Below are positions 1 through 63,631 of a DNA stretch of 63,631 nucleotides, piece by piece (within the stretch, counting starts at the first letter, position 1; each line of letters starts with the position of its first letter). A program made the position numbers and the translations under genes. Source of the stretch: Actinomycetota bacterium (GTDB lineage: Bacteria > Actinomycetota > Acidimicrobiia > IMCC26256 > PALSA-555); assembly GCA_016870595.1 (NCBI GenBank), contig VGBI01000004.1, positions 1 to 63,631 of the forward strand, given 5' to 3'. Below the pieces are notes generated by a model. It was not told where the DNA came from and made no database searches. It saw only the letters and a list, made by a program, of their open reading frames with translations.

Positions 1-1
1 C

Positions 2-400
2 GAGGCCGAGGTGGTCGAGGCCACCGCGGTGCTCGCCTCGGCCCGGGCCTGGGCCGACCAGGTCGCGGCCATGGGCGAAGGTGAGGTGCTCTTCCGGCTC
101 AACTGCGCCCGCTGCCACACCAAGGGGGCGTCCTACTTCGATCCCGACAACCTGCGGCTGCCGCCCCCGCCGCCGCCGGGCAGCGGGGCCTTCGGACCGA
201 GTCTCCGGGGCGGGTCGACCCTGCTGCAGTTCCCTGGGGTCGCGGGCGAGCAGGAGCAGTTCGACTGGATCGCCCTGGGGGCGCCGGCCAACGAGGGCTA
301 CGGCGTCCGCGGCATCTCGTCGGGCCGCATGCCCTATTTCGTGAACGTGCTGTCCGAGCGGCAGATCAAGGCCATCGTGGCCTACGAGCGCGGGCTCTGA
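2..400 (+). CDS. c-type cytochrome, C-terminal part (gene starts upstream of window)
   Basis: Frame is open from the window edge. Haem-binding CxxCH (NCARCH) and a distal Met-ligand-like motif SGRMPYF are present. Stop TGA at 398..400. Confidence 0.75.
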   Translation, partial: EAEVVEATAVLASARAWADQVAAMGEGEVLFRLNCARCHTKGASYFDPDNLRLPPPPPPGSGAFGPSLRGGSTLLQFPGVAGEQEQFDWIALGAPANEGYGVRGISSGRMPYFVNVLSERQIKAIVAYERGL

Positions 401-451
401 GTCCGACCGCCCGGGTCCCGCGAGGAAACGACGAGCAAAAAAGGACCGACG

Positions 452-1309
452 TTGCCCAGCCTCACCCCCCTCATCCTCGCCAGCGGTGGCCTGACCGAGC
501 GCAGCCTCTGGTACCCCACGATCCTGGGTGTGCTCGTCGTGGTGGCGGGGGTCATCCTCTTCGTCGGATCGATCTACCTGCTGCTCGGCACCAACATGGG
601 GGCCCGGCTCGCCTTCCTGGCCACGTTCAGCGGCCTGATGGGCCTGATGCTCGTCCTCACCTCGCTCTGGATCACGACCGCGTCGCCGCTCAACACGCTC
701 CGGGGGTCCGTCCCGGCGTGGAAGATCCAGGAAGTGGTCCCGTCGCTGGAGGAGTCGAAGATCGTCGCCGTCCGCAACATCGAGGCGGACGGGGTCGAGG
801 TCGATGCGGTGGAGGCGGCCAACGTCAAGGCCGCGGTCGACGAAGGCCTGGTCACCAAGGAGGACACCGCGACCAAGACCTACACGGAGGAGGAGAATAA
901 GTTCGCCATCTACTCCGACGTGACCAAGTACCTCACGCCCAAGACCTGGGAGATCGGCGGGAGCAACCCGAGCTGGCTCGACGGCGAGTTCACCCACGCC
1001 CCGAAGTACGCCGTGGTCGAGTTCTGCGGCGTCGCCCCGAACCGCCAGCCCTTCGGCGTCGCCCCCGACAAGCCGACCTGTGCCGCGGCGGGCACCCCCG
1101 AAGCCAAGGACAACGGCTACGTGGTCCTGGAGTACAACCTCGGTGACGTGCGCCTCCCGCCGATCATCGCCTTCGTGAGCTCGCTGATCCTGTTCGTGCT
1201 GAGCTTGGCCCTGTTCGGTTGGTACGAGCGGGACCGCCGGGCCGTCCAGGCGGCCGAGGCCGCATCCGCCCAGACCCCGGCTCGCTCGCGCGAGCTGGTC
1301 AACGCCTGA
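452..1309 (+). CDS. hypothetical membrane protein (N- and C-terminal TM helices, large extracytoplasmic middle)
   Basis: 285-aa ORF with host-like C-ending codon usage. Hydrophobic stretches ILGVLVVVAGVILFVGSIYLLL, LAFLATFSGLMGLMLVLTSLWI and a C-terminal IIAFVSSLILFVLSLALFGW. The TTG start is uncertain. Confidence 0.55.
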   Translation: MPSLTPLILASGGLTERSLWYPTILGVLVVVAGVILFVGSIYLLLGTNMGARLAFLATFSGLMGLMLVLTSLWITTASPLNTLRGSVPAWKIQEVVPSLEESKIVAVRNIEADGVEVDAVEAANVKAAVDEGLVTKEDTATKTYTEEENKFAIYSDVTKYLTPKTWEIGGSNPSWLDGEFTHAPKYAVVEFCGVAPNRQPFGVAPDKPTCAAAGTPEAKDNGYVVLEYNLGDVRLPPIIAFVSSLILFVLSLALFGWYERDRRAVQAAEAASAQTPARSRELVNA

Positions 1310-1324
1310 GTCCGGGAGCCCGTG

Positions 1325-1486
1325 ATGAACCCGATCGCCCAGCAGCTCGTCGACGCCGCCGGCAAGAACGGCGGAGGCGGCCTCGCCTTCGTCCTCCTGG
1401 TCGTGATGGTGTGCGCGCTCTGGGGATCGCTGTTCTTCATGGACCGCGTCCGCAAGCAGCGCGAGCGGAACGACCGCCAGGGCTGA
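1325..1486 (+). CDS. small (53 aa) single-pass membrane protein, hypothetical
   Basis: ATG at 1325, TGA at 1484..1486, below the ORF-track size cut-off. Product MNPIAQQLVDAAGKNGGGGLAFVLLVVMVCALWGSLFFMDRVRKQRERNDRQG has one TM helix and a basic tail. It lies 15 nt after the preceding gene. Confidence 0.4.
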   Translation: MNPIAQQLVDAAGKNGGGGLAFVLLVVMVCALWGSLFFMDRVRKQRERNDRQG

Positions 1487-1489
1487 GCC

Positions 1490-2764
1490 TCAGGCCCGGG
1501 CCACGTCCCGGGCCGCCTCGGCCGCGCACTCGATCGTGCGGGCGATGTCGGCGTCGGTGTGGGCCAGGCTCGGGAACGCGGTCTCGAACGCGCTCGGCGC
1601 CAGGTACACGCCCCGGTCGAGCATCCCGTGGAAGAACCGGGCGTAGGTCGCCGCGTCGGCGGCCTGGGCCTCGGCGTAGTCGGTGACCGGGTCGGCCCGG
1701 AAGAACAGCCCGGCCAGGGTGAAGGCCCGGGGCACCTGGGCCGCGAGCCCGGCGGCGGCCAGGGCGGCGGCGAGCCCGGTGGTCAGGGCGGTGGCCCGCC
1801 GCTCGAGCTCGACGTAGTGGTCGTCGGTCAGCGCGCCGAGCACGGCGAGGCCGGCCGCGGTGGCGAGGGGGTTCCCCGACAGCGTCCCGGCCTGGTACAC
1901 GGGTCCGAGCGGGGCGAGCTCGTCCATCACCGCGGCGGGGCCGCCCAGGGCGGCGAGGGGCAGCCCCCCGCCGAGCACCTTGCCGTAGATCGACACGTCG
2001 GCGGCGACGGCGAAGCGACCCTGGGCGCCGGCCGGACCGATCCGGAACCCGGTGATCACCTCGTCGAACACGAGGAGGGCCCCGTGGGCGGTCGCCCGCT
2101 CGCGCAGGAACTCGAGGAACCCGGGCGCCGGCGGGACCAGGCCCATGTTCGCCGCCACCGGCTCGACCAGGAGCGCGGCGAACTCCCCGGGGTAGCGGTC
2201 GAGGGCGGTGTCGACGGCAGCGCGGTCGTTGAACGGCACCACCACGGTGTCGGCGACGGTGCCGGGGGTGACCCCGGCCGAGCCGGGCAGGCCGAGGGTC
2301 GCCACCCCGCTCCCAGCCGCGACCAGGAGCGCGTCGAGGTGGCCGTGGTAGCAGCCCGCGAACTTCAGCAGCTTGGCCCGCCCGGTGGCGCCCCGGGCCA
2401 GGCGGACGGCGGTCATGGCCGCCTCGGTCCCCGACGACACCAACCGCACCTTCTCCACCGAGGGGATGCGGTCGGCGACGGTCTCGGCGAGCTCCACCTC
2501 CCGGCGGGTCGGGGTCCCGAACGACGTCCCGTCGGCGGCCGCCCGCTGCACGGCCTCGACCACCACGGGGTGGGCGTGGCCGAGGATCGAGGCACCCCAC
2601 GACTGCACGTAGTCGAGCAGGCGGCGGCCGTCCTCGGTCACGAGGTGGGCGCCCTCGCCGCGAGCGGTGAAGAAGGGCTCACCGCCCACCGATCCGAACG
2701 CCCGGACCGGAGAGTTGACCCCACCGGGGATCCGCTGACGGGCGCGCGCAAAGAGATCGTCCAT
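1490..2764 (-). CDS. hemL: glutamate-1-semialdehyde 2,1-aminomutase
   Basis: 424-aa product starts MDDLFARARQRIPGGVNSPVRAF, with class-III aminotransferase/GSA-AM hallmarks along its length. The ORF-track entry 1490..3124 is trimmed to the ATG at 2764 because the upstream part overlaps hemB. Confidence 0.95.
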   Translation of the reverse strand: MDDLFARARQRIPGGVNSPVRAFGSVGGEPFFTARGEGAHLVTEDGRRLLDYVQSWGASILGHAHPVVVEAVQRAAADGTSFGTPTRREVELAETVADRIPSVEKVRLVSSGTEAAMTAVRLARGATGRAKLLKFAGCYHGHLDALLVAAGSGVATLGLPGSAGVTPGTVADTVVVPFNDRAAVDTALDRYPGEFAALLVEPVAANMGLVPPAPGFLEFLRERATAHGALLVFDEVITGFRIGPAGAQGRFAVAADVSIYGKVLGGGLPLAALGGPAAVMDELAPLGPVYQAGTLSGNPLATAAGLAVLGALTDDHYVELERRATALTTGLAAALAAAGLAAQVPRAFTLAGLFFRADPVTDYAEAQAADAATYARFFHGMLDRGVYLAPSAFETAFPSLAHTDADIARTIECAAEAARDVARA

Positions 2765-2778
2765 GGTCAGGCTCCGGG

Positions 2779-3756
2779 TCAGGCGAGCTGCTCGGCCAGC
2801 GCGCGCGCGTAGTAGGTGAGGATGAAGTCGGCGCCGGCCCGCTTGATGCTCGCCAGGTGCTCGCGCATGACCGCGTGCCCGTCGATCCAGCCCCGCTCGG
2901 CTGCGGCGAGGACCATCGCGTACTCCCCCGACACGTGGTACGCGCCGATGGGGACGTCGACCGCGCTGCGCACGGAGTTGATGACGTCGAGGTAGGCGAG
3001 GGCGGGCTTGACCATCACCATGTCGGCGCCCTCGGCGAGGTCGAGGCCGACCTCCTCGAGCGCCTCCCGGGCGTTGGGCGGGTCCATCTGGTACGCCCGC
3101 CGGTCCCCGAACGCGGGGGCGCACTCGGCGGCGTCGCGGAAGGGTCCGTAGAGCGCCGAGGCGTACTTCGCGGAGTAGGCGAGGACGGGGACGCCGGTGT
3201 GGCCGGCGTCGTCGAGCGCGCCGCGGATCGCGGCGACCTGGCCGTCCATCATCCCCGACGGGGCCACCACCTGGGCGCCGGCGCCGGCCTGGGCGACCGC
3301 GATGGCGCCGTACCGGTCGAGCGTGGCGTCGTTGTCGATCGCGCCGGTGGCGTCCACGATCCCGCAGTGCCCGTGGTCCGTGTACTCGTCGAGGCAGGTG
3401 TCGGCCATCACGACCAGGTCGTCGCCGTGGTCGTCGCGCAGGTTCCGCAGCGCCACCTGGAGCACGCCGTCGGGTGCGTCGGCGGCCGAGCCGCGGGGGT
3501 CCTTGGCTGCGGGGACGCCGAACAGGATGACGGCCGGGATCCCGAGGCCGGCCAGGGCCCGGACCTCCTCCCGGAGACTGGCCTGCGTGTGCTGGAGGAC
3601 CCCGGGCATCGAGGGGACCGGCTCGGGGTCGGTGATGCCCTCCTTCACGAAGAGCGGGGCCACGAGGTCGTCGACCGTCACCCGGGTCTCGGCCACCAGG
3701 CGACGGAGGGCGGGGGTGCGGCGCAGTCGGCGCGGGCGCTGGTCGGGGAAGGCCAC
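2779..3756 (-). CDS. hemB: porphobilinogen synthase (delta-aminolevulinate dehydratase)
   Basis: 325 aa starting with RPRRLRRTPALRRLVAET, with a typical ALAD family body and the active-site region VMVKPALAYLD. GTG start at 3756. Confidence 0.95.
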   Translation of the reverse strand: MAFPDQRPRRLRRTPALRRLVAETRVTVDDLVAPLFVKEGITDPEPVPSMPGVLQHTQASLREEVRALAGLGIPAVILFGVPAAKDPRGSAADAPDGVLQVALRNLRDDHGDDLVVMADTCLDEYTDHGHCGIVDATGAIDNDATLDRYGAIAVAQAGAGAQVVAPSGMMDGQVAAIRGALDDAGHTGVPVLAYSAKYASALYGPFRDAAECAPAFGDRRAYQMDPPNAREALEEVGLDLAEGADMVMVKPALAYLDVINSVRSAVDVPIGAYHVSGEYAMVLAAAERGWIDGHAVMREHLASIKRAGADFILTYYARALAEQLA

Positions 3757-3765
3757 GGGCCGAGA

Positions 3766-3925
3766 CTACCGCCGGCCGCGCGGCGGCCGGCCCGGCGCTA
3801 CCGCCGGCCGCGCGGCGGCCGGCCCGGCGCTACCGCCGGCCGCGCGGCGGCCGGCCCGGCGCTACCGCCGGCCGCGCGGCGGCCGGCCCGGCGCTACCGC
3901 CGGCCGCGCGGCGGCCGGCCCGGCG
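3766..3925. repeat. perfect tandem repeat, 5 x 32 bp (ctaccgccggccgcgcggcggccggcccggcg); each unit holds a 9-bp/3-nt-loop inverted repeat
   Basis: Unit starts read at 3766, 3798, 3830, 3862 and 3894, with no mismatches. The internal palindrome is gccggccgc-gcg-gcggccggc. It lies between the cobA/hemD stop (3950) and the hemB start (3756). Confidence 0.97.
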
Positions 3926-3949
3926 CGTCGTGGCCGGTGCGGCTTCCGG

Positions 3950-5422
3950 CTATCGGGGGGACGGGGCCAGCAGCGCGCACACGGCGTCGACGAGCCCGTC
4001 GATGGTGTGCTCGGACGCTTCGGCTGCGACCGTCCACCCGAGGTCGCGCGCGGTGGCCGACGTCACCGGACCGATCGACACGACCGCCGGGGCCGGGTCG
4101 GGGAGCGGGCCCACTTGGTCGGTGAAGTTGCGCACGGTCGACGACGACGTGAAGGTGACCGCGTCGAACCGCCCGGCCCGGACCTGCTCGAGCACGCCCG
4201 GATCGGGAGCGGTGGTGACCGTCCGGTACACGGGGAGCACGTCGACGGCGTACCCGCGGGCGCCGAGGCCCTCGGGCAGCACGTCGCGGGCCTGCTCGGC
4301 CCGGGCCAGCAGCACCCGTTCCCCGGCCCGGTCCGGGTCCGGGAACGCGTCGAGCAGCGCCTCGGCGACGAAGCGACCGGGCACGAGGTCGATCGTGATG
4401 CCGTGCTCGGCCGCCGCCGCCGCGGTGCCCGGCCCGATGGCGGCCACCCGGACACCGCCGAGCGCGCGGGCGTCGAGGCCGGCGGGTGCGAGTCCCTGCG
4501 TGAAGAAGGCGTGCGCGCCGTTCACCGAGGTGAAGACCACCCACGCGTAGTCGGCGAGCGGCGGCACCGTGAACGGCACCGGCTTGATCGCGATCGCCGG
4601 GAGCTCGAGCACACCGGCGCCGAGCCGCTCCAGGCGCGTGCGCAGCTCGCTCACCTGCTCCCGGGCCCGGGTCACGACCACGGTGCGGCCGAACAGCGGT
4701 CGGGACTCGAACCAGGTGAGGTCGAGCGCGGCCACCGCTCCGACGACGATCGCCGCCGGGGCCCGGACCCCGGCGGCCCCGATGGTGGCGAGGGTGGCCC
4801 GGACCGTGCGCTGGTCCGGCCGGGTGCCGTCCCGGACCGCGGCGACCGGGGTGTCGGGGGCGAGGCCGCCCGCCATCAGCCGGTCGGCGATCCCGCCGAT
4901 GCGGGCCGCGCCCATCAGGATGACCAGGGTCCCGCCCGTGCGGGCGAGGGCCTCCCAGTCGACGTCGGTGGTGGCCTTGGCCGGGTCCTCGTTGCCGGTG
5001 ACCACCGTGAAGTGCGTGGAGCGACCCCGGTGGGTGACCGGGATGCCTGCGTAGGCGGGGGCCCCGATCGCGCTGGTGATCCCGGGCACGACCTCGAACG
5101 GCACGCCGGCCGCGGCGAGCGCCTCGGCCTCCTCGCCGCCCCGGCCGAACACGAACGGGTCGCCGCCCTTCAGCCGCACCACCTCGAGCCCGGCCCGGCC
5201 CCGGTCGACGAGCACCGCGTTGATCTCGTCCTGGGTCAGGTCGACCTGGCCCGGGGCCTTGCCCGCCGAGACCATCTCGGCGTCGGGCCGGGCGAGGTCG
5301 AGCAGGTCCGCGGTGCCGAGCCGGTCGTGCACCACGACGTCGGCGCGGGCCAGCAGCTCGGCGCCCCGGCGGGTGAGCAGCCCGGGGTCCCCGGGTCCGG
5401 CGCCCACGAGGTAGACGGTCAT
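3950..5422 (-). CDS. cobA: bifunctional uroporphyrinogen-III C-methyltransferase / uroporphyrinogen-III synthase (CobA-HemD fusion)
   Basis: 490 aa. The N-terminus MTVYLVGAGPGDPGLLTRRGAELLARADVVVHDRL is the classic tetrapyrrole methylase signature. The C-terminal half (RPLFGRTVVVTRAREQVSELRTRLERLGAGVLELPAI...) is HemD-like. Trimmed to the ATG at 5422. Confidence 0.9.
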   Translation of the reverse strand: MTVYLVGAGPGDPGLLTRRGAELLARADVVVHDRLGTADLLDLARPDAEMVSAGKAPGQVDLTQDEINAVLVDRGRAGLEVVRLKGGDPFVFGRGGEEAEALAAAGVPFEVVPGITSAIGAPAYAGIPVTHRGRSTHFTVVTGNEDPAKATTDVDWEALARTGGTLVILMGAARIGGIADRLMAGGLAPDTPVAAVRDGTRPDQRTVRATLATIGAAGVRAPAAIVVGAVAALDLTWFESRPLFGRTVVVTRAREQVSELRTRLERLGAGVLELPAIAIKPVPFTVPPLADYAWVVFTSVNGAHAFFTQGLAPAGLDARALGGVRVAAIGPGTAAAAAEHGITIDLVPGRFVAEALLDAFPDPDRAGERVLLARAEQARDVLPEGLGARGYAVDVLPVYRTVTTAPDPGVLEQVRAGRFDAVTFTSSSTVRNFTDQVGPLPDPAPAVVSIGPVTSATARDLGWTVAAEASEHTIDGLVDAVCALLAPSPR

Positions 5423-5453
5423 CGGTCCCTCCCGGGGACGGGGGCCGCCGGGG

Positions 5454-6338
5454 TCACGGCGCCGACTCCAGCAGCGCGCGGCCCCCGTGGGCCTCGAGCA
5501 GGTCGTGGGCCGCCCGGCGTCCGATCGCGCCGGGGTCGGTCCCGGTGGCCCGGGTCCGCACCACGGTGTGCCCGTCGAGCGAGGCCAGCAGGACCTCGAT
5601 CGAGACGCCGGTGGCGGTGGCGACGGCGAGCGCGCCGCAGGGCAGGCTGCAGCCGCCGCCGAGCTCGGCGAGGAAGGCCCGCTCAGCGGTGACCGCCCGG
5701 TGGGCAGGCTCATCGGTGATCGGTCCGAGCAGCGCCCGGGTCCGGTCGTCGTCGGCCCGGCACTCCACCGCGATCGCCCCCTGCCCGACCTGGGGCAGCA
5801 TCGTCACCGGGTCGAGCCGGTCGGTCGCGCGGGTGCCGAGCCCGAGGCGGTCGAGGGCGACGGCGGCCACCAGGACGGCGTCGAAGTCCGCCGCCCGCTC
5901 GAGGCGGGTGCCGATGTTCCCCCGCAGCTCGCCGAAGGTGAGGTCGGGGCGCAGTGCCGCCAGCTGGGCCCGGCGCCGGACCGATCCGGTGCCGACCCGG
6001 GCGCCGGTCGGGAGCGCGGCGAGGGTCGAACCGACCAGCGCGTCGCGTACGTCGCCGCGCTCGGGCACCGCCGCCAGCACGAGGCCGGGCGCGGTCACGG
6101 AGGGGAGGTCCTTGGCTGAGTGCACGGCGAGGTCGGCGGTCCCGGCGAGGACCGCCTCCTGCACCTCCTTCACGAACACCCCGGTCCCGCCCAGGGCGTG
6201 GATGGGCGTGTCGGTGCGCCGGTCGCCCGTGGTGGTGACGACCACGACCTCGGCCGGCACCCCGAGGCGCGCGATCACCGCGTCGGTCTGGGCCCGGGCC
6301 AGCGCGCTCCCGCGCGTCGCGACGCGCACCGGCGCCAC
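5454..6338 (-). CDS. hemC: hydroxymethylbilane synthase (porphobilinogen deaminase)
   Basis: 294 aa with RVATRGSALARAQT at the N-terminus, a GNIGTRL-type motif and the cofactor-Cys region GGCSLPCG. Confidence 0.95.
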   Translation of the reverse strand: MAPVRVATRGSALARAQTDAVIARLGVPAEVVVVTTTGDRRTDTPIHALGGTGVFVKEVQEAVLAGTADLAVHSAKDLPSVTAPGLVLAAVPERGDVRDALVGSTLAALPTGARVGTGSVRRRAQLAALRPDLTFGELRGNIGTRLERAADFDAVLVAAVALDRLGLGTRATDRLDPVTMLPQVGQGAIAVECRADDDRTRALLGPITDEPAHRAVTAERAFLAELGGGCSLPCGALAVATATGVSIEVLLASLDGHTVVRTRATGTDPGAIGRRAAHDLLEAHGGRALLESAP

Positions 6339-6344
6339 GGGTCG

Positions 6345-7610
6345 TCAGCCCTCGTCGGTCAGCGGTGGGAGGGCGAAGAGCTCGGCGAGGGCGTCGGCGT
6401 AGAGGTCGCCCCGGTCGGTCCCGGCCGCCTGCTTGAGCCGCACGGTGGGCTCGTGCAGGAGCTTGTTGACGAGTGCCCGCGTGGCGGCGTCGAGGGCGTC
6501 GCGCAGGGCCGGGTCGGCGCCGGCCCGTTCGACCTCGCTGCGGCGGAGGTCCTCCACGTGGGCACGCAGCGCCGTGACGACCGGGGCCATCTCCCGGGCC
6601 GACCGCTCGAGGCGGTAGCGGTCGAGCTCCTCGGTGATGATCTCCCGGACCCGGCCGATCTCGGCCCGCCGCTGCTGGAGCGACTGCTCGCCCATCGCCC
6701 GGAGGGCGTCGATGTCGAGCAGGGTCACGCCGAAGACCTGGGCGACCCCCGGGTCGACGTCGCGGGGGACGGCCACGTCGACGACGAGCATGGCCCGGTG
6801 GTCGCGACGGCGCATCGCCTCCTCGATCGCGGCCCGCTCGATCAGCACGTGCCCGGCGCTGGTCGACGACAGCACGACGTCGGCGCCGGCGAGGGCGTCG
6901 GCGAGCCCGCCGAGGCCGACGGCCCGACCCCGGACCCGCTCGGCGAGGGTCGCGGCCCGCTCGGGTGATCGGTTCGCGATCACGACCTCGCCCGCACCCG
7001 CGCCCGAGAGGGCGACGGCCATGCGCTGCCCGACGTCGCCGGCGCCGATGACGAGGACCCGCCGTCCCTCGAGCGAGCCGAGTCGCTCGACCGCCAGGGC
7101 CACCGCCGCCGACGAGATCGACACGGCGTGGCGCCCGATGCCGGTCTCGGTGCGGGCCCGCTTGCCCACCTCGATCGCCTGGCGGAACGCCCGGGCCACG
7201 GTCGGGCCGGTGGTCCCCTCGGCGTCGGCCGACCGCCACGACTCGCGCACCTGGCCGAGGATCTCGTGCTCGCCGATGATCATGGAGTCGAGCCCGGCGG
7301 CGACGGCGAAGAGGTGGCTGACGGCGGCGTCGTCGTGGAAGGTGTAGAGCAGGTCGGCGAGGGCGTCGGGGTCGAGCCCGGCGGTCTCGGCCAGGAAGTG
7401 GCGCACGTCGTCGACGCCCGGGTGGAACCGGGTGGCCCGCACGTACACCTCGGTCCGGTTGCAGGTGGAGAGCACCACCGCCTCGGTGAGGTGCTCGCGC
7501 GCGACGAGCGCGTGCAGGGCCTTGGGAAGGGCCTTGCCCGGGATCGCCATGCGCTCCAGCAGCTCGACCGGAGCGTTCCGGTGGTTCAGTCCGACGACGA
7601 CGAGAGACAC
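6345..7610 (-). CDS. hemA: glutamyl-tRNA reductase
   Basis: 421 aa starting [21 protein letters not shown], with the catalytic motif STCNRTEVY and NADPH site VIGAGDVG. GTG at 7610 is preceded by AAGGAG 11 nt upstream. The long ORF-track extension to 8276 was rejected. Confidence 0.92.
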   Translation of the reverse strand: MSLVVVGLNHRNAPVELLERMAIPGKALPKALHALVAREHLTEAVVLSTCNRTEVYVRATRFHPGVDDVRHFLAETAGLDPDALADLLYTFHDDAAVSHLFAVAAGLDSMIIGEHEILGQVRESWRSADAEGTTGPTVARAFRQAIEVGKRARTETGIGRHAVSISSAAVALAVERLGSLEGRRVLVIGAGDVGQRMAVALSGAGAGEVVIANRSPERAATLAERVRGRAVGLGGLADALAGADVVLSSTSAGHVLIERAAIEEAMRRRDHRAMLVVDVAVPRDVDPGVAQVFGVTLLDIDALRAMGEQSLQQRRAEIGRVREIITEELDRYRLERSAREMAPVVTALRAHVEDLRRSEVERAGADPALRDALDAATRALVNKLLHEPTVRLKQAAGTDRGDLYADALAELFALPPLTDEG

Positions 7611-8269
7611 GTCAACAGGAGCTCCTTCGCCTCGGCCACCCGGCCGCGGCGGATCAGGTCGAGCATGCCGGAATCGAGTGCGGCCTGCCAATCGGCGTCC
7701 TCCGACGAGCGCCCGTCGGCCCGCATCTCCTCGCGGGCCTCCGAGAGCAGGTCGAGGAGCACCGTGTACTCGGGGCCCATCTCGTCGCGTACGTGGTTGC
7801 GCAGGTACGTGGCCAGCGCCGGGCTGCGCCCCCCGGTGCCCACCGTGACGACGAGGTCGCCCTGGCGCACCTGCGACATCAGGGTGAACGAGCAGTGCGT
7901 CGGGTCGTCGGCCGAGTTCACGAACACCCGCCGCGCCTCCCCGGCCGCGAACACCTCCCGGTTGGTGGCGTCGTCGGCCGTGGCGGTGGTGGCCAGCCAG
8001 GCCTCGTCGAGGTCGCCGGGCTCGAACCGGCGGGGCACCCAGGTCAGGCGGCCGGCGTCGGCCCACTCCGCAACCTGGGTGCCGGCCTCGGGTGCGACGA
8101 CCACGACGTCGGCCCCCGCCTCGAGCAGCGCCCCGATCTTGCGGGCGGCGATCCGCCCGGCCCCCACGACCACGCAGCGTCGACCCTCGAGGAGGAGGTT
8201 GACCGGGTAGCCGCCGAGCCCGGGACGGCCCACGGGCGCCGGACCCGGTGCACCGGGGGCGGGAGTCAC
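7586..8269 (-). CDS. precorrin-2 dehydrogenase / sirohydrochlorin ferrochelatase family protein (CysG N-domain / SirC-like)
   Basis: 227 aa with Rossmann motif [28 protein letters not shown] and the body typical of the siroheme synthase N-terminal domain. The stop overlaps the hemA start by 25 nt in another frame. Confidence 0.8.
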
Positions 8270-8311
8270 CGGTCAAGGGTACTGCGCGGGGCTCGGTAGC
8301 CTCCCGGGGCC

Positions 8312-9067
8312 ATGGTGTTCGCCCTCGCCGCGGTCGCGACGTTCCTCGCCTGCAGTTTCGCCCTGGCGACCTTCCAGCGCGCCGCCGCCGGGCGGGGTCC
8401 GCACCAGTGGGCCTGGACCGTGGCCCTGGTCTGCTTCGCCGCCGCCTCGGCGGCCCTCGCGCTCGGCGCCTCCACGGGGTGGGACGCCGGCACGTACAAG
8501 GTCTTCTACCTGGGCGGCGCGATCCTCAGCGTGCCCTGGCTCGCCCTCGGCACGGTGTTCCTGCTCCTCGGCGGGCCGGCGGGCCGCCGGGTCCGGGGTG
8601 GCCTCGTCTTCGCCAGCGGACTGGCCACCGGCGTGATCCTCATGGCCGCGCTCGAGCCGATCTCGGGCCGGACCGTCCCGGTGGGCCGGGAGGTCTTCGT
8701 CGCCGCCCTGCCCCGGGTGCTCGCCGCCGTGGCGAGCAGCGGCGGTGCGATCGTGATCGTGGCCGGGGCCGGCTGGTCGGCGGTCCGGCTGCTGCGGTCC
8801 GCGGGCGGCCCCGGGCGGGGCCGCCTCGCCGCGGCCAACGCCCTGGTGGCGGTGGGCACGCTGGTCCTGTCGAGCGGCGGCCTGATCCAGGGTCGGGTCG
8901 GTCACGACGAGGCCTTCGCGATCACGTTGACCGTGGGGCTGGCTGTGGTCTACGCCGGGTTCCTCGTCGCCGACGGCGTCCGCCGCCCCGCGCCGGCGCC
9001 CGCGCCCGGCGCGCCCCCGGTCGTCGCGGCGTCGGCGCGTTGCGGCGACGGTCCGCAGCGCGGATAG
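8312..9067 (+). CDS. hypothetical polytopic membrane protein, immediately upstream of nuoA
   Basis: 251-aa ORF with about 6 hydrophobic segments and host codon usage. The stop lies 9 nt before the nuoA GTG. I recognise no family. Confidence 0.55.
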
Positions 9068-9076
9068 CCTGCTCCC

Positions 9077-9562
9077 GTGGCCCTGGAGCAGTACCTCCCG
9101 CTGTTCTCCCTGCTCGCGCTCGTGATCCTGTTCGCCGCACTGAGCTTCGTGGCGTCGCAGCTGCTCGGGCCCCGGCGTCCGACCGCGGCCAAGCAGGCGG
9201 CCTACGAGTGCGGGATCGTCCCCGAGGCCGAGCCGGTCGAGTGCTTCCCGGTCAAGTTCTACCTCGTGGCGATGGCCTTCATCGTGCTCGATGTGGAGAT
9301 CATCTTCCTCTACCCCTTCACCGTCGTCCTGCGCGACCTTGCCGGCTACGGGCTGCTCGCCATGGGGGTCTTCCTCGTCGTCGCCCTCGTCCCGTTCGGC
9401 TACCTCCTGTCGACCGGCGCGGTGGAGTGGGGTCCGGTGCGCCAGGTCGCCGAGCGCGTGGGCGCCCGGGTCCTGCGGGCCGCGGGCATGCCCGGGCGCG
9501 ACGGGCTCGACCCGGTCCGGACGTCCGACCGCGCCGACCACGCAGTGGAGGAGGCGGCCTGA
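9077..9562 (+). CDS. nuoA: NADH-quinone oxidoreductase subunit A (about 40-aa C-terminal extension)
   Basis: AYECG, the [14 protein letters not shown] motif and IFLYP are typical of NuoA/ND3. GTG start. The stop overlaps the nuoB ATG (ATGA-type junction). Confidence 0.92.
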
Positions 9563-10122
9563 TGGGCCTCGAGGCGGTTCCCCACAACTTCCTCACCGGC
9601 CGGCTCGAGGACCTCGTCCGGTGGGCCCGCCGCAACTCCATGTGGCCGGCGTCCTTCGGCCTCGCCTGCTGCGCGATCGAGATGATGGCCGCCGGTGCCG
9701 CGCACTACGACCAGGCCCGGTTCGGCATGGAGGTGTTCCGGGCGAGCCCCCGCCAGGCCGACCTCATGGTCGTGGCCGGCCGGGTGAGCCAGAAGATGGC
9801 CCCGGTGCTGCGTCAGGTCTACGACCAGATGGTCGAGCCCAAGTGGGTGATCTCCATGGGCGTCTGCGCCAGCTCGGGCGGGATGTTCAACAACTACGCC
9901 ATCGTCCAGGGCGTCGACCAGATCGTGCCGGTCGACATCTACGTGCCCGGGTGCCCGCCCGGTCCGGAGACGCTCCTGCACGGGATCCTGCACCTCCACG
10001 ACCTCGTCCGCACCGGAGAGATCATGAAGCGCCGGGGTGGCCCGGGGGTCGGTGCGGGCGTGCACATCGACCAGCTCGACGGCGCCCCCTCCCCGGTGCG
10101 CAGATCGGCCAGGACCCCGTGA
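9562..10122 (+). CDS. nuoB: NADH-quinone oxidoreductase subunit B
   Basis: N2-cluster ligand motifs [18 protein letters not shown] and [10 protein letters not shown]. 186 aa from the ATG at 9562. Confidence 0.95.
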
Positions 10123-10691
10123 GCGACGCCACCCCCGACGCGCCCGCGCCCGATGCGCCCGCGCCCGATGCGGACGTCCCCGCGATCACCGACCCCGTGG
10201 CCGCGGCCGTGGTGGCGAAGTTCCCGGGATCGGTGGCGGTGGAGTCGCACGGTCAGTCCGTGGTCTACGTCGACCGCGCGTCGCTGCGCGCCGTCACCGA
10301 GTTCCTGCGCGACCAGGAACGCTTCACCCAGTGCTCCGACGTCACCGCCGTCGACCACGCGGCCGACCTGGAGCGCGTCGCGGTCCCGGGGGTCGCGCCC
10401 GAGCGGTTCGAGGTGGTGGTGAACCTGCTCTCCCACCCCCGCAACCGGCGCATCCGGCTCGTGGCCGAGGTGCCCGAGGCCGACCCGGTCGTCCCCAGCA
10501 TCACGCCGCTGTTCCCCGGCGCCAACTTCCCCGAGCGCGAGGCGTTCGACATGTTCGGCGTCGAGTTCGAGGGACACCCGGACCTCACCCGCATCCTCCT
10601 CCCCGACGACTGGTCGGGCCACCCGTTGCGCAAGGACGACCACCCGGCCCGCATCCCGGTCACGTTCAAGGGAGACCCGGCGCCGAGATGA
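10119..10691 (+). CDS. nuoC: NADH-quinone oxidoreductase subunit C
   Basis: [41 protein letters not shown] is the NuoC/30-kDa signature. GTG at 10119 overlaps the nuoB stop (GTGA). Confidence 0.92.
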
Positions 10692-10698
10692 GCAGGCC

Positions 10699-11988
10699 AT
10701 GAGCACCACCGAACGGGATCTCCGCGACGCCGCGCGTCTGGAGCACCAGACCGACGAGGGCGCGCAGGAGATGCAGCCCCGCCGCCGCGAAGTCGTCATG
10801 ACGGGCGGCATCTGGCCCGACGACGACGAGACGATGATCATCAACATGGGTCCGCAGCACCCGTCGACCCACGGCGTGCTCCGGATCATGATGGAGCTCG
10901 ACGGTGAGACGGTCGTGCGCGCGAAGCCGGTCATCGGCTACCTGCACACCGGCATGGAGAAGACCGGCGAGCAGCTCACCTACGTCCAGGGTGGCACCAA
11001 CGTCACCCGCATGGACTACCTGGCCTGCCTCTCCAACGAGCTGGTGTTCGCGCTGGCGGTGGAGAACCTGCTCGACGTCGAGATCCCCGAGCGTGCCGTG
11101 TGGATGCGGATGATGCTGGTCGAGCTCCAGCGGATGGCGTCGCACCTCCTGTACCAGGCCGCCAACGGCATGGACATCGGCGCGCTGTCGATGATGATCT
11201 ACGGCTGGCGGGAGCGCGAGCAGGTGCTTCGCCTGCTCGAGATGATCACCGGCCTGCGGATGAACCACAACTTCATCCGCGTCGGCGGCCTCGCCGCCGA
11301 CCTGCCCGACGGATGGCAGGCGGCGACGCTCGAGGTGTGCGACGCGGTCGAGGCCGGGGTCGCGGAGTACGAGACCCTGCTGTGCGACAACCCGATCTGG
11401 CAGGAGCGCACCCAGGGCGTGGGCGTCATCACCACCGAGCAGGCGCTCGCCTTCGGAGCCACCGGGCCGATCCTGCGGTCCACCGGCTTCCCCTGGGACC
11501 TCCGCAAGGCCCAGCCGTACCTGGCCTACGACGCCGTCGACTTCGAGGTGATCTACACCGACAACGGTGACGCCTACGACCGCTTCCTCATCCGGCTGTT
11601 CGAGATCCTCGAGTCGGTGAAGATCGTCCGCCAGTGCGTGGCCCGGATGCCCGAGGGCGACTACCGGGTCCAGGACCGCAAGGTCACGCCGCCGCCCCGC
11701 GCCCGCATCGACGAGTCGATGGAGGCGCTCATTCACCACTTCAAGCTCTTCACCGAGGGATTCAAGGTCCCGGCGGGCGAGACCTACGTCGCGGTCGAGT
11801 CCCCCCGGGGCGAGGTCGGGTGCTACCTCGTGTCCGACGGCTCGCCCAAGCCGGTCCGCCTGCACGTGCGGGGGGCGTCGTTCTACAACCTCCAGTCGAT
11901 GGAGGTGATGGTCCCGGGGAGCATGGTCGCCGATGCCGTCGCGGTCATCTCCAGCATCGACCCGGTGATGGGGGAGGTGGATCGCTGA
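10699..11988 (+). CDS. nuoD: NADH-quinone oxidoreductase subunit D
   Basis: INMGPQHPSTHGVLRI, IGYLHTGMEK, RMDYL and the C-terminal DPVMGEVDR are 49-kDa subunit hallmarks. 429 aa. Confidence 0.96.
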   Translation: MSTTERDLRDAARLEHQTDEGAQEMQPRRREVVMTGGIWPDDDETMIINMGPQHPSTHGVLRIMMELDGETVVRAKPVIGYLHTGMEKTGEQLTYVQGGTNVTRMDYLACLSNELVFALAVENLLDVEIPERAVWMRMMLVELQRMASHLLYQAANGMDIGALSMMIYGWREREQVLRLLEMITGLRMNHNFIRVGGLAADLPDGWQAATLEVCDAVEAGVAEYETLLCDNPIWQERTQGVGVITTEQALAFGATGPILRSTGFPWDLRKAQPYLAYDAVDFEVIYTDNGDAYDRFLIRLFEILESVKIVRQCVARMPEGDYRVQDRKVTPPPRARIDESMEALIHHFKLFTEGFKVPAGETYVAVESPRGEVGCYLVSDGSPKPVRLHVRGASFYNLQSMEVMVPGSMVADAVAVISSIDPVMGEVDR

Positions 11989-12488
11989 TGGCCTTCTCCG
12001 GCACCGAGCGCCGACGCGCCGAGGAGATCGTGGCCCGGTACCCGCAGTCCCGCTCGGCCACGTTGCCGCTGCTGTTCATGGTCCAGGACCGCGACGGGTG
12101 GGTCACGCCGCAGGGGATCGAGGACGTCGCCGAGTTCCTCGGCCTGACCCCGGCGGTCGTCCTCGGGACCTGCAGCTTCTACACGATGTTCAAGCTGTCG
12201 CCGGTCGGGAGGCTCGTCGTGTCGGTGTGCACGAACGTCTCCTGCCTCGTCAACGGCGGCCCGCAGCTCCACGAGCACCTCCGGCGCGAGTACGCGCGCA
12301 GCGACGACGTCTTCATCGAGGAGGTGGAGTGCCTCGCCGCCTGCGACCGCGCGCCGGCGCTCCAGATCAACTACGACTTCCACGGCCCGCTCACCGGTGA
12401 GCAGGCGGTGGACCTGATCGAGCGCCACCGGTCGGGCGAGCTCACGGCGCGCACGATCTCGGGCACGGCTACCGGAGGAGAGGTTTGA
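11988..12488 (+). CDS. nuoE: NADH-quinone oxidoreductase subunit E
   Basis: 2Fe-2S ligands VCTNVSC and ECLAACDRAP. 166 aa. ATGA overlap with the nuoD stop. Confidence 0.93.
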   Translation: MAFSGTERRRAEEIVARYPQSRSATLPLLFMVQDRDGWVTPQGIEDVAEFLGLTPAVVLGTCSFYTMFKLSPVGRLVVSVCTNVSCLVNGGPQLHEHLRREYARSDDVFIEEVECLAACDRAPALQINYDFHGPLTGEQAVDLIERHRSGELTARTISGTATGGEV

Positions 12489-13828
12489 TGGCCCAGGAAA
12501 CCCCCGTCGTTACCCGGTTCATGCGGGAGCGCCCCGACGACTCCTGGCAGTTCGAGAGCGCGCGGGCCTACAACGCCGCGTACACGCGCCTCGAGCGGGC
12601 CTTCGCGATGGGCCCTGAGGCAATCGTGGAGGCGGTGCGGCAGTCCGGGCTCCGGGGCAAGGGTGGCGCCGGCTTCGGCACCGGCCAGAAGTGGTCCTTC
12701 CTGCCGAAGGGCGTGTTCCCCCGCTACCTCTGCATCAACGGCGACGAGGGCGAGCCCGCCACCTTCAAGGATCACATGCTCACCGAGCGCGACCCCCACC
12801 AGCTGGTGGAGGGTGCGATCATCACTGCGTACGCGATCCAGGCGAACCACGCCTTCATCTACCTGCGCGGCGAGTTCGCCATCGGGGCCGACCGGCTCCA
12901 GCAGGCGATCGACGACGCCTACGCCCACGGGTTCCTGGGCAAGGACATCGGCGGGTCGGGCTTCGACCTCGAGCTGGTGCTCCATCGCGGCGCCGGGTGC
13001 TACATCGCCGGCGACGAGACCGGCCTGCTCTCGAGCCTCGAGGGCGAGCGGGCCATGCCCCGGATCAAGCCGCCGTTCCCGGCGGCCCAGGGGCTCTACG
13101 CAGCCCCGACCGTGGTCAACAACATCGAGACCATCTCCACGATCCCGTGGATCATCGCCAACGGCGCCGAGTGGTACGCGGGCATGGGGGTCAACCGCTC
13201 CACCGGCACCCGCATCTTCTCGGTGTCGGGTCACGTCGAGCGCCCGGGCAACTACGAGATCGAGCTGGGCATGACCTTCCGCGAGCTGATCGAGGGGCTC
13301 GCCGGTGGCGTGCGGGACGGCAAGCGCATGAAGTTCTTCATCCCCGGTGGCGCCTCCTCGCCGTGGCTGCTGCCCGAGCACCTCGACTCCCCGCTCGACA
13401 TGGACTACGCCAGCTCGGAGTTGCGCACGATGCTCGGCTCCGGCGCGATCATGGTGTTCGACGAGACCACCGACCCGCTGCTCGTGTCGTGGCGGCTCGC
13501 GAAGTTCTACGCCCACGAGTCGTGCGGGAAGTGCACGCCGTGCCGTGAGGGCTCGTCGTGGATCGAGAAGGTCCTCTACCGGATGGTCAACGGCCAGGGT
13601 CGCCCCGAGGACCTCGACCTGCTGCTCTCGTTCGGCAGCAACATCGTCCCCGAGCTCAACGCCCCCTTCGCCCAGACGACGATCTGCGCCCTCGGCCCGA
13701 GCACGATGAGCCACGTCGTCAGCCTCGACCGTTGGTTCCGCGACGAGATCGTGGCGCGGCTCGAGCGCGACACCGCGCGGCGCACGAGCCTCGAGATCGT
13801 CACCGTGGGCGGCGGAGCCGACGCATGA
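12488..13828 (+). CDS. nuoF: NADH-quinone oxidoreductase subunit F
   Basis: FMN/NADH site GLRGKGGAGFGTGQKW and the N3 cluster motif ESCGKCTPCREG. The ATG at 12488 overlaps the nuoE stop; the track's TTG at 12485 is also possible. Confidence 0.95.
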   Translation: MAQETPVVTRFMRERPDDSWQFESARAYNAAYTRLERAFAMGPEAIVEAVRQSGLRGKGGAGFGTGQKWSFLPKGVFPRYLCINGDEGEPATFKDHMLTERDPHQLVEGAIITAYAIQANHAFIYLRGEFAIGADRLQQAIDDAYAHGFLGKDIGGSGFDLELVLHRGAGCYIAGDETGLLSSLEGERAMPRIKPPFPAAQGLYAAPTVVNNIETISTIPWIIANGAEWYAGMGVNRSTGTRIFSVSGHVERPGNYEIELGMTFRELIEGLAGGVRDGKRMKFFIPGGASSPWLLPEHLDSPLDMDYASSELRTMLGSGAIMVFDETTDPLLVSWRLAKFYAHESCGKCTPCREGSSWIEKVLYRMVNGQGRPEDLDLLLSFGSNIVPELNAPFAQTTICALGPSTMSHVVSLDRWFRDEIVARLERDTARRTSLEIVTVGGGADA

Positions 13829-16494
13829 GCGCCGACGCGGTCCGGATGAGCCAGTGGCCGTCCGAGCAGCCCTACGTGATCCCCGTGGCCCCCGGACCCG
13901 ACGTGGCCACGGTGACCATCGACGGCAAGGAGGTGCAGGTCCCCCGGGGCGAGCTCCTCATCAAGGTCGCCCAGGACCACGGCACCTACATCCCGCGGTT
14001 CTGCTGGCACGAGCGCATGAAGCCGGTCGGGATGTGCCGGATGTGCCTCGTGGAGGTCGAGGGCATGCGGGGCCTCCAGATCTCGTGCGCGACCCCGGTC
14101 ACCGACGGCATGGTCGTGCACACCCAGAGCCCGGGGGTCAAGGCCGCCCAGGACGGCGTGCTCGAGTTCCTCCTCGTCAACCACCCGCTCGACTGCCCGG
14201 TCTGCGACCGCGGTGGCGAGTGCCCGCTGCAGGACCAGACCCTCGCGTTCGGGCCGGGCGAGTCGCGCTTCGTCGAGGAGAAGCGCCACTTCGAGAAGCC
14301 GATCCCGATCAGCGACACCGTCCTGCTCGACCGGGAGCGCTGCATCCAGTGCGGTCGCTGCACCCGGTTCGCCTCCGAGATCGCCGGTGACGCCCTCATC
14401 CACTTCGGGGGGCGGGGCAGCGCCACCGAGGTCATCACGTACCCCGACGAGCCCTTCTCGTCGTACTTCGCCGGGAACACCGTCCAGATCTGCCCGGTCG
14501 GCGCCCTCACCGCGAGCCCGTACCGGTTCCGGGCCCGCCCCTGGGACCTCGACAGCGTCGAGACGTCGTGCCAGCAGTGCGCGGTGGGGTGCCGCGGCGC
14601 GCTCGAGTCGACCTCGAACCGGCTCGTCCGTCTCCTCGGGGTCGACCTCGACGCCGTGAACCAGGGTTGGCTCTGCGACCGCGGCCGCTACGCCTACGAG
14701 TGGGTGCACAGCGACGCCCGGGTCACTACGCCGCGTCTGGCCCTTGAGGGCGGGCTGGCCGAGGCGACCTGGCCCCAGGCCCTCGACGCCGCCGCCGAGG
14801 CGCTGCGGCGGGCGCGCGACGAGCACGGACCCGACGCGATCGGGGTGCTCGGTGGCGCGCGTGGCACCAACGAGGACGCCTACGCCTGGGCCCGGTTGGC
14901 CAAGGGGGTCCTGCACACCGACAACGTCGACGCCCAGCTCGACGACGGCCTGCCCGCCGAGGTCGTCCTCGGTCTGCCCCGGGCGACCATCGACGACCTC
15001 GACCGCGCCGCCGCGATCGTGGTCGTGGGTCCCGACCCGAAGGAGGCCCTGCCGGTCCTGTACCTGCGGATCCGGGCGGCGGCCGAGGCCGGCGTGCCGG
15101 TGGTCGACGTCTCCACCCACGACAACGGCTGCACCCCGTTCGCCGCGTGCTCGCTGCGCCACCGACCCGGCGAGGTCGCGACCCCGGTCGCGGCGCTCGC
15201 CGAGGTGCTCGCGGGCCGGACCACCGGGTCCGACGCCGACCGGCTCGCCGCCCTCCTCGCCGACCGCGACGGTCCCGTGGTGGTCGTCCTCGGCCGCCCG
15301 TCCCTGGCCGAGCCGGCCACTGCGGTCGTCCACGCGGCCTCCCTCCTGGCCGCGGTCCCCACCGTCCGCTTCCTTCCGGCGCTGCACCGCGGCAACGTCC
15401 ACGGCGCGCTCGACCTCGGCCTCGCGCCGGGCCTCCTGCCCGGCCGGGTCACGCTCGACGCCGGGCGGACCCACGTGGGCGCGGGCTGGGGCGGCGTTCC
15501 CGCCGCCCGTGGGCTCGACGCCCGGGGCATCCTCACCGCTGCCGCCGACGGGCGCATCCGCACCCTGGTGCTGCTCGGCTGCGACCCCCTGACCGACTTC
15601 CCCGATCGCCCGCTGGTCGAGCGGGCCCTCGCCGCGGTCGGGACGGTGGTGGTCGTCGGCGCCTTCGCCGACGCGGCCGGCGGCCACGCCGACGTCGTGC
15701 TGCCCACCACCGTGTGGGGGGAGCACGACGGTTCCGGCACCAACCTCGAGGGCCGTGTGCAGCGGCTCGCCCGCAAGGTCACCCCCGGCGGCGCGGCCAT
15801 GGAGGCGTGGCGGATCGCCGGTGAGCTCGCGGCGCGCCTCGGGGTCGACTTCGACCTCGAGCTCACCGCCGAGGTCCAGGACGAGATCGCCCGCGTGGCG
15901 CCCGCCTTCGCCGGGGTCGACGCCGCCGTGCTGCGCCGTGCCCGCGACGGCGTGGTGCTCCCGCTCGCCGACCACGCCGACGAGATCGCCTGGGGCCCCG
16001 CGCCCCTGGGCGCCGGCGTGTCCTGGGAGCCGATCCCGGCCGGCGCCGATGCCGAGCCCGTCCCCGCCGGGGCCGAGGCCGCCGTGGCGCCCGCGAGACC
16101 GCCGGCGCCGCCCGTGGCGCTGTGGGAGTGGCGGGGCCCGGCCGAGCCCGCACCGACGGTGCCGGTCGACGCGTACGCACTCCGGGTCGTGGCCGCCCGC
16201 ACGCTCTACGGCGCCGACCGGGCCGTGCTCGAGTCCCCGTCCCTCGCCGCGTTCGCGCCGCGCGACGCCGTGCTGCTGGTGAGCCGGACCGATCGCGACC
16301 GCATCGGCGTGGCCGACGGCGACCGCGTGCGGGTCACCTCGGCCCGGGCCACGGTCGAGCTCCCCGTCGTGGCCGACGCGCGCATCCCCCAGGGCGTCGC
16401 CTTCCTCCCCGCCAACCGGGCGGGCGCGGGCATCGGCGACCTCGTCGACCCCGATGCGGCGGTGACCGACCTTCGGGTGGAGACGCTGCGGTGA
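13825..16494 (+). CDS. nuoG: NADH-quinone oxidoreductase subunit G
   Basis: TIDGKEVQVPRG, CWHERMKPVGMCRMCLVEV, HPLDCPVCDRGGECPLQD and CIQCGRCTRF Fe-S motifs. 889 aa from the ATG at 13825 (ATGA overlap). Confidence 0.95.
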   Translation: MSADAVRMSQWPSEQPYVIPVAPGPDVATVTIDGKEVQVPRGELLIKVAQDHGTYIPRFCWHERMKPVGMCRMCLVEVEGMRGLQISCATPVTDGMVVHTQSPGVKAAQDGVLEFLLVNHPLDCPVCDRGGECPLQDQTLAFGPGESRFVEEKRHFEKPIPISDTVLLDRERCIQCGRCTRFASEIAGDALIHFGGRGSATEVITYPDEPFSSYFAGNTVQICPVGALTASPYRFRARPWDLDSVETSCQQCAVGCRGALESTSNRLVRLLGVDLDAVNQGWLCDRGRYAYEWVHSDARVTTPRLALEGGLAEATWPQALDAAAEALRRARDEHGPDAIGVLGGARGTNEDAYAWARLAKGVLHTDNVDAQLDDGLPAEVVLGLPRATIDDLDRAAAIVVVGPDPKEALPVLYLRIRAAAEAGVPVVDVSTHDNGCTPFAACSLRHRPGEVATPVAALAEVLAGRTTGSDADRLAALLADRDGPVVVVLGRPSLAEPATAVVHAASLLAAVPTVRFLPALHRGNVHGALDLGLAPGLLPGRVTLDAGRTHVGAGWGGVPAARGLDARGILTAAADGRIRTLVLLGCDPLTDFPDRPLVERALAAVGTVVVVGAFADAAGGHADVVLPTTVWGEHDGSGTNLEGRVQRLARKVTPGGAAMEAWRIAGELAARLGVDFDLELTAEVQDEIARVAPAFAGVDAAVLRRARDGVVLPLADHADEIAWGPAPLGAGVSWEPIPAGADAEPVPAGAEAAVAPARPPAPPVALWEWRGPAEPAPTVPVDAYALRVVAARTLYGADRAVLESPSLAAFAPRDAVLLVSRTDRDRIGVADGDRVRVTSARATVELPVVADARIPQGVAFLPANRAGAGIGDLVDPDAAVTDLRVETLR

Positions 16495-17696
16495 TCCCGC
16501 TCCTGGGCGCCGACCCGCTGTTCCGCAACGGCATCGACGGCACCGTCGTGCTCATCGTCATCGTCAAGACGATCATCGTGTTCACGGTGCTGCTCGTCGC
16601 GGTGATGTTCTACGTGTGGTTCATGCGCAAGGTCATCGCCGACATGCAGAACCGCATCGGTCCGCAGCGGGCCGGGCCCTTCGGCGTCCTCCAGACCCTC
16701 GCCGACGGCATCAAGCTGTTCTTCAAGGAGCAGTCCTCGCCGGAGTGCGCCGATCCCCCGGTGTTCCGGCTCGCGCCCTACCTGGCGATCATCCCCGCGT
16801 TCATGGCCTTCGCCATCGTCCCGATCGGCGGGCTCGTCCCGGTCGCCGGCCGCGAGACCTACCTCCAGCTCGCCGACCCCGGGATCGGGGTCCTCTGGCT
16901 GCTGATGATGTCGGGGATCGGCCTCTACGGGGTGATGCTCGCGGGGTGGGCGTCGGGCTCGAAGTACCCCCTCCTCGGATCGGTGCGGGCGTCGGCCCAG
17001 CTCCTGAGCTACGAGGCCGCCCTCGGCCTCGCGGTCGTCGGCGTGCTCGTCCACTCCGGATCGCTGTCCACCCGCACGATCGTCGACCAGCAGGCCTGGA
17101 CCGGCCTCGGGTCGATCGTCTCGCAGTGGTACTGGCTGCCGGCGATCGGCGCCTTCGTCATCTTCTGCATCTCGGCCATCGCCGAGACCAACCATCCGCC
17201 CTTCGACCTGGTCGAGGCCGAGCAGGAGCTGGTGGGCGGGTTCCACACCGAGTACACGGGGATCCGCTTCGCGATCTTCTTCCTCGCCGAGTTCATGAAC
17301 GTCATCACCATGAGCGCGATCGCGGTGACGCTCTTCCTCGGGGGCCCCGCGGGCCCGGCCCTGGGGTTCCTCGCCGCCGACTCGTGGGTCAACGTCTGGG
17401 TGATGCCGGTCTTCTGGTTCACGGTGAAGCTGCTCGTGCTGCTCTACGCCACGGTGTGGATCCGGGCGACGCTGCCCCGGTTGCGCTATGACCAGCTCAT
17501 GGCCCTGGGCTGGAAGTACCTGATCGAGCTCGCCTTCCTGTGGGCGATGGTCTCGGGTGTCGTGGTCGTGGGCGCCCGCGAGGGCTGGAACCGCTGGGTG
17601 ACCGTGCCCGCCGCGGTCGCCGGCGCCGGTGTCGTCCTCGCCGTCCTGTGGGCCTGCCTCCCCCGCCGCGGCGAGCCGGTGGAGGAGATCCGCTGA
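16491..17696 (+). CDS. nuoH: NADH-quinone oxidoreductase subunit H
   Basis: ADMQNRIGPQRAGPFGVLQTLADGIKLF, ETNHPPFDLVEAEQELVGGFHTEYTG and PRLRYDQLM are ND1/NuoH signatures. GTGA junction. Confidence 0.95.
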   Translation: MIPLLGADPLFRNGIDGTVVLIVIVKTIIVFTVLLVAVMFYVWFMRKVIADMQNRIGPQRAGPFGVLQTLADGIKLFFKEQSSPECADPPVFRLAPYLAIIPAFMAFAIVPIGGLVPVAGRETYLQLADPGIGVLWLLMMSGIGLYGVMLAGWASGSKYPLLGSVRASAQLLSYEAALGLAVVGVLVHSGSLSTRTIVDQQAWTGLGSIVSQWYWLPAIGAFVIFCISAIAETNHPPFDLVEAEQELVGGFHTEYTGIRFAIFFLAEFMNVITMSAIAVTLFLGGPAGPALGFLAADSWVNVWVMPVFWFTVKLLVLLYATVWIRATLPRLRYDQLMALGWKYLIELAFLWAMVSGVVVVGAREGWNRWVTVPAAVAGAGVVLAVLWACLPRRGEPVEEIR

Positions 17697-18367
17697 TGGG
17701 TCGGTTCAGTGGCTTCGGGATCACCATCCGCCAGGTCGGCAAGGTCGTCACCGGGAACTACCCGGAGGAGAAGCGGCCCAAGCCGGCCCGGTTCCACGGT
17801 CGCCACGTCCTCAACCGCTACGAGGACGGCATGGAGAAGTGCATCGGCTGCGAGCTGTGTGCCGGGGTCTGCCCGGCCCGGTGCATCTACGTGCGGGGGG
17901 CCGACAACCCCGCCGACGCCCCGGTCTCACCTGGGGAGCGCTACGGGTTCGTCTACGAGATCAACTACCTGCGCTGCATCCACTGCGACCTCTGCGTCGA
18001 GGCGTGCCCCACCGAGGCCATCACCGAGACCAAGCTGTTCGAGTTCTCGTTCACCAACCGGTCCGACGCGATCTACACGAAGTCCGAGCTGCTGGTCGAC
18101 GACGCCGGCCGGGCCCGGCGCCAGCCCTGGGAGCTGTGGCTGGGCGGCGAGGACGACGAGGCCAGCGCGTGGATGCGGGCCACCGCCCCGTCCGGGCAGG
18201 CTGCGTTCGAGGGCCGGGTCGGCTGGTCGGGCGAGCTCGGCTTCGGCGTGCGCGCCCCCGAGCAGGGCCAGACCGCGCCGAGCCCGCTCGCGCCGGAGGT
18301 CGATCCCGCCGACGGGTCCGGCGACCACGGTCACGGCGACCACGGCCACGGGAGCGGTGGGCATTGA
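17696..18367 (+). CDS. nuoI: NADH-quinone oxidoreductase subunit I (long C-terminal extension ending in a His-rich tail)
   Basis: Two ferredoxin motifs, [12 protein letters not shown] and [12 protein letters not shown]. 223 aa. The tail ends in [15 protein letters not shown]. Confidence 0.94.
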
Positions 18368-18972
18368 TCCCGGCCCTGTTCTTCCTCGCTGCCGCCGCCA
18401 CGCTCGCCGGCGCCCTCGGCGTCGTGCTCGCGCGCAATCCGGTCCACGCCGCGCTCTTCCTCGTCCAGACCCTGATCGCCGTGGCGGTGCTGTTCCTCCT
18501 CCAGGACGCCGAGCTGGTGGCCGCCGTGCAGGTGATCGTCTACGCGAGCGCGATCGTCGTGCTGTTCCTCTTCGTGATCATGCTGCTCGGGGTGGACCGG
18601 GCCGAGTCGATGGAGGACCGGGTCCCCTCCCAGCGCCCGGCCGCGATCGCGCTCGGGATCATCCTGCTGGTGGAGCTCCTCGTCCTCGCCGGCCACGAGT
18701 GGGCGACCGGGCAGCCGACGGCGAGCGGCGTCCCGCTCGAGGGCGGCGGGTTCGGGGGCAACGTCGAGCGGGTCGCCCGCGTGCTGTTCACCGACTTCCT
18801 CTGGGCGTTCGAGATCACCTCGGTCCTGCTCGTGATCGCCGTCGTGGGGGCCGTGGTCCTGGCCCGGCGCAGCGGCCAGAAGGGCGCGCCCATCGACGCG
18901 GCCGAAGTGGCCGACGCAGCCGACGCCACCGACGGGGACGACGCCGGTGCCGCCGAGGAGGCCCGGGTATGA
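18364..18972 (+). CDS. nuoJ: NADH-quinone oxidoreductase subunit J
   Basis: [50 protein letters not shown] is typical ND6/NuoJ. The only in-frame start is TTG at 18364 (TTGA overlap with the nuoI stop). Confidence 0.9.
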
Positions 18973-19289
18973 CCCTGGCCGCGCTCGAGATCACCAGCAG
19001 CTACTACCTCGTCCTCGCCGCCATGGTGTTCACCATCGGCGCCGTCGGGGTGCTCACCCGCCGCAACGTGCTCGTCATGTTCATGTGCGTCGAGTTGATG
19101 CTCAACGCCGTGAACCTGTCCTTCGTGGCCTTCGCCCGGGCGCTCGACGACGTCACCGGCCAGGTGATCGTGTTCTTCGTCCTGGTGGTGGCCGCCGCCG
19201 AGGTGGCGGTGGGCCTGGCGATCATCGTCGCCATCTTCCGGCGGCGCCGTCACGCGACCGCCGACGACCTGCTGGCCCTGAGGGGCTGA
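18969..19289 (+). CDS. nuoK: NADH-quinone oxidoreductase subunit K
   Basis: 106 aa. [15 protein letters not shown] and [17 protein letters not shown] are ND4L/NuoK signatures. Confidence 0.95.
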
Positions 19290-19312
19290 CCCATGGCGAC
19301 CGGAGCCTGCTC

Positions 19313-21400
19313 GTGAACGCGAGCGACATCCTCGACTACCTCGGGATCATCCCGCTCCTGCCCCTGGCCGGGGCGGTGATCCTCCTCCTGGCCGGCCGCC
19401 GGATCGGCGAGCCGCGGGCCGGGTGGCTCGCCACCGGGATGATGGCGCTCGCCTTCCTGGGATCGCTGGTGGCCCTGTTCGCCCTGCTCTCGCTCCCCGC
19501 CGAGGGACGCCTCCAGGTCAACCAGGTCTTCACGTGGCTTCCCGCAGGCACGTTCAGCGTGGGCATGGGCACCCAGGCCGATCCGCTCTCGGTCACGTGG
19601 CTCCTCCTCGTGACCGGGGTCGGGCTGCTCATCCACCTGTACTCGATCGGCTACATGCACGGCGATCCGCTCTTCTCGCGGTTCTTCGCCTACCTCAACC
19701 TGTTCGCCGCCTCGATGCTGATCCTGGTGGTGGCCGACAACCTCCTCATGACCTTCCTCGGGTGGGAGGGCGTGGGCCTGTGCTCGTACCTGCTGATCTC
19801 GTTCTGGTACCGACGCAACGACGCCGCCAACGCCGGCAAGAAGGCGTTCGTGACCAACCGGGTCGGTGACGTCGGGTTCCTGCTGGCGATGTTCCTCATC
19901 ATCGCCACCTACGGCACGCTCGAGTACACGGCGATGGCCCCGGCCGCCGAGATCATCAGCGCGGGCACGGCCACGGCCATCGCGCTGCTGCTGATGGTGG
20001 GCGCCATGGGCAAGAGCGCGCAGCTCCCGCTCCACCTGTGGCTGACCGACGCCATGGAGGGCCCCACGCCGGTCTCGGCGCTCATCCACGCCGCGACCAT
20101 GGTCACCGCCGGGGTCTTCCTGATGTGCCGGGCGTACCCGTTCCTCGAGGTGAGCCACGACGCGTCGGTGGTCATCATGTGGATCGGCGCGATCACCGCC
20201 CTGCTCGCGGGCACCGTCGCCATCGTGCAGCCCGACATCAAGCGGGCCCTGGCGTACTCGACCATCAGCCAGCTCGGCTACATGTTCCTCGCCATCGGGG
20301 TCGGTGGCTACGAGGCCGCCGTCTTCATGGTGCTGTGCCACGCGTTCTACAAGGGCTGCCTGTTCCTCGGGGCCGGGTCGGTGATCCACGGCAACGGCGA
20401 CAACCAGGACATGCGGATCATGGGCCGGTACCGGAAGTTCCTCCCCGTGACCGCGTTCGCCATGGTCATCGCGTGGCTCGCGATCGCGGGGATCCCACCC
20501 TTCGCGGGCTTCTGGGCCAAGGACGAGATCCTGGTCGAGGCCTACGCCCACGGGGATTACGGCGTGTGGATCGTGGGGACGGCCGCCGCGCTGCTCACCG
20601 CGGTCTACATGACCCGGTTGATCTTCCTGACCTTCTTCGGCAACGCGCGCTTCGAAGGAGCCGACGCCGCCCTCGCCGTGCCGGTGGTCTCGGGCGGCAG
20701 CGACGAGGGCGATCCCGCCGTCGCCACCGCCCACGGCCCCCACGGCTCCGACGGCCACGACGGCGACGAGGACCCGTTCGAGGACCACCCGACGGTGGTG
20801 TTCGGCGAGCCACCCCGCCCGGGGCGCCTGCACGGGCACCGGCCCCACGAGAGCCCGGTCCTCATGCTGGTGCCGATCGTCGTCCTCGCCGGGCTGTCGG
20901 CCGTGGGCGGGCTCCTGAACCTCCCGTTCGGCAAGCTCGACTTCCTCCACCAGTTCCTCGAGCCGGTGTTCGAGGGCGCCAAGGGCGTGAAGGCGACCAC
21001 CGCCCAGAAGCTCACGGCCGAGGGCCTGTCGGTCCTCATGGCCCTGATCGGGGTGTCGATCGCGTTGCTCGTCTACCGCCGGGGCCTGCGGTCGCCGGAC
21101 CGCGACCCTCTCGTCGACCGGTTGCGGCCGGTCAGCACGCTCACCGGCAGCGCCTACTACTGGGACGCCGGCGTCACCCGCTTCGTGGGGGGTCCCGGTG
21201 AGCGCGGGGCGTCCTGGCTGAACCGGGTCTTCGACGCCCGCATCGTCGACGGTGCGGTGAACGGCACGGCCTGGCTGTTCCAGCGGGCCGGGCGGGCCGC
21301 GAGCCGGGTCCAGGACGGCTACGTCCGGCGCTATGCACTGGGCATCCTCCTCGGAACCGTCGCCGTGGTCTGCTTCGTGCTCCTGTGGGCGGGGCGGTAG
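19313..21400 (+). CDS. nuoL: NADH-quinone oxidoreductase subunit L
   Basis: FLGWEGVGLCSYLLISFWY, GKSAQLPLHLWLTDAMEGPTPVSALIHAATMVTAGV and WAKDEIL. GTG start at 19313. 695 aa. Confidence 0.93.
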   Translation: MNASDILDYLGIIPLLPLAGAVILLLAGRRIGEPRAGWLATGMMALAFLGSLVALFALLSLPAEGRLQVNQVFTWLPAGTFSVGMGTQADPLSVTWLLLVTGVGLLIHLYSIGYMHGDPLFSRFFAYLNLFAASMLILVVADNLLMTFLGWEGVGLCSYLLISFWYRRNDAANAGKKAFVTNRVGDVGFLLAMFLIIATYGTLEYTAMAPAAEIISAGTATAIALLLMVGAMGKSAQLPLHLWLTDAMEGPTPVSALIHAATMVTAGVFLMCRAYPFLEVSHDASVVIMWIGAITALLAGTVAIVQPDIKRALAYSTISQLGYMFLAIGVGGYEAAVFMVLCHAFYKGCLFLGAGSVIHGNGDNQDMRIMGRYRKFLPVTAFAMVIAWLAIAGIPPFAGFWAKDEILVEAYAHGDYGVWIVGTAAALLTAVYMTRLIFLTFFGNARFEGADAALAVPVVSGGSDEGDPAVATAHGPHGSDGHDGDEDPFEDHPTVVFGEPPRPGRLHGHRPHESPVLMLVPIVVLAGLSAVGGLLNLPFGKLDFLHQFLEPVFEGAKGVKATTAQKLTAEGLSVLMALIGVSIALLVYRRGLRSPDRDPLVDRLRPVSTLTGSAYYWDAGVTRFVGGPGERGASWLNRVFDARIVDGAVNGTAWLFQRAGRAASRVQDGYVRRYALGILLGTVAVVCFVLLWAGR

Positions 21401-21403
21401 ACG

Positions 21404-22987
21404 ATGGGCTTCCCGCTGCTCCTCGCGATCATCGTCACCCCGCTCGTCGGCGCGGTGGTCGTGGCCCTGCTCCCGGCCGCCCGCACCGAGGTGGCCAAGG
21501 CCCTCGGCTACGCGTTCACCGGAGCCACCGCCGGACTGTGTGGCTACCTGCTCTGGCACTTCCAGACCGGCGACCGGGGCTTCCAGTTCGTCTACGACCA
21601 GCCCTGGATCCCCGGCCTCGGGGTGCGTTTCACGCTCGGCGTCGACGGCATCAGCCTGTTCATGGTCGTGGTCACCGGCCTGCTGTTCCCGCTCGGCCTG
21701 CTCGCCTCCGAGAAGTACATCACGCACCGTGTGAAGGCCTACGTGGCCTGGTTCCTCCTGCTCGAGACGGCGATCATGGGGATCTTCCTCACCTTGGACC
21801 TGATCGCCTTCTTCGTCTTCTGGGAGCTCCTGCTCGTCCCCATGTACTTCCTGATCCTCGGCTGGGGATCGGCGCGCCGGAAGTACGCGGCGATGAAGTT
21901 CTTCATCTACACGGGGCTCGGCTCGGCCTTCCTGCTCGCCTCGACCCTCGTCCTGGGCTTCCTCCACCAGGCCGACACCGGGGTCCTCACGTTCGACTTC
22001 CGCACCCTGGCCGACTGGAACGGCCTCACGGGCACCGCCGAGGTGCTGCTGTTCGTCGGCTTCATGGCCGCGTTCGCGATCAAGGCGCCACTGTTCCCGT
22101 TCCACACCTGGCTGCCCGACGTGCACACCGAGGCCCCGACCGCCGGCTCGGTGGTCCTGGCCGGAGTGATCATCAAGATGGGCGCGTACGGCTTCGTCCG
22201 ATTCTCGTTCGAGCTGTTCCCCCAGGCCAGCGTCGACCTCGCACCGATCCTCCTGGTGCTCGCGGTCATCGGCATCATCTACGGGGCGGTCGTCGCGGCG
22301 ATGCAGACCGACCTCAAGCGGGTGATCGCGTACTCGTCGGTCGCCCACATGGGCTTCGTGATCCTCGGCATCTTCTCGCTGACGGTGATCGGCATCGACG
22401 GCGCGGTCTTCACGATGGTCAGCCACCCGCTGACCACCGGTGCGCTGTTCCTCCTCGTCGGCATGATCTACGAGCGCCTCCACACGCGCGAGATCGGGGA
22501 GATGGGGGGGATGTGGAACGTCGCGCCGGTCCTCACCGGGCTGTTCATCGCGGCCATGTTCGCCGGCATCGGCCTCCCCGGGTTCTCCGGCTTCGTCGGT
22601 GAGTTCCTCTCGCTCGCCGGTGCCTTCCTCTACGAGCGCCCCTTCGCCATCGTCGCCGCCCTCGGGGTGATCTTCGCCGCCGTCTACATGCTCTGGCCGT
22701 TCAAGCGGGCGTTCGCGGGCCGGGCGTCCGGCTCGGTGGCCCGGATGAAGGACCTCGACCAGCGGGAGATCCTCGTGGTGGTGCCCCTCCTGGCGCTGTC
22801 GCTGTTCCTCGGGCTCTACCCGAAGCCCGTCCTCGACCGGATCGAGCCCGCGGCCGACCGGGCCGTCCGCAACTTCGAGCGCAAGACCGACTACCGCAGT
22901 CCCGAGGAGTCCCGCGACCGACGCGACACCGAGCGCCGGGTCGAGCGGGAGCAGCGCCGGGCCGAGGCCCGGGAGGGCGAGCAGTGA
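21404..22987 (+). CDS. nuoM: NADH-quinone oxidoreductase subunit M
   Basis: FFVFWELLLVPMYFLI, KAPLFPFHTWLPDVHTEAPTAGSVVLAGV and IAYSSVAHMGF are ND4/NuoM signatures. Confidence 0.95.
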   Translation: MGFPLLLAIIVTPLVGAVVVALLPAARTEVAKALGYAFTGATAGLCGYLLWHFQTGDRGFQFVYDQPWIPGLGVRFTLGVDGISLFMVVVTGLLFPLGLLASEKYITHRVKAYVAWFLLLETAIMGIFLTLDLIAFFVFWELLLVPMYFLILGWGSARRKYAAMKFFIYTGLGSAFLLASTLVLGFLHQADTGVLTFDFRTLADWNGLTGTAEVLLFVGFMAAFAIKAPLFPFHTWLPDVHTEAPTAGSVVLAGVIIKMGAYGFVRFSFELFPQASVDLAPILLVLAVIGIIYGAVVAAMQTDLKRVIAYSSVAHMGFVILGIFSLTVIGIDGAVFTMVSHPLTTGALFLLVGMIYERLHTREIGEMGGMWNVAPVLTGLFIAAMFAGIGLPGFSGFVGEFLSLAGAFLYERPFAIVAALGVIFAAVYMLWPFKRAFAGRASGSVARMKDLDQREILVVVPLLALSLFLGLYPKPVLDRIEPAADRAVRNFERKTDYRSPEESRDRRDTERRVEREQRRAEAREGEQ

Positions 22988-24498
22988 TCGCGGCAGCCCC
23001 CATCGCCACCCCGGCCGTCGACCTCTGGGCGATCGCGCCGATCATCGCGCTGGTCGCGACCGGGGTCGGCCTGGTCCTGATCCGGGCCCTCCTGCGCCGG
23101 AACCCGGCGGTGACCGCGGTGTGCTTCTCGGTGGCGGTCGTCGGCCTGCTCGTCGCCGCCGGCCTGCTGGCCCGGCAGTGGCACCGGGTCCGCGACGACG
23201 GCCCGATCGTGAGTCTCGCCGACATGGTGCGGGTCGATCCGTTCGCGGTCTTCCTCGGCATCGTGGTCGTGGCCGCCACCCTCGCCGGGCTGCTCCTGTC
23301 GTACGCCTACCTTCGCCGGGAGGAGCTCGAGGCCCCCGAGTACTTCGCCCTGCTGCTGCTGTCGGCCGCCGGGATGCTGATGATGACCACGGCGAACGAC
23401 CTCGTGGTCGTCTTCGTGGCCCTCGAGGTCCTGTCGATCCCGCTCTACGTGCTCGTCGCCTTCGACCGGCGTCGGCTGCGGTCCCAGGAAGCCGGGCTCA
23501 AGTACTTCGTGCTCGGCGCGTTCTCGTCGGCGGTGTTCCTCTACGGGATCGCGCTCGTGTACGGCGCGACCGGGACCACCTCGCTCAGCGGGATCGCGAC
23601 GTTCCTCGCCGGGAACACCCTGTTCGAGCAGACCACGCTGCTCGTCGGCCTCGGGCTCCTGCTCGTCGGCCTCGGCTTCAAGGTCGCGGCGGTGCCGTTC
23701 CACATGTGGACCCCGGACGTCTACCAGGGGGCGCCGACCCCGGTGACCGCGTTCATGGCCGCCGCGACCAAGGCCGCCGCCTTCGCCGCGATCCTGCGCA
23801 TCGTGCTGACCGCCTTCCCGCAGTACCGCGACGACTGGCGCCCGATCCTCTGGGTGCTCGCGGCGCTGTCGATGCTTGTGGGCGCCATCGCCGCCCTGGC
23901 CCAGAACGACGTCAAGCGCACGCTCGCCTACTCGTCGATCGCCCACGCCGGGTACATCCTCATGGGCGTCTACGCCGCGACCTCCCGGGGCCGCGAGGCG
24001 GCGCTCCTCTACCTGCTCGTCTACGCCTTCATGGCGATCGGCGCGTTCGCGATCGTGATGATCGCCGCGCCCGGCTCCGACGACGCCAAGCACTCCTACG
24101 ACGACTACCGGGGCCTGGCCGTCCGCCGTCCGGTGCTCGGTGGGCTCCTGATCTTCTTCGTGCTTGCGCAGGCCGGAGTCCCGTTGACCAGCGGGTTCGT
24201 CGGCAAGCTCGAGCTGTTCGGCTCGGTCGCCCAGGCCGGCGAGACCAGCGACTACGTGCTCCTGGTCATCGGCGTCCTGTCCGCCGTGATCGCCTTCGCC
24301 TTCTACCTGCGGATCGCGTGGACCCTGGTCACCGCCCCCGACGACGACACCGCGGTGGCCGAGGCCTACTCGACCCGCCCCCGCCGGGTCGACGGCTGGA
24401 CCGGGATCGTCCTGGCCGGCGCCGCGGCGCTGACCCTGGTGGTCGGCGTGCTGCCGGGCACCTTCATCCACTTCGCCCGCGACGCCGTCTTCTTCTAG
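22984..24498 (+). CDS. nuoN: NADH-quinone oxidoreductase subunit N
   Basis: FVALEVLSIPLYVLV, FKVAAVPFHMWTPDVYQGAPTPVTAFM and LAYSSIAHAGY are ND2/NuoN signatures. GTGA junction with nuoM. Confidence 0.94.
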   Translation: MIAAAPIATPAVDLWAIAPIIALVATGVGLVLIRALLRRNPAVTAVCFSVAVVGLLVAAGLLARQWHRVRDDGPIVSLADMVRVDPFAVFLGIVVVAATLAGLLLSYAYLRREELEAPEYFALLLLSAAGMLMMTTANDLVVVFVALEVLSIPLYVLVAFDRRRLRSQEAGLKYFVLGAFSSAVFLYGIALVYGATGTTSLSGIATFLAGNTLFEQTTLLVGLGLLLVGLGFKVAAVPFHMWTPDVYQGAPTPVTAFMAAATKAAAFAAILRIVLTAFPQYRDDWRPILWVLAALSMLVGAIAALAQNDVKRTLAYSSIAHAGYILMGVYAATSRGREAALLYLLVYAFMAIGAFAIVMIAAPGSDDAKHSYDDYRGLAVRRPVLGGLLIFFVLAQAGVPLTSGFVGKLELFGSVAQAGETSDYVLLVIGVLSAVIAFAFYLRIAWTLVTAPDDDTAVAEAYSTRPRRVDGWTGIVLAGAAALTLVVGVLPGTFIHFARDAVFF

Positions 24499-24545
24499 GC
24501 GGCCGGGAGCCGCTCGGGGGCGGTGGGGTGCGGCAGTATGGGGCC

Positions 24546-25241
24546 GTGACCGACGACCCGAGGCAGGCGCAGAAGCAGGCGGCGGCCGAGCGGGCGCTCG
24601 AGTGGGTCACCTCCGGGACGGTCGTCGGCCTCGGGACGGGCTCCACGGCCGTGTGGGCGATCCGGGGGCTCGGGGCCCGGCTGGCCGACGGCCGGCTCCG
24701 TGACGTCGTGGCGATCCCGACCTCCGACGCCAGCGCCGCCGAGGCCCGGGCGGTGGGGATCCCACTCGTGACCTTCGACGAGCACACCGTGATCGACCTG
24801 ACCATCGACGGCGCCGACGAGGTCGATCCCGGGCTCGACTGCATCAAGGGCTACGGCGGCGCGCTCCTGCGCGAGAAGGTGGTGGCCCAGGCCACCCGGC
24901 GCCAGGTCATCGTCGTCGACGACTCGAAGCCGTCCGCACGACTGGGGACCCGGTGCCACGTCCCGGTCGAGGTCCTGCGCTTCGCCCGCGCGACCGAGCA
25001 GGCGTTCCTCGAGTCGCTCGGGGCGACGGTGGCCCTGCGGACGGGCGACGCCGGCCCGTTCGTGACCGACGAGGGGAACTGGATCCTCGACGCCACCTTC
25101 GGTCCGATCGCCGACGCGCCGGGGCTCGCGGCGCGCCTGGCGGACCGGGCGGGCGTGGTCGAGCACGGCCTGTTCCTCGGCCTGGTCCACGACCTCCTGA
25201 TCGCCACCGCCGGGGCGGTGGAGCACCGCATCCGGCCCTGA
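24546..25241 (+). CDS. rpiA: ribose-5-phosphate isomerase A
   Basis: GLGTGSTAVW, DLTIDGADEVD and KGYGGALLREKVV are RpiA motifs. The start could be GTG 24546 or GTG 24528. Confidence 0.9.
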   Translation: MTDDPRQAQKQAAAERALEWVTSGTVVGLGTGSTAVWAIRGLGARLADGRLRDVVAIPTSDASAAEARAVGIPLVTFDEHTVIDLTIDGADEVDPGLDCIKGYGGALLREKVVAQATRRQVIVVDDSKPSARLGTRCHVPVEVLRFARATEQAFLESLGATVALRTGDAGPFVTDEGNWILDATFGPIADAPGLAARLADRAGVVEHGLFLGLVHDLLIATAGAVEHRIRP

Positions 25242-25248
25242 GCCGCCG

Positions 25249-26130
25249 TCAGTCGAGGCGGCGCTTCCACCACCGGCGCCGCCGCTGCCGGTCGGGTCGC
25301 ACCTCGTGGTCGTCGAGGGCGCGGTGGGCCAGGGCCAGGGCCTGGTCGATCAGCGCCCGGGCGCCTGCGAAGTCGAGGAAGTCGCGGTTGTCGTCGGGGG
25401 CGGGCAGCACCACGAGCTCGATCTCGTCGGGGACCCACCGCAGCTCGAGGTCGAAACGCTGCTCACGTGAGATGGCCACGGAGCGCACGACCACGTCGAG
25501 GGGTGAGCGGACCGGCCGGTCGGAGATCGGGTCCGACACGTCGAGCACGAAGATGCGGTCGACCGGCCCGGCGAGGGCGTGGGAGATCGGCACCAGGTTG
25601 ACGATGGCCCCGTCCACCAGGACGGCGCCGCCGAGGCGGATGGGCGGGTAGATCCCGGGCAGCGAGGCGCTGGCCAGCAGCACCGGTGGCAGCGGCCCGG
25701 TCGCGAACACCATCTCGTCGCCCGAGTTCAGGTCGGCCGCCACCACCCGCAAGGGCACGGCGAGGTCCTCGAACCGGTCGACGATCTGGGACCGCTCGAT
25801 CAGGGCGACCAGGCCCTCGTTGCTGATCAGGTGGTCGTCGCGGCGCAGCAGGTTCCAGGCCCGGCGCAGCGTGCCCCCGGGGAAGAGCGCCTCGCCGGTG
25901 AGCGACGCCCAGGTCTCCTCCATGGCCTCGACCGTCGCCAGGCTCGGATCGGTCGCGATCGCGGCGCCGTTGAGCGCGCCCACCGACGTCCCGATCACCA
26001 CGTCGGGTCGAATCCCCCGCTCGACCAGGGCGCGCAGCATGCCGACCTGGGCCACCCCCTGGTTCCCGCCCCCCGAGAGGACGAAGGCGGTCCGGGGTCC
26101 ACGGGGTCGGGGGCTCGGGGCGCGCGCCAC
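25249..26130 (-). CDS. patatin-like phospholipase family protein
   Basis: Oxyanion motif [10 protein letters not shown], nucleophile elbow GTSVGALNG (GxSxG) and the catalytic Asp region VDGAIV (DGA). 293 aa. Confidence 0.88.
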
Positions 26131-26176
26131 GGGGTCATGGTCGCAGGTCGTGCCCGCCCGGTCCGGGAGCCGTCTC

Positions 26177-26212
26177 GGGCCGGGCGCCGGGCCGGGCGCC
26201 GGGCCGGGCGCG
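26177..26212. repeat. 3 x 12-bp tandem repeat gggccgggcgc(c/g), a run of GGG tracts
   Basis: Read directly, with units at 26177, 26189 and 26201. It lies in the divergent intergenic region between the patatin-like gene and the second nuoA. Confidence 0.9.
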
Positions 26213-26226
26213 GGGGCGGACGCGGT

Positions 26227-26257
26227 TTGTCCGGCGAGCGAGCCCCCTGCATAGACT
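26227..26257 (+). promoter_or_regulatory. weak candidate promoter for the second nuo operon (TTGTCC - 19 nt - TAGACT)
   Basis: Hexamers at 26227..26232 and 26252..26257. GGAGG (26287..26291) lies 7 nt before the nuoA GTG. The spacer is longer than optimal, so this is tentative. Confidence 0.25.
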
Positions 26258-26298
26258 GCGCCCGCAGGCCCACTGGGGTCCCGACGGAGGCTGCGCGC

Positions 26299-26661
26299 GT
26301 GACGGAGTTCTACCGGAGCTACCTCGCCGTGGCCGTGCTCATCCTGGCCGCGATCGGCATGGTGGGCTTCATGCTCGGGCTGGGCCGCCTGATCCGGCCG
26401 GTCCGGGCCCAGGAGCAGAAGTACATCCCGTACGAGGCCGGGTCCGACCCGACCGGGACCTTCGGCCAGTCGAACGTCCGGTACTACGTCTTCGCCCTGC
26501 TCTTCGTGATCTTCGACGTCGAGGCCGTGTTCATCTTCCCGTGGGCGGTCAACTTGGAGAGCCTCGGCTGGTTCGGTCTGGTCGAGATGACGGTCTTCGT
26601 CGTCGTGCTCACCCTGGGGCTCGTCTACGCCTGGCGCAAGGGGGTCCTGCGGTGGGCCTGA
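26299..26661 (+). CDS. nuoA: complex-I-like subunit A, second copy
   Basis: 120 aa. [28 protein letters not shown] and [10 protein letters not shown] are the NuoA/ND3 pattern, strongly diverged from copy 1. Confidence 0.9.
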
Positions 26662-27230
26662 TCGACAAGGGCCGGACGCCCAAGCCGCTCACCTGGCTGC
26701 TCAACTACAGCCGGAAGTACTCCCTGTGGATGTTCCAGTGGGGACTGGCCTGCTGCGCGATCGAGATGGGGGCCGCCTTGGCGAGCCCGCGCTACGACAT
26801 GATGCGCCTCGGCGTCATCCCCTTCCCGGCCAGCCCGCGCCAGGCCGACCTCGTGGTCATCTCGGGGACCGTCACCGACAAGATGGCCCCGGCCATCCGG
26901 CGCCTCTACGAGCAGATGCCCGACCCGAAGTACGTGATCTCGATGGGGTCGTGCGCCAACTGCGGCGGCCCCTACTGGGACTCGTACTCGGTCACCAAGG
27001 GCGTCGATCAGATCATCCCGGTCGACATCTACGTGCCGGGGTGCCCGCCCCGACCCGAGGCGCTGCTGCAGGCGATCGTCATGCTCCAGGCCCAGATCCA
27101 GAACGAGGGGATCGGCAACGACCAGCTCCAGAAGCGCTGGCGCGGTGAGCCGGTCGTGATCGACGACCCCCACACGGCGCCGGTGGTCCTCGGCCCGAAG
27201 CCCGAGCCGACGGCGGTGCCCGTTGTCTGA
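26652..27230 (+). CDS. nuoB: complex-I-like subunit B, second copy
   Basis: [20 protein letters not shown] and [10 protein letters not shown] mean all four N2 cluster cysteines are present. GTG start at 26652. Confidence 0.92.
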
Positions 27231-28032
27231 CGAGACGCCCGCCGTCACCGAGGGCGACGACGTGCCCGAGGCCGCGCCTCCGACCGCAGAGGCGCCTGCG
27301 CCCGAGACCGCAGAGGCGCCTGCGCCCGAGACCGCAGAGGCGCCTGCGCCCGAGACCGCAGAGGCGCGCCCGGACCCGGTCCACCTCGATCTCCTCGACC
27401 GGATCGAACGGGCCCTGCCCGGCGCGGTGATCGAGCACGGCACCGCCTGCGGCGAGCTCGTGATCCGGGTCACCAACCCCTCGTGGGGCCCGCTGGCCGG
27501 GGTCGCCCGCAGCGACCTCGAGTGCGACTACCTCTCGTTCGTCTCGGCCATCGACTGGGCGCCCACCCCCCGCGACGGCGGTGACGACGCCGGGGGCGAC
27601 ACCTCGGCGCCGGTGCAGCCGACGGAGATGACGTTCGGAGTGGCCGGCTCGGCGGGTCGGTTCCAGGTGTTCGCCCGTGTGCAGTCCACCGCCCGGGGCT
27701 GGGGCGCAACGTTCAAGGTCGACGTCGACGAGACGAACCCGCTCGTGGCGTCGTGGGTCGGGGTCTACCCCGGGGCCGACTGGCACGAGCGCGAGACCTG
27801 GGAGATGTTCGGCGTCCGCTTCGACGGCCACCCGAACCTGCGCCAGCTGTACCTGCCGGCCGGCTTCGAGGGGCACCCGCTGCGCAAGGACTTCCCGCTG
27901 CTGGCCCGGGTCGTGAAGCCCTGGCCCGGGCTGGTCGACGTCGAGGCGATGCCCGAGGAGGCCGCTGCGGTCACCGCCGGCGGAGACGGTGCAGGAGACG
28001 GTGCAGGAGACGGTGCAGGAGGTGGCGAGTGA
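27223..28032 (+). CDS. nuoC: complex-I-like subunit C, second copy, with repeat-encoded low-complexity N- and C-termini
   Basis: [43 protein letters not shown] is the NuoC signature. The start (TTG 27223 or GTG 27262) is uncertain. Confidence 0.88.
27283..27367 (+). repeat. in-frame 24-bp tandem repeat x3.5 (accgcagaggcgcctgcgcccgag, encoding TAEAPAPE) inside nuoC copy 2
   Basis: Units at 27283, 27307 and 27331, plus a partial unit at 27355, all identical. A second 12-bp x3 repeat (ggagacggtgca, GDGA) lies at 27982..28017. Confidence 0.95.
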
Positions 28033-29216
28033 GCACGACCGAGATGCCGAGCGCCCCGGACTTCGAGCTCGAGCGGAGCGCGATGCGTCATCTCGCCGAC
28101 GCCCAGATGAACGTCGAGCTGGACACCGGCGACATGATCCTCAACCTGGGTCCGCAGCACCCGGCCACGCACGGCACGCTGCGCCTCGTCGTCCGGCTCG
28201 ACGGCGAGCGGGTGATCGCGGCCGACCCCGTCATCGGCTACATGCACCGGGGCTACGAGAAGCTCACCGAGTTCCGGACCTACCCGCAGATCACCACGCT
28301 CATCAACCGCATCGACTGGCTGTCGAGCTTCGCCAACGAGGTGCCGTTCGTCCACGCGGCTGAGCAGCTGATGGGCATCGAGGCCCCGGCCCGGGCGCAG
28401 TACATCCGCACGATCCTCACGGAGCTCTCGCGCATCGCGACCTTCGTGCTGTTCCTCGGCGAGATGGGCCTGCAGGTCGGCGCGCTGACCCCGGCCTTCT
28501 ACGGCTTCCGTGACCGTGAGCACGTCCTCAACCTGATCGAGGGCGCGACCGGCGGTCGCTTCCACCCCAACTTCAACCGCATCGGCGGCCTCAAGGACGA
28601 CCTCCCGTGGGGCTGGGTGTCCGAGACCCGCCAGGTGATGCAGCTGGTCCTCGACTCGTGCGACCAGTTCGAGGACCTGGTGGTGGGCAACGAGATCTTC
28701 CTCAGCCGTACCCGGGGGATCGGCATCATCCCCGGCGACATCGGGACCGCCTACGGGGTGTCGGGATCCAACCTGCGCGCCTCGGGTGTCGACTGGGACC
28801 TCCGGCGCGACGGCGTGCCCTACCTCGCCTACCCCGACCTCGACTTCAAGGTCTGGACCCATGCGGCCGGCGACTCGTTCGCCCGGTACTGGGTCCGGCT
28901 CCAGGAGACCCGGGAGTCGGTGCGCATGGTCCTCCAGCTCCTCGACGGGCTGCCCGCCGGTCCGGTCATGGCCAAGGTGCCGCGCATCATCAAGGTGCCA
29001 GAGGGCGAGGCCTGGGTCGAGACCGAGAACCCCCTCGGGCAGATGGGGTACTACATCGTCTCCAAGGGAGCGACCGGGCCGTTCCGGGTCAAGATCCGGT
29101 CGGCGTCGTTCAGCAACGTGTCGATCCTGCCCTGGCTGCTCCGGGGTGTGTACGTTCCCGACGTCGTGACGATCCTCGCCTCGCTCTACTTCATCCTGGG
29201 GGACATCGACCGGTGA
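28029..29216 (+). CDS. nuoD: complex-I-like subunit D, second copy
   Basis: LNLGPQHPATHGTLRL, IGYMHRGYEK and the C-terminal YFILGDIDR. 395 aa. GTGA junction with nuoC copy 2. Confidence 0.93.
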   Translation: MSTTEMPSAPDFELERSAMRHLADAQMNVELDTGDMILNLGPQHPATHGTLRLVVRLDGERVIAADPVIGYMHRGYEKLTEFRTYPQITTLINRIDWLSSFANEVPFVHAAEQLMGIEAPARAQYIRTILTELSRIATFVLFLGEMGLQVGALTPAFYGFRDREHVLNLIEGATGGRFHPNFNRIGGLKDDLPWGWVSETRQVMQLVLDSCDQFEDLVVGNEIFLSRTRGIGIIPGDIGTAYGVSGSNLRASGVDWDLRRDGVPYLAYPDLDFKVWTHAAGDSFARYWVRLQETRESVRMVLQLLDGLPAGPVMAKVPRIIKVPEGEAWVETENPLGQMGYYIVSKGATGPFRVKIRSASFSNVSILPWLLRGVYVPDVVTILASLYFILGDIDR

Positions 29217-30256
29217 ACGCCGTTGCGCTCACGACCCTCGGGATCGAGATCGGCTGGGGTGCCGCCCTGGCGATCAAGACGCTGGTGATCCTGTTGATCA
29301 TCCCGGCGGGCGCGCTCATCCTCGGCTACGTCTTCCTGCTCAAGATGATGAGCCACATGCAGAGCCGGCTCGGCCCGATGGACCCGGGTGGCTTCCACGG
29401 CTGGTTCCAGCTGATCGGCGACGGCCTCAAGTTCGTGCAGAAGGAAGACCTGATGCCCGACGGGGCCGACCGCAAGGTCTTCGCCGGCGCCCCGGCCGTG
29501 GTCCTGATCTCGACCTTCCTGGTCTTCCTCGTCATCCCGATGGGCCCCGACCTCGTGGTCAAGGACCTCGACATCGGGGTGTTCTACGCCCTGGCGGTGT
29601 CGAGCCTCTCGGTCATCGGGATCCTGATGGCGGGCTGGTCGAGCGCGAACAAGTACGCCCTCCTGGGTGGGCTTCGGGCCGCGGGCCAGCTCATCGCCTA
29701 CGAGCTGCCCCTGCTCCTCGCCGTCATCGGGGTGGTCATCCAGGCCGGCACGATGAGCCTCAACGGGATCGTGGTCGCCCAGCAGCAGCAGTCGATCTTC
29801 GGGATCGACTGGATCGGGAACCCCTACATCCTCACCCAGTTCGTGGGCTTCCTGATCTTCCTCATCGCGGCGCAGGCCGAGCTCACCCAGACCCCGTTCG
29901 ACATGCCGGTCGCCGAGAGCGAGCTCGTCGGCGGGTACCACGTGGAGTACACGGGCTTCCGGTTCCTCTTCTTCTTCATGGGCGAGTACGGCACCGCCTT
30001 CGCGTTCTCGGCGATCGCCGCGACCCTGTTCCTCGGCGGGTACGCGCTGCCGTGGGTCGACGGCGACCTCGCCAACTGGATCGGCCCCCTCGTCCTCTTC
30101 GCCAAGCTCATGCTCGTGGCGTTCCTCATGTTCTGGGCCCGCTTCACCTTCCCGCGGCTCCGTGAGGACCAGCTCCAGGCGTTCGCGTGGAAGTTCCTGA
30201 TCCCGCTGGGCCTGGCGAACCTGCTCGTGACGGCCCTCTTCAAGGTGGCGTTCTGA
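29213..30256 (+). CDS. nuoH: complex-I-like subunit H, second copy
   Basis: [54 protein letters not shown] and PRLREDQL. Its GTG overlaps the nuoD copy 2 stop, leaving no room for E/F/G genes. Confidence 0.93.
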
Positions 30257-30744
30257 TGGCCCGCAAGAAGATCCCGGGGATGATCGGGGGTCTCGGTATC
30301 ACGTTCAAGACGATGCTGAAGCCCGCGGTGACGGTGCAGTACCCCCACGAGAAGGAGGAGCCCCCGACGCGGGCGCGCGGGGTGATCGCGCTCAAGGAGG
30401 AGAACTGCACCGTCTGCATGCTGTGCGCACGCTCGTGCCCCGACTGGTGCATCTACATCGAGGGTCACAAGGAGAAGCGCCCGCCCCGGCGTGAAGGCGG
30501 ACGCGACCGGACGGTCAGCGTCCTCGACCGCTTCGATATCGACTACTCCCTGTGCATGTACTGCGGGATCTGCGTCGAGGTCTGCCCCTTCGACGCGCTG
30601 TTCTGGAGCCCGGAGTACGAGTACTCCGAGCACAGCATCGCCCGCCTCCTCCACGACAAGGTGAAGTTGGGCGAGTGGATGGAGACCGTCCCGGAGCCCG
30701 AGCCGCTCGAGGTCGGCGCCGAGTCGGCGAAGAAGAAGAAGTAG
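30256..30744 (+). CDS. nuoI: complex-I-like subunit I, second copy
   Basis: [12 protein letters not shown] and [12 protein letters not shown] are two 4Fe-4S motifs. 162 aa. Confidence 0.92.
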
Positions 30745-30751
30745 CCCGGCC

Positions 30752-31258
30752 ATGTGGGAGCAGCAGGTCGCCTTCTGGATCATCGCGGTCGCCATGGCCG
30801 GCGCGGCGATCGGGGTCGTCCGCGCCAACAACGTGGTCCACGCCGCCCTCTTCCTCATCGTGGTGTTCGCCGGCAGCGCCGCGCAGTACATCCTGCTGCT
30901 CGCCGAGTTCGTCGCCTGGGTGCAGGTGCTGATCTACATCGGCGCCATCATCGTGCTGTTCCTCTTCGGCGTCATGCTCACCCGGGCCCCGATGCGCGAG
31001 GAACGCGGCAAGCTCGACAACTCCCAGCGCCTGGCTGCCGCCGTGGTGGCCCTGTTCCTGTTCGGCGTGCTCGCGGTGTTCCTCGTCGACGCCTTCGCCG
31101 GGACCGAGCTCCGCTTCCGCGACTCGATGGTCGAGGTCGGGAGCGCGGCGAGCGTCGGGGAGTCGATCTTCCGCCAGTTCGTGATCCCGTTCGAGGTCGT
31201 GTCGATGCTGCTCCTCGCCGCCCTGGTGGGCGCGGTCGCCCTGGCGCGGAGGGACTGA
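30752..31258 (+). CDS. nuoJ: complex-I-like subunit J, second copy
   Basis: [50 protein letters not shown] is the ND6/NuoJ pattern. Confidence 0.9.
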
Positions 31259-31262
31259 TCCG

Positions 31263-31562
31263 ATGCCGATCAACTACTTCCTGATCCTCAGCGCGTTCCT
31301 GTTCTGCGCCGGTGCGTACGGGGTCCTGGCCCGGCGGAACTCGGTGCTGGTCCTGATGAGCGTGGAGCTGATGCTCAACGCCGTGAACATCAACCTGATC
31401 GCGTTCTCGGCCCAGGCCCAGGACGTGGCCGGCCAGGTCTTCGCACTGTTCGTGATCACGATCGCTGCCGCCGAGGTCGGCATCGGTCTGGCCATCGTGC
31501 TGCTGATCTACCGCAACCTCCGGAGCCCCGATCTCGATCGGGTCGAGCAGCTGAAGGGCTGA
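31263..31562 (+). CDS. nuoK: complex-I-like subunit K, second copy
   Basis: 99 aa. [17 protein letters not shown] and [17 protein letters not shown]. Confidence 0.93.
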
Positions 31563-31570
31563 TTCGTACG

Positions 31571-33649
31571 ATGCTCGACAACGTCTGGATCATCCCGCTC
31601 ATCCCGGCGGTCTCGTACCTGCTGATCCTCTTCTTCGGCAAGCGCATGCCGAAGAAGGGGGCTGAGATCGGGATTGCCGCGCTCGGTGCGGCATTCGTGC
31701 TCGCCTGCATCACGGTGATGCAGTGGATCGACCGGGTCGAGGCCGCGGTCAGCAAGGAAGGTGGCGCGGCCACGGGCCTGGGTGCCCTCGGGCGCAGCGT
31801 CGTGGCTGCGGCAACCGGCGCTCCCGAGGTCGAGCCGGTCGTGCGCGGGTTCACCTGGTGGGAGAACGGGCCGGCCAAGTTCGAGATCGGTGCCCGCGTC
31901 GACGGTCTCGTCGTGATGATGCTGGTGGTCGTCACCCTCATCTCGCTGCTCGTGCACGTGTACAGCACGGCCTACATGCACGAGGACCGTCGCTTCACCC
32001 ACTACTACGCCGCGCTCTCGCTGTTCTCCGCCTCGATGCTGTTCATGGTCATCTCGGCGAACCTGCTGCAGCTCATGGTCGGGTGGGAGCTGGTCGGACT
32101 GTGCTCCTTCATGCTGATCGGGCACTGGTGGGAGGAGAAGCCGAACTCCAACGCAGCGTTGAAGGCCTTCCTCACCACCCGGACCGGTGACGTCGGCCTG
32201 ATGACGGGCATCATCATCGTCTTCTTTGCCGCCGGGTCGTTCGACATCTCGGTCGTCAACGAGTACGCCCTGAGCCCCGAGGTCAACCACGGCCTCATGA
32301 TGTGGGCGTCGGTGGCGCTGATGTTCGGCATCATGGGCAAGTCGGGACAGTTCTTCCTGCACACCTGGCTGCCCGACGCCATGGCCGGACCGACCCCGGT
32401 GTCGGCCCTCATCCACGCCGCGACCATGGTCGTCGCCGGCGTCTTCCTGGGTGCCCGCGTCTACCCGGTGTTCTGGGAGGGCTTCAGCATCGGTGGCGGC
32501 GGGCTCAACATGATGGCCGTCGTCGGCGGCGTCACGATCATCGTCGGGGCGGCGCTCGCCTTCGTCCAGAACGACATCAAGAAGGTGTTGGCCTACTCGA
32601 CCGTGAGCCAGCTCGGCTACATGGTCATGGCCCTCGGGGTCGGTGCCTGGCTGGGTGCGGTGTTCCACCTCTTCACCCACGCCTTCTTCAAGGCCTGCCT
32701 CTTCCTCGGGGCCGGCTCGATCAGCCACTCCGCCACCCACCACTCCTTCGACATGCGGGAGATGGGTGGGCTGCGCAAGCCCATGCCGGTCACCTTCTGG
32801 ACGTTCATCGTCGGCACCATCGCCCTGGCCGGCATCTTCCCCTTCGCCGGGTTCTGGTCGAAGGACGAGATCCTGGCCACCGCCGACCAGGGTGACTTCC
32901 GCATCTTCCTCGTGGTGGGTCTGATCGGCGCGGCCATGACCGCCGCCTACATGACCCGCTGCGTGTACCTCACGTTCTTCGGGCAGTACCGGGGTCATCA
33001 CCATCCGCACGAGTCCACCCCGGCCATCACCGTGCCGCTGGTGATCCTCGCAGTGCTCTCGGTGGTCGCTGGGCTCCTGCAGTCGGCACCGTTCGAGATC
33101 AAGAAGTTCCAGGAGTGGTTCGAGCAGGTGGGCGGCCTGCCGAAGGAGATGATCATCCCCGAGTTCGACTACGGCCTCGCGGCCATCTCGGTCAGCCTCG
33201 CCACCATCGTGGTCGGGGTCGCCGCCTTCTTCGTGTTCCGGCGCGAGGAGCACGGGGCCCTCAAGGGTCTCACCCAGCGCAACCGGGTCGCCCACGCGGG
33301 CTACCGGTTCCTCGAGCGCAAGTACTACCTCGACGACCTCTACGAGGGCGTCATCGTCGCCGGGGTCAAGGGGCCGATCGCCCGCGGCTCGAACTGGATC
33401 AACCAGTACGTCATCGACGGCGTCGTCAACGCCGTCGGACGGGGGAGCGCACGGGCGGGTCGCTGGGCCTACGAGGTCTTCGACCAGGAGGTCGTCGACG
33501 GCGCGGTCAACGACATCGGGCGCGAGACCGTCTTGGCGGGCGGCGGCATGTCGAAGCTGCAGTCCGGACGACTCCAGCGGTACGCCCTCTTCCTGCTCGC
33601 CTCCGTCGGGGTCATCGGCCTTGCGGTCTACATCGTCAACGTCGCTTAG
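31571..33649 (+). CDS. nuoL: complex-I-like subunit L, second copy
   Basis: MVGWELVGLCSFMLIGHWW, GKSGQFFLHTWLPDAMAGPTPVSALIHAATMVVAGV and WSKDEIL. 692 aa. Confidence 0.93.
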   Translation: MLDNVWIIPLIPAVSYLLILFFGKRMPKKGAEIGIAALGAAFVLACITVMQWIDRVEAAVSKEGGAATGLGALGRSVVAAATGAPEVEPVVRGFTWWENGPAKFEIGARVDGLVVMMLVVVTLISLLVHVYSTAYMHEDRRFTHYYAALSLFSASMLFMVISANLLQLMVGWELVGLCSFMLIGHWWEEKPNSNAALKAFLTTRTGDVGLMTGIIIVFFAAGSFDISVVNEYALSPEVNHGLMMWASVALMFGIMGKSGQFFLHTWLPDAMAGPTPVSALIHAATMVVAGVFLGARVYPVFWEGFSIGGGGLNMMAVVGGVTIIVGAALAFVQNDIKKVLAYSTVSQLGYMVMALGVGAWLGAVFHLFTHAFFKACLFLGAGSISHSATHHSFDMREMGGLRKPMPVTFWTFIVGTIALAGIFPFAGFWSKDEILATADQGDFRIFLVVGLIGAAMTAAYMTRCVYLTFFGQYRGHHHPHESTPAITVPLVILAVLSVVAGLLQSAPFEIKKFQEWFEQVGGLPKEMIIPEFDYGLAAISVSLATIVVGVAAFFVFRREEHGALKGLTQRNRVAHAGYRFLERKYYLDDLYEGVIVAGVKGPIARGSNWINQYVIDGVVNAVGRGSARAGRWAYEVFDQEVVDGAVNDIGRETVLAGGGMSKLQSGRLQRYALFLLASVGVIGLAVYIVNVA

Positions 33650-33669
33650 CTGAGGGGATCACACGGCAC

Positions 33670-35220
33670 ATGGACTGGTTCGATGACTGGGCGCTGACCC
33701 TCGCGGTCTTCACCCCGCTCGTCGGGATGGCGATCGTCTTGCTGATCCCGCGGGCGGAGGAAGCTGCGATCAAGGTCGTCGCCCTCCTCACCTCTCTCGT
33801 GACCCTGGCGATCGGGGTCGGCATCCTCGTCGACTTCGACTTCGGGAACACGGCCAAGATGCAGTTCCAGGTCGACAAGGAGTGGATCCCGGTCATCAAC
33901 GCCCGGTACCACCTCGGGATTGACGGCATCTCGCTGCCGCTGCTGATCCTGACCATGGTGATCGTGCCGTTGTGCATCATCTACTCGCTGGACCACTTCC
34001 CGGAGCCGCACAACCCGAAGGCGTTCCTGGCCCTGATCCTCCTGCTCGAGGTCGGGATGATCGGGACCTTCGTCGCCCTCGACCTCGTGCTCTTCTTCAT
34101 CTTCTTCGAGGTCGTCCTCCTCCCGATGTTCTTCATGATCGGGGTCTGGGGGGGCCCGAACCGCGAGTACGCGTCGATCAAGTTCTTCCTCTTCACCCTC
34201 TTCGGCTCGGCGCTGATGCTGGTGAGCTTCCTCGCCCTCTACTTCCTGTCGAAGCGGTCGACGTTCGACATCAGCACCCTCGCCTCGTTCGAGGGTGCCG
34301 GCATCACCAGGGGCACCCAGGTCCTGCTGTTCGCCGGCCTCTTCCTCGGCTTCGCGATCAAGGTGCCGATGTTCCCGTTCCACACCTGGCTCCCCGATGC
34401 CCACACCGAGGCGCCGACGGTGGGCTCGGTGCTGCTGGCCGCCGTGCTCCTGAAGCTCGGCACCTACGGCTTCATCCGCATCGCACTGCCGATCCTGCCC
34501 GAGGGGGCGCAGGTCTGGGCCCCCTGGATCGGCCTCCTGTCGGTCATCGGCATCATCTACGGCGCCCTGTGCTGTCTGGCGCAACGCGACATGAAGCGGC
34601 TGATCGCGTTCTCGTCGGTCGCCCACATGGGCTTCGTGATGCTCGGCATCGCGACGCTCACCGACTTCGGCGTCAACGCCGCCGTGTTCGGCATGGTCGC
34701 CCACGGTCTCATCACCGGGATGCTGTTCTTCCTGGCCGGCTCGATCCAGCACCGCTACCACACCCGGGAGATGTCCCGGCTCGGTGGCCTGCTCGTCTCG
34801 GCACCGAAGATGGGCTGGATCCTCGGCTTCTGCGCCATGGCCTCCCTCGGCCTGCCCGGCCTGGCCGGCTTCTGGGGCGAGTTCCCGGCGGTGCTCAGCG
34901 CGTTCGAGCCGTCACGCCTGGCCAACGGCATCCTCGGCAACACCGCCAGCACGCTCTGGACCTTCCGGACCTTCATGGTCGTCGCTGCGATCGGCACCGT
35001 CCTGGCGGCCGGCTACCTCCTCTGGATGTACCAGCGGGTCGGCATGGGGACGCCCAAGCCGGAGTTCGAGGACGCCCACATCCACGACGTCCACCGCCCC
35101 GAGTGGGTGGCCTGGACGCCGCTGCTCCTGGGCATCGTGGTCTTCGGTCTGTTCCCGAACCTGATCTTCTCCATCACCAACGACGCCGCCAGCTCGATCA
35201 CCCGAGCCTTCTCGGGTTAG
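33670..35220 (+). CDS. nuoM: complex-I-like subunit M, second copy
   Basis: FFIFFEVVLLPMFFMI, KVPMFPFHTWLPDAHTEAPTVGSVLLAAV and IAFSSVAHMGF. ATG at 33670 is preceded by GAGGGGA. Confidence 0.92.
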   Translation: MDWFDDWALTLAVFTPLVGMAIVLLIPRAEEAAIKVVALLTSLVTLAIGVGILVDFDFGNTAKMQFQVDKEWIPVINARYHLGIDGISLPLLILTMVIVPLCIIYSLDHFPEPHNPKAFLALILLLEVGMIGTFVALDLVLFFIFFEVVLLPMFFMIGVWGGPNREYASIKFFLFTLFGSALMLVSFLALYFLSKRSTFDISTLASFEGAGITRGTQVLLFAGLFLGFAIKVPMFPFHTWLPDAHTEAPTVGSVLLAAVLLKLGTYGFIRIALPILPEGAQVWAPWIGLLSVIGIIYGALCCLAQRDMKRLIAFSSVAHMGFVMLGIATLTDFGVNAAVFGMVAHGLITGMLFFLAGSIQHRYHTREMSRLGGLLVSAPKMGWILGFCAMASLGLPGLAGFWGEFPAVLSAFEPSRLANGILGNTASTLWTFRTFMVVAAIGTVLAAGYLLWMYQRVGMGTPKPEFEDAHIHDVHRPEWVAWTPLLLGIVVFGLFPNLIFSITNDAASSITRAFSG

Positions 35221-35230
35221 GAGCCGTTCC

Positions 35231-36700
35231 GTGGGTACCCCGTACTTCGACTACCACGCGCTCGCGCCGGTCATCGTGCTGGCGGCCGTTGCGCTGCTCG
35301 CCTTGGTCGTCGACTTCGTCTGGAAGGACGGTGGTCGTCGGGCCGTGCCCCAGATCGCGGGGATCGGGCTGCTCCTCGCACTGATCCCGGTGTTCACCCT
35401 CGCGGCCGACGGCGAGACCCGGTCGATGTTCGGCGGCGCGTTCGTGGTCGACAACTACGCGCTGGCCTTCGCCGGGTTCTTCCTCATCGTGGGCTACGTG
35501 GCGGTCCTGATGTCGTATGACTACATCGACGAAGGCGACTACTACCGGGGCGAGTACTACGTGCTGCTGGTCACCTCGGTGCTGGGGATGGTCGTCCTCG
35601 CCTCGGCCCGCGACCTCATCACGATCTTCGTCGCGATCGAGACGGTCACCCTGCCGACCTTCGTGCTCGCCGGGTGGCGCAAGCACGACACCCGGTCCAA
35701 CGAGGCCGCGATCAAGTACTTCATCATCGGCGTCCTGTCATCGGCGGTCATGCTCTACGGCATGTCGCTCATCTTCGGTCTGAGCAACAGCACCCTGCTC
35801 TCCGAGATCGGCTCGGTGGCGAGTGGCGACAATCCCGCCCTCTTCGCGGTGGCGATCTTCCTCACCCTCGCCGGCTTCGCCTTCAAGGTCTCGGCAGTGC
35901 CCTTCCACTTCTGGGCGCCCGACACCTACCAGGGCGCCCCGCTCCCGGTGACGGCGTTCCTGTCGGTGGCGTCGAAGGCGGCCGGGTTCGTGGCCATGCT
36001 CTCCGTCGTCGCCCTCGGCTTCTTCGCCAGCCCGAACTCCTGGCAGCCCGTGATCTGGATCCTCGCCGCCGCCTCCATCGTGGTGGGGAACCTGGCCGCA
36101 CTGCGCCAGACCGATGTCGTGCGGATGCTCGCCTACTCCTCGGTGGCCCAGGGTGGGTTCATCCTGGTGCCCTTGGCGGTGTCGGGCGACAACGACGCCG
36201 CCCGGGCCGGCTTCCAGGGCGTGCTCGTCTACATCCTCATCTACGCCGCGATGAACATGGGTGCGTTCGCCTGCGTGATCGCCAACGCCCGGCGCACCCG
36301 CTCCACCGAGATCCAGTCCTTCTCGGGTCTGGGGCGGTCCAACCCGGCGATGGCCGTGGTCTTCACGGTCTTCCTGTTCTCGCTGGCCGGCATCCCCCCC
36401 TTCGCCGGGTGGTTCGCCAAGTTCGTGATGTTCCGGGCCGTCCTCGACGCCGGGACCACCGCCGCCGTCGTGCTGGGCGTGCTGGCCGCAGTGTTCTCGG
36501 TGGTCGCGTTCTTCTACTACGGCACGGTGATCCGGCGGATGTGGTTCCACGCGCCGGTCGATCTGGGCGACACCGGGTCGCCGCAGGTCCCGGGGGCCCT
36601 GGTGGCGGCGATGGCCATCACCACCACGGTGGTCGTCGTGATCGGGGTCTATCCGCAGCTGTTCGCCAAGATCGGGGATCTCGCCTTCCGGGCGACCTGA
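35231..36700 (+). CDS. nuoN: complex-I-like subunit N, second copy
   Basis: FVAIETVTLPTFVLA, FKVSAVPFHFWAPDTYQGAPLPVTAFL and LAYSSVAQGGF. 489 aa. Confidence 0.92.
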   Translation: MGTPYFDYHALAPVIVLAAVALLALVVDFVWKDGGRRAVPQIAGIGLLLALIPVFTLAADGETRSMFGGAFVVDNYALAFAGFFLIVGYVAVLMSYDYIDEGDYYRGEYYVLLVTSVLGMVVLASARDLITIFVAIETVTLPTFVLAGWRKHDTRSNEAAIKYFIIGVLSSAVMLYGMSLIFGLSNSTLLSEIGSVASGDNPALFAVAIFLTLAGFAFKVSAVPFHFWAPDTYQGAPLPVTAFLSVASKAAGFVAMLSVVALGFFASPNSWQPVIWILAAASIVVGNLAALRQTDVVRMLAYSSVAQGGFILVPLAVSGDNDAARAGFQGVLVYILIYAAMNMGAFACVIANARRTRSTEIQSFSGLGRSNPAMAVVFTVFLFSLAGIPPFAGWFAKFVMFRAVLDAGTTAAVVLGVLAAVFSVVAFFYYGTVIRRMWFHAPVDLGDTGSPQVPGALVAAMAITTTVVVVIGVYPQLFAKIGDLAFRAT

Positions 36701-36748
36701 GCGGTCCGGTCCGGGGCGCACCCACCGAATCCCGACGAGGGAGACCAG

Positions 36749-37912
36749 ATGGAGCTCGAGGCCCGGCTCCGGGAACGGATCGGTCGGGAGGGACCGATCG
36801 CCTTCGCCGACTTCCAGGAGGCGGCGCTCTACGACCCGGTGGCGGGTTTCTTCTCCCGAGGTGGGGGCGCGGGCCGGGCCGGACGCGACTTCGTGACCAG
36901 CCCCGAGGTCGGCGGACTGTTCGGGATGGTGGTGGCGCGTGCGCTCGACGCCGCCTGGGACCGCCTGGGCCGACCCGACCCGTTCCTGGTCGTCGAGGCG
37001 GGGGCCGGACGCGGGCGACTGGCCGCCGACGTCCTGCGGTCCCACCCGGCCTGCGCGCCGGCGCTGCGCTACGTCCTGGTCGAGCGGTCGGCCCAGCTCC
37101 GCGACGAGCAGCGGTCCCGGTTGCCGGTCGAGCCCCCCGACGAGGCGCTCGGTCCCTTCGTGACCGGCGACGACGAGGTGCCCGAGCCCGAGCCGGGGCG
37201 GGGTCCGATCGTGACCGCCCTCGAGGAGCTGCCCGCAGTGACGGTGCGCGGGGTAGTGCTGGCCAACGAGCTGCTCGACAACCTCCCGGTCCACCTGGTC
37301 GAGCGGACGGCATCGGGGTGGGCCGAGGTCCGCGTCGACTGCGACGACGTCGGCTTCACCGAGACCGTCGTCCCCGCGCCGCCGGCGCTGGCCGCGGAGG
37401 CCGACGTCGTGGCCGAGGGCGCGGTGGTCGTCCCGGGCGCCCGGATCCCGGTGCCCCGGGCCGCCCGGGCCTGGCTCGAAGCGGTGAGTGCGCGGCTCCG
37501 GGTCGGTGAGGTCGTCCTGTTCGACTACGTCGACACCACGTCGTCGCTGGCGGCCCGGGGTCAGGCGGCCTGGCTGCGCACCTATCGCGGGCACGAGCGC
37601 GGCGACGGTCCCCTTCGTGAACCCGGGACCCAGGACATCACCTGCGACCTGCCGCTCGAGTACCTCCGCCACGTGACCGCGCGCCTGGGGCTGTCCGTGG
37701 TCGAGTACCGCACGCAGCGTGAGTGGCTGGCCGGTCACGGTATCGCCGACCTCGTCGCCGACGGCGACCGCATCTGGCGGGAGGGGGCCGCCCGGGGCGA
37801 CCTGGCCGCGCTGGCCGGGCGGAGCCGGGGGGTCGAGGCGGCCGCGCTCACCGACCCGGCGGGGCTGGGGGCACACCGGGTCCTGGTGCTGCGTCGCGAC
37901 GCCTCGGGATAG
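36749..37912 (+). CDS. class I SAM-dependent methyltransferase of the MidA/NDUFAF7 (DUF185, COG1565) family
   Basis: [49 protein letters not shown] and TQDITCDL match the MidA/NDUFAF7 conserved blocks as I recall them. It lies 48 nt after nuoN copy 2 on the same strand. Confidence 0.8.
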
Positions 37913-37991
37913 TCTGCGCCCGGTCGGGGTCGCCTGCCCCGGCCCGGGGATGGTCGGCACCCGACCCCGAGCGCGCGACCCGAGGAGCCCG

Positions 37992-39964
<1,973 letters not shown>

Positions 39965-39968
<4 letters not shown>

Positions 39969-40453
39969 CCGGGACCCCCGAAAACTGGAACTGGCGCGCC
40001 GGACCGGTCGCTCCCGGCCGGGCCGCGGTCGTCGACATCGACGGGGTCCTCTCCGACGCCGCGAGCCGCCAGCACTACCTCGAGGCCCCGCGCCGCGACT
40101 GGCAGGGGTTCTTCGACGCGTGCACCGACGACCCGGTGATCGAGGAGATGCGGGTCCTGCTCGACCTGCTCGGGCCCGACCTCCACGTCGTCCTGCTCAC
40201 GGCCCGTCCCGAGCGGCTCCACCCGATCACCGAGGGGTGGCTGCGGCGGTACTCGATCCGGTGGGACCTCCTGATCATGCGGGGCGAGGACGCCACCGGG
40301 TCGACGAGCGAGTTCAAGCAGGGGACCGTCGACGAGCTGCGCCGCTACGGCTTCGAGCTGCTCCTCGCGTTCGAGGACGACCGGCGCAACGTCGAGATGT
40401 TCCGCTCGGTCGGTGTCCCGTGCGTCTACTTCCACTCCGGCTACTACGACTGA
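39965..40453 (+). CDS. HAD-superfamily phosphatase-like protein
   Basis: 162 aa. The motif I-like [10 protein letters not shown] (DxDG) and a later LLTARPE are consistent with the HAD fold. The ATGA overlap with the acs stop suggests co-translation. Confidence 0.6.
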
Positions 40454-40472
40454 CCCGGCGCAGCGTGCAGCC

Positions 40473-41300
40473 ATGACGACGGCGACCCTGCTCGCCCTGG
40501 GCGCGGCGTTCCTCCACGCCGCGTGGAACCTCCTGATCAAGACCAACGACGACCAGTTCCTCGCCGCCTGGGGCCAGTTCCTCTTGGGGGGCCTGCTCTT
40601 CATCCCCGTGCTGCTCGTGGTCGGTCCGCCCGGCCTCGACGTCGTGCCGCTCCTCGTCTGCTCCAGTGTGGTGAACGTGGTCTACGTCGGTGCGCTGGTG
40701 CAGGCGTACCGCACCGGCGACTTCTCGCTCACCTATCCCCTGGCGCGCGGCGGCGGCGCGCTCGTCGCTGCGCTCGGGGGCGTCTGGTTCCTGTCCGACG
40801 ACCTCGGTCCGGGGACCTGGGTGGCGATCTTCGTGGTCGTCGCCGGCCTCGCGTCGCTGGTCCGTCCGGGCACCGCCACGGCCGTGCTCGGGTGGTCGGC
40901 GCTCACGGCGGCGGCGATCGGCACCTACACCACCATCGACGTCGCCGGGGCCCGCCGCTCGTCGGGGTTGGGGTACGGCATCTCGATCATGATCGGCGCC
41001 GCCCTCGCCGTGTCGCTCGCCGGCGTCGCGGTGGGCCGGGCGCCGGCGTTCGTCCGCTCGCTCCGGGGCTCCTGGCGCCGGTACGCCGTCGGCGGGGTGT
41101 GCACCACGCTCGCCTACTCGATGGTGCTGGAGGCCGGGCGGCTCGCCCCGGTCGGGTACGTGGCGGCGCTGCGCGCGTTCTCGGTCGTGATCGGGGCCCT
41201 GGGTGGGTGGCTCCTGCTCCACGAGCACCTCGGGCGCCACCGGGTCTACGCGTCCGGAGTCGTGGCGGTGGGTCTGGCCCTGCTCGTCGTCCTGCGCTGA
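40473..41300 (+). CDS. EamA/DMT-family transporter
   Basis: 275 aa with about 9-10 TM segments. The N-terminal LLALGAAFLHAAWNLLIK and the repeated EamA-like halves support the call. Trimmed to the ATG at 40473. Confidence 0.7.
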   Translation: MTTATLLALGAAFLHAAWNLLIKTNDDQFLAAWGQFLLGGLLFIPVLLVVGPPGLDVVPLLVCSSVVNVVYVGALVQAYRTGDFSLTYPLARGGGALVAALGGVWFLSDDLGPGTWVAIFVVVAGLASLVRPGTATAVLGWSALTAAAIGTYTTIDVAGARRSSGLGYGISIMIGAALAVSLAGVAVGRAPAFVRSLRGSWRRYAVGGVCTTLAYSMVLEAGRLAPVGYVAALRAFSVVIGALGGWLLLHEHLGRHRVYASGVVAVGLALLVVLR

Positions 41301-41321
41301 ACGGGGTCGGCCGGGCGGGGG

Positions 41322-41810
41322 TCAGTCGCGGAAGTTCGTGAACTGCAGGGGGATGCCGAAGTCGTGCTCCTTCAGCGACTGGATCGCCGCCTGCAGGTCG
41401 TCCCGCTTCTTCCCGGTGACGCGCAGCTGGTCGCCCTGGATCTGGTGGGTCACACCCTTGGGTCCCTGCTCCTTGAGGAACTTGCCGATCTCCTTGCCCT
41501 TGTCGGTGGAGATCCCCACGTTGAGGGTCACGACCTGGCGGACGGTGCCCCGGGACGCCTCCTCCGCCTTGCCGTAGGACAGGGCCTTGAGCGACACGCC
41601 CCGCTTGACGAGCTTCTCCTCGAGCACCTGGACCAGCGCCTGGAGCCGACCCTCGCTCTCGGTGTGGAGCTCGATCGTCTTCTCCTTCAGCTCGACCGTG
41701 CTGTCGGTGCCCTTGAAGTCGAACCGGGTGGAGACCTCACGGGCGGCCTGGTCCACCGCGTTGCGGACCTCCTGCTGATCGATCTCGGACACCACGTCGA
41801 AGGACGGCAT
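41322..41810 (-). CDS. yajQ: YajQ-family (UPF0234) nucleotide / cyclic-di-GMP-binding protein
   Basis: 162 aa. MPSFDVVSEIDQQEVRNAVDQAAREVSTRFDFKG and the C-terminal LQFTNFRD are near-canonical YajQ. The long ORF-track extension was rejected. Confidence 0.92.
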   Translation of the reverse strand: MPSFDVVSEIDQQEVRNAVDQAAREVSTRFDFKGTDSTVELKEKTIELHTESEGRLQALVQVLEEKLVKRGVSLKALSYGKAEEASRGTVRQVVTLNVGISTDKGKEIGKFLKEQGPKGVTHQIQGDQLRVTGKKRDDLQAAIQSLKEHDFGIPLQFTNFRD

Positions 41811-41867
41811 CGTCGTCGCTCCCCCCAGGATCTCGGGACACCGGGGTGCTACTTTACGTGGCCCCCC

Positions 41868-41948
41868 GGGTCGGTACCCGAGTGGCCAAAGGGGGCAGTC
41901 TGTAAAACTGCTGCGCAAGCTACGCTGGTTCGAATCCAGCCCGGCCCA
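41868..41948 (+). tRNA. tRNA-Tyr (GTA), class II with long variable arm
   Basis: Folded by hand. Acceptor gggtcgg/ccggccc, anticodon loop cuGUAaa, long variable arm, T-arm gctgg-ttcgaat-ccagc. Collinear with E. coli tRNA-Tyr. CCA is not encoded. Confidence 0.88.
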
Positions 41949-42026
41949 CTCCCACCAACGTCCGCCGGCGTCCCGATCCGGGGCGTGCCTCGGTCGGCGC
42001 CGCCCCGAGACCCACGCCCCGCCCGG

Positions 42027-42695
42027 ATGGGGGATACTGAGAGCCGTCCAGGGAGGCTCGGGGTGCGGCGACGGATCGTGGGGATCGCGGCGGTGCTGGT
42101 GGCCCTGACGGCCGTCGCGGGGTGCACCGACTCCGGCTTCAACTACGTCAAGAGCTCCGAGGACCGGGCCTACTTCAAGGTCCCCGACCGCTGGACGTTG
42201 TTCGACGAGAAGGAGATGCTCACCGCGCTCGGTGGCGAGCTCACCGCGGCCGAGCGGCGGACCGAGCTCACCGACACCTGGCGGGTCGCCTTCGACGCCA
42301 GCCCCCGGCCCTCGCTCCGCCACCTCGGTGCACCCGACGCCGAGCACCCGGTCGGGCTCGCGGTCGTGCGGACGCTCGACTTCGACGCCTCCGACAAGGT
42401 CTCGCTGTCGACCTTGCGGAACTACTTCTTCGACGTCGACCAGGCCCTCGAGGCGGGCACCGCCGACGTGCTCGAGTACGAGGAGATCCAGCGTGAGGGT
42501 GGCTTCCGGGGCAGCCACATGGCCGCCACCATCGAGGTCGACGGCACGCGGATGACCATCGACCAGACCATCCTGCTCGACCAGGCCACCCGCAAGCTCT
42601 ACGGGCTGCTCGTCTCCTGCTCCGTCGGGTGCTTCGACGAGAACCGGGGCAAGATCCGGACCGTGGTCGATTCGTGGACCGTGAGGGAGAAGTGA
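42027..42695 (+). CDS. lipoprotein, unknown function
   Basis: Signal peptide plus lipobox: RRRIVGIAAVLVALTAVAGC-TDSG. 222 aa; an alternative GTG start at 42063 is possible. The stop lies 2 nt before the FtsH-like ATG. Confidence 0.7.
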   Translation: MGDTESRPGRLGVRRRIVGIAAVLVALTAVAGCTDSGFNYVKSSEDRAYFKVPDRWTLFDEKEMLTALGGELTAAERRTELTDTWRVAFDASPRPSLRHLGAPDAEHPVGLAVVRTLDFDASDKVSLSTLRNYFFDVDQALEAGTADVLEYEEIQREGGFRGSHMAATIEVDGTRMTIDQTILLDQATRKLYGLLVSCSVGCFDENRGKIRTVVDSWTVREK

Positions 42696-42697
42696 CG

Positions 42698-45124
42698 ATG
42701 GACCCCGCGCTGCCCGTCCCCTCTCGCGAGTACACGAGTCGGCCCCGCGAGAGCGAGCGGCGGACCCGCCGCCCGATGACCTGGTGGGACCGGATGAAGT
42801 TCCTGCTGCTGCTCGGGGGCCTGTTCGGGTTCTTCGTGGCCGCCGAGATGGGCGACAACCCGCTGCTGCCGTTCGGGGAGGCCTTCGACCTGACCCTCCG
42901 GGGCCAGCTGTGGATCGTCGTGCTCTTCGGGATCGAGGTGCTGCGCCAGATCCACTTCGTCGTCAGCGAGCACTCGGCCCGGTACTACCTGTTCTGGCGC
43001 GAGCGCGTCTTCGCCGCCGGGAACCGTCGCCTGAGCGGGATGAGCGCCTACACCCGGTACCGGGTCGCGCGGGCGGTCAAGTGGACGATCGTGGTCATCG
43101 CCGTGCTCGTGGTGGTCGCGCGTCTCTTCGACACCACGGTCTTCCTCGCGCCCTTCGACCTCATCAACTGGATCTCCGAGAACTCGCCGACCTACCTCCA
43201 GGCGATCGCGTACCTGTCGATCTGGGTCGGCTTCCAGGTCTTCCTGTTCGGCTTCCTGCTCACCCGGGGCGGGGTCGAGACCTTCTTCCCCGACGACATC
43301 GAGACCCGCTTCAGCGACGTCTGGGGCCAGGATCAGGTCCTGCGCAAGGTGCAGGAGAACATCGCCTTCCTCGAGGACCCTGAGCGGATCGAGAGCAAGG
43401 GCGGCTACGTCCCGGGCGGCCTGCTGCTGTGGGGTCCGCCGGGGACCGGCAAGACCCTGATGGCGGAGTCCATCGCCGGCGAGACGGGCAAGCCGTTCGT
43501 CAACATCGACGCCAGCATGCTCAACGTCGGCATCGGCATCCTGAAGGTCAAGTTCCTGTTCCGGCGGCTCCGGCGCTACGCGCTCCGCTACGGCGGGGTC
43601 GTTGCGTTCTTCGACGAGGCCGACGCCATCGGCAACCGGGGCCTGCTCGCGGGCATGCCCGGCGCGGGTGGCGGCTTCCGGTCGACGCCCGGGCCCTTCG
43701 GGGCGGCCCGGTCGTGCTGCGGGATGTCGTACGTCTCCGACGCGAGCCGGTCCGCGCTCCTCCACGGTGCGGGCTCGGGCGACGGCGTCGAGGACGTGGT
43801 CGAGGGCCGGCGCCGCAACCGGTTCTTCATGATGGGCGGTGGGGGCGGCGGGGGCGGCGGCGGGCTGCTCCAGGTGCTCCTCGCCGAGATGTCGGGGCTG
43901 AAGAAGCCCCGCGGCGTCGTCAACCGGTACGTCCGCCGGGCGTTCGGGATGAAGCCGAAGCCACCGCCCAAGTACCGCATGCTGCTGATCATGGCTACGA
44001 ACCTGCCCGAGGCCCTCGATCCCGCCATGCTGCGGCCGGGACGCATCGACCGCATCTACAAGGTCGGCTACCCGTCCAAGGCGGGGCGCATCCGCACCTA
44101 CACCGGCTACTTCGACAAGGTCCCCAACGACCTGACCGACGAGGACATCGACCGTCTCGCCACCGTCACCCCGTACGCGACCGGCGCGACGATCAAGGAC
44201 CTCGTGAACGAGTCGTTGATCAGCGCCCTGCTCGACGGTCGGGATGCGGTCACCTGGAAGGACGTCGTCAAGGCGAAGCACCTCAAGGACCTGGGGCCAC
44301 CCGAGGACGTCGAGTACATCGAGCGCGAGCGCCACGCCACCGCGCTGCACGAGGCCTGTCACGCCGTCGTCGCCTACCGGGTGCGCCAGCACCTCGTCAT
44401 CGACCTGGCCACGATCGAGAAGGGTGGCAACTACCTCGGCATGGTCAGCTCGATCCCGCCCGACGACATCTTCACCCACTGGCGCTCCGACTTCGAGGCC
44501 GACGTCATGGTGTCGCTGGCGTCGCTCGCGGGGGAGAAGATGTTCTTCGACGGCGACAGCTCCTCCGGGGTCACCGGCGACCTCGAGACCGCGACCCAGC
44601 TGGCGACGCTGATGGAGGGGTACTGGGGCATGGGCTCCACCATCACCTCCCACGCGATCACCGACCGGCTCGGCATCGGCCGCCCGGGGCCGGGTGAGGA
44701 CAAGGAGCAACGGGGCCTCCTCAAGGGCACCCTCGCCGGTCGGATCGAGTCGAAGCTGCGTGACCTGTTCGACCGGACCGAGGCGCTCCTCCGGGAGAAC
44801 CGGGGTGAGATCCTGGCCGTCACCCACGCCCTGGAGACCCACAAGACCCTCACCGGCGCCGACATCGAGGCCGTGATCGAGGGCACCGAGGGTCTGCTGG
44901 TCGACGGACGGGCCTACCGGACCCCCGAGTTCCGGGCCGTGGCCGAGGAGTACCACTCCGAGGTGGTCCGGGCCCACGCCACCCACTCGGCCGTGGCCGT
45001 GGCGCTGCCGGGCCTGCCGCCGGTGCCCGGCCTCGACGCGGTGCCGTTGGTGGCGGGCGGGGCCGACGACCATCCGGGGGTGCCCCCGGTGGCGGACGAC
45101 CCGGATCCCGAGCCCGGGGTCTAG
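42698..45124 (+). CDS. atypical FtsH-like membrane AAA+ ATPase / M41 zinc metalloprotease
   Basis: 808 aa. Four N-terminal TM helices, Walker A GPPGTGKT, Walker B VAFFDEADAIG, SRH ATNLPEALDPAMLRPGRIDR, zinc site HEACHAV (HExxH) and SSGVTGDLETAT (compare FtsH GASNDIE-AT). Confidence 0.85.
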   Translation: MDPALPVPSREYTSRPRESERRTRRPMTWWDRMKFLLLLGGLFGFFVAAEMGDNPLLPFGEAFDLTLRGQLWIVVLFGIEVLRQIHFVVSEHSARYYLFWRERVFAAGNRRLSGMSAYTRYRVARAVKWTIVVIAVLVVVARLFDTTVFLAPFDLINWISENSPTYLQAIAYLSIWVGFQVFLFGFLLTRGGVETFFPDDIETRFSDVWGQDQVLRKVQENIAFLEDPERIESKGGYVPGGLLLWGPPGTGKTLMAESIAGETGKPFVNIDASMLNVGIGILKVKFLFRRLRRYALRYGGVVAFFDEADAIGNRGLLAGMPGAGGGFRSTPGPFGAARSCCGMSYVSDASRSALLHGAGSGDGVEDVVEGRRRNRFFMMGGGGGGGGGGLLQVLLAEMSGLKKPRGVVNRYVRRAFGMKPKPPPKYRMLLIMATNLPEALDPAMLRPGRIDRIYKVGYPSKAGRIRTYTGYFDKVPNDLTDEDIDRLATVTPYATGATIKDLVNESLISALLDGRDAVTWKDVVKAKHLKDLGPPEDVEYIERERHATALHEACHAVVAYRVRQHLVIDLATIEKGGNYLGMVSSIPPDDIFTHWRSDFEADVMVSLASLAGEKMFFDGDSSSGVTGDLETATQLATLMEGYWGMGSTITSHAITDRLGIGRPGPGEDKEQRGLLKGTLAGRIESKLRDLFDRTEALLRENRGEILAVTHALETHKTLTGADIEAVIEGTEGLLVDGRAYRTPEFRAVAEEYHSEVVRAHATHSAVAVALPGLPPVPGLDAVPLVAGGADDHPGVPPVADDPDPEPGV

Positions 45125-45618
45125 AGCAACCGCTGCATCACGACGACGTCGAGCCAGCGGCCGAACTTCCGCCCGACCTCCCGCTCCAGCCCGGCCGGCT
45201 CGAAGCCGCAGCGGGCGTGGAGGGCGATCGACGCCTCGTGGCCGCCCACGATCCGGGCGAACACCGCGTGGAACCCGTGGGCCTCGGCCCGGCGGAGCAG
45301 GTCGTCGAGGATCAGCCGGCCCACCCCCCGGGCCCGCCAGCCCTCGTCCACGTAGACCGAGTCCTCGACCGAGGTGGCGTAGGCGGGTCGGCTCGGGCGC
45401 CACGGGGAGAGGGCCCCGAAGCCGACCACCGTCCCGTCGTCGTCCACCGCTACCACGGCCGGGTGGCCCCCGGCGTGGTCGTCGAGCCACGCCACCTGCT
45501 CCTCGAGGGTCCGGGGGACCAGGTCGAAGGTGACGGTCGAGCCGAGGACCTCCCGGTTGTAGATGGTCCGGATGGCCTCGGCGTCGCGCCGCTCGGCGGG
45601 TCGGACGGTCAACGGCAC
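45121..45618 (-). CDS. GNAT-family N-acetyltransferase (phosphinothricin acetyltransferase-like)
   Basis: 165 aa from the GTG at 45618. VRPAERRDAEAIRTIYN and the acetyl-CoA site WRARGVGRLILDDLLRRAEAHGFHAV resemble PAT/YwnH-like proteins. Confidence 0.82.
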   Translation of the reverse strand: MPLTVRPAERRDAEAIRTIYNREVLGSTVTFDLVPRTLEEQVAWLDDHAGGHPAVVAVDDDGTVVGFGALSPWRPSRPAYATSVEDSVYVDEGWRARGVGRLILDDLLRRAEAHGFHAVFARIVGGHEASIALHARCGFEPAGLEREVGRKFGRWLDVVVMQRLL

Positions 45619-45759
45619 GAGGGCACGGTAGCCCCGGCGACGCCGACGCCCGGTCCGCCCCGGCCGGGCGGGACGGGGACCTTCCCGGCGGTGGGGATCC
45701 GGACCGGCCCCGACCGGCTTCGGGGGGTCCGCGCGGCGACGGCTATCCTTTCCGGCCTT

Positions 45760-45831
45760 GCCCTTGTAGCTCAGTGGCAGAGCACTTCCATGGTAAGGAA
45801 GGGGTCGTGGGTTCAATCCCCACCGAGGGCT
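45760..45831 (+). tRNA. tRNA-Thr (GGT)
   Basis: Acceptor gcccttg/cgagggc, D-arm gctc-agtggca-gagc, anticodon stem cttcc/ggaag with loop auGGUaa, T-arm gtggg-ttcaatc-cccac. Confidence 0.9.
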
Positions 45832-45866
45832 CGCTCCGGCGACGGCAGGTCCGTCGTCGGTTGCTC

Positions 45867-45940
45867 GGCGGTGTAGCTCAGTTGGTCAGAGCACGCGGCT
45901 CATAATCGCGGCGTCGCGGGTTCGAGTCCCGCCACCGCTA
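45867..45940 (+). tRNA. tRNA-Met (CAT), elongator type
   Basis: Acceptor ggcggtg/caccgct (G1-U72), D-arm gctc-agttggtca-gagc, anticodon loop cuCAUaa, T-arm gcggg-ttcgagt-cccgc. tRNA-Ile2 (lysidine-modified CAT) cannot be excluded by eye. Confidence 0.85.
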
Positions 45941-46030
45941 CACACCAGGCACCAGACACCAGGCACCAGACACCAGGAATCCACCCGAGGGCACCCGACC
46001 CTCCGCACGTCCCGAGGAGACACGTTTCCA

Positions 46031-47218
46031 ATGGCCAAGGCGAAGTTTGAGCGTACGAAGCCGCATTTGAACATTGGGACGATTGGTCATATCGACCATG
46101 GGAAGACGACGTTGACGGCGGCGATCACGCGGGTGTTGTCGGAGCAGAACGAGGGGACGTCGTTCACGGCGTTCGACATGATCGACAAGGCTCCGGAGGA
46201 GCGGCAGCGGGGGATCACGATCTCGATCGCGCATGTGGAGTACGAGACGGAGAATCGTCATTACGCGCATGTGGATTGTCCGGGTCATGCGGATTACATC
46301 AAGAACATGATCACGGGTGCGGCGCAGATGGATGGGGCGATTCTGGTGGTGGCGGCGACGGATGGTCCGATGCCGCAGACGCGTGAGCATGTGTTGTTGG
46401 CGCGTCAGGTGGGTGTGCCGAACATCGTGGTGGCGTTGAACAAGGCCGACATGGTGGATGACGAGGAGATCCTGGAGCTGGTGGAGCTCGAGGTTCGGGA
46501 GTTGTTGAACGAGTACGAGTTCCCGGGTGATGACGTGCCGGTGGTTCGGGTGTCGGCGTTGAAGGCGTTGGAGGGGGATGCGGCGTGGTCGCAGAGCATC
46601 CTGGAGTTGATGGCGGCGGTGGATGATTTCATCGCGGAGCCGGTGCGGGATGTGGACAAGCCGTTCTTGATGCCGATCGAGGATGTGTTCACGATCACGG
46701 GTCGTGGGACGGTGGTGACGGGTCGTGTGGAGCGTGGGATCGTCCATGTGAACGATGAGATCGAGATCGTGGGGATCAAGCCGACGTCGAAGACGGTGTG
46801 TACGGGTGTGGAGATGTTCCGGAAGTTGCTCGACGAGGGTCGGGCGGGGGACAACATCGGTGCGTTGTTGCGGGGGACGAAGAAGGAGGAGGTGGAGCGG
46901 GGTCAGGTGCTCGCGAAGCCTGGGAGCATCACTCCGCACACGAGGTTCGAGGCTCGGGTGTATGTGTTGACGAAGGATGAGGGTGGTCGGCACACGCCGT
47001 TCTTCGGGAATTATCGGCCGCAGTTCTATTTCCGGACGACGGACATCACGGGTTCGATCGAGTTGCCGTCGGGGACGGAGATGGTGATGCCGGGGGACAA
47101 CACGGAGATGGTGGTGGAGTTGATCGCGCCGATCGCGATGGAGGATGGGTTGCGGTTCGCGATCCGTGAGGGTGGTCGGACCGTGGGTGCGGGTCAGGTC
47201 ACCAAGATCCTCAAGTAA
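46031..47218 (+). CDS. tuf: translation elongation factor Tu
   Basis: 395 aa. [41 protein letters not shown] and NKADMVDD are canonical EF-Tu. TAA stop. Confidence 0.98.
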
Positions 47219-47253
47219 CCCACGAGCGCAGTCGATCGAGAGGGGCTCGGACC

Positions 47254-47415
47254 ATGGCGTCGGACAAGCGGGTCAAGGTGACCCTGGCGTGCGAGGAGTG
47301 CAAGCGCCGGAACTACATCACGGTCAAGAACAAGATCAACGACCGTGAGCGCATCGGGATGCAGAAGTACTGCCGGTGGGACCGCCGCCACACCCTCCAC
47401 AAGGAGACCCGGTAG
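47254..47415 (+). CDS. rpmG: 50S ribosomal protein L33
   Basis: 53 aa, below the ORF-track cut-off. [53 protein letters not shown] has CxxC plus the L33 pattern. Confidence 0.9.
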
Positions 47416-47461
47416 GCCCGGGATCCCCGCGTAACCCCCGTCCGTCGGGCAGAGTCTGACC

Positions 47462-48055
47462 GTGGCTCCAGTTTCCGGAGCGTCCGGACCCATCGACCTC
47501 GCCGAGCTCGTTGCGGCCGCCCGTGAGGGCGACCGGGGTGCGTTCGACGAGATCGTGCGCCGGACCTACGTCGACACGTACACGCTGGCGGTGCGGCTCA
47601 CCGCCTCGGAAGAGGACGCCCAGGACGTGGTGCAAGAGGCCTACCTCCGTGCCTGGAAGGGGATCCGCCGGTTCCGCGGCGAGGCCCAGTTCTCCACCTG
47701 GATGTACCGGATCACGTCCAATGCCGCGGCGACCCAGCACGGGAAGCGCCGGCGGCACCGGACCGTCGGCCTCGACGAGGTCGCCGACCCGGTCGAGACC
47801 GAGGTCGCGCTCCACCCGGAGATGGCCACCGAGAACCACGAGCTGCTGGCCCGCCTCGCGGCCGCGCTCGACGAGCTGCCGCCCCGGCTGCGGTCGCTGG
47901 TGGTGCTCAAGGACATCTACGGCCTCTCCCACGAGGCCATCGCCGAGGAGCTCGGGATCTCGGTGACCGCGGCGAAGGTCCGGCTCCACCGGGGCCGGAA
48001 GCGGATGCGGGACCTGCTCTACGAGGAGGCGGAGCGCCATGCCGACGCAGTGTGA
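47462..48055 (+). CDS. ECF-type (sigma-70 family group 4) RNA polymerase sigma factor
   Basis: 197 aa. Region 2 DAQDVVQEAYLRAWKGIRRFRGEAQFSTWMYRITSN and region 4 LVVLKDIYGLSHEAIAEELGISVTAAKVRLHRGRKRM. Confidence 0.9.
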   Translation: MAPVSGASGPIDLAELVAAAREGDRGAFDEIVRRTYVDTYTLAVRLTASEEDAQDVVQEAYLRAWKGIRRFRGEAQFSTWMYRITSNAAATQHGKRRRHRTVGLDEVADPVETEVALHPEMATENHELLARLAAALDELPPRLRSLVVLKDIYGLSHEAIAEELGISVTAAKVRLHRGRKRMRDLLYEEAERHADAV

Positions 48056-48407
48056 GGAGATCGCAGCCCTGCTGCCCCAGGTCGTGGACTCGGACGAGCC
48101 CATCGACCTGCCGGTCCGCCGCCACGTCGAGTCGTGCCTGCGCTGCCAGGCCGAGCTCGCCCGCTACCGCCGGATGCTGCGGGGCCTGCAGCTCCTGCGG
48201 ACCCAGTACCTCGAGCCCGCGCCGGGGCTCCTCGCCGCCACCCTGGCCACCATCACCGCCGCCGGTGAGCGTCGGGCGGTGACCTCGGTCCTGACCCGGC
48301 GGCGCCTGGCCTACGCCGGGGCGGTGGCCGGTGCGGTGGCCGCGGCCGGGACGACGACGGTCGCCCTGGTCGTCGCCCGGGCCCGCCGCCGCACGCTCCC
48401 CATCTGA
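48039..48407 (+). CDS. zf-HC2 anti-sigma factor, single C-terminal TM helix
   Basis: Overlaps the sigma gene by 17 nt. The HxxxCxxC motif (RRHVESCLRCQAEL) and the TM segment LAYAGAVAGAVAAAGTTTVALVVA are present. Confidence 0.8.
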   Translation: MPTQCEEIAALLPQVVDSDEPIDLPVRRHVESCLRCQAELARYRRMLRGLQLLRTQYLEPAPGLLAATLATITAAGERRAVTSVLTRRRLAYAGAVAGAVAAAGTTTVALVVARARRRTLPI

Positions 48408-48494
48408 CGGCCCGGGAGCCGGGCGGCCTGCGCTGCTAGTCTCCATCGTCCCGGCTGCCGGTTCGGCGCGTCCGCACCGCGGCCTGGCCCCCAG

Positions 48495-48567
48495 AGGGCA
48501 GTAGCTCAATTGGTAGAGCACCGGTCTCCAAAACCGGCGGTTGGGGGTTCGAGTCCCTCCTGCCCTG
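48495..48567 (+). tRNA. tRNA-Trp (CCA)
   Basis: Acceptor agggcag/ctgccct, D-arm gctc-aattggta-gagc, anticodon stem ccggt/accgg with loop cuCCAaa, T-loop ttcgagt. Confidence 0.9.
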
Positions 48568-48645
48568 CTCGCAGCGCTGGTGCTCCGGAACCCAGATCGC
48601 ATCCAAATCCCAGATCGCATCCAAGACGGCGAGGAACGCCCGGCG

Positions 48646-48930
48646 GTGAACCGACAGACGAAACGGCTCATGGCGAAGCAAGGCGCCGACAAGCCCCGCG
48701 CGCCCGAACGCCGGCCCGCGGCCCCCCAGAAGGAGGGCTCCCGGGAGCGGATCGGTCCCCGCCAGTACCTCGCCGAGGTCCGCAGCGAGCTCAAGAAGGT
48801 CGCCTGGCCGACCCGGCGTGAGGTGATCAACTCCTCGCTGGTCGTGCTGATCGCCGTGGTGGTGATGACCACCCTCATCTTCGGGTTCGACTACCTGTCC
48901 GGCAAGTTCGTCCTCTTCCTGTTCGACTGA
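48646..48930 (+). CDS. secE: preprotein translocase subunit SecE
   Basis: The C-terminal part [42 protein letters not shown] is the SecE signature. The start is GTG 48646 or ATG 48670. The position before nusG is conserved. Confidence 0.9.
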
Positions 48931-48979
48931 CCGGCGCGACCCGCCTGCCCCCGACCCACCCTCGACCGATCGGGACACC

Positions 48980-49705
48980 ATGACGTTCGATCTCGACGAG
49001 AACCCCGAATCCCCGGCCCTGGCCGACCCCGCCGACGAGTCGGCCGAGGGTGCGGTCGTGGTGGAGGTCGCACTCGACCCCTCGGCCGAGCTCACCGACG
49101 TCGTCGAGCTGATCGACGACGAGGACGAGGTCGTCCCGGTCGAACCGAGCCCGTTCGACCGGCCCGGTCGCTGGTACGTGGTCCACTCCTACGCCGGGTA
49201 CGAGAACAAGGTGAAGTCGAACCTGGCCAACCGGGTCCGGTCGTACCACTCCGAGGACCAGATCTTCGAGGTCGTCATCCCGATGGAGGACGTCGTCGAG
49301 TTCAAGGGTGGCCAGCGCCGAGTGGTCCAGAAGAAGATGTACCCCGGCTACGTCCTGGTCCGCATGGAGCTCGACGACAACACCTGGGGCATCGTGCGGA
49401 ACACGCCCGGGGTGACCGGCTTCGTCGGGCCCAGCGGGGCCCGGCCCACGCCGTTGTCCCGCAAGGAGGTCGAGGACATCCTCGGCGTCGCCAAGCTCGA
49501 GGGACCGATGGCCGAGAAGAAGGTGCGACCGCGCATCGAGTTCGAGGAGGGCGAGCAGGTCCGGGTCGTCACCGGTCCCTTCGCCGACTTCAACGGCTCC
49601 ATCTCCGAGATCGACGTCGACCGGTCGAAGCTCAAGGTGCTCGTCAACATCTTCGGTCGTGAGACGCCGGTCGAGCTCGAGTTCGGCCAGGTGGCCAAGC
49701 TCTAG
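48980..49705 (+). CDS. nusG: transcription termination/antitermination factor NusG (acidic about 60-aa N-terminal extension)
   Basis: [18 protein letters not shown], the NGN domain and the KOW motif [22 protein letters not shown]. Confidence 0.96.
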
Positions 49706-49753
49706 TCCCGCCCCGTCGGTCCGATCCCTCCACGAAGGAAACGAGAGTCCCCC

Positions 49754-50182
49754 ATGGCCAAGAAGAAGGTCGCCGCCATCGTGCGGATCCAGATCGAGGC
49801 CGGCCAGGCCACCCCGGCCCCGCCGGTCGGCACCGCGCTCGGTCCGCACGGCATCCAGATCATGGACTTCTGCAAGGCGTACAACGCCGCGACCGAGAGC
49901 CAGCGGGGCACGGTGATCCCGGCCGAGATCACCGTCTACGAGGACCGGTCCTTCACCTTCATCACCAAGACCCCGCCCACGCCGGTCCTCATCCGGCAGG
50001 CCGCCGGGGTCGACAAGGGCGCGACCAGCCCCCGGTCCCAGACCGTGGGCCGGATCACCCGGGCCCAGCTCCAGCAGATCGCCGAGACCAAGATGCCCGA
50101 CCTCAACGCGGTCGACCTCGACGGCGCCCTGGCCCAGGTGGCCGGCACGGCCCGCTCGATGGGCATCGAGATCGCCGACTGA
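49754..50182 (+). CDS. rplK: 50S ribosomal protein L11
   Basis: [45 protein letters not shown] is canonical L11. Confidence 0.97.
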
Positions 50183-50267
50183 CCCGGACGACCTGCACGA
50201 CCTGCACGACCCCCCGGCGGAGCACCTCGCCGCCGGGTCCGGACCCACGACCCGAGGGAGGACCTCC

Positions 50268-50987
50268 ATGGCCCGTCACGGCAAGGCCTACACCGACGCC
50301 ACGACCCGCTACGACCGCGAGAAGCTGCACGCACCCGACGAGGCCCTCGGCCTGGTCAAGACGCTGGCGACCCGCAAGTTCGACGAGACGGTCGAGGTGG
50401 TCTTCCGCCTCGGCGTCGACCCCCGCAAGGCCGACCAGATGATCCGGGGCACGGTCTCGCTGCCCCACGGCACCGGCAAGACCGTCCGGGTCGCGGTGTT
50501 CGCCGCGGGCGACCAGGCCCGGGAGGCCGAGGCCGCCGGCGCCGACGCCGTGGGCGCCGACGACCTCGTCAGCCGGGTCGAGGGGGGCTTCCTCGACTTC
50601 GACGTCGCGGTGGCCACGCCCGACCTGATGCCCCTGGTCGGGAAGCTCGGCCGGGTGCTCGGGCCCCGGGGCCTGATGCCCAACCCGAAGACCGGCACCG
50701 TGACCAACGATGTCGGCCGTACCGTGGCCGAGTACAAGGCCGGTCGGGTGGAGTACCGCACGGACCGGTACGGCAACGTGCACGTGCCGATCGGCAAGGT
50801 CAGCTTCGCGGCCGACCAGCTCGCGGCCAACTACCAGGCGGTCCTCGACGAGGTCGTGCGGGCCAAGCCCGCCGCGGCCAAGGGCCGGTACCTCAAGGGG
50901 ATCAGCACGTCGTCGACCATGGGTCCCGGGGTGCGCATCGACCCCGCGGCCAAGGTCGACGGGCAGGCCGCGGCCGAGACCGGCTAG
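50268..50987 (+). CDS. rplA: 50S ribosomal protein L1
   Basis: [35 protein letters not shown] and [15 protein letters not shown] are canonical L1. Confidence 0.97.
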
Positions 50988-51020
50988 CATCTGCGTCCCG
51001 GTCGGGCCCCTCGGGGCCGG

Positions 51021-51050
51021 ATCGAGCAACATCGAGCAACATCGAGCAAC
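51021..51050. repeat. 3 x 10-bp perfect tandem repeat atcgagcaac in the rplA-rplJ spacer
   Basis: Read directly at 51021, 51031 and 51041. Confidence 0.95.
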
Positions 51051-51211
51051 ACCCAGCAAGTCCAGAACGACCAGCACCAGCCGAAGACCTCCGGTCCCCG
51101 GTCGGCCCCGGATCTCCGGGACGCCGTCTGGGGGTAATGGGCCCGCCCGCCGGACGAGGTTGTGCTCGTGGACTCCGGGCGCCCCCTCGGGGCCGCCGCG
51201 GACCGTCGACG

Positions 51212-51264
51212 GGGGCGCCTCGTTCCGCCGGGAGACCCGGTGGAGGCCGGAGGCGCCCCGTTTT
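51212..51264 (+). terminator. terminator/attenuator-like hairpin in the rplJ (L10) leader
   Basis: ggggcgcc (51212..51219) pairs with ggcgcccc (51252..51259). An inner ccggg-aga-cccgg hairpin is present, and gtttt follows. The structure ends 28 nt before the rplJ ATG. Hand fold only. Confidence 0.3.
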
Positions 51265-51291
51265 CGTGTCCACCGGCACCGGAGCACGCAC

Positions 51292-51984
51292 ATGGCGAGA
51301 CCCGAGAAAGTCGCCGTCGTCGAGGAGATCCGCACCAAGTTGGCGGATTCCGACGCCGCGATCCTGACCGAGTACCGGGGCCTGACGGTCACCGAGCTCG
51401 CCGCGCTGCGCGGCGCGCTCCGGCCCGCAGCGACCGAGTACAAGGTCTTCAAGAACACCCTGGCCCGGCGGGCCGCCGACGAGGCCGGGCTCCCTGAGCT
51501 CTCCGAGCTCCTCGCCGGCCCCACCGCCATCGCCTTCGTTCGGGGCGACGCCGTCGCCGCGGCCAAGGCGATCCGGGAGTTCGGGCGCACCGCCCCGGCC
51601 CTCGTGGTCAAGGGCGGCCTGCTCGGCACCCGGATCCTGACCCCGGCCGACGTCGAGGCGCTGGCCGCGGTCGAGCCCCGTGAGGTCCTGCTCGCCCGCC
51701 TCGCCGGCGGCTTCCAGGCGCCGCTGGTCAAGGCGGCCGGGCTGTTCCAGGCCTTCACCCGCAACTTCGCCTACGGCCTGAAGGCCTACGTGGACCAGCG
51801 GGCCGCCGCCGATCCCGCCGAGACCCCCGAGGCCCCGGCACCGACCGAGTCGGCCCCCGAGGCCGCACCCGACGTCCCCGCCGACGTCGAGCCGACCACC
51901 GCCGAGGCGCCGGTCGAGCCCGAGGCGGCGGCCGAGGACGCCCCCGAGGCGTCCGCCCCCGAGTCCGAGGCCCCCGAGGCCTGA
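51292..51984 (+). CDS. rplJ: 50S ribosomal protein L10 (about 55-aa Pro/Ala/Glu-rich C-terminal extension)
   Basis: [44 protein letters not shown] and [13 protein letters not shown] are canonical L10. Trimmed to the ATG at 51292. Confidence 0.95.
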
Positions 51985-52018
51985 GCCCACCGATCGCACA
52001 CACACGGGAGACCACACC

Positions 52019-52408
52019 ATGGCCATGAGCACCCAAGAGCTCCTCGACGTCTTCAAGAGCATGACCGTCCTCGAGCTCAACGACTTCCTGAAGGCGTTCG
52101 AGGAGGAGTTCGGCGTCACCGCCGCCGCCCCGGCCGCCATCGCCGTTGCGGCCGCCCCGGCCGCCGGTGGCGAGGCCGCCGCCGGTGACGGCGAGCAGGA
52201 CGAGTTCGACGTGATCCTCGTCTCCGCCGGTGACAAGAAGATCAACGTCATCAAGGAGGTCCGCTCCCTCACCAACCTCGGCCTCAAGGAGGCCAAGGAC
52301 CTCGTGGACGGCGCTCCGAAGCCCGTGCTCGAGAAGGTGGGCAAGGAGGACGCCGAGAAGGCGAAGGCGCAGCTCGAGGAGGCCGGCGCCAGCGTCGAGC
52401 TCAAGTAG
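52019..52408 (+). CDS. rplL: 50S ribosomal protein L7/L12
   Basis: The Ala-rich hinge, then [56 protein letters not shown]. Confidence 0.97.
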
Positions 52409-52428
52409 CCCGACGATCGAGCGGGTCC

Positions 52429-52457
52429 TTGACCCGGCTCCGGCCGGGCCGTATCCT
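52429..52457 (+). promoter_or_regulatory. candidate sigma-A promoter for rpoBC (TTGACC - 17 nt - TATCCT)
   Basis: Hexamers at 52429..52434 and 52452..52457 with an exact 17-nt spacer, in the 233-nt rplL-rpoB spacer. Confidence 0.5.
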
Positions 52458-52641
52458 CCGGCCGAGCGGCCCCGGCGGTGTCCGGGGCCGGGCGGCCGCG
52501 TCCCTGGCGCCTCGGCCTCACCGCGGCTATGATCCGACGAGCCGTGCCTGCCCGTTCGTCCGCCCGTTCGTGCGACTGCTGATCATTCCGGCCTTGGTCT
52601 TTGCGCGCCTGTCCGCTTCCCGTACCGCCTGAGGAGCCGCT

Positions 52642-55600
52642 GTGCCTCGTCTCGCGTCCCGCGAACGTCTTTCGTTCTCCAACCTCCCCGAGGTCCTCTC
52701 CCTCCCCGATCTGATCGCGGTGCAGCGGGACTCGTTCCAGTGGTTCCTCGACGAGGGGATCGCCGAGGTCCTCAGCGACCTCTCGCCGATCGAGGACTTC
52801 ACCGGCACCCTGAAGCTCGAGCTCACCGACCACGTCTTCGACCCGCCGAAGCACTCCGAGGACGAGTGCCGTCAGCGCGACGTGACGTACGCCCGACCCC
52901 TGTTCGTCACCGCCCGGTTCATGAACGCGACCACCGGAGAGATCAAGGAGCAGACGGTCTTCATGGGGGACTTCCCGATGATGACCGATCGCGGCACCTT
53001 CATCATCAACGGCACCGAGCGGATCGTCGTCTCGCAGCTGGTGCGGTCGCCGGGCGTGTACTTCGGCATCACCCCCGACAAGACCCAGCCCGAGAAGGAC
53101 GTCGTCGACGCCAAGGTCATCCCGGGACGTGGGGCCTGGCTCGAGTTCGAGGTCGACAAGAAGGACATCTGCTACGTGCGGATCGACCGGAAGCGCAAGC
53201 AGCCGGTCACGATCCTGCTCAAGGCGCTCGGGTTCGGCGAGTCCGACGACGAGCTGCTGCACCTGATCCTCGACCCCAACGGCAACCCGTACGAGTCGGT
53301 GCGCAACACCCTCGAGAAGGACAACACCGCCACCGTCGACGAGGCCTTCGTCGACATCTACCGCAAGCTCCGTCCGGGCGAGCCGCCGACCCCCGACTCG
53401 GCCCGTCAGCTGCTCGACAACCTCTTTTTCAACCCCAAGCGCTACGACATGGCCAAGGTCGGTCGGCACAAGGTCTCGAAGAAGCTGCGTGACGAGTACG
53501 CCAAGCTCCCGTTGAAGCCGCTCGGCCTCGCGGTCCCGAACGCCGATCCGGAGGCGGGCCCGCTCGACTTCCAGCTCACCCGGGCCGACATCCTCGCCGC
53601 GGTGTCGTACCTGGTGAAGCTGCACAACAACGACCCCGACTACTACCGCGACGACATCGACCACTTCGGTAACCGCCGGGTGCGCTCGGTCGGCGAGCTG
53701 ATCCAGAACCAGGTCCGGGTCGGCCTGTCGCGGATGGAGCGGGTCGTACGCGAGCGCATGACCACCCAGGACGTCGAGGCGATCACGCCGCAGACCCTGA
53801 TCAACATCCGGCCCGTCGTCGCGGCGATCAAGGAGTTCTTCGGGTCGTCGCAGCTCAGCCAGTTCATGGACCAGACGAACCCGCTGGCCGGCCTGACCCA
53901 CAAGCGCCGCCTCTCGGCGCTCGGCCCCGGCGGTCTCTCGCGTGAGCGGGCGGGCTTCGAGGTCCGTGACGTGCACCCCAGCCACTACGGCCGCATGTGC
54001 CCGATCGAGACGCCGGAAGGCCCGAACATCGGCCTCATCGGCTACCTCTCCACGTACGCGCGGATCAACCGGTTCGGGTTCATCGAGACCCCGTACCGCA
54101 AGGTCGTCAACGGCCGGGCCACCGACCAGATCGACTACCTCGCCGCCGACGACGAGGACCGCTACGTCATCGCCCAGGCCAACGCCCAGCTCGACGCGTC
54201 GGGTCGGTTCACCAGCGACAAGGTGCTGGTGCGCACCCGGGGCGGCGAGGTCGAGTTCGTCGACAAGAACGAAGTCGACTACATGGACGTCTCGCCGAAG
54301 CAGATCGTCTCGGTCGCGACCGCGATGATCCCCTTCCTCGAGCACGACGACGCCAACCGGGCCCTGATGGGCGCCAACATGCAGCGGCAGGCGGTGCCCC
54401 TGGTCCGGTCGACGGCGCCGTTCATCGGCACCGGCATCGAGGCCCGGGCCGCCCGTGACGCCGGCGACCTGATCCTCGCCCAGGGCGACGGCACCGTGGT
54501 CGACGTCGACGGGACCTCCGTCGTGGTGGAGTACGCCTCCGGCCCGAAGAAGAAGGTCACCCACCGTCTCGACAAGTTCCGCCGCTCGAACCAGGGCACC
54601 TGCATCAACCAGAAGCCGCTGGTCCGGGTCGGCGACCAGGTCGCAGAGGGCGACGTGCTGGCCGACGGTCCGTCCACCCACCAGGGCGAGCTGGCGCTCG
54701 GCAAGAACCTGCTCGTGGCGTTCATGCCCTGGAAGGGCCACAACTTCGAGGACGCGATCGTCCTGTCCGAGCGCCTGGTGAAGGACGACGTGCTCACGTC
54801 GATCCACATCGAGGAGCACGAGATCGACGCCCGCGACACCAAGCTCGGGGCCGAGGAGATCACCCGCGACATCCCGAACCTCTCGGAGGAGATCCTCAAG
54901 GACCTCGACGAGCGGGGGATCATCCGGGTCGGGGCCGAGGTCGGCCCCGGCGACATCCTCGTCGGCAAGGTCACCCCGAAGGGCGAGACCGAGCTGACCC
55001 CCGAGGAGCGCCTGCTGCGGGCGATCTTCGGTGAGAAGGCCCGCGAGGTCCGTGACACCTCGCTCAAGGTGCCCCACGGCGAGACGGGCAAGGTCATCGA
55101 CGTGCGGGTGTTCTCCCGCGACGACGGCGACGAGCTCCCGCCCGGCGTGAACCAGCTGGTCCGGGTCTACGTGGCCCAGAAGCGCAAGATCAGCGAGGGC
55201 GACAAGCTCGCCGGCCGCCACGGCAACAAGGGGGTCATCTCCAAGATCCTCCCGGTCGAGGACATGCCCTTCCTCGCCGACGGCACCCCGGTCGACATCG
55301 TGCTCAACCCGCTCGGTGTCCCGTCCCGGATGAACGTGGGGCAGGTGCTCGAGGCCCACCTCGGGTACGCCGCCATGCACGGATGGGGCGACAAGGCCCG
55401 CCCGGCGGCCACCGCGCGCAAGACCCGGCCCGTGACCGACCCGGCGGTGTGGGTGTCGAGCCCGGTGTTCGACGGCGCGCACTGGGACGAGGTCGAGGCC
55501 TCGGGCAGCCAGGGCACGATCGAGGCCCTGTTCACCCGGCTCAACCCCGACGGTGCCGACGGCAGCCGGCTCGTGAGCGTCGACGGCAAGGCCCAGCTCT

Positions 55601-56124
55601 ACGACGGCCGCACCGGTGAGGCCTACGACAACCCGGTGACCGTCGGCTACATGTACATCCTGAAGCTGTCGCACCTCGTCGACGACAAGATCCACGCCCG
55701 GTCGACCGGCCCCTACTCGATGATCACCCAGCAGCCGCTGGGCGGGAAGGCGCAGTTCGGTGGCCAGCGCTTCGGCGAGATGGAGGTGTGGGCGCTCGAG
55801 GCCTACGGCGCCGCGTACGCGCTGCAGGAGATCCTGACCATCAAGTCCGACGACGTCCTCGGCCGGGTCAAGGTCTACGAGGCGATCGTCAAGGGCGAGA
55901 ACATCCCCGAGCCCGGCATCCCCGAGAGCTTCAAGGTGCTCATCAAGGAGATGCAGGCGCTCTGCCTCAACGTCCGCGTGATGAACGAGGCGGGCGAGGA
56001 GGTCCAGATCCGCGAGCTCGACGAGGACGCGTTCCGGACCACCGAGTCCCTCGGCATCGACCTCTCCCGTCCGGAGCGCGGCTCCGACGAGGAGGACGCA
56101 GCCCGAGAGACCGCCCGCTTCTGA
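52642..56124 (+). CDS. rpoB: DNA-directed RNA polymerase subunit beta
   Basis: 1160 aa. [41 protein letters not shown] and [12 protein letters not shown] are conserved RpoB blocks. Confidence 0.98.
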
Positions 56125-56176
56125 CCGCACCGCGCCCGCAGCGAACGACGACGACACCCCGCGAAACGAGGCCCTT

Positions 56177-60256
<4,080 letters not shown>

Positions 60257-60401
60257 TCCGGTCGCCTCGCAGGGGACCGGGCCGGAGGGCTATCCTCTCC
60301 CTTCGGCCTGGCGCCCCGGTGGGGCGCCTCCCGCGGGAGGGGTCCGCCCCTCCGTCGGCCAGTCCTCCTCCGTCCTGCGATCTCCCGAGAAAGCCACGCG
60401 C

Positions 60402-60773
60402 GTGCCCACGATCCAGCAGCTCGTCCGCAAGGGGCGGGAGTCCAAGTCGACGAAGTCGAAGACCCCGGCGCTCAAGGGCGCCCCGCAGCGCCGCGGCGTC
60501 TGCACCCGGGTCTACACCACGACCCCGAAGAAGCCGAACTCGGCCCTGCGCAAGGTCGCCCGGGTCCGGCTCTCGTCCGGGGTCGAGGTCACGGCGTACA
60601 TCCCGGGGATCGGCCACAACCTCCAGGAGCACTCGATCGTGCTCGTGCGCGGCGGCCGGGTGAAGGACCTCCCGGGGGTCCGCTACAAGGTCGTGCGCGG
60701 CGCCCTCGACGCCTCCGGGGTCAACAACCGCAAGCAGGCGCGCAGCCGCTACGGCGCCAAGAAGGAAGGGTGA
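60402..60773 (+). CDS. rpsL: 30S ribosomal protein S12
   Basis: [29 protein letters not shown] and [25 protein letters not shown] are canonical S12. GTG start. Confidence 0.97.
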
Positions 60774-60779
60774 TCTGAC

Positions 60780-61250
60780 GTGCCCCGCAACGGACCGGCC
60801 CCCCGCCGGGACCTCGTCCCCGACCCGGTCTACCGGTCGGTCGTGGTCACCCAGCTGGTGAACAAGATCCTCCAGCGCGGCAAGCGCTCGGTCGCCGAAC
60901 GCATCGTGTACCAGGCCCTCGCCGACATCGAGCAGAAGACCGGTGCCGACCCCATCCCCACCCTCAAGCGGGCGGTGGAGAACGTGCGCCCGGCCCTCGA
61001 GGTCCGCAGCCGCCGCGTCGGTGGCGCCACCTACCAGGTCCCGGTCGAGGTCCGGCCCCGCCGGGCGACCACCCTGGCCATCCGCTGGATCGTGGGCTAC
61101 TCGCGCCAGCGGCGGGAGAAGACCATGGCGCAGCGGCTCGCCGCCGAGCTGCTCGACGCCAGCAACGGCGTGGGCTCGGCGATCAAGCGCAAGGACGACC
61201 TGCAGAAGATGGCCGAGTCCAACAAGGCGTTCGCCCACTACCGCTGGTAG
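60780..61250 (+). CDS. rpsG: 30S ribosomal protein S7
   Basis: [50 protein letters not shown] and KAFAHYRW are canonical S7. Confidence 0.97.
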
Positions 61251-61401
61251 TCGCGGCCCACGGCTGACCCGACCGCCACCGAGCCCCCCGAGGGCGGGCC
61301 CGGAGCGGATCGGCGCCGGTGGGTCGGCGTCACCGACGGTACGGCGTCCGTTCACCCCATCGACACCCCCTTGACACGACCAGCGACGAGGATTTCCCCG
61401 G

Positions 61402-63504
61402 ATGGCCGACGAGAAAGCACTCATCCGCGAGGTGCCGCTGCACCGCGTGCGCAACATCGGGATCATGGCCCACATCGACGCGGGCAAGACCACGACGACC
61501 GAGCGCATCCTCTACTACACGGGTCGGACCTACAAGATCGGTGAAGTCCACGAGGGTGCTGCGGTCATGGACTGGATGGTCCAGGAGCAGGAGCGCGGCA
61601 TCACCATCACCAGTGCGGCGACCACCTGCAACTGGCGTGACACCACGATCAACATCATCGACACCCCGGGCCACGTCGACTTCACGGTCGAGGTCGAGCG
61701 CTCGCTGCGGGTCCTCGACGGGGCGGTCGCCGTGTTCGACGCCGTCGCCGGGGTCGAGCCACAGACCGAGACGGTGTGGCGCCAGGCCAACAAGTACAAC
61801 GTCCCGCGGATGTGCTTCGTCAACAAGATGGACCGGGTCGGGGCCGACTTCTTCCGTTGCGTCGACATGATCAAGGACCGCCTCGACGCCACTGTGGCCC
61901 TGATCCAGCTCCCGATCGGCGTGGAGAGCGAGTTCCAGGGCGTCGTGGACCTGCTCGGGATGCAGGCCCTCGTCTGGTCCGACCAGATGGGCGAGAACTA
62001 CGAGACCGTCGCCATCCCGGCCGACCTGGTCGACGAGGCCGAGACCTGGCGCCAGGAGCTCATCGACGTCGTCAGCCAGTTCGACGAGACCGTGCTCGAG
62101 AAGTACGTCGGTGAGGAGACGATCACCGCCGACGACCTCCAGAGCGCGATCCGGGCCGCCACGCTGTCGGGCGAGGTCGTGCCGATCCTCTGCGGCACGG
62201 CGTTCAAGAACAAGGGCGTCCAGCCCCTCCTCGACGCGGTGGTCGACTACCTCCCGAGCCCGGTCGACATCCCCGCCGTGGTCGGCTCGAGCATGAAGAA
62301 CGAGGAGGAGGCCCTCTCCCGTCAGCCCGCCGACGAGGAGCCCTTCGCGGCGCTGGCCTTCAAGATCATGAGCGACCCCTACGTGGGCAAGCTCACCTAC
62401 TTCCGCGTCTACTCCGGCAAGCTCTCGGCCGGGGCCCAGGTCCTCAACGCCACCAAGGACAAGAAGGAGCGGGTCGGGCGCGTCCTCCAGATGCACGCCA
62501 ACCACCGCGAGGACAAGGACGGCGTGTTCGCCGGCGACATCGTCGCCGCGGTGGGTCTGAAGAACACCACCACCGGTGACACTCTCTGCGACCCCGGCAA
62601 CCCGATCGTGCTCGAGCGCATGGAGTTCCCCGCGCCGGTGATCTCCGTGGCGATCGAGCCCAAGACCAAGGTCGACCAGGACAAGCTGGGCAAGGCGCTC
62701 GCGGCCCTGTCGGAGGAGGACCCGACCTTCCAGGTCCGCACCGACGAGGAGACCGGTCAGACGATCATCTCGGGGATGGGCGAGCTCCACCTCGACGTCC
62801 TCGTCGACCGGATGACCCGGGAGTTCTCGGTCGCCGCCAACGTGGGCAAGCCCCAGGTCGCCTACCGGGAGACCATCACCAACACGGTCGAGAAGGTCGA
62901 GGAGCGCTACGTGCGCCAGACCGGCGGTCGCGGCCAGTACGGCCACGTGGTCATCAGCCTCGAGCCCACCGGGCCCGGCGGTGGCTACGAGTTCGTCGAC
63001 AAGATCGTCGGCGGGGTCATCCCGAAGGAGTACATCCCGGCCGTCGACGCCGGGATCCAGGAGGCGCTCGAGGGCGGGGTCCTCGCCGGCTACCCGCTGG
63101 TGGACATCCGGGCGACCCTGACCTTCGGGTCCTACCACGACGTCGACTCGAGCGAGATGGCGTTCAAGATCGCCGGATCCATGGCCCTGAAGAAGGCCGT
63201 CCGCCAGGCCAAGCCGGTCCTGCTCGAGCCGATCATGCAGGTCGAGGTCGTCACCCCCGAGGACTACATGGGCGACGTCATCGGCGACCTGTCGTCCCGC
63301 CGGGGCAAGGTCGAGGGCATGGAGCAGCGGGGCAACGCCCAGGTCGTCCGGGCGCAGGTGCCCCTCAGCGAGATGTTCGGCTACGCTACCGACCTCCGTT
63401 CGCGCACCCAGGGGCGCGCGACGTACACCATGCAGTTCGACTCCTACCAGCAGGTACCGGAGTCGATCGCCACCGAGATCGTGGCCCGCGTCCGGGGCGA
63501 ATAG
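61402..63504 (+). CDS. fusA: translation elongation factor G
   Basis: 700 aa. [35 protein letters not shown] and [10 protein letters not shown] are canonical EF-G. Confidence 0.98.
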
Positions 63505-63570
63505 CCCCCGCAGGTCCATTCCAGTTCCGTCCGGGTCCAGAAGAACCCTTCACCAAGCGAGGCAACGGCA

Positions 63571-63631
63571 ATGGCCAAGGCGAAGTTTGAGCGTACGAAG
63601 CCGCATTTGAACATTGGGACGATTGGTCATA
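63571..63631 (+). CDS. tuf: translation elongation factor Tu, second copy (5' end only; runs off the window)
   Basis: The 61 nt from the ATG at 63571 are identical base for base to 46031..46091 ([20 protein letters not shown]). It occupies the canonical str-operon position after fusA. Confidence 0.93.

What the first reader, a model, noticed from the sequence alone, without database searches (positions are those of the whole stretch)
26299..36700. Second, deeply diverged 11-gene complex-I-like operon with no NADH-oxidising module (no nuoE/F/G)
Seen in the sequence:
- The window holds a canonical nuoA-N operon (9077..24498), and 1.8 kb further on a second co-directional set A,B,C,D,H,I,J,K,L,M,N.
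- In the second set the nuoH GTG overlaps the nuoD stop (GTGA at 29213..29216), so E/F/G are absent by design rather than lost to a gap.
- The Fe-S ligands are intact: NuoB CC..C..C, and two CxxCxxCxxxCP motifs in NuoI.
- The two sets differ extensively at the protein level. For example NuoK reads [15 protein letters not shown] in one and [17 protein letters not shown] in the other, and the NuoD sequences differ throughout. This is not a recent duplication.

Established knowledge: 11-subunit relatives exist. Cyanobacterial NDH-1 is ferredoxin-driven, archaeal Fpo is F420H2-driven, and Streptomyces has annotated nuo2 loci. Their donor modules are lineage-specific and are uncharacterised for actinobacterial versions.

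Inference: the complex docks an unidentified electron-input protein.
Basis: partly seen in the sequence, partly recalled or inferred. Interest (0 to 1): 0.65.

Follow-up and report, generated by a model that had tools for sequence, protein, structure and literature searches.

The report
Second complex I lacking NADH module
Next to its ordinary 14-gene respiratory complex I, this uncultured freshwater actinobacterium has a second, intact and conserved 11-gene version without the NADH-oxidising part, followed by an assembly-factor-like methyltransferase gene; the arrangement is already published for related Acidimicrobiia and its electron donor is still unknown.

Summary
Window 26299-36700 holds nuoA,B,C,D,H,I,J,K,L,M,N with no nuoE/F/G, and the nuoD stop overlaps the nuoH start. 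Fe-S ligands and proton-pump residues are intact. Identity to the upstream 14-gene operon is only 31-49%.

The operon is functional, not decayed. Gene order is the same in 80 Actinomycetota/Acidimicrobiia genome loci and in a marine sister clade. dN/dS is 0.08-0.28. Metatranscriptome contigs span gene junctions.

It is not new as a kind. 11-subunit complex I in actinobacteria, Streptomyces nuo2, and the paired nuo14/nuo11 clusters of Ca. Actinomarinales are published, as is the NDUFAF7 gene downstream.

Three details go beyond the finding:
- A PF02636 (NDUFAF7/MidA-like) methyltransferase gene follows nuoN2 in 44 of 50 loci.
- The arginine that NDUFAF7 methylates in mitochondria is present in NuoD2 (R74), but NuoD1 has Thr there.
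- The quinone site is remodelled across the clade: Thermus Tyr87 is Trp, and Asp139 is Gln or Glu.

No redox-partner gene is conserved next to the operon, so the donor was not identified. Reduced ferredoxin is my favoured inference. F420H2, or borrowing NuoEFG from the first operon, remain possible.

The parts
26131..26298 (+). Intergenic region upstream of nuoA2, the presumed promoter/leader. It contains a 12-bp x4 tandem repeat (CGGGCCGGGCGC) at 26176-26223.
   Evidence: Lies between the divergent patatin-like gene (25249-26130, -) and nuoA2. Repeat found. No sigma-70 consensus was found; that scan is not informative for high-GC actinobacteria.
26299..26661 (+). nuoA2 (120 aa), membrane subunit. 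Conserved D73 and E75.
   Evidence: PF00507 at 118.6 bits. NCBIfam NuoA models hit at 3e-36, below the equivalog cut-offs. Residues checked. 31.5% identical to NuoA1.
26652..27230 (+). nuoB2 (192 aa), carrier of cluster N2. All four Cys ligands present (C34, C35, C101, C131).
   Evidence: NF005012 at 222.7 bits, above its cut-off of 116. Cys ligands. 49% identical to NuoB1.
27223..28032 (+). nuoC2 (269 aa). It has a low-complexity N-terminal extension (APAPETAE repeats), an internal insertion and a Gly/Asp-rich C-terminal tail.
   Evidence: PF00329 at 107 bits. Perfect 24-bp x3.6 repeat at 27282-27367 and 12-bp x3.3 repeat at 27982-28021. It is the least conserved subunit, 38-74% identical in relatives.
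28029..29216 (+). nuoD2 (395 aa), quinone-site subunit.
- His44 and His48 are retained.
- Arg74 occupies the position of bovine NDUFS2 Arg85.
- Trp97 replaces Thermus Tyr87.
- Gln149 replaces Thermus Asp139.
- A segment of about 22 aa found in canonical NuoD is absent.
- It has a single Cys, so no NiFe ligands.
   Evidence: NF004739 at 401 bits, above its cut-off of 360. Alignments to E. coli, NuoD1, Thermus Nqo4 and NdhH. RIDWL in 119 of 120 homologues and RIDW in all 80 loci. R74. Cys count.
29213..30256 (+). nuoH2 (347 aa). Its GTG start overlaps the nuoD2 stop (GTGA).
   Evidence: PF00146 at 331 bits. Conserved E78, E164, D230, E237, E245 and K298; the position of E. coli E216 is Val. A metatranscriptome contig spans 29028-29363 with 7 mismatches.
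30256..30744 (+). nuoI2 (162 aa), a 2x[4Fe-4S] subunit and the likely electron entry point. It is compact, with a basic N-terminus (MARKK) and a conserved C-terminal tail ...[14 protein letters not shown](G)KK.
   Evidence: Two CxxCxxCxxxCP motifs. TIGR01971 at 98.7 bits. The tail is conserved in all loci that contain the gene. pI is 6.9, against 5.4 for NuoI1.
30752..31258 (+). nuoJ2 (168 aa)
   Evidence: PF00499 at 128.6 bits. Y62 conserved.
31263..31562 (+). nuoK2 (99 aa). Both membrane Glu residues are present (E35, E71).
   Evidence: PF00420 at 103.9 bits. Residues.
31571..33649 (+). nuoL2 (692 aa), antiporter-like subunit with a C-terminal lateral-helix region and a terminal transmembrane segment.
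   Evidence: NF005141 at 597.9 bits, above its cut-off of 556. E173, D207, K257, D335, H366, H370, K431 and D432 are conserved.
33670..35220 (+). nuoM2 (516 aa), antiporter-like subunit
   Evidence: TIGR01972 at 561 bits. E147, K231, K262, H319, H345 and E404 are conserved.
35231..36700 (+). nuoN2 (489 aa), antiporter-like subunit
   Evidence: TIGR01770 at 385.5 bits, above its cut-off of 332.6. E137, K219, K249 and K397 are conserved; the position of E. coli K295 is Val.
36749..37912 (+). Twelfth gene: a SAM-dependent methyltransferase of the NDUFAF7/MidA family (PF02636). It is the probable assembly factor that methylates NuoD2 Arg74.
   Evidence: PF02636 at 145.6 bits. PDB hits: 4f3n at 3.5e-27 and Dictyostelium MidA 5ztz at 2.8e-17. 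It lies 48 nt after nuoN2 with no terminator predicted between them. It sits directly after nuoN2 in 44 of 50 loci, often abutting or overlapping. dN/dS is 0.23.

Best explanation
Window 26299-37912 is a 12-gene operon. It encodes a functional complex-I-like proton pump without an N-module (nuoABCDHIJKLMN, the 'NUO11' type) plus an NDUFAF7/MidA-like methyltransferase.

Shown by sequence:
- Q-module: NuoB2/C2/D2/I2, with cluster N2 and two [4Fe-4S] clusters.
- P-module: NuoA2/H2/J2/K2/L2/M2/N2, with nearly all canonical Glu/Lys/His/Asp pump residues.
- No NuoE/F/G.

Inferred:
- Electrons enter one at a time at the exposed NuoI2 clusters from a soluble low-potential carrier. The most likely carrier is reduced ferredoxin made by 2-oxoacid:ferredoxin oxidoreductases, which replace 2-oxoglutarate dehydrogenase in related Acidimicrobiia.
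- Electrons then pass through N2 to menaquinone in a lineage-specific quinone site (His48 kept, Trp97 for Tyr, Gln149 for Asp) and drive proton export.
- The downstream methyltransferase modifies NuoD2 Arg74 next to N2 during assembly. NuoD1 has Thr at that position, so the enzyme would act on the second complex only.
- The neighbouring 14-gene complex handles NADH.
For: Gene content and family assignments.

Cofactor and pump residues.

Not a hydrogenase: NuoD2 has one Cys and no NiFe motifs. Scores against Mbh and FHL are much lower than against complex I.

Functional, not decaying:
- 11-gene order is invariant in 80 genome loci and in the marine and mid-GC sister clade.
- The closest 120 NuoD2 homologues are 84-98% identical.
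- dN/dS is 0.08-0.28 for all 12 genes against L001.
- Metatranscriptome contigs at 97-99% identity cross the A2/B2, C2/D2 and D2/H2 junctions.

Independent lineage from Nuo1.

Methyltransferase link:
- PF02636 and MidA homology.
- Adjacency in 44 of 50 loci.
- R74 is invariant in the NuoD2 clade while NuoD1 has Thr.
- The bovine peptide KCDPHIGLLHRGTEK defines the site, and Thermus has Thr there (PMC3750175).

No neighbouring redox partner.

Ferredoxin plausibility:
- Related Acidimicrobiia (UBA5794) lack 2-oxoglutarate dehydrogenase and carry KOR (PMC12008989).
- NuoI2 has a conserved basic C-terminal tail and a higher pI than NuoI1.
Against: - The donor was not tested in any way. Only 63 kb of the genome is visible, and it holds no ferredoxin, KOR/PFOR, FpoF or F420 gene.
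- The KOR argument comes from a different order of Acidimicrobiia.
- The nuo14 operon sits directly upstream in 39 of 55 loci. Every lineage for which I have information keeps both operons, so dependence of Nuo2 on NuoEFG is not excluded.
- Tyr87Trp in canonical complex I severely lowers quinone reductase activity (PMC4758237). The acceptor or binding mode may therefore differ from what I assume.
- Co-transcription of the methyltransferase gene rests on spacing and the lack of a predicted terminator only. Metatranscriptomes can contain DNA.
- Methylation of R74 is an inference. E. coli has the Arg but does not methylate it.
Confidence: 0.5

Rival explanations
1. F420H2:menaquinone oxidoreductase. 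An FpoF-like (FrhB-family) subunit encoded elsewhere in the genome docks on the Q-module, as in Methanosarcina Fpo, and oxidises reduced coenzyme F420.
For: This was suggested for the homologous truncated cluster of Ca. Actinomarinales, on the basis of up to 35% identity to M. mazei Fpo and the spread of F420 in Actinobacteria (PMC7771536). The short NuoD2 aligns end to end with the FpoD model. From my own knowledge, fpoF in Methanosarcina is not part of the fpo operon, so its absence from this locus is not decisive.
Against: - Every subunit scores better on Nuo models than on Fpo models and far below the Fpo cut-offs: FpoD 346 vs 600, FpoH 235 vs 475, FpoL 404 vs 1050, FpoI 52 vs 180.
- No FpoF or FpoO gene lies in the window or beside the operon in more than 120 loci.
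- Fpo keeps Tyr87 but lacks His38 and Asp139 (PMC4758237). NuoD2 shows the opposite pattern at the first two positions: it keeps His and has lost Tyr.
- F420 biosynthesis in this organism was not examined.
Confidence: 0.15
2. Alternative chassis for the same N-module. NuoE/F/G from the adjacent 14-gene operon also assemble onto the Nuo2 Q/P modules. This would give a second NADH:menaquinone oxidoreductase with different quinone-site or pumping properties.
For: The two operons are neighbours in 39 of 55 loci, and in 8 of them less than 200 nt apart. Even the streamlined Ca. Actinomarinales keep both (PMC7771536). Moody et al. proposed subunit exchange for the Streptomyces nuo2 genes (PMC3765725).
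Against: - Nuo2 duplicates the entire Q-module, not only the antiporter subunits, and is 31-49% identical to Nuo1. Interfaces with NuoG would have to be kept across that distance.
- NuoD2 lacks a segment of about 22 aa present in all N-module-bearing NuoD sequences compared.
- NuoI2 lacks the long C-terminal extension of NuoI1.
- The NuoD2 clade groups only with 11-gene operons.
- In D. hafniense, NuoE/F homologues did not co-vary with the 11-subunit enzyme (PMC11238625).
Confidence: 0.15
3. Reverse operation. The complex uses the proton-motive force to push electrons from menaquinol up to ferredoxin or another low-potential acceptor. The altered quinone site (Trp97, Gln149) would be tuned for quinol oxidation.
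For: The quinone site is remodelled across the clade. Reverse electron flow to ferredoxin has been proposed for the extra Nuo complexes of Nitrospirales (PMC12342949).
Against: No ferredoxin-consuming pathway (rTCA, nitrogenase) is evident in the window. The organisms are freshwater or marine, and most are taken to be aerobic heterotrophs (PMC7771536). The antiporter-subunit number is standard, with no extra NuoM. Nothing here bears on direction.
Confidence: 0.08
4. Silent or decaying duplicate with no function.
For: None found.
Against: All 11 reading frames are intact and have all ligands. dN/dS is 0.08-0.28. NuoD2 is 71-92% identical across a class-level range of genomes. Transcripts are seen in metatranscriptomes.
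Confidence: 0.02

Closest known systems
Truncated (EFG-less) nuo cluster of 'Ca. Actinomarinales'/'Ca. Actinomarina' (Lopez-Perez et al. 2020, PMC7771536; Bulzu et al. 2021, bioRxiv 10.1101/2021.02.01.429150)
   Same: - Same class (Acidimicrobiia).
- Same 11-gene order A,B,C,D,H-N.
- A full 14-gene nuo operon lies close by.
- An NDUFAF7 (PF02636) gene lies downstream.
- My marine low-GC loci L082-L125 are of this kind. Their NuoD is 53-59% identical to NuoD2, with Trp at the Tyr87 position and the Arg74 equivalent.
   Different: - Here the organism is a 72% GC freshwater lineage.
- No heliorhodopsin or iron-uptake cluster lies between the operons; rpiA and a patatin-like gene are there instead.
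- acs and a HAD phosphatase lie downstream, rather than htpX and pspE.
- The Asp139 position is Gln here and Glu in the marine clade.
Streptomyces nuo2 genes (nuoA2, B2, D2, H2-N2; Moody et al. 2013, PMC3765725)
   Same: A second, N-module-less nuo set in an actinobacterium that also has nuoA-N. Reported as expressed as one operon.
   Different: In Streptomyces the set lies far from nuoA-N and nuoD2 is not contiguous with the rest. Here all 11 genes are contiguous and 1.8 kb from the first operon. I could not test orthology to the Streptomyces proteins because no Streptomyces sequence was available to the tools.
[quoted passage not shown]
   Same: Same nuoABCDHIJKLMN operon. Short NuoD: the best NCBIfam model is the 366-aa PRK12322, with an end-to-end match. 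Donor unknown. The NuoC N-terminal extension noted in Bacillaceae has an analogue here in the low-complexity extension of NuoC2.
   Different: Other 11-gene operons recovered here (41-47% NuoD identity) keep the canonical Tyr and Asp. No NDUFAF7-like gene is reported there. Those organisms have no accompanying 14-subunit enzyme.
Cyanobacterial/chloroplast NDH-1 (ferredoxin:plastoquinone oxidoreductase; PDB 6hum and others)
   Same: Eleven homologous core subunits, no NuoEFG, and electrons received from ferredoxin (PMC11238625). NdhH is the second-best solved match to NuoD2 at 325 bits and also has the Arg74 equivalent.
   Different: NDH-1 has small additional subunits involved in ferredoxin binding (PMC4758237); from my own knowledge these are phototroph-specific (NdhS, V, O and others), and no equivalent is encoded next to this operon. 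It keeps Tyr and Asp at the quinone site and has the ~22-aa NuoD segment that NuoD2 lacks. Its genes are split over several loci.
Archaeal Fpo (F420H2:methanophenazine oxidoreductase) and the FpoF-less Fpo of Methanosaeta/Methanomassiliicoccales
   Same: Eleven homologous core subunits, a short FpoD-like NuoD and no NuoEFG. The FpoF-less forms are proposed to take electrons from ferredoxin (PMC4153887).
   Different: All Fpo NCBIfam models score far below their cut-offs and below the Nuo models. There is no FpoO or FpoF. The acceptor there is methanophenazine. Fpo has Tyr87 but lacks His38 and Asp139 (PMC4758237).
NDUFAF7/MidA, the arginine methyltransferase that dimethylates NDUFS2 Arg85 (Rhein et al. 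2013, PMC3829151; Carroll et al. 2013, PMC3750175)
   Same: The gene at 36749-37912 belongs to PF02636 and matches Dictyostelium MidA at 2.8e-17. The target Arg-Gly is present in NuoD2. The modification also occurs in Paracoccus.
   Different: The family's origin has been described as proteobacterial (title cited in PMC9006661). Here it is operon-linked to an N-module-less complex in Actinomycetota. Activity and substrate are untested.

Membership tests
[quoted passage not shown] | Contiguous nuoA,B,C,D,H,I,J,K,L,M,N genes | tested here: met
   The order is conserved in more than 120 loci.
[quoted passage not shown] | No nuoE, nuoF or nuoG within the operon | tested here: met
   The nuoD2 stop overlaps the nuoH2 start. 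tblastn with E1, F1 and G1 finds only the first operon.
[quoted passage not shown] | NuoD lacks the NiFe-binding cysteine pairs, which separates it from group-4 membrane-bound hydrogenases | tested here: met
   NuoD2 has a single Cys (C211). The N-terminal motif is QHPATHG and the C-terminus is LGDIDR. Mbh scores 146 bits and FHL 142 bits, against 343 for Nqo4.
[quoted passage not shown] | Intact Q-module cofactor sites: N2 with a tandem Cys pair in NuoB, and two [4Fe-4S] motifs in NuoI | tested here: met
[quoted passage not shown] | Three antiporter-like subunits and NuoH/A/J/K carrying the conserved charged pump residues | tested here: met
   All key residues are present except the positions of E. 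coli NuoN K295 (Val here) and NuoH E216 (Val here). Residue numbers are from memory and were checked against the E. coli sequence.
[quoted passage not shown] | Whole genome lacks an N-module (strict 'NUO11 organism' sense of Degli Esposti 2015) | tested here: not met
   The same window carries nuoE, F and G in the first operon. The operon is of NUO11 type, but the organism has both forms.
Canonical quinone-reducing complex I (Nuo/Nqo) | Quinone headgroup ligands Tyr87 and His38, with Asp139 as partner (Thermus Nqo4 numbering) | tested here: not met
   His is kept (H48), but Tyr is replaced by Trp97 and Asp by Gln149. This holds across the clade. NuoD1 has Tyr and Asp.
Fpo (F420H2 dehydrogenase) | FpoF (F420H2-oxidising subunit) and FpoO are present, and subunits reach the Fpo model cut-offs | tested here: not met
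   No such gene lies in the window or in the flanks. Fpo models score far below their cut-offs. A copy elsewhere in the genome could not be tested.
Photosynthetic NDH-1 | Oxygenic-phototroph-specific subunits (NdhL-O, NdhS, NdhV) that form the ferredoxin site | not testable with these tools
   None lies next to the operon. The rest of the genome is not available. The host is an actinobacterium, so they are not expected.
NDUFAF7/MidA methyltransferases (PF02636) | Pfam PF02636 domain above the gathering score, and homology to solved MidA | tested here: met
   145.6 bits against a cut-off of 23.3. 5ztz at 2.8e-17 and 4f3n at 3.5e-27. Sources name the homologues MidA or NDUFAF7.
NDUFAF7/MidA methyltransferases (PF02636) | Substrate Arg (bovine NDUFS2 Arg85, motif HRG) present in the partner NuoD | tested here: met
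   NuoD2 has IGYMHRGYEK (R74), while NuoD1 has IGYLHTGMEK. The site is defined in PMC3750175.
NDUFAF7/MidA methyltransferases (PF02636) | Symmetric dimethylation of that Arg, and a requirement for it in complex assembly | not testable with these tools
   Needs mass spectrometry and genetics.

The most novel reading that the evidence does not exclude
The Acidimicrobiia Nuo2 enzyme may be a mechanistically distinct subclass of complex I, not just 'complex I minus the N-module'.

Its terminal redox site has been rebuilt:
- Trp replaces the quinone-ligating Tyr.
- Gln or Glu replaces the Asp that partners the catalytic His.
- An Arg next to cluster N2, absent from the cell's own NuoD1, is probably methylated by an operon-encoded NDUFAF7 homologue.

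Under this reading the enzyme would bind menaquinone or a different acceptor in a non-canonical way, have a shifted N2 and quinone-site potential, and be naturally insensitive to classical Q-site inhibitors. It would also be the first bacterial case, outside the proteobacterial lineage that gave rise to mitochondria, in which the arginine-methylating assembly factor is genetically tied to its complex.
Probability: 0.2. Interest if true: 0.6.

Novelty: new member of a known kind. Interest (0 to 1): 0.3.

Why it matters
The electron donor of non-photosynthetic 11-subunit complex I remains an open question in bioenergetics (PMC3144371; PMC11238625, 2024).

This locus does not answer it, but it offers a useful comparative system. 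One genome carries an NADH-type and an N-module-less complex side by side. They differ in a small set of diagnostic residues: Tyr/Trp, Asp/Gln and Thr/Arg74. An NDUFAF7-like gene is attached only to the second complex.

The clade is abundant in lakes, soils and the ocean, including Ca. Actinomarinales. Its members are reported to run the TCA cycle through ferredoxin-dependent KOR. Knowing how that ferredoxin is re-oxidised therefore matters for energy budgets of very common aquatic bacteria.

For annotation, the practical lesson is that 'NADH-quinone oxidoreductase subunit X' labels on these 11 genes probably misstate the substrate.

Tried and rejected
- Rex regulation. I suspected a Rex repressor next to the hem genes and searched for Rex operator sites (TTGTGAA-N4-TTCACAA, up to 3 mismatches). 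There were no matches. The suspected gene is a siroheme-synthase-like NAD-binding protein.
- Donor gene in the neighbourhood.
  - Window flanks hold rpiA, a patatin-like gene, acs, a HAD phosphatase, an EamA transporter, an FtsH-like protein, a GNAT, hem genes and ribosomal/rpoBC genes.
  - In the six loci without the methyltransferase, the downstream genes are unrelated: SDR, acetoacetate decarboxylase, PhyH, P450 and Fpg.
  - No redox partner was found.
- Promoter and terminator scans were uninformative for this GC content. Rfam found only tRNAs.
- RNA runs. No transcriptome of the organism itself exists. Only metatranscriptome contigs of relatives were available, with 5-11% of words shared.
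- Arginine assignment. I first took the Arg of HGxLR to be the NDUFAF7 target. The bovine peptide in PMC3750175 showed that the target is the Arg of HRG. This is corrected in the notebook.
- The Lys-rich FpoI tail of Methanosaeta as a ferredoxin dock is recalled from memory. The literature search did not confirm it, so it is not used as evidence.
- Insertion counting in the large NuoD alignment failed for technical reasons. The deletion is documented instead by the pairwise alignments.
- Naming the nearest non-actinobacterial NuoD clusters gave only MAG labels, some of them archaeal. This was too thin for a claim.
- Structure prediction was not run. Only 84-98% identical homologues could be submitted, and a model would not reveal the donor.

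Full report

Yes. Reading the + strand from 26299 to 36700 gives eleven tightly packed genes. NCBIfam and Pfam assign them, in order, to NuoA, B, C, D, H, I, J, K, L, M and N.
- Junctions are overlaps of 1-10 nt (A2/B2, B2/C2, C2/D2, D2/H2, H2/I2) or gaps of 4-20 nt.
- The GTGA at 29213-29216 is both the nuoD2 stop and the nuoH2 start, so nothing is missing through a gap.
- The upstream operon (9077-24498) has all 14 genes. Its E, F and G were confirmed by Pfam, and tblastn finds no other E/F/G copy in the 63.6-kb window.
- NuoB2 has the four N2 cysteines, including the tandem pair. NuoI2 has two CxxCxxCxxxCP motifs.
- The two sets are 31-49% identical protein by protein.

**2. Is it alive?**

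Yes.
- NuoD2 has more than 7,900 database relatives at E<1e-20, and the closest 120 are 84-98% identical.
- A scan of one genome per species returned 80 loci. Almost all are MAGs labelled Actinomycetota, Acidimicrobiia or Actinomycetes, plus the isolate Desertimonas flava. NuoD2 identity is 71-92%.
- In every one the order A2-B2-C2-D2-H2-I2-J2-K2-L2-M2-N2 is kept.
- Nei-Gojobori dN/dS against the closest locus (L001) is 0.08-0.28 for each of the eleven genes.
- The window itself is found at 57-94% of sampled words in about twenty lake and freshwater metagenomes, so the source is an uncultured freshwater actinobacterium.
- No transcriptome of it exists. However, metatranscriptome contigs from river, sediment and other samples lie on the operon. 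Some are near-identical and cross gene junctions: 29028-29363 over D2/H2 with 7 mismatches, 28022-28279 over C2/D2 with 3, and 26449-26821 over A2/B2 with 12. DNA carry-over in such libraries cannot be excluded.

**3. What kind of enzyme?**

The proton-pumping machinery is canonical. I aligned both sets with the E. coli subunits (locus L081). The set-2 proteins keep the following:
- NuoL: the TM5 Glu, TM7 Lys, the His pair and the Lys/Asp of TM12.
- NuoM: E, K, K, H, H, E.
- NuoN: E, K, K, K.
- NuoK: both Glu residues.
- NuoA: the Asp/Glu pair.
- NuoH: most of the acidic residues.
- Exceptions: only two positions differ, Val at the position of NuoN K295 and Val at the position of NuoH E216.

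NuoD2 has one cysteine and none of the NiFe motifs. Among solved structures it scores:
- 343 bits to Thermus Nqo4
- 325 to cyanobacterial NdhH
- 257 to Mycobacterium smegmatis NuoD
- 214 to MBS
- 146 to Mbh

It is therefore a complex-I-type enzyme, not a hydrogenase. It is also not a recent offshoot of the actinobacterial 14-subunit enzyme.

In a neighbour-joining tree of 192 NuoD sequences, NuoD2 groups with its high-GC relatives and with a marine low-GC and mid-GC clade. That makes 47 sequences, and all with known context come from 11-gene operons. NuoD1 groups with Thermus and the 14-gene operons. The tree is crude (distance method, midpoint root) and only indicative.

**4. A twelfth gene**

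Forty-eight nucleotides after nuoN2 lies a 387-aa protein (36749-37912).
- It hits Pfam PF02636 (Methyltransf_28) at 145.6 bits.
- It matches the solved COG1565 protein 4f3n (3.5e-27) and Dictyostelium MidA/NDUFAF7 (2.8e-17).
- No terminator is predicted between it and nuoN2.
- In 44 of 50 related loci with enough downstream DNA the homologue follows nuoN2 directly, often abutting or overlapping it. It is also detectable downstream in the marine clade.
- Its dN/dS is 0.23.

In mitochondria NDUFAF7 symmetrically dimethylates Arg85 of NDUFS2, the NuoD homologue. The site lies in the peptide KCDPHIGLLHRGTEK, about 7 A from cluster N2. Thermus has Thr there, Paracoccus carries the modification and E. 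coli does not (PMC3750175).

In this window NuoD2 reads IGYMHRGYEK (Arg74) and NuoD1 reads IGYLHTGMEK (Thr84). The Arg is present in 119 of 120 close homologues and in 42 of 42 sister-clade loci where the motif could be read. So the candidate substrate of the methyltransferase exists only in the second complex. That fits its position in the second operon. Actual methylation is an inference.

**5. A remodelled quinone site**

Alignments with E. coli, NuoD1, Thermus Nqo4 and NdhH show three things:
- NuoD2 keeps both histidines of the QHPxxHG loop (Thermus H34 and H38).
- It has Trp97 where all the others have the quinone-ligating Tyr (Thermus Y87), and Gln149 where they have Asp139, the partner of His38.
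- It lacks a segment of about 22 residues (Thermus 315-336) that is present in the N-module-bearing enzymes and in NdhH.

RIDW is invariant in all 80 loci and Gln in nearly all. The marine and mid-GC sister clade has Trp plus Glu. Other 11-gene operons picked up by the same scan (41-47% identity) have the canonical Tyr and Asp. The change is therefore a trait of this actinobacterial clade, not of N-module-less enzymes in general.

Among 111 full-length 50%-identity representatives nearest to NuoD2, about one fifth have Trp at this position, in several combinations.

Degli Esposti (PMC4758237) noted Y87W in the NuoD of piericidin-producing Streptomyces. He recalled that the same engineered change strongly lowers decylubiquinone reduction and confers inhibitor resistance. 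He also noted that Fpo keeps Tyr87 but lacks His38 and Asp139. What Trp97 and Gln149 mean for the acceptor here is unexplained. A different menaquinone binding mode is my guess.

**6. The donor**

Nothing in the window or in the conserved neighbourhood is a redox partner.
- The flanks are rpiA, a patatin-like gene, acetyl-CoA synthetase, a HAD phosphatase, an EamA transporter, an FtsH-like protease and a GNAT.
- Further out lie a hem cluster and the tuf-secE-nusG-rplKAJL-rpoBC region.
- Where the methyltransferase is absent, the downstream genes are unrelated to each other.

This matches the literature. No dedicated partner has been found for 11-subunit enzymes (PMC3144371), and the donor was still open in 2024 (PMC11238625).

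I favour reduced ferredoxin for four reasons:
- (b) Related Acidimicrobiia are reported to lack 2-oxoglutarate dehydrogenase and to carry KOR (PMC12008989). That creates a need for ferredoxin re-oxidation in aerobes.
- (c) NuoI2 is compact, less acidic than NuoI1 (pI 6.9 vs 5.4) and ends in a conserved Lys-rich tail.
- (d) No partner gene is linked to the operon.

All of this is circumstantial.

The published suggestion for the Actinomarinales homologue is F420 (PMC7771536). Against it, Fpo models score well below Nuo models and below their own cut-offs for every subunit, and no FpoF-like gene is linked. A distal fpoF cannot be excluded.

Sharing of NuoEFG with the adjacent operon also cannot be excluded. 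The two operons are neighbours in 39 of 55 loci, and all lineages I have information on keep both.

**7. Comparison with what is known, and novelty**

As a kind, this is known:
- 11-subunit complex I occurs in actinobacteria (PMC3144371).
- Streptomyces has nuoA2, B2, D2 and H2-N2, expressed as an operon (PMC3765725).
- Ca. Actinomarinales have two nearby nuo clusters, one lacking EFG (PMC7771536).
- The context 'nuoABCDHIJKLMN - NDUFAF7' has been listed for Ca. Actinomarina (bioRxiv 10.1101/2021.02.01.429150).

The present locus is a new, high-GC freshwater member.

I did not find the following in the papers I could search:
- The Arg74/Thr84 dichotomy between the two NuoD paralogues of one genome, which ties the methyltransferase to the second complex.
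- The clade-wide Tyr-to-Trp and Asp-to-Gln/Glu replacement at the quinone site.

These are modest additions. My literature access is incomplete; for example, the Cell Reports MidA paper was not available.

**8. Verdict**

- Observation: confirmed.
- Interpretation: partly supported. The operon is designed without an N-module, is ancient and is functional. The 'docks an unidentified input protein' step is untested, and a soluble carrier without a dedicated module is at least as likely.
- Novelty: new member of a known kind.
- Interest: 0.3.

Noticed in passing
window 36749-37912 (+): A PF02636 (NDUFAF7/MidA-like) methyltransferase gene lies 48 nt after nuoN2 and is conserved there in 44 of 50 related loci. 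Its mitochondrial target residue (NDUFS2 Arg85) corresponds to Arg74 in NuoD2, but to Thr84 in NuoD1 of the same genome.
   Followed up: yes
window 28029-29216 (NuoD2 residues W97, Q149; gap after about residue 320): The quinone-site Tyr (Thermus Y87) is Trp, and the His-partner Asp139 is Gln. This holds across the clade, with Glu in the marine sister clade. A segment of about 22 aa present in canonical NuoD is absent. Other 11-gene operons keep Tyr and Asp.
   Followed up: partly
window 27282-27367 and 27982-28021 (inside nuoC2): Perfect in-frame tandem repeats: 24 bp x3.6 encoding APAPETAE repeats, and 12 bp x3.3 encoding GDGA repeats. They form low-complexity N- and C-terminal extensions of NuoC2. 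Their perfection suggests recent expansion. A NuoC N-terminal extension was also noted in the Bacillaceae 11-subunit enzymes.
   Followed up: partly
window 26176-26223: A 12-bp unit (CGGGCCGGGCGC) repeated four times lies in the 168-nt intergenic region between the divergent patatin-like gene and nuoA2. It may be regulatory or just a GC-rich slippage product.
   Followed up: no
window 30256-30744 (NuoI2 C-terminus) vs 17696-18367 (NuoI1): NuoI2 ends in a conserved ...[14 protein letters not shown](G)KK tail in all relatives. NuoI1 instead carries an acidic, His/Gly-rich C-terminal extension of about 60 aa (…[15 protein letters not shown]).
   Followed up: partly
window 8312-9067 (+): A 251-aa Ala/Gly-rich multi-pass membrane protein with no Pfam hit lies directly upstream of nuoA1. 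It is not a heliorhodopsin, the gene found between the nuo clusters in Ca. Actinomarinales.
   Followed up: partly
window ~1490-8272 (-): A haem/sirohaem biosynthesis cluster lies on the minus strand upstream of the first nuo operon. By sequence inspection it holds hemL, hemB, a cobA-hemD fusion, hemC and hemA. A siroheme-synthase-like NAD-binding protein (PF13241) lies at 7586-8272. A cytochrome c fragment lies at 2-400.
   Followed up: partly
window 42695-45124 (+): An FtsH-like protein (AAA + peptidase M41 domains) has a long insertion containing a poly-Gly run (GGGGGGGGGG) inside the ATPase region. Pfam splits the AAA domain into two stretches.
   Followed up: no
window 46031-47218 (+): The local dip in GC (0.64) and the positive GC skew at 46-48 kb is an EF-Tu (tuf) gene with atypical codon usage. 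It is flanked by tRNA-Thr/Met and rpmG-tRNA-Trp-secE-nusG, so it is an ordinary highly expressed region and not foreign DNA.
   Followed up: yes
L001-L080 (for example L005, L007, L011, L012: gap of 71-181 nt between nuoN1 and nuoA2): In 39 of 55 related loci the 14-gene operon lies directly upstream of the 11-gene operon. In eight of them the gap is under 200 nt, so the two may be co-transcribed in some lineages. In the window they are separated by rpiA and a divergent patatin-like gene.
   Followed up: partly

Follow-up and report, generated by a model that had tools for sequence, protein, structure and literature searches.

A MidA/NDUFAF7-family methyltransferase gene behind the second complex I operon of an Acidimicrobiia bacterium and its candidate substrate, NuoD2

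Results

Two complex I operons and a midA gene in one stretch of DNA

We analyzed a stretch of 63,631 nucleotides of DNA from an actinobacterium of the Acidimicrobiia (contig VGBI01000004.1), referred to here as the window. It contains two nuo operons, nuo1 and nuo2, for two complex I-type enzymes (complex 1 and complex 2), and a methyltransferase gene, midA, that follows the second operon. The features discussed below are:

9562..10122, + strand: nuoB1, with Arg codon CGG at 9781..9783, equivalent to Thermus Nqo6 Arg83
10699..11988, + strand: nuoD1 of the 14-gene operon, with Thr in GYLHTGMEK
25249..26130, - strand: patatin-like gene, standing between nuo2 and rpiA/nuo1
26299..36700, + strand: nuo2 operon of 11 genes, with Pfam matches for every gene, in order
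Approximate nuo2 gene starts: A2 26299, B2 26652, C2 27223 or 27262, D2 28029, H2 29213, I2 30256, J2 30752, K2 31263, L2 31571, M2 about 33646-33670, N2 35231
26652..27230, + strand: nuoB2, with Thr codon ACC at 26868..26870 in ISGTVTDKM, at the Thermus Nqo6 Arg83 position
28029..29216, + strand: nuoD2, 395 aa if GTG 28029 is the start; candidate substrate of MidA
36701..36748, + strand: nuoN2-midA spacer of 48 nt, with a Shine-Dalgarno-like GAGGGAG upstream of the midA ATG
36749..37912, + strand: midA, MidA/NDUFAF7-family (PF02636) SAM-dependent methyltransferase, 387 aa, ATG start
37992..39968, + strand: acs (acetate-CoA ligase; NCBIfam NF001208, 993 bits), 79 nt past midA

The nuo1 operon comprises all 14 nuo genes, in agreement with the canonical operon of the original prediction. 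Solved structures served to check B and D, Pfam profiles E to L as well as N, and BLASTP against NuoC2 gene C, while M was assigned solely through its use as a tblastn query and A was read from the sequence. The nuo2 operon consists of A, B, C, D, H, I, J, K, L, M, and N, with tight or overlapping gene junctions; its gene starts were picked by alignment to the called genes of two related loci (L085 and L089). Pfam searches found no nuoE, F, or G in nuo2, including between D and H, in agreement with the predicted 11-gene operon lacking these three genes. We take the 11-subunit complex to be the 'ancestral' type of Moparthi and Hagerhall 2011.

The stop codon of nuoN2 lies at 36700 and midA starts at 36749, which places the 387-aa reading frame 48 nt past nuoN2, as had been proposed. 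A consensus scan revealed no terminator-like site in this spacer, RNA folding of the spacer was no better than that of shuffled sequences (z = 0.30), and consensus promoter and terminator scans around midA returned nothing informative. In relatives (the best 80 of at least 581), the median nuoN2-midA spacer is 31 nt. In two of the loci, L089 and L081, the genes as called in the database even overlap, by 4 nt and 8 nt, respectively.

The midA product is a full-length member of the MidA/NDUFAF7 family

The profile HMM search suggested in the original prediction gave a match to PF02636 (Methyltransf_28) with an E value of 2.4e-42 and a score of 145.6 bits, where the Pfam cut-off is 23.3; the alignment takes in positions 2-246 of the 249 in the profile. 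This match is far beyond chance and identifies the protein as a full-length family member. We understand PF02636 to be the same family as COG1565, formerly DUF185. No NCBIfam model matched the midA reading frame. All four of the predicted DUF185/MidA sequence blocks were located, at 36887..36925, 36992..37036, 37262..37294, and, for LFDY, 37517..37528.

Comparisons with solved structures also back the family assignment, both by sequence and by fold. Sequence matches were obtained to 4F3N (E = 3.5e-27), Dictyostelium MidA 5ZTZ (2.8e-17), and 1ZKD (1.5e-16). An AlphaFold2 model of the product (pLDDT 82.5, pTM 0.84) was used for a Foldseek search, in which the top six hits were all MidA/COG1565 structures aligned over the whole length (4G67, 4F3N, 5ZTZ, 5ZU0, 1ZKD; TM 0.72-0.77), whereas other methyltransferases reached a TM of at most 0.42. 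The model thus predicts a seven-beta-strand methyltransferase core together with the extra domains specific to MidA. The closest solved structures are those from Burkholderia thailandensis (4F3N/4G67) and Rhodopseudomonas palustris (1ZKD), at TM 0.72-0.76; 4F3N and 4G67 (COG1565) and 1ZKD (DUF185) are structural-genomics entries with no assigned substrate. By sequence, the uncharacterized COG1565 protein of Burkholderia is a closer match to the window protein than Dictyostelium MidA of known structure is.

Catalytic residues were judged from motif conservation. Across 17 MidA homologues (60-95% identity), residues G85/G87/G89, E112, N173/E174/D177/P180, and D259/Y260 are invariant, and the motifs E-x-G-x-G-x-G, N-E-L-L-D-N-L-P, and D-Y are unchanged. 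The window segments VEAGAGRG and ANELLDNLP align with VEMGPGRG and AQEFFDALP of Dictyostelium MidA.

The two complexes differ reciprocally at the N2 site

NuoD2 reads PVIGYMHRGYEK at 28227..28262, where Arg74 (CGG, 28248..28250) forms part of GYMHRGYEK. At the corresponding place, 10927..10962, NuoD1 reads PVIGYLHTGMEK, with Thr (ACC, 10948..10950). The predicted difference between Arg in NuoD2 (HRG) and Thr in NuoD1 (HTG) is therefore present, at the very codons that had been named. By offset, NuoD2 Arg74 aligns with residue 64 of Thermus thermophilus Nqo4 and residue 65 of Paracoccus denitrificans Nqo4, positions that are named as Thr64 and Arg65, respectively, in PMC3829151 and PMC3750175. 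The NuoD1 motif aligns with IGYLHTGIEK of Mycobacterium smegmatis NuoD and IGYLHTGFEK of T. thermophilus Nqo4. Since its residue is Thr, NuoD1 is not methylatable at the target site.

The NuoB subunits show the opposite pattern. NuoB1 residue 74 corresponds to Nqo6 residue 83 (offset +9 to chain 2fug_6; query 10-159 against chain 19-167), so that the window holds a reciprocal swap: Thr in NuoD1 with Arg in NuoB1, and Arg in NuoD2 with Thr in NuoB2. Mitochondrial PSST presumably also has Thr at the Nqo6 R83 position, like NuoB2. Structural work places the Nqo6 Arg83 side chain near N2, filling the space of the dimethyl-Arg of NDUFS2 (PMC8042128). Judged from these residues, of the two complexes only complex 2 appears to have the N2-site layout of systems with a dimethylated NuoD Arg, namely mitochondria and Paracoccus. 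Beyond the target motif, NuoD2 most resembles Thermus Nqo4 and cyanobacterial NdhH, and not mitochondrial NDUFS2.

Both NuoD2 and NuoB2 keep these residues in relatives. Among the best 80 of at least 581 relatives, GYMHRGYEK was present in 50/50 NuoD2 proteins, and NuoB2 reads [SA]GT wherever the fetched sequence spans the site. Because the NuoD2 motif never varies in these Acidimicrobiia loci, the clade itself leaves no room for a covariation test.

midA is linked to nuo genes in three arrangements

About 170 related loci underlie the gene-order comparison overall. The genome loci, every one Acidimicrobiia-like, are the 80 best among at least 581 relatives; their MidA proteins are 49-76% identical to that of the window, and the counts in this paragraph refer to these 80. 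The original prediction called for the gene to recur beside nuo operons in relatives, and it does: of the 72 loci that are informative for this linkage (at least 1.6 kb upstream of midA), 65 have nuoN2 no more than 300 nt from midA. The acs gene is within 300 nt in 37/63 informative loci and downstream at any distance in 58/63; in many loci other genes intervene between midA and acs, and in 5/63 acs is missing from the fetched sequence downstream of midA. The wider neighborhood common to the 80 loci includes acs, HAD, yajQ, and the tuf-secE-nusG-rplKA region. Synteny of midA and nuo within Acidimicrobiia could be largely inherited.

Loci with other gene orders extend this picture. In L085 the order is nuoN1, midA, and then nuoA2 66 nt on; in L088 midA lies 138 nt past nuoN1, with nuo2 about 5 kb downstream. 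The nuo2 operon just downstream of midA encodes an HRG-type NuoD2 in both. A second clade of Actinomycetota has a lone nuoD convergent to midA in 25 of its 26 informative loci (at least 4.5 kb downstream of midA). Neither in this clade nor in L085 and L088 did the surroundings of midA yield an acs gene. The link between midA and nuo is thus kept in three arrangements (midA behind nuoN2, midA with nuo1 on one side and nuo2 on the other, and midA next to a lone nuoD), spanning MidA homologues that are about 30% identical to each other. That nuoD is the sole nuo gene nearby in the second clade points to NuoD itself as the partner. The lone NuoD retains Arg throughout, within HRA in 24 cases and HRG in 11. 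Gly is usual after Arg at arginine methylation sites; most of the lone NuoD genes encode Ala there. Some MidA homologues have no nuo gene nearby: that of L086 adjoins cox genes, and in L016 midA-acs-HAD stands behind an FAD oxidoreductase gene and nuoN2 is lacking.

Discussion

Comparison with characterized and described systems

Human NDUFAF7 and MidA of Dictyostelium discoideum are mitochondrial complex I assembly factors that symmetrically dimethylate NDUFS2 Arg85. The window protein shares with them PF02636, the overall fold (TM about 0.76 to 5ZTZ and 5ZU0), and the SAM motif, and its candidate substrate NuoD2, like the NuoD/NDUFS2 orthologue in those systems, carries H-R-G-x-E-K. It differs in being only ~23% identical in structural alignment, in being bacterial and lacking a targeting sequence, in its location in a nuo operon, and in its partner, complex 2, which has no NADH-oxidizing module.

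To our knowledge, the midA gene of alpha-proteobacteria is not adjacent to nuo. A review reports that bioinformatics and structures point to methylation of NDUFS2 by alpha-proteobacterial NDUFAF7 homologues, and that Dictyostelium MidA methylates an arginine of an NDUFS2 peptide (PMC9006661); according to a 2025 paper, MidA function in prokaryotes has been inferred in silico only. The closest experimental precedent in bacteria is P. denitrificans, in which Nqo4 Arg65, the residue that NuoD2 Arg74 matches by offset, is symmetrically and fully dimethylated (Carroll 2013; PMC3750175). Because this was shown in 2013, the description of the modification as a step regarded as mitochondrial did not survive. 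Unlike nuo2, the Paracoccus enzyme is a canonical 14-subunit alpha-proteobacterial complex, and the enzyme that methylates it has not been demonstrated. The conserved Arg249 of E. coli NuoCD is unmodified (PMC3750175). A conserved Arg therefore does not imply methylation. We know of no MidA homologue in E. coli.

The Thr-type enzymes offer a second comparison. The HTG motif is common to T. thermophilus, M. smegmatis, and NuoD1, and NuoB1 Arg74 is at the same position as Thermus Nqo6 R83. This pattern is the architecture of complex 1, unlike that of the midA-linked complex 2, and supplies an internal negative control.

The layout of an 11-subunit nuo operon followed by NDUFAF7 is already known from Ca. 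Actinomarina (Bulzu et al. 2021; bioRxiv 10.1101/2021.02.01.429150). There the cluster runs heliorhodopsin, nuoABCDHIJKLMN, NDUFAF7 (PF02636, regarded as an accessory assembly component), htpX, pspE, with a 14-subunit operon nearby as in the window. The genes that follow differ, htpX and pspE in Ca. Actinomarina and acs and HAD in the window. No heliorhodopsin or afu genes were seen upstream of nuoA2 in the window, where the patatin-like gene is found instead. The passages of the preprint considered here make no mention of the NuoD Arg/Thr and NuoB Thr/Arg signatures.

A proposed role for MidA in the maturation of complex 2

Methylation of NuoD2 by MidA is, in our view, a well-supported hypothesis that builds on the observed family, fold, motifs, spacing, linkage, and residue swap. 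From these we infer the catalytic activity of MidA, NuoD2 Arg74 as its substrate, the type of methylation, and an effect on assembly. The reading that we consider reasonably probable is that midA encodes an active MidA/NDUFAF7-type arginine methyltransferase, is the last cistron of nuo2, and modifies NuoD2 Arg74 for complex 2. In this proposal, midA would be expressed together with the 11 genes of nuo2, as their final cistron, and its product would modify Arg74 within H-R-G-x-E-K; symmetric dimethylation is the probable reaction. If it works as NDUFAF7 does, MidA may act on NuoD2 that is free or at an early stage of assembly, before it docks on NuoB2 beside cluster N2. Methylated NuoD2 might then promote the assembly of complex 2, tune the N2 site, or both. 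Complex 1 would be unable to use MidA at the target site, given Thr in NuoD1, and NuoB1 would provide the Arg near N2, as in Thermus. The original prediction of a factor dedicated to the second complex only was thus upheld in part: the NuoB/NuoD swap and the gene orders, which are conserved and have also been rearranged independently, favor complex 2 over complex 1, but the claim of novelty for prokaryotes falls away.

The nature of the contribution of MidA to complex 2 could be different. It might serve as an assembly chaperone for NuoD2 and complex 2 that acts chiefly through binding and methylates nothing, or does so to no essential end, since gene order reveals a partnership with NuoD and not catalysis. 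A methyl-independent role of Dictyostelium MidA was reportedly described by Hameed and coworkers in 2018, and the R121M and R121K enzymes of Yarrowia still partly assemble (PMC8042128). We regard this explanation as quite unlikely: homologues of 60-95% identity show no change in the SAM-binding motif or the acidic active-site motif, the pattern expected under selection for catalysis, and in Paracoccus dimethylation of the corresponding Arg is complete. Alternatively, MidA might have a different substrate, either another protein or a small molecule, its place beside nuo2 being an inherited order without functional meaning. No bacterial MidA substrate is known, all 80 loci (best 80 of at least 581) represent one class whose wider neighborhood is conserved too, and some homologues, as in L086 and L016, stand away from any nuo gene. 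Survival of the nuo link through three arrangements and at ~30% identity among MidA proteins, as well as the lone nuoD as the sole nuo gene by midA in the second clade, renders a different substrate unlikely.

The remaining alternatives concern the partner. MidA could serve both complexes, for example via another residue of NuoD1 or via other subunits, as might be suggested by its position directly after nuoN of the 14-subunit operon in L085 and L088. Yet nuo2 with its HRG NuoD2 lies just downstream in both loci, and NuoD1 of the window lacks the sole known target residue, making service to both complexes improbable. We give least credence, and very little, to the idea that the functional partners of MidA are the acs and HAD phosphatase genes that follow it, and not nuo2. 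The short midA-acs distance in the window, the presence of acs downstream in most of the informative loci, and the midA-acs-HAD unit that persists without nuoN2 in L016 all speak for it. However, acs is close to midA in a far smaller share of loci than nuoN2 is, is often separated from it by other genes or missing downstream, and is not near midA in L085, L088, or the second clade. A long hairpin can form in the midA-acs spacer (-53.7 kcal/mol), a point against this idea that is itself not significant (z = -1.36). With its linkage looser and limited to one clade, acs was rejected as a functional partner and is probably just a neighbor of midA.

Implications

The locus offers a setting in which one genome encodes two complex I-type enzymes that differ exactly at the target site, with the methyltransferase gene tied to the Arg-type enzyme. 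No bacterial MidA/NDUFAF7 protein has a demonstrated substrate, and NuoD2 is a candidate for one. The locus also bears on the maturation of the poorly understood 11-subunit enzymes that lack an NADH-oxidizing module, and on the role of the dimethyl group on the N2-proximal arginine, for which assembly and redox tuning are still debated. Since midA and nuoD are also found paired in a second clade, their partnership can be predicted for Actinomycetota in general. More tentatively, Actinomycetota might possess two N2-site architectures, one with NuoB-Arg and NuoD-Thr (complex 1) and one with a NuoD-Arg that requires MidA (complex 2 and the lone NuoD).

If these two architectures exist as outlined, NuoD arginine methylation would be an ancient, widespread, and isoform-specific maturation step in bacteria that extends beyond alpha-proteobacteria and mitochondria, and its proposed proteobacterial origin would be put in question. 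The co-resident Thr-type complex would then be a natural control that separates the role of the methyl group from that of the arginine.

Organization of the midA locus

The gene under study, midA, begins 48 nt past the stop codon (36700) of nuoN2 in the 11-gene nuo2 operon, at the position and size given in the original prediction. The four MidA/DUF185 blocks quoted there, and the two NuoD motifs with their Arg and Thr codons, are likewise present where they had been placed.

Features around midA in the window
about 9077..24498: nuo1 operon, full set of 14 genes, upstream of nuo2
25249..26130, minus strand: patatin-like phospholipase gene, between rpiA and nuoA2
about 26299..36700, plus strand: nuo2 operon, 11 genes (nuoA, B, C, D, H, I, J, K, L, M, N)
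36749..37912, plus strand: midA, 387 aa, preceded by the ribosome-binding motif GAGGGAG
from 37992: acs (acetate-CoA ligase), following midA
39965..40453: HAD_PNKP-type phosphatase gene, after acs
40413..41300: EamA transporter gene, after the HAD gene

Gene junctions within nuo2 are overlapping or tight, and nuoE, F and G are absent from the operon (about 26299..36700). Because rpiA and the minus-strand patatin-like gene intervene after nuo1, nuo2 has its own upstream region, and its promoter should lie in the divergent stretch of ~170 nt (26131..26298) between the patatin-like gene and nuoA2. The midA-acs spacer (37913-37991) can form a long G+C-rich hairpin lacking a U tract (-53.7 kcal/mol), which is not significant against shuffled sequences (z = -1.36) and could act as a weak terminator or attenuator.

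Several other features were seen in the window, whose G+C content is 70-75%. A hydrophobic 251-aa ORF without a Pfam match (8312..9067, plus strand) lies directly 5' of nuoA1. Between the nuo2 region and tuf (41322-45124) are a minus-strand YajQ/DUF520 gene and an FtsH-like AAA+/peptidase M41 gene (42629..45124). G+C dips locally to 0.644 at 46001-48000, with strong positive GC skew (0.18), where tuf and an ECF sigma factor gene are found.

Family and fold of MidA

The proposed family assignment was borne out: Pfam PF02636 (Methyltransf_28, MidA/NDUFAF7 family; 8945 representative clusters at E <= 1e-3) matches MidA over nearly the whole profile (E 2.4e-42), while no NCBIfam model does. Among solved structures MidA is closest in sequence to 4F3N, a COG1565 protein of Burkholderia thailandensis (E 3.5e-27), followed by Dictyostelium MidA 5ZTZ (E 2.8e-17) and Rhodopseudomonas palustris DUF185 1ZKD (E 1.5e-16). 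An AlphaFold2 model (pLDDT 82.5, pTM 0.84) superimposes on these structures over its full length with TM 0.72-0.77, versus at most 0.42 for other methyltransferases in the PDB. The motif-I glycines (VEAGAGRG), Glu112, the QDIT block and the acidic loop [10 protein letters not shown]259-Y260 are invariant across 17 homologues (60-95% identity), a pattern that fits a catalytically active enzyme.

A reciprocal residue swap at cluster N2

If GTG 28029 is the start codon, the NuoD2 arginine is Arg74. By alignment offset, its counterpart in Thermus thermophilus Nqo4 (NuoD) is residue 64, a Thr in place of the methylated Arg (PMC3829151), and in Paracoccus denitrificans Nqo4 it is Arg65, which is symmetrically dimethylated (PMC3750175); the modification is thus not, as had been supposed, exclusive to mitochondria. 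Since the conserved Arg of E. coli NuoCD is unmodified (PMC3750175), the arginine alone is no proof of methylation. The aligned counterparts of the NuoD1 motif are IGYLHTGIEK in Mycobacterium smegmatis and IGYLHTGFEK in Thermus. Taken as a whole, NuoD2 is most similar to Thermus Nqo4 and cyanobacterial NdhH rather than to NDUFS2 of mitochondria.

In Thermus, R83 of the neighbouring subunit Nqo6 (NuoB) fills the same space beside the iron-sulfur cluster N2 as the NDUFS2 dimethyl-arginine (Hameedi et al., PMC8042128), and we therefore read the two NuoB genes of the window.

Residues at the N2 site of the two complexes
Complex 1 (14 genes): NuoB1 at the Nqo6-83 position, Arg in [10 protein letters not shown] (CGG 9781..9783); NuoD1 methylation site, Thr
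Complex 2 (11 genes): NuoB2 at the Nqo6-83 position, Thr in ISGTVTDKM (ACC 26868..26870); NuoD2 methylation site, Arg

The Arg and Thr are reciprocally swapped between NuoB and NuoD of the two complexes, a feature absent from the original prediction, so that both N2-site architectures are encoded in one cell. Mitochondrial PSST likewise has Thr at this NuoB position. Of the two, complex 2 alone has the layout whose NuoD arginine is methylated elsewhere.

Conservation of the arrangement in relatives

We scanned one genome per GTDB species and annotated the best 80 loci of at least 581 relatives by tblastn with the window's proteins as queries. MidA of these 80 is 49-76% identical to that of the window, and Acidimicrobiia-like gene order was found in all of them regardless of MAG label. 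Among those of the 80 with at least 1.6 kb of upstream sequence, nuoN2 lies within 300 nt of midA in 65 of 72, unrelated genes intervene in six, and an FAD oxidoreductase gene replaces nuoN2 in one (L016). The spacer between nuoN2 and midA has a median of 31 nt. In two loci outside the 80, database gene calls for nuoN and midA overlap (8 nt in L081, 4 nt in L089), which suggests translational coupling. All 50 NuoD2 sequences from these loci carry GYMHRGYEK and every NuoB2 spanning the site carries [SA]GT; because this signature is fixed, there is no covariation signal inside the clade. Seven typical nuo2-midA MAGs (L007, L008, L009, L023, L029, L058, L065) bear Burkholderiales, Bifidobacteriaceae, Sphingomonadales or Rubrobacter labels, probably through mis-binning or mislabelling.

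Remote homologues were sought with a distant representative (P0268, 39% identity to MidA) and their contigs inspected. Five (L081, L082, L084, L089, L090) again have an 11-subunit nuo operon followed by midA. In two others midA lies between the 14- and 11-subunit operons instead of its usual place after nuoN2: in L085 (7804-11515) it follows nuoN of the 14-subunit operon and ends 66 nt ahead of the nuoA2 start, and in L088 (8331-16426) it is 138 nt 3' of nuoN1, with nuo2 ~5 kb further on. No nuo gene was found within 10 kb of midA in L086. Peptidase_M48 (HtpX-like) genes recur near midA in L081, L084, L086 and L089, as do YajQ, a GNAT gene and tuf-secE-nusG-rplKA in distant relatives such as L082.

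In one remote locus, L087 (G+C ~74%, whiB close by), a nuoD-like gene stands alone 1.5 kb 3' of midA and convergent to it. A metagenome scan traced this layout to a second clade of uncultured Actinomycetota (L087 10001-13863; L091-L170; L171 10001-13903). Of the 26 loci whose sequence extends at least 4.5 kb past midA, 25 have the convergent gene (~396 aa), at times only 11-78 nt away, more often with a BNR-repeat gene between; no further nuo gene was found within 8-10 kb. The same layout occurs on a 3.45-Mb contig. All the lone NuoD proteins keep the arginine (GYMHRAAEK in 24, GYMHRGAEK in 11). With a lone nuoD paired to midA, this clade is the strongest argument that bacterial MidA has NuoD itself as its partner, beyond mere chromosomal neighbourhood.

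A proposed role for MidA in complex 2

The family, fold, motifs, spacing, synteny and residue signatures are established here; from them we infer the activity and substrate of MidA, the type of methylation and its effect on physiology. Translated from the nuo2 transcript, MidA would bind SAM and NuoD2 and dimethylate Arg74 before NuoD2 docks on NuoB2, whereupon the side chain would come to sit beside N2. MidA would thus aid assembly of complex 2 and/or set the properties of N2, and complex 1 would be independent of it. We hold this mechanism as a whole to be reasonably likely.

Synteny that is simply inherited, with a substrate unrelated to NuoD, would also account for fixed gene order within Acidimicrobiia; given the lone-nuoD clade, we think this unlikely. 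Slightly less likely is a chaperone acting by binding only, a reading against which the invariant methyltransferase motifs speak. That MidA serves both complexes is improbable: midA does lie next to nuoN1 in L085 and L088, but NuoD1 of the window has Thr at the site. A functional tie to acs seems very improbable. Among those of the best 80 of at least 581 loci that could be scored, acs lies within 300 nt of midA in 37 of 63, farther away in 21, and is missing from the fetched 3' sequence in five, a looser linkage than that of nuoN2. acs and HAD recur 3' of midA in most Acidimicrobiia loci, often with insertions, and HAD directly follows midA without acs in four.

According to a review (PMC9006661), methylation of NDUFS2 by alpha-proteobacterial homologues is indicated by bioinformatic and structural evidence, and a 2025 paper states that MidA function in prokaryotes has been deduced in silico only. 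Bulzu et al. 2021 (bioRxiv 10.1101/2021.02.01.429150) describe in Ca. Actinomarina (Acidimicrobiia) a gene unit made up of heliorhodopsin, nuoABCDHIJKLMN (11-subunit), NDUFAF7 (K18164/PF02636), htpX and pspE, with NDUFAF7 termed an accessory assembly component and a 14-subunit operon close by; the core gene order was therefore already published, in passing. Unlike in that cluster, heliorhodopsin was not found upstream of nuoA2 in the window, where a patatin-like gene lies instead. Our literature search found no mention of the reciprocal Arg/Thr-Thr/Arg signature, the class-wide breadth of the midA-nuo2 linkage, the alternative midA arrangements or the midA and lone-nuoD clade. The original interpretation is thus supported in part: comparative evidence speaks well for a dedicated complex 2 maturation factor, a prokaryotic counterpart of NDUFAF7, but the claim to novelty was overstated. 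For experiments the locus is a clean system, and it yields a prediction about bacterial MidA proteins that is both general and falsifiable.
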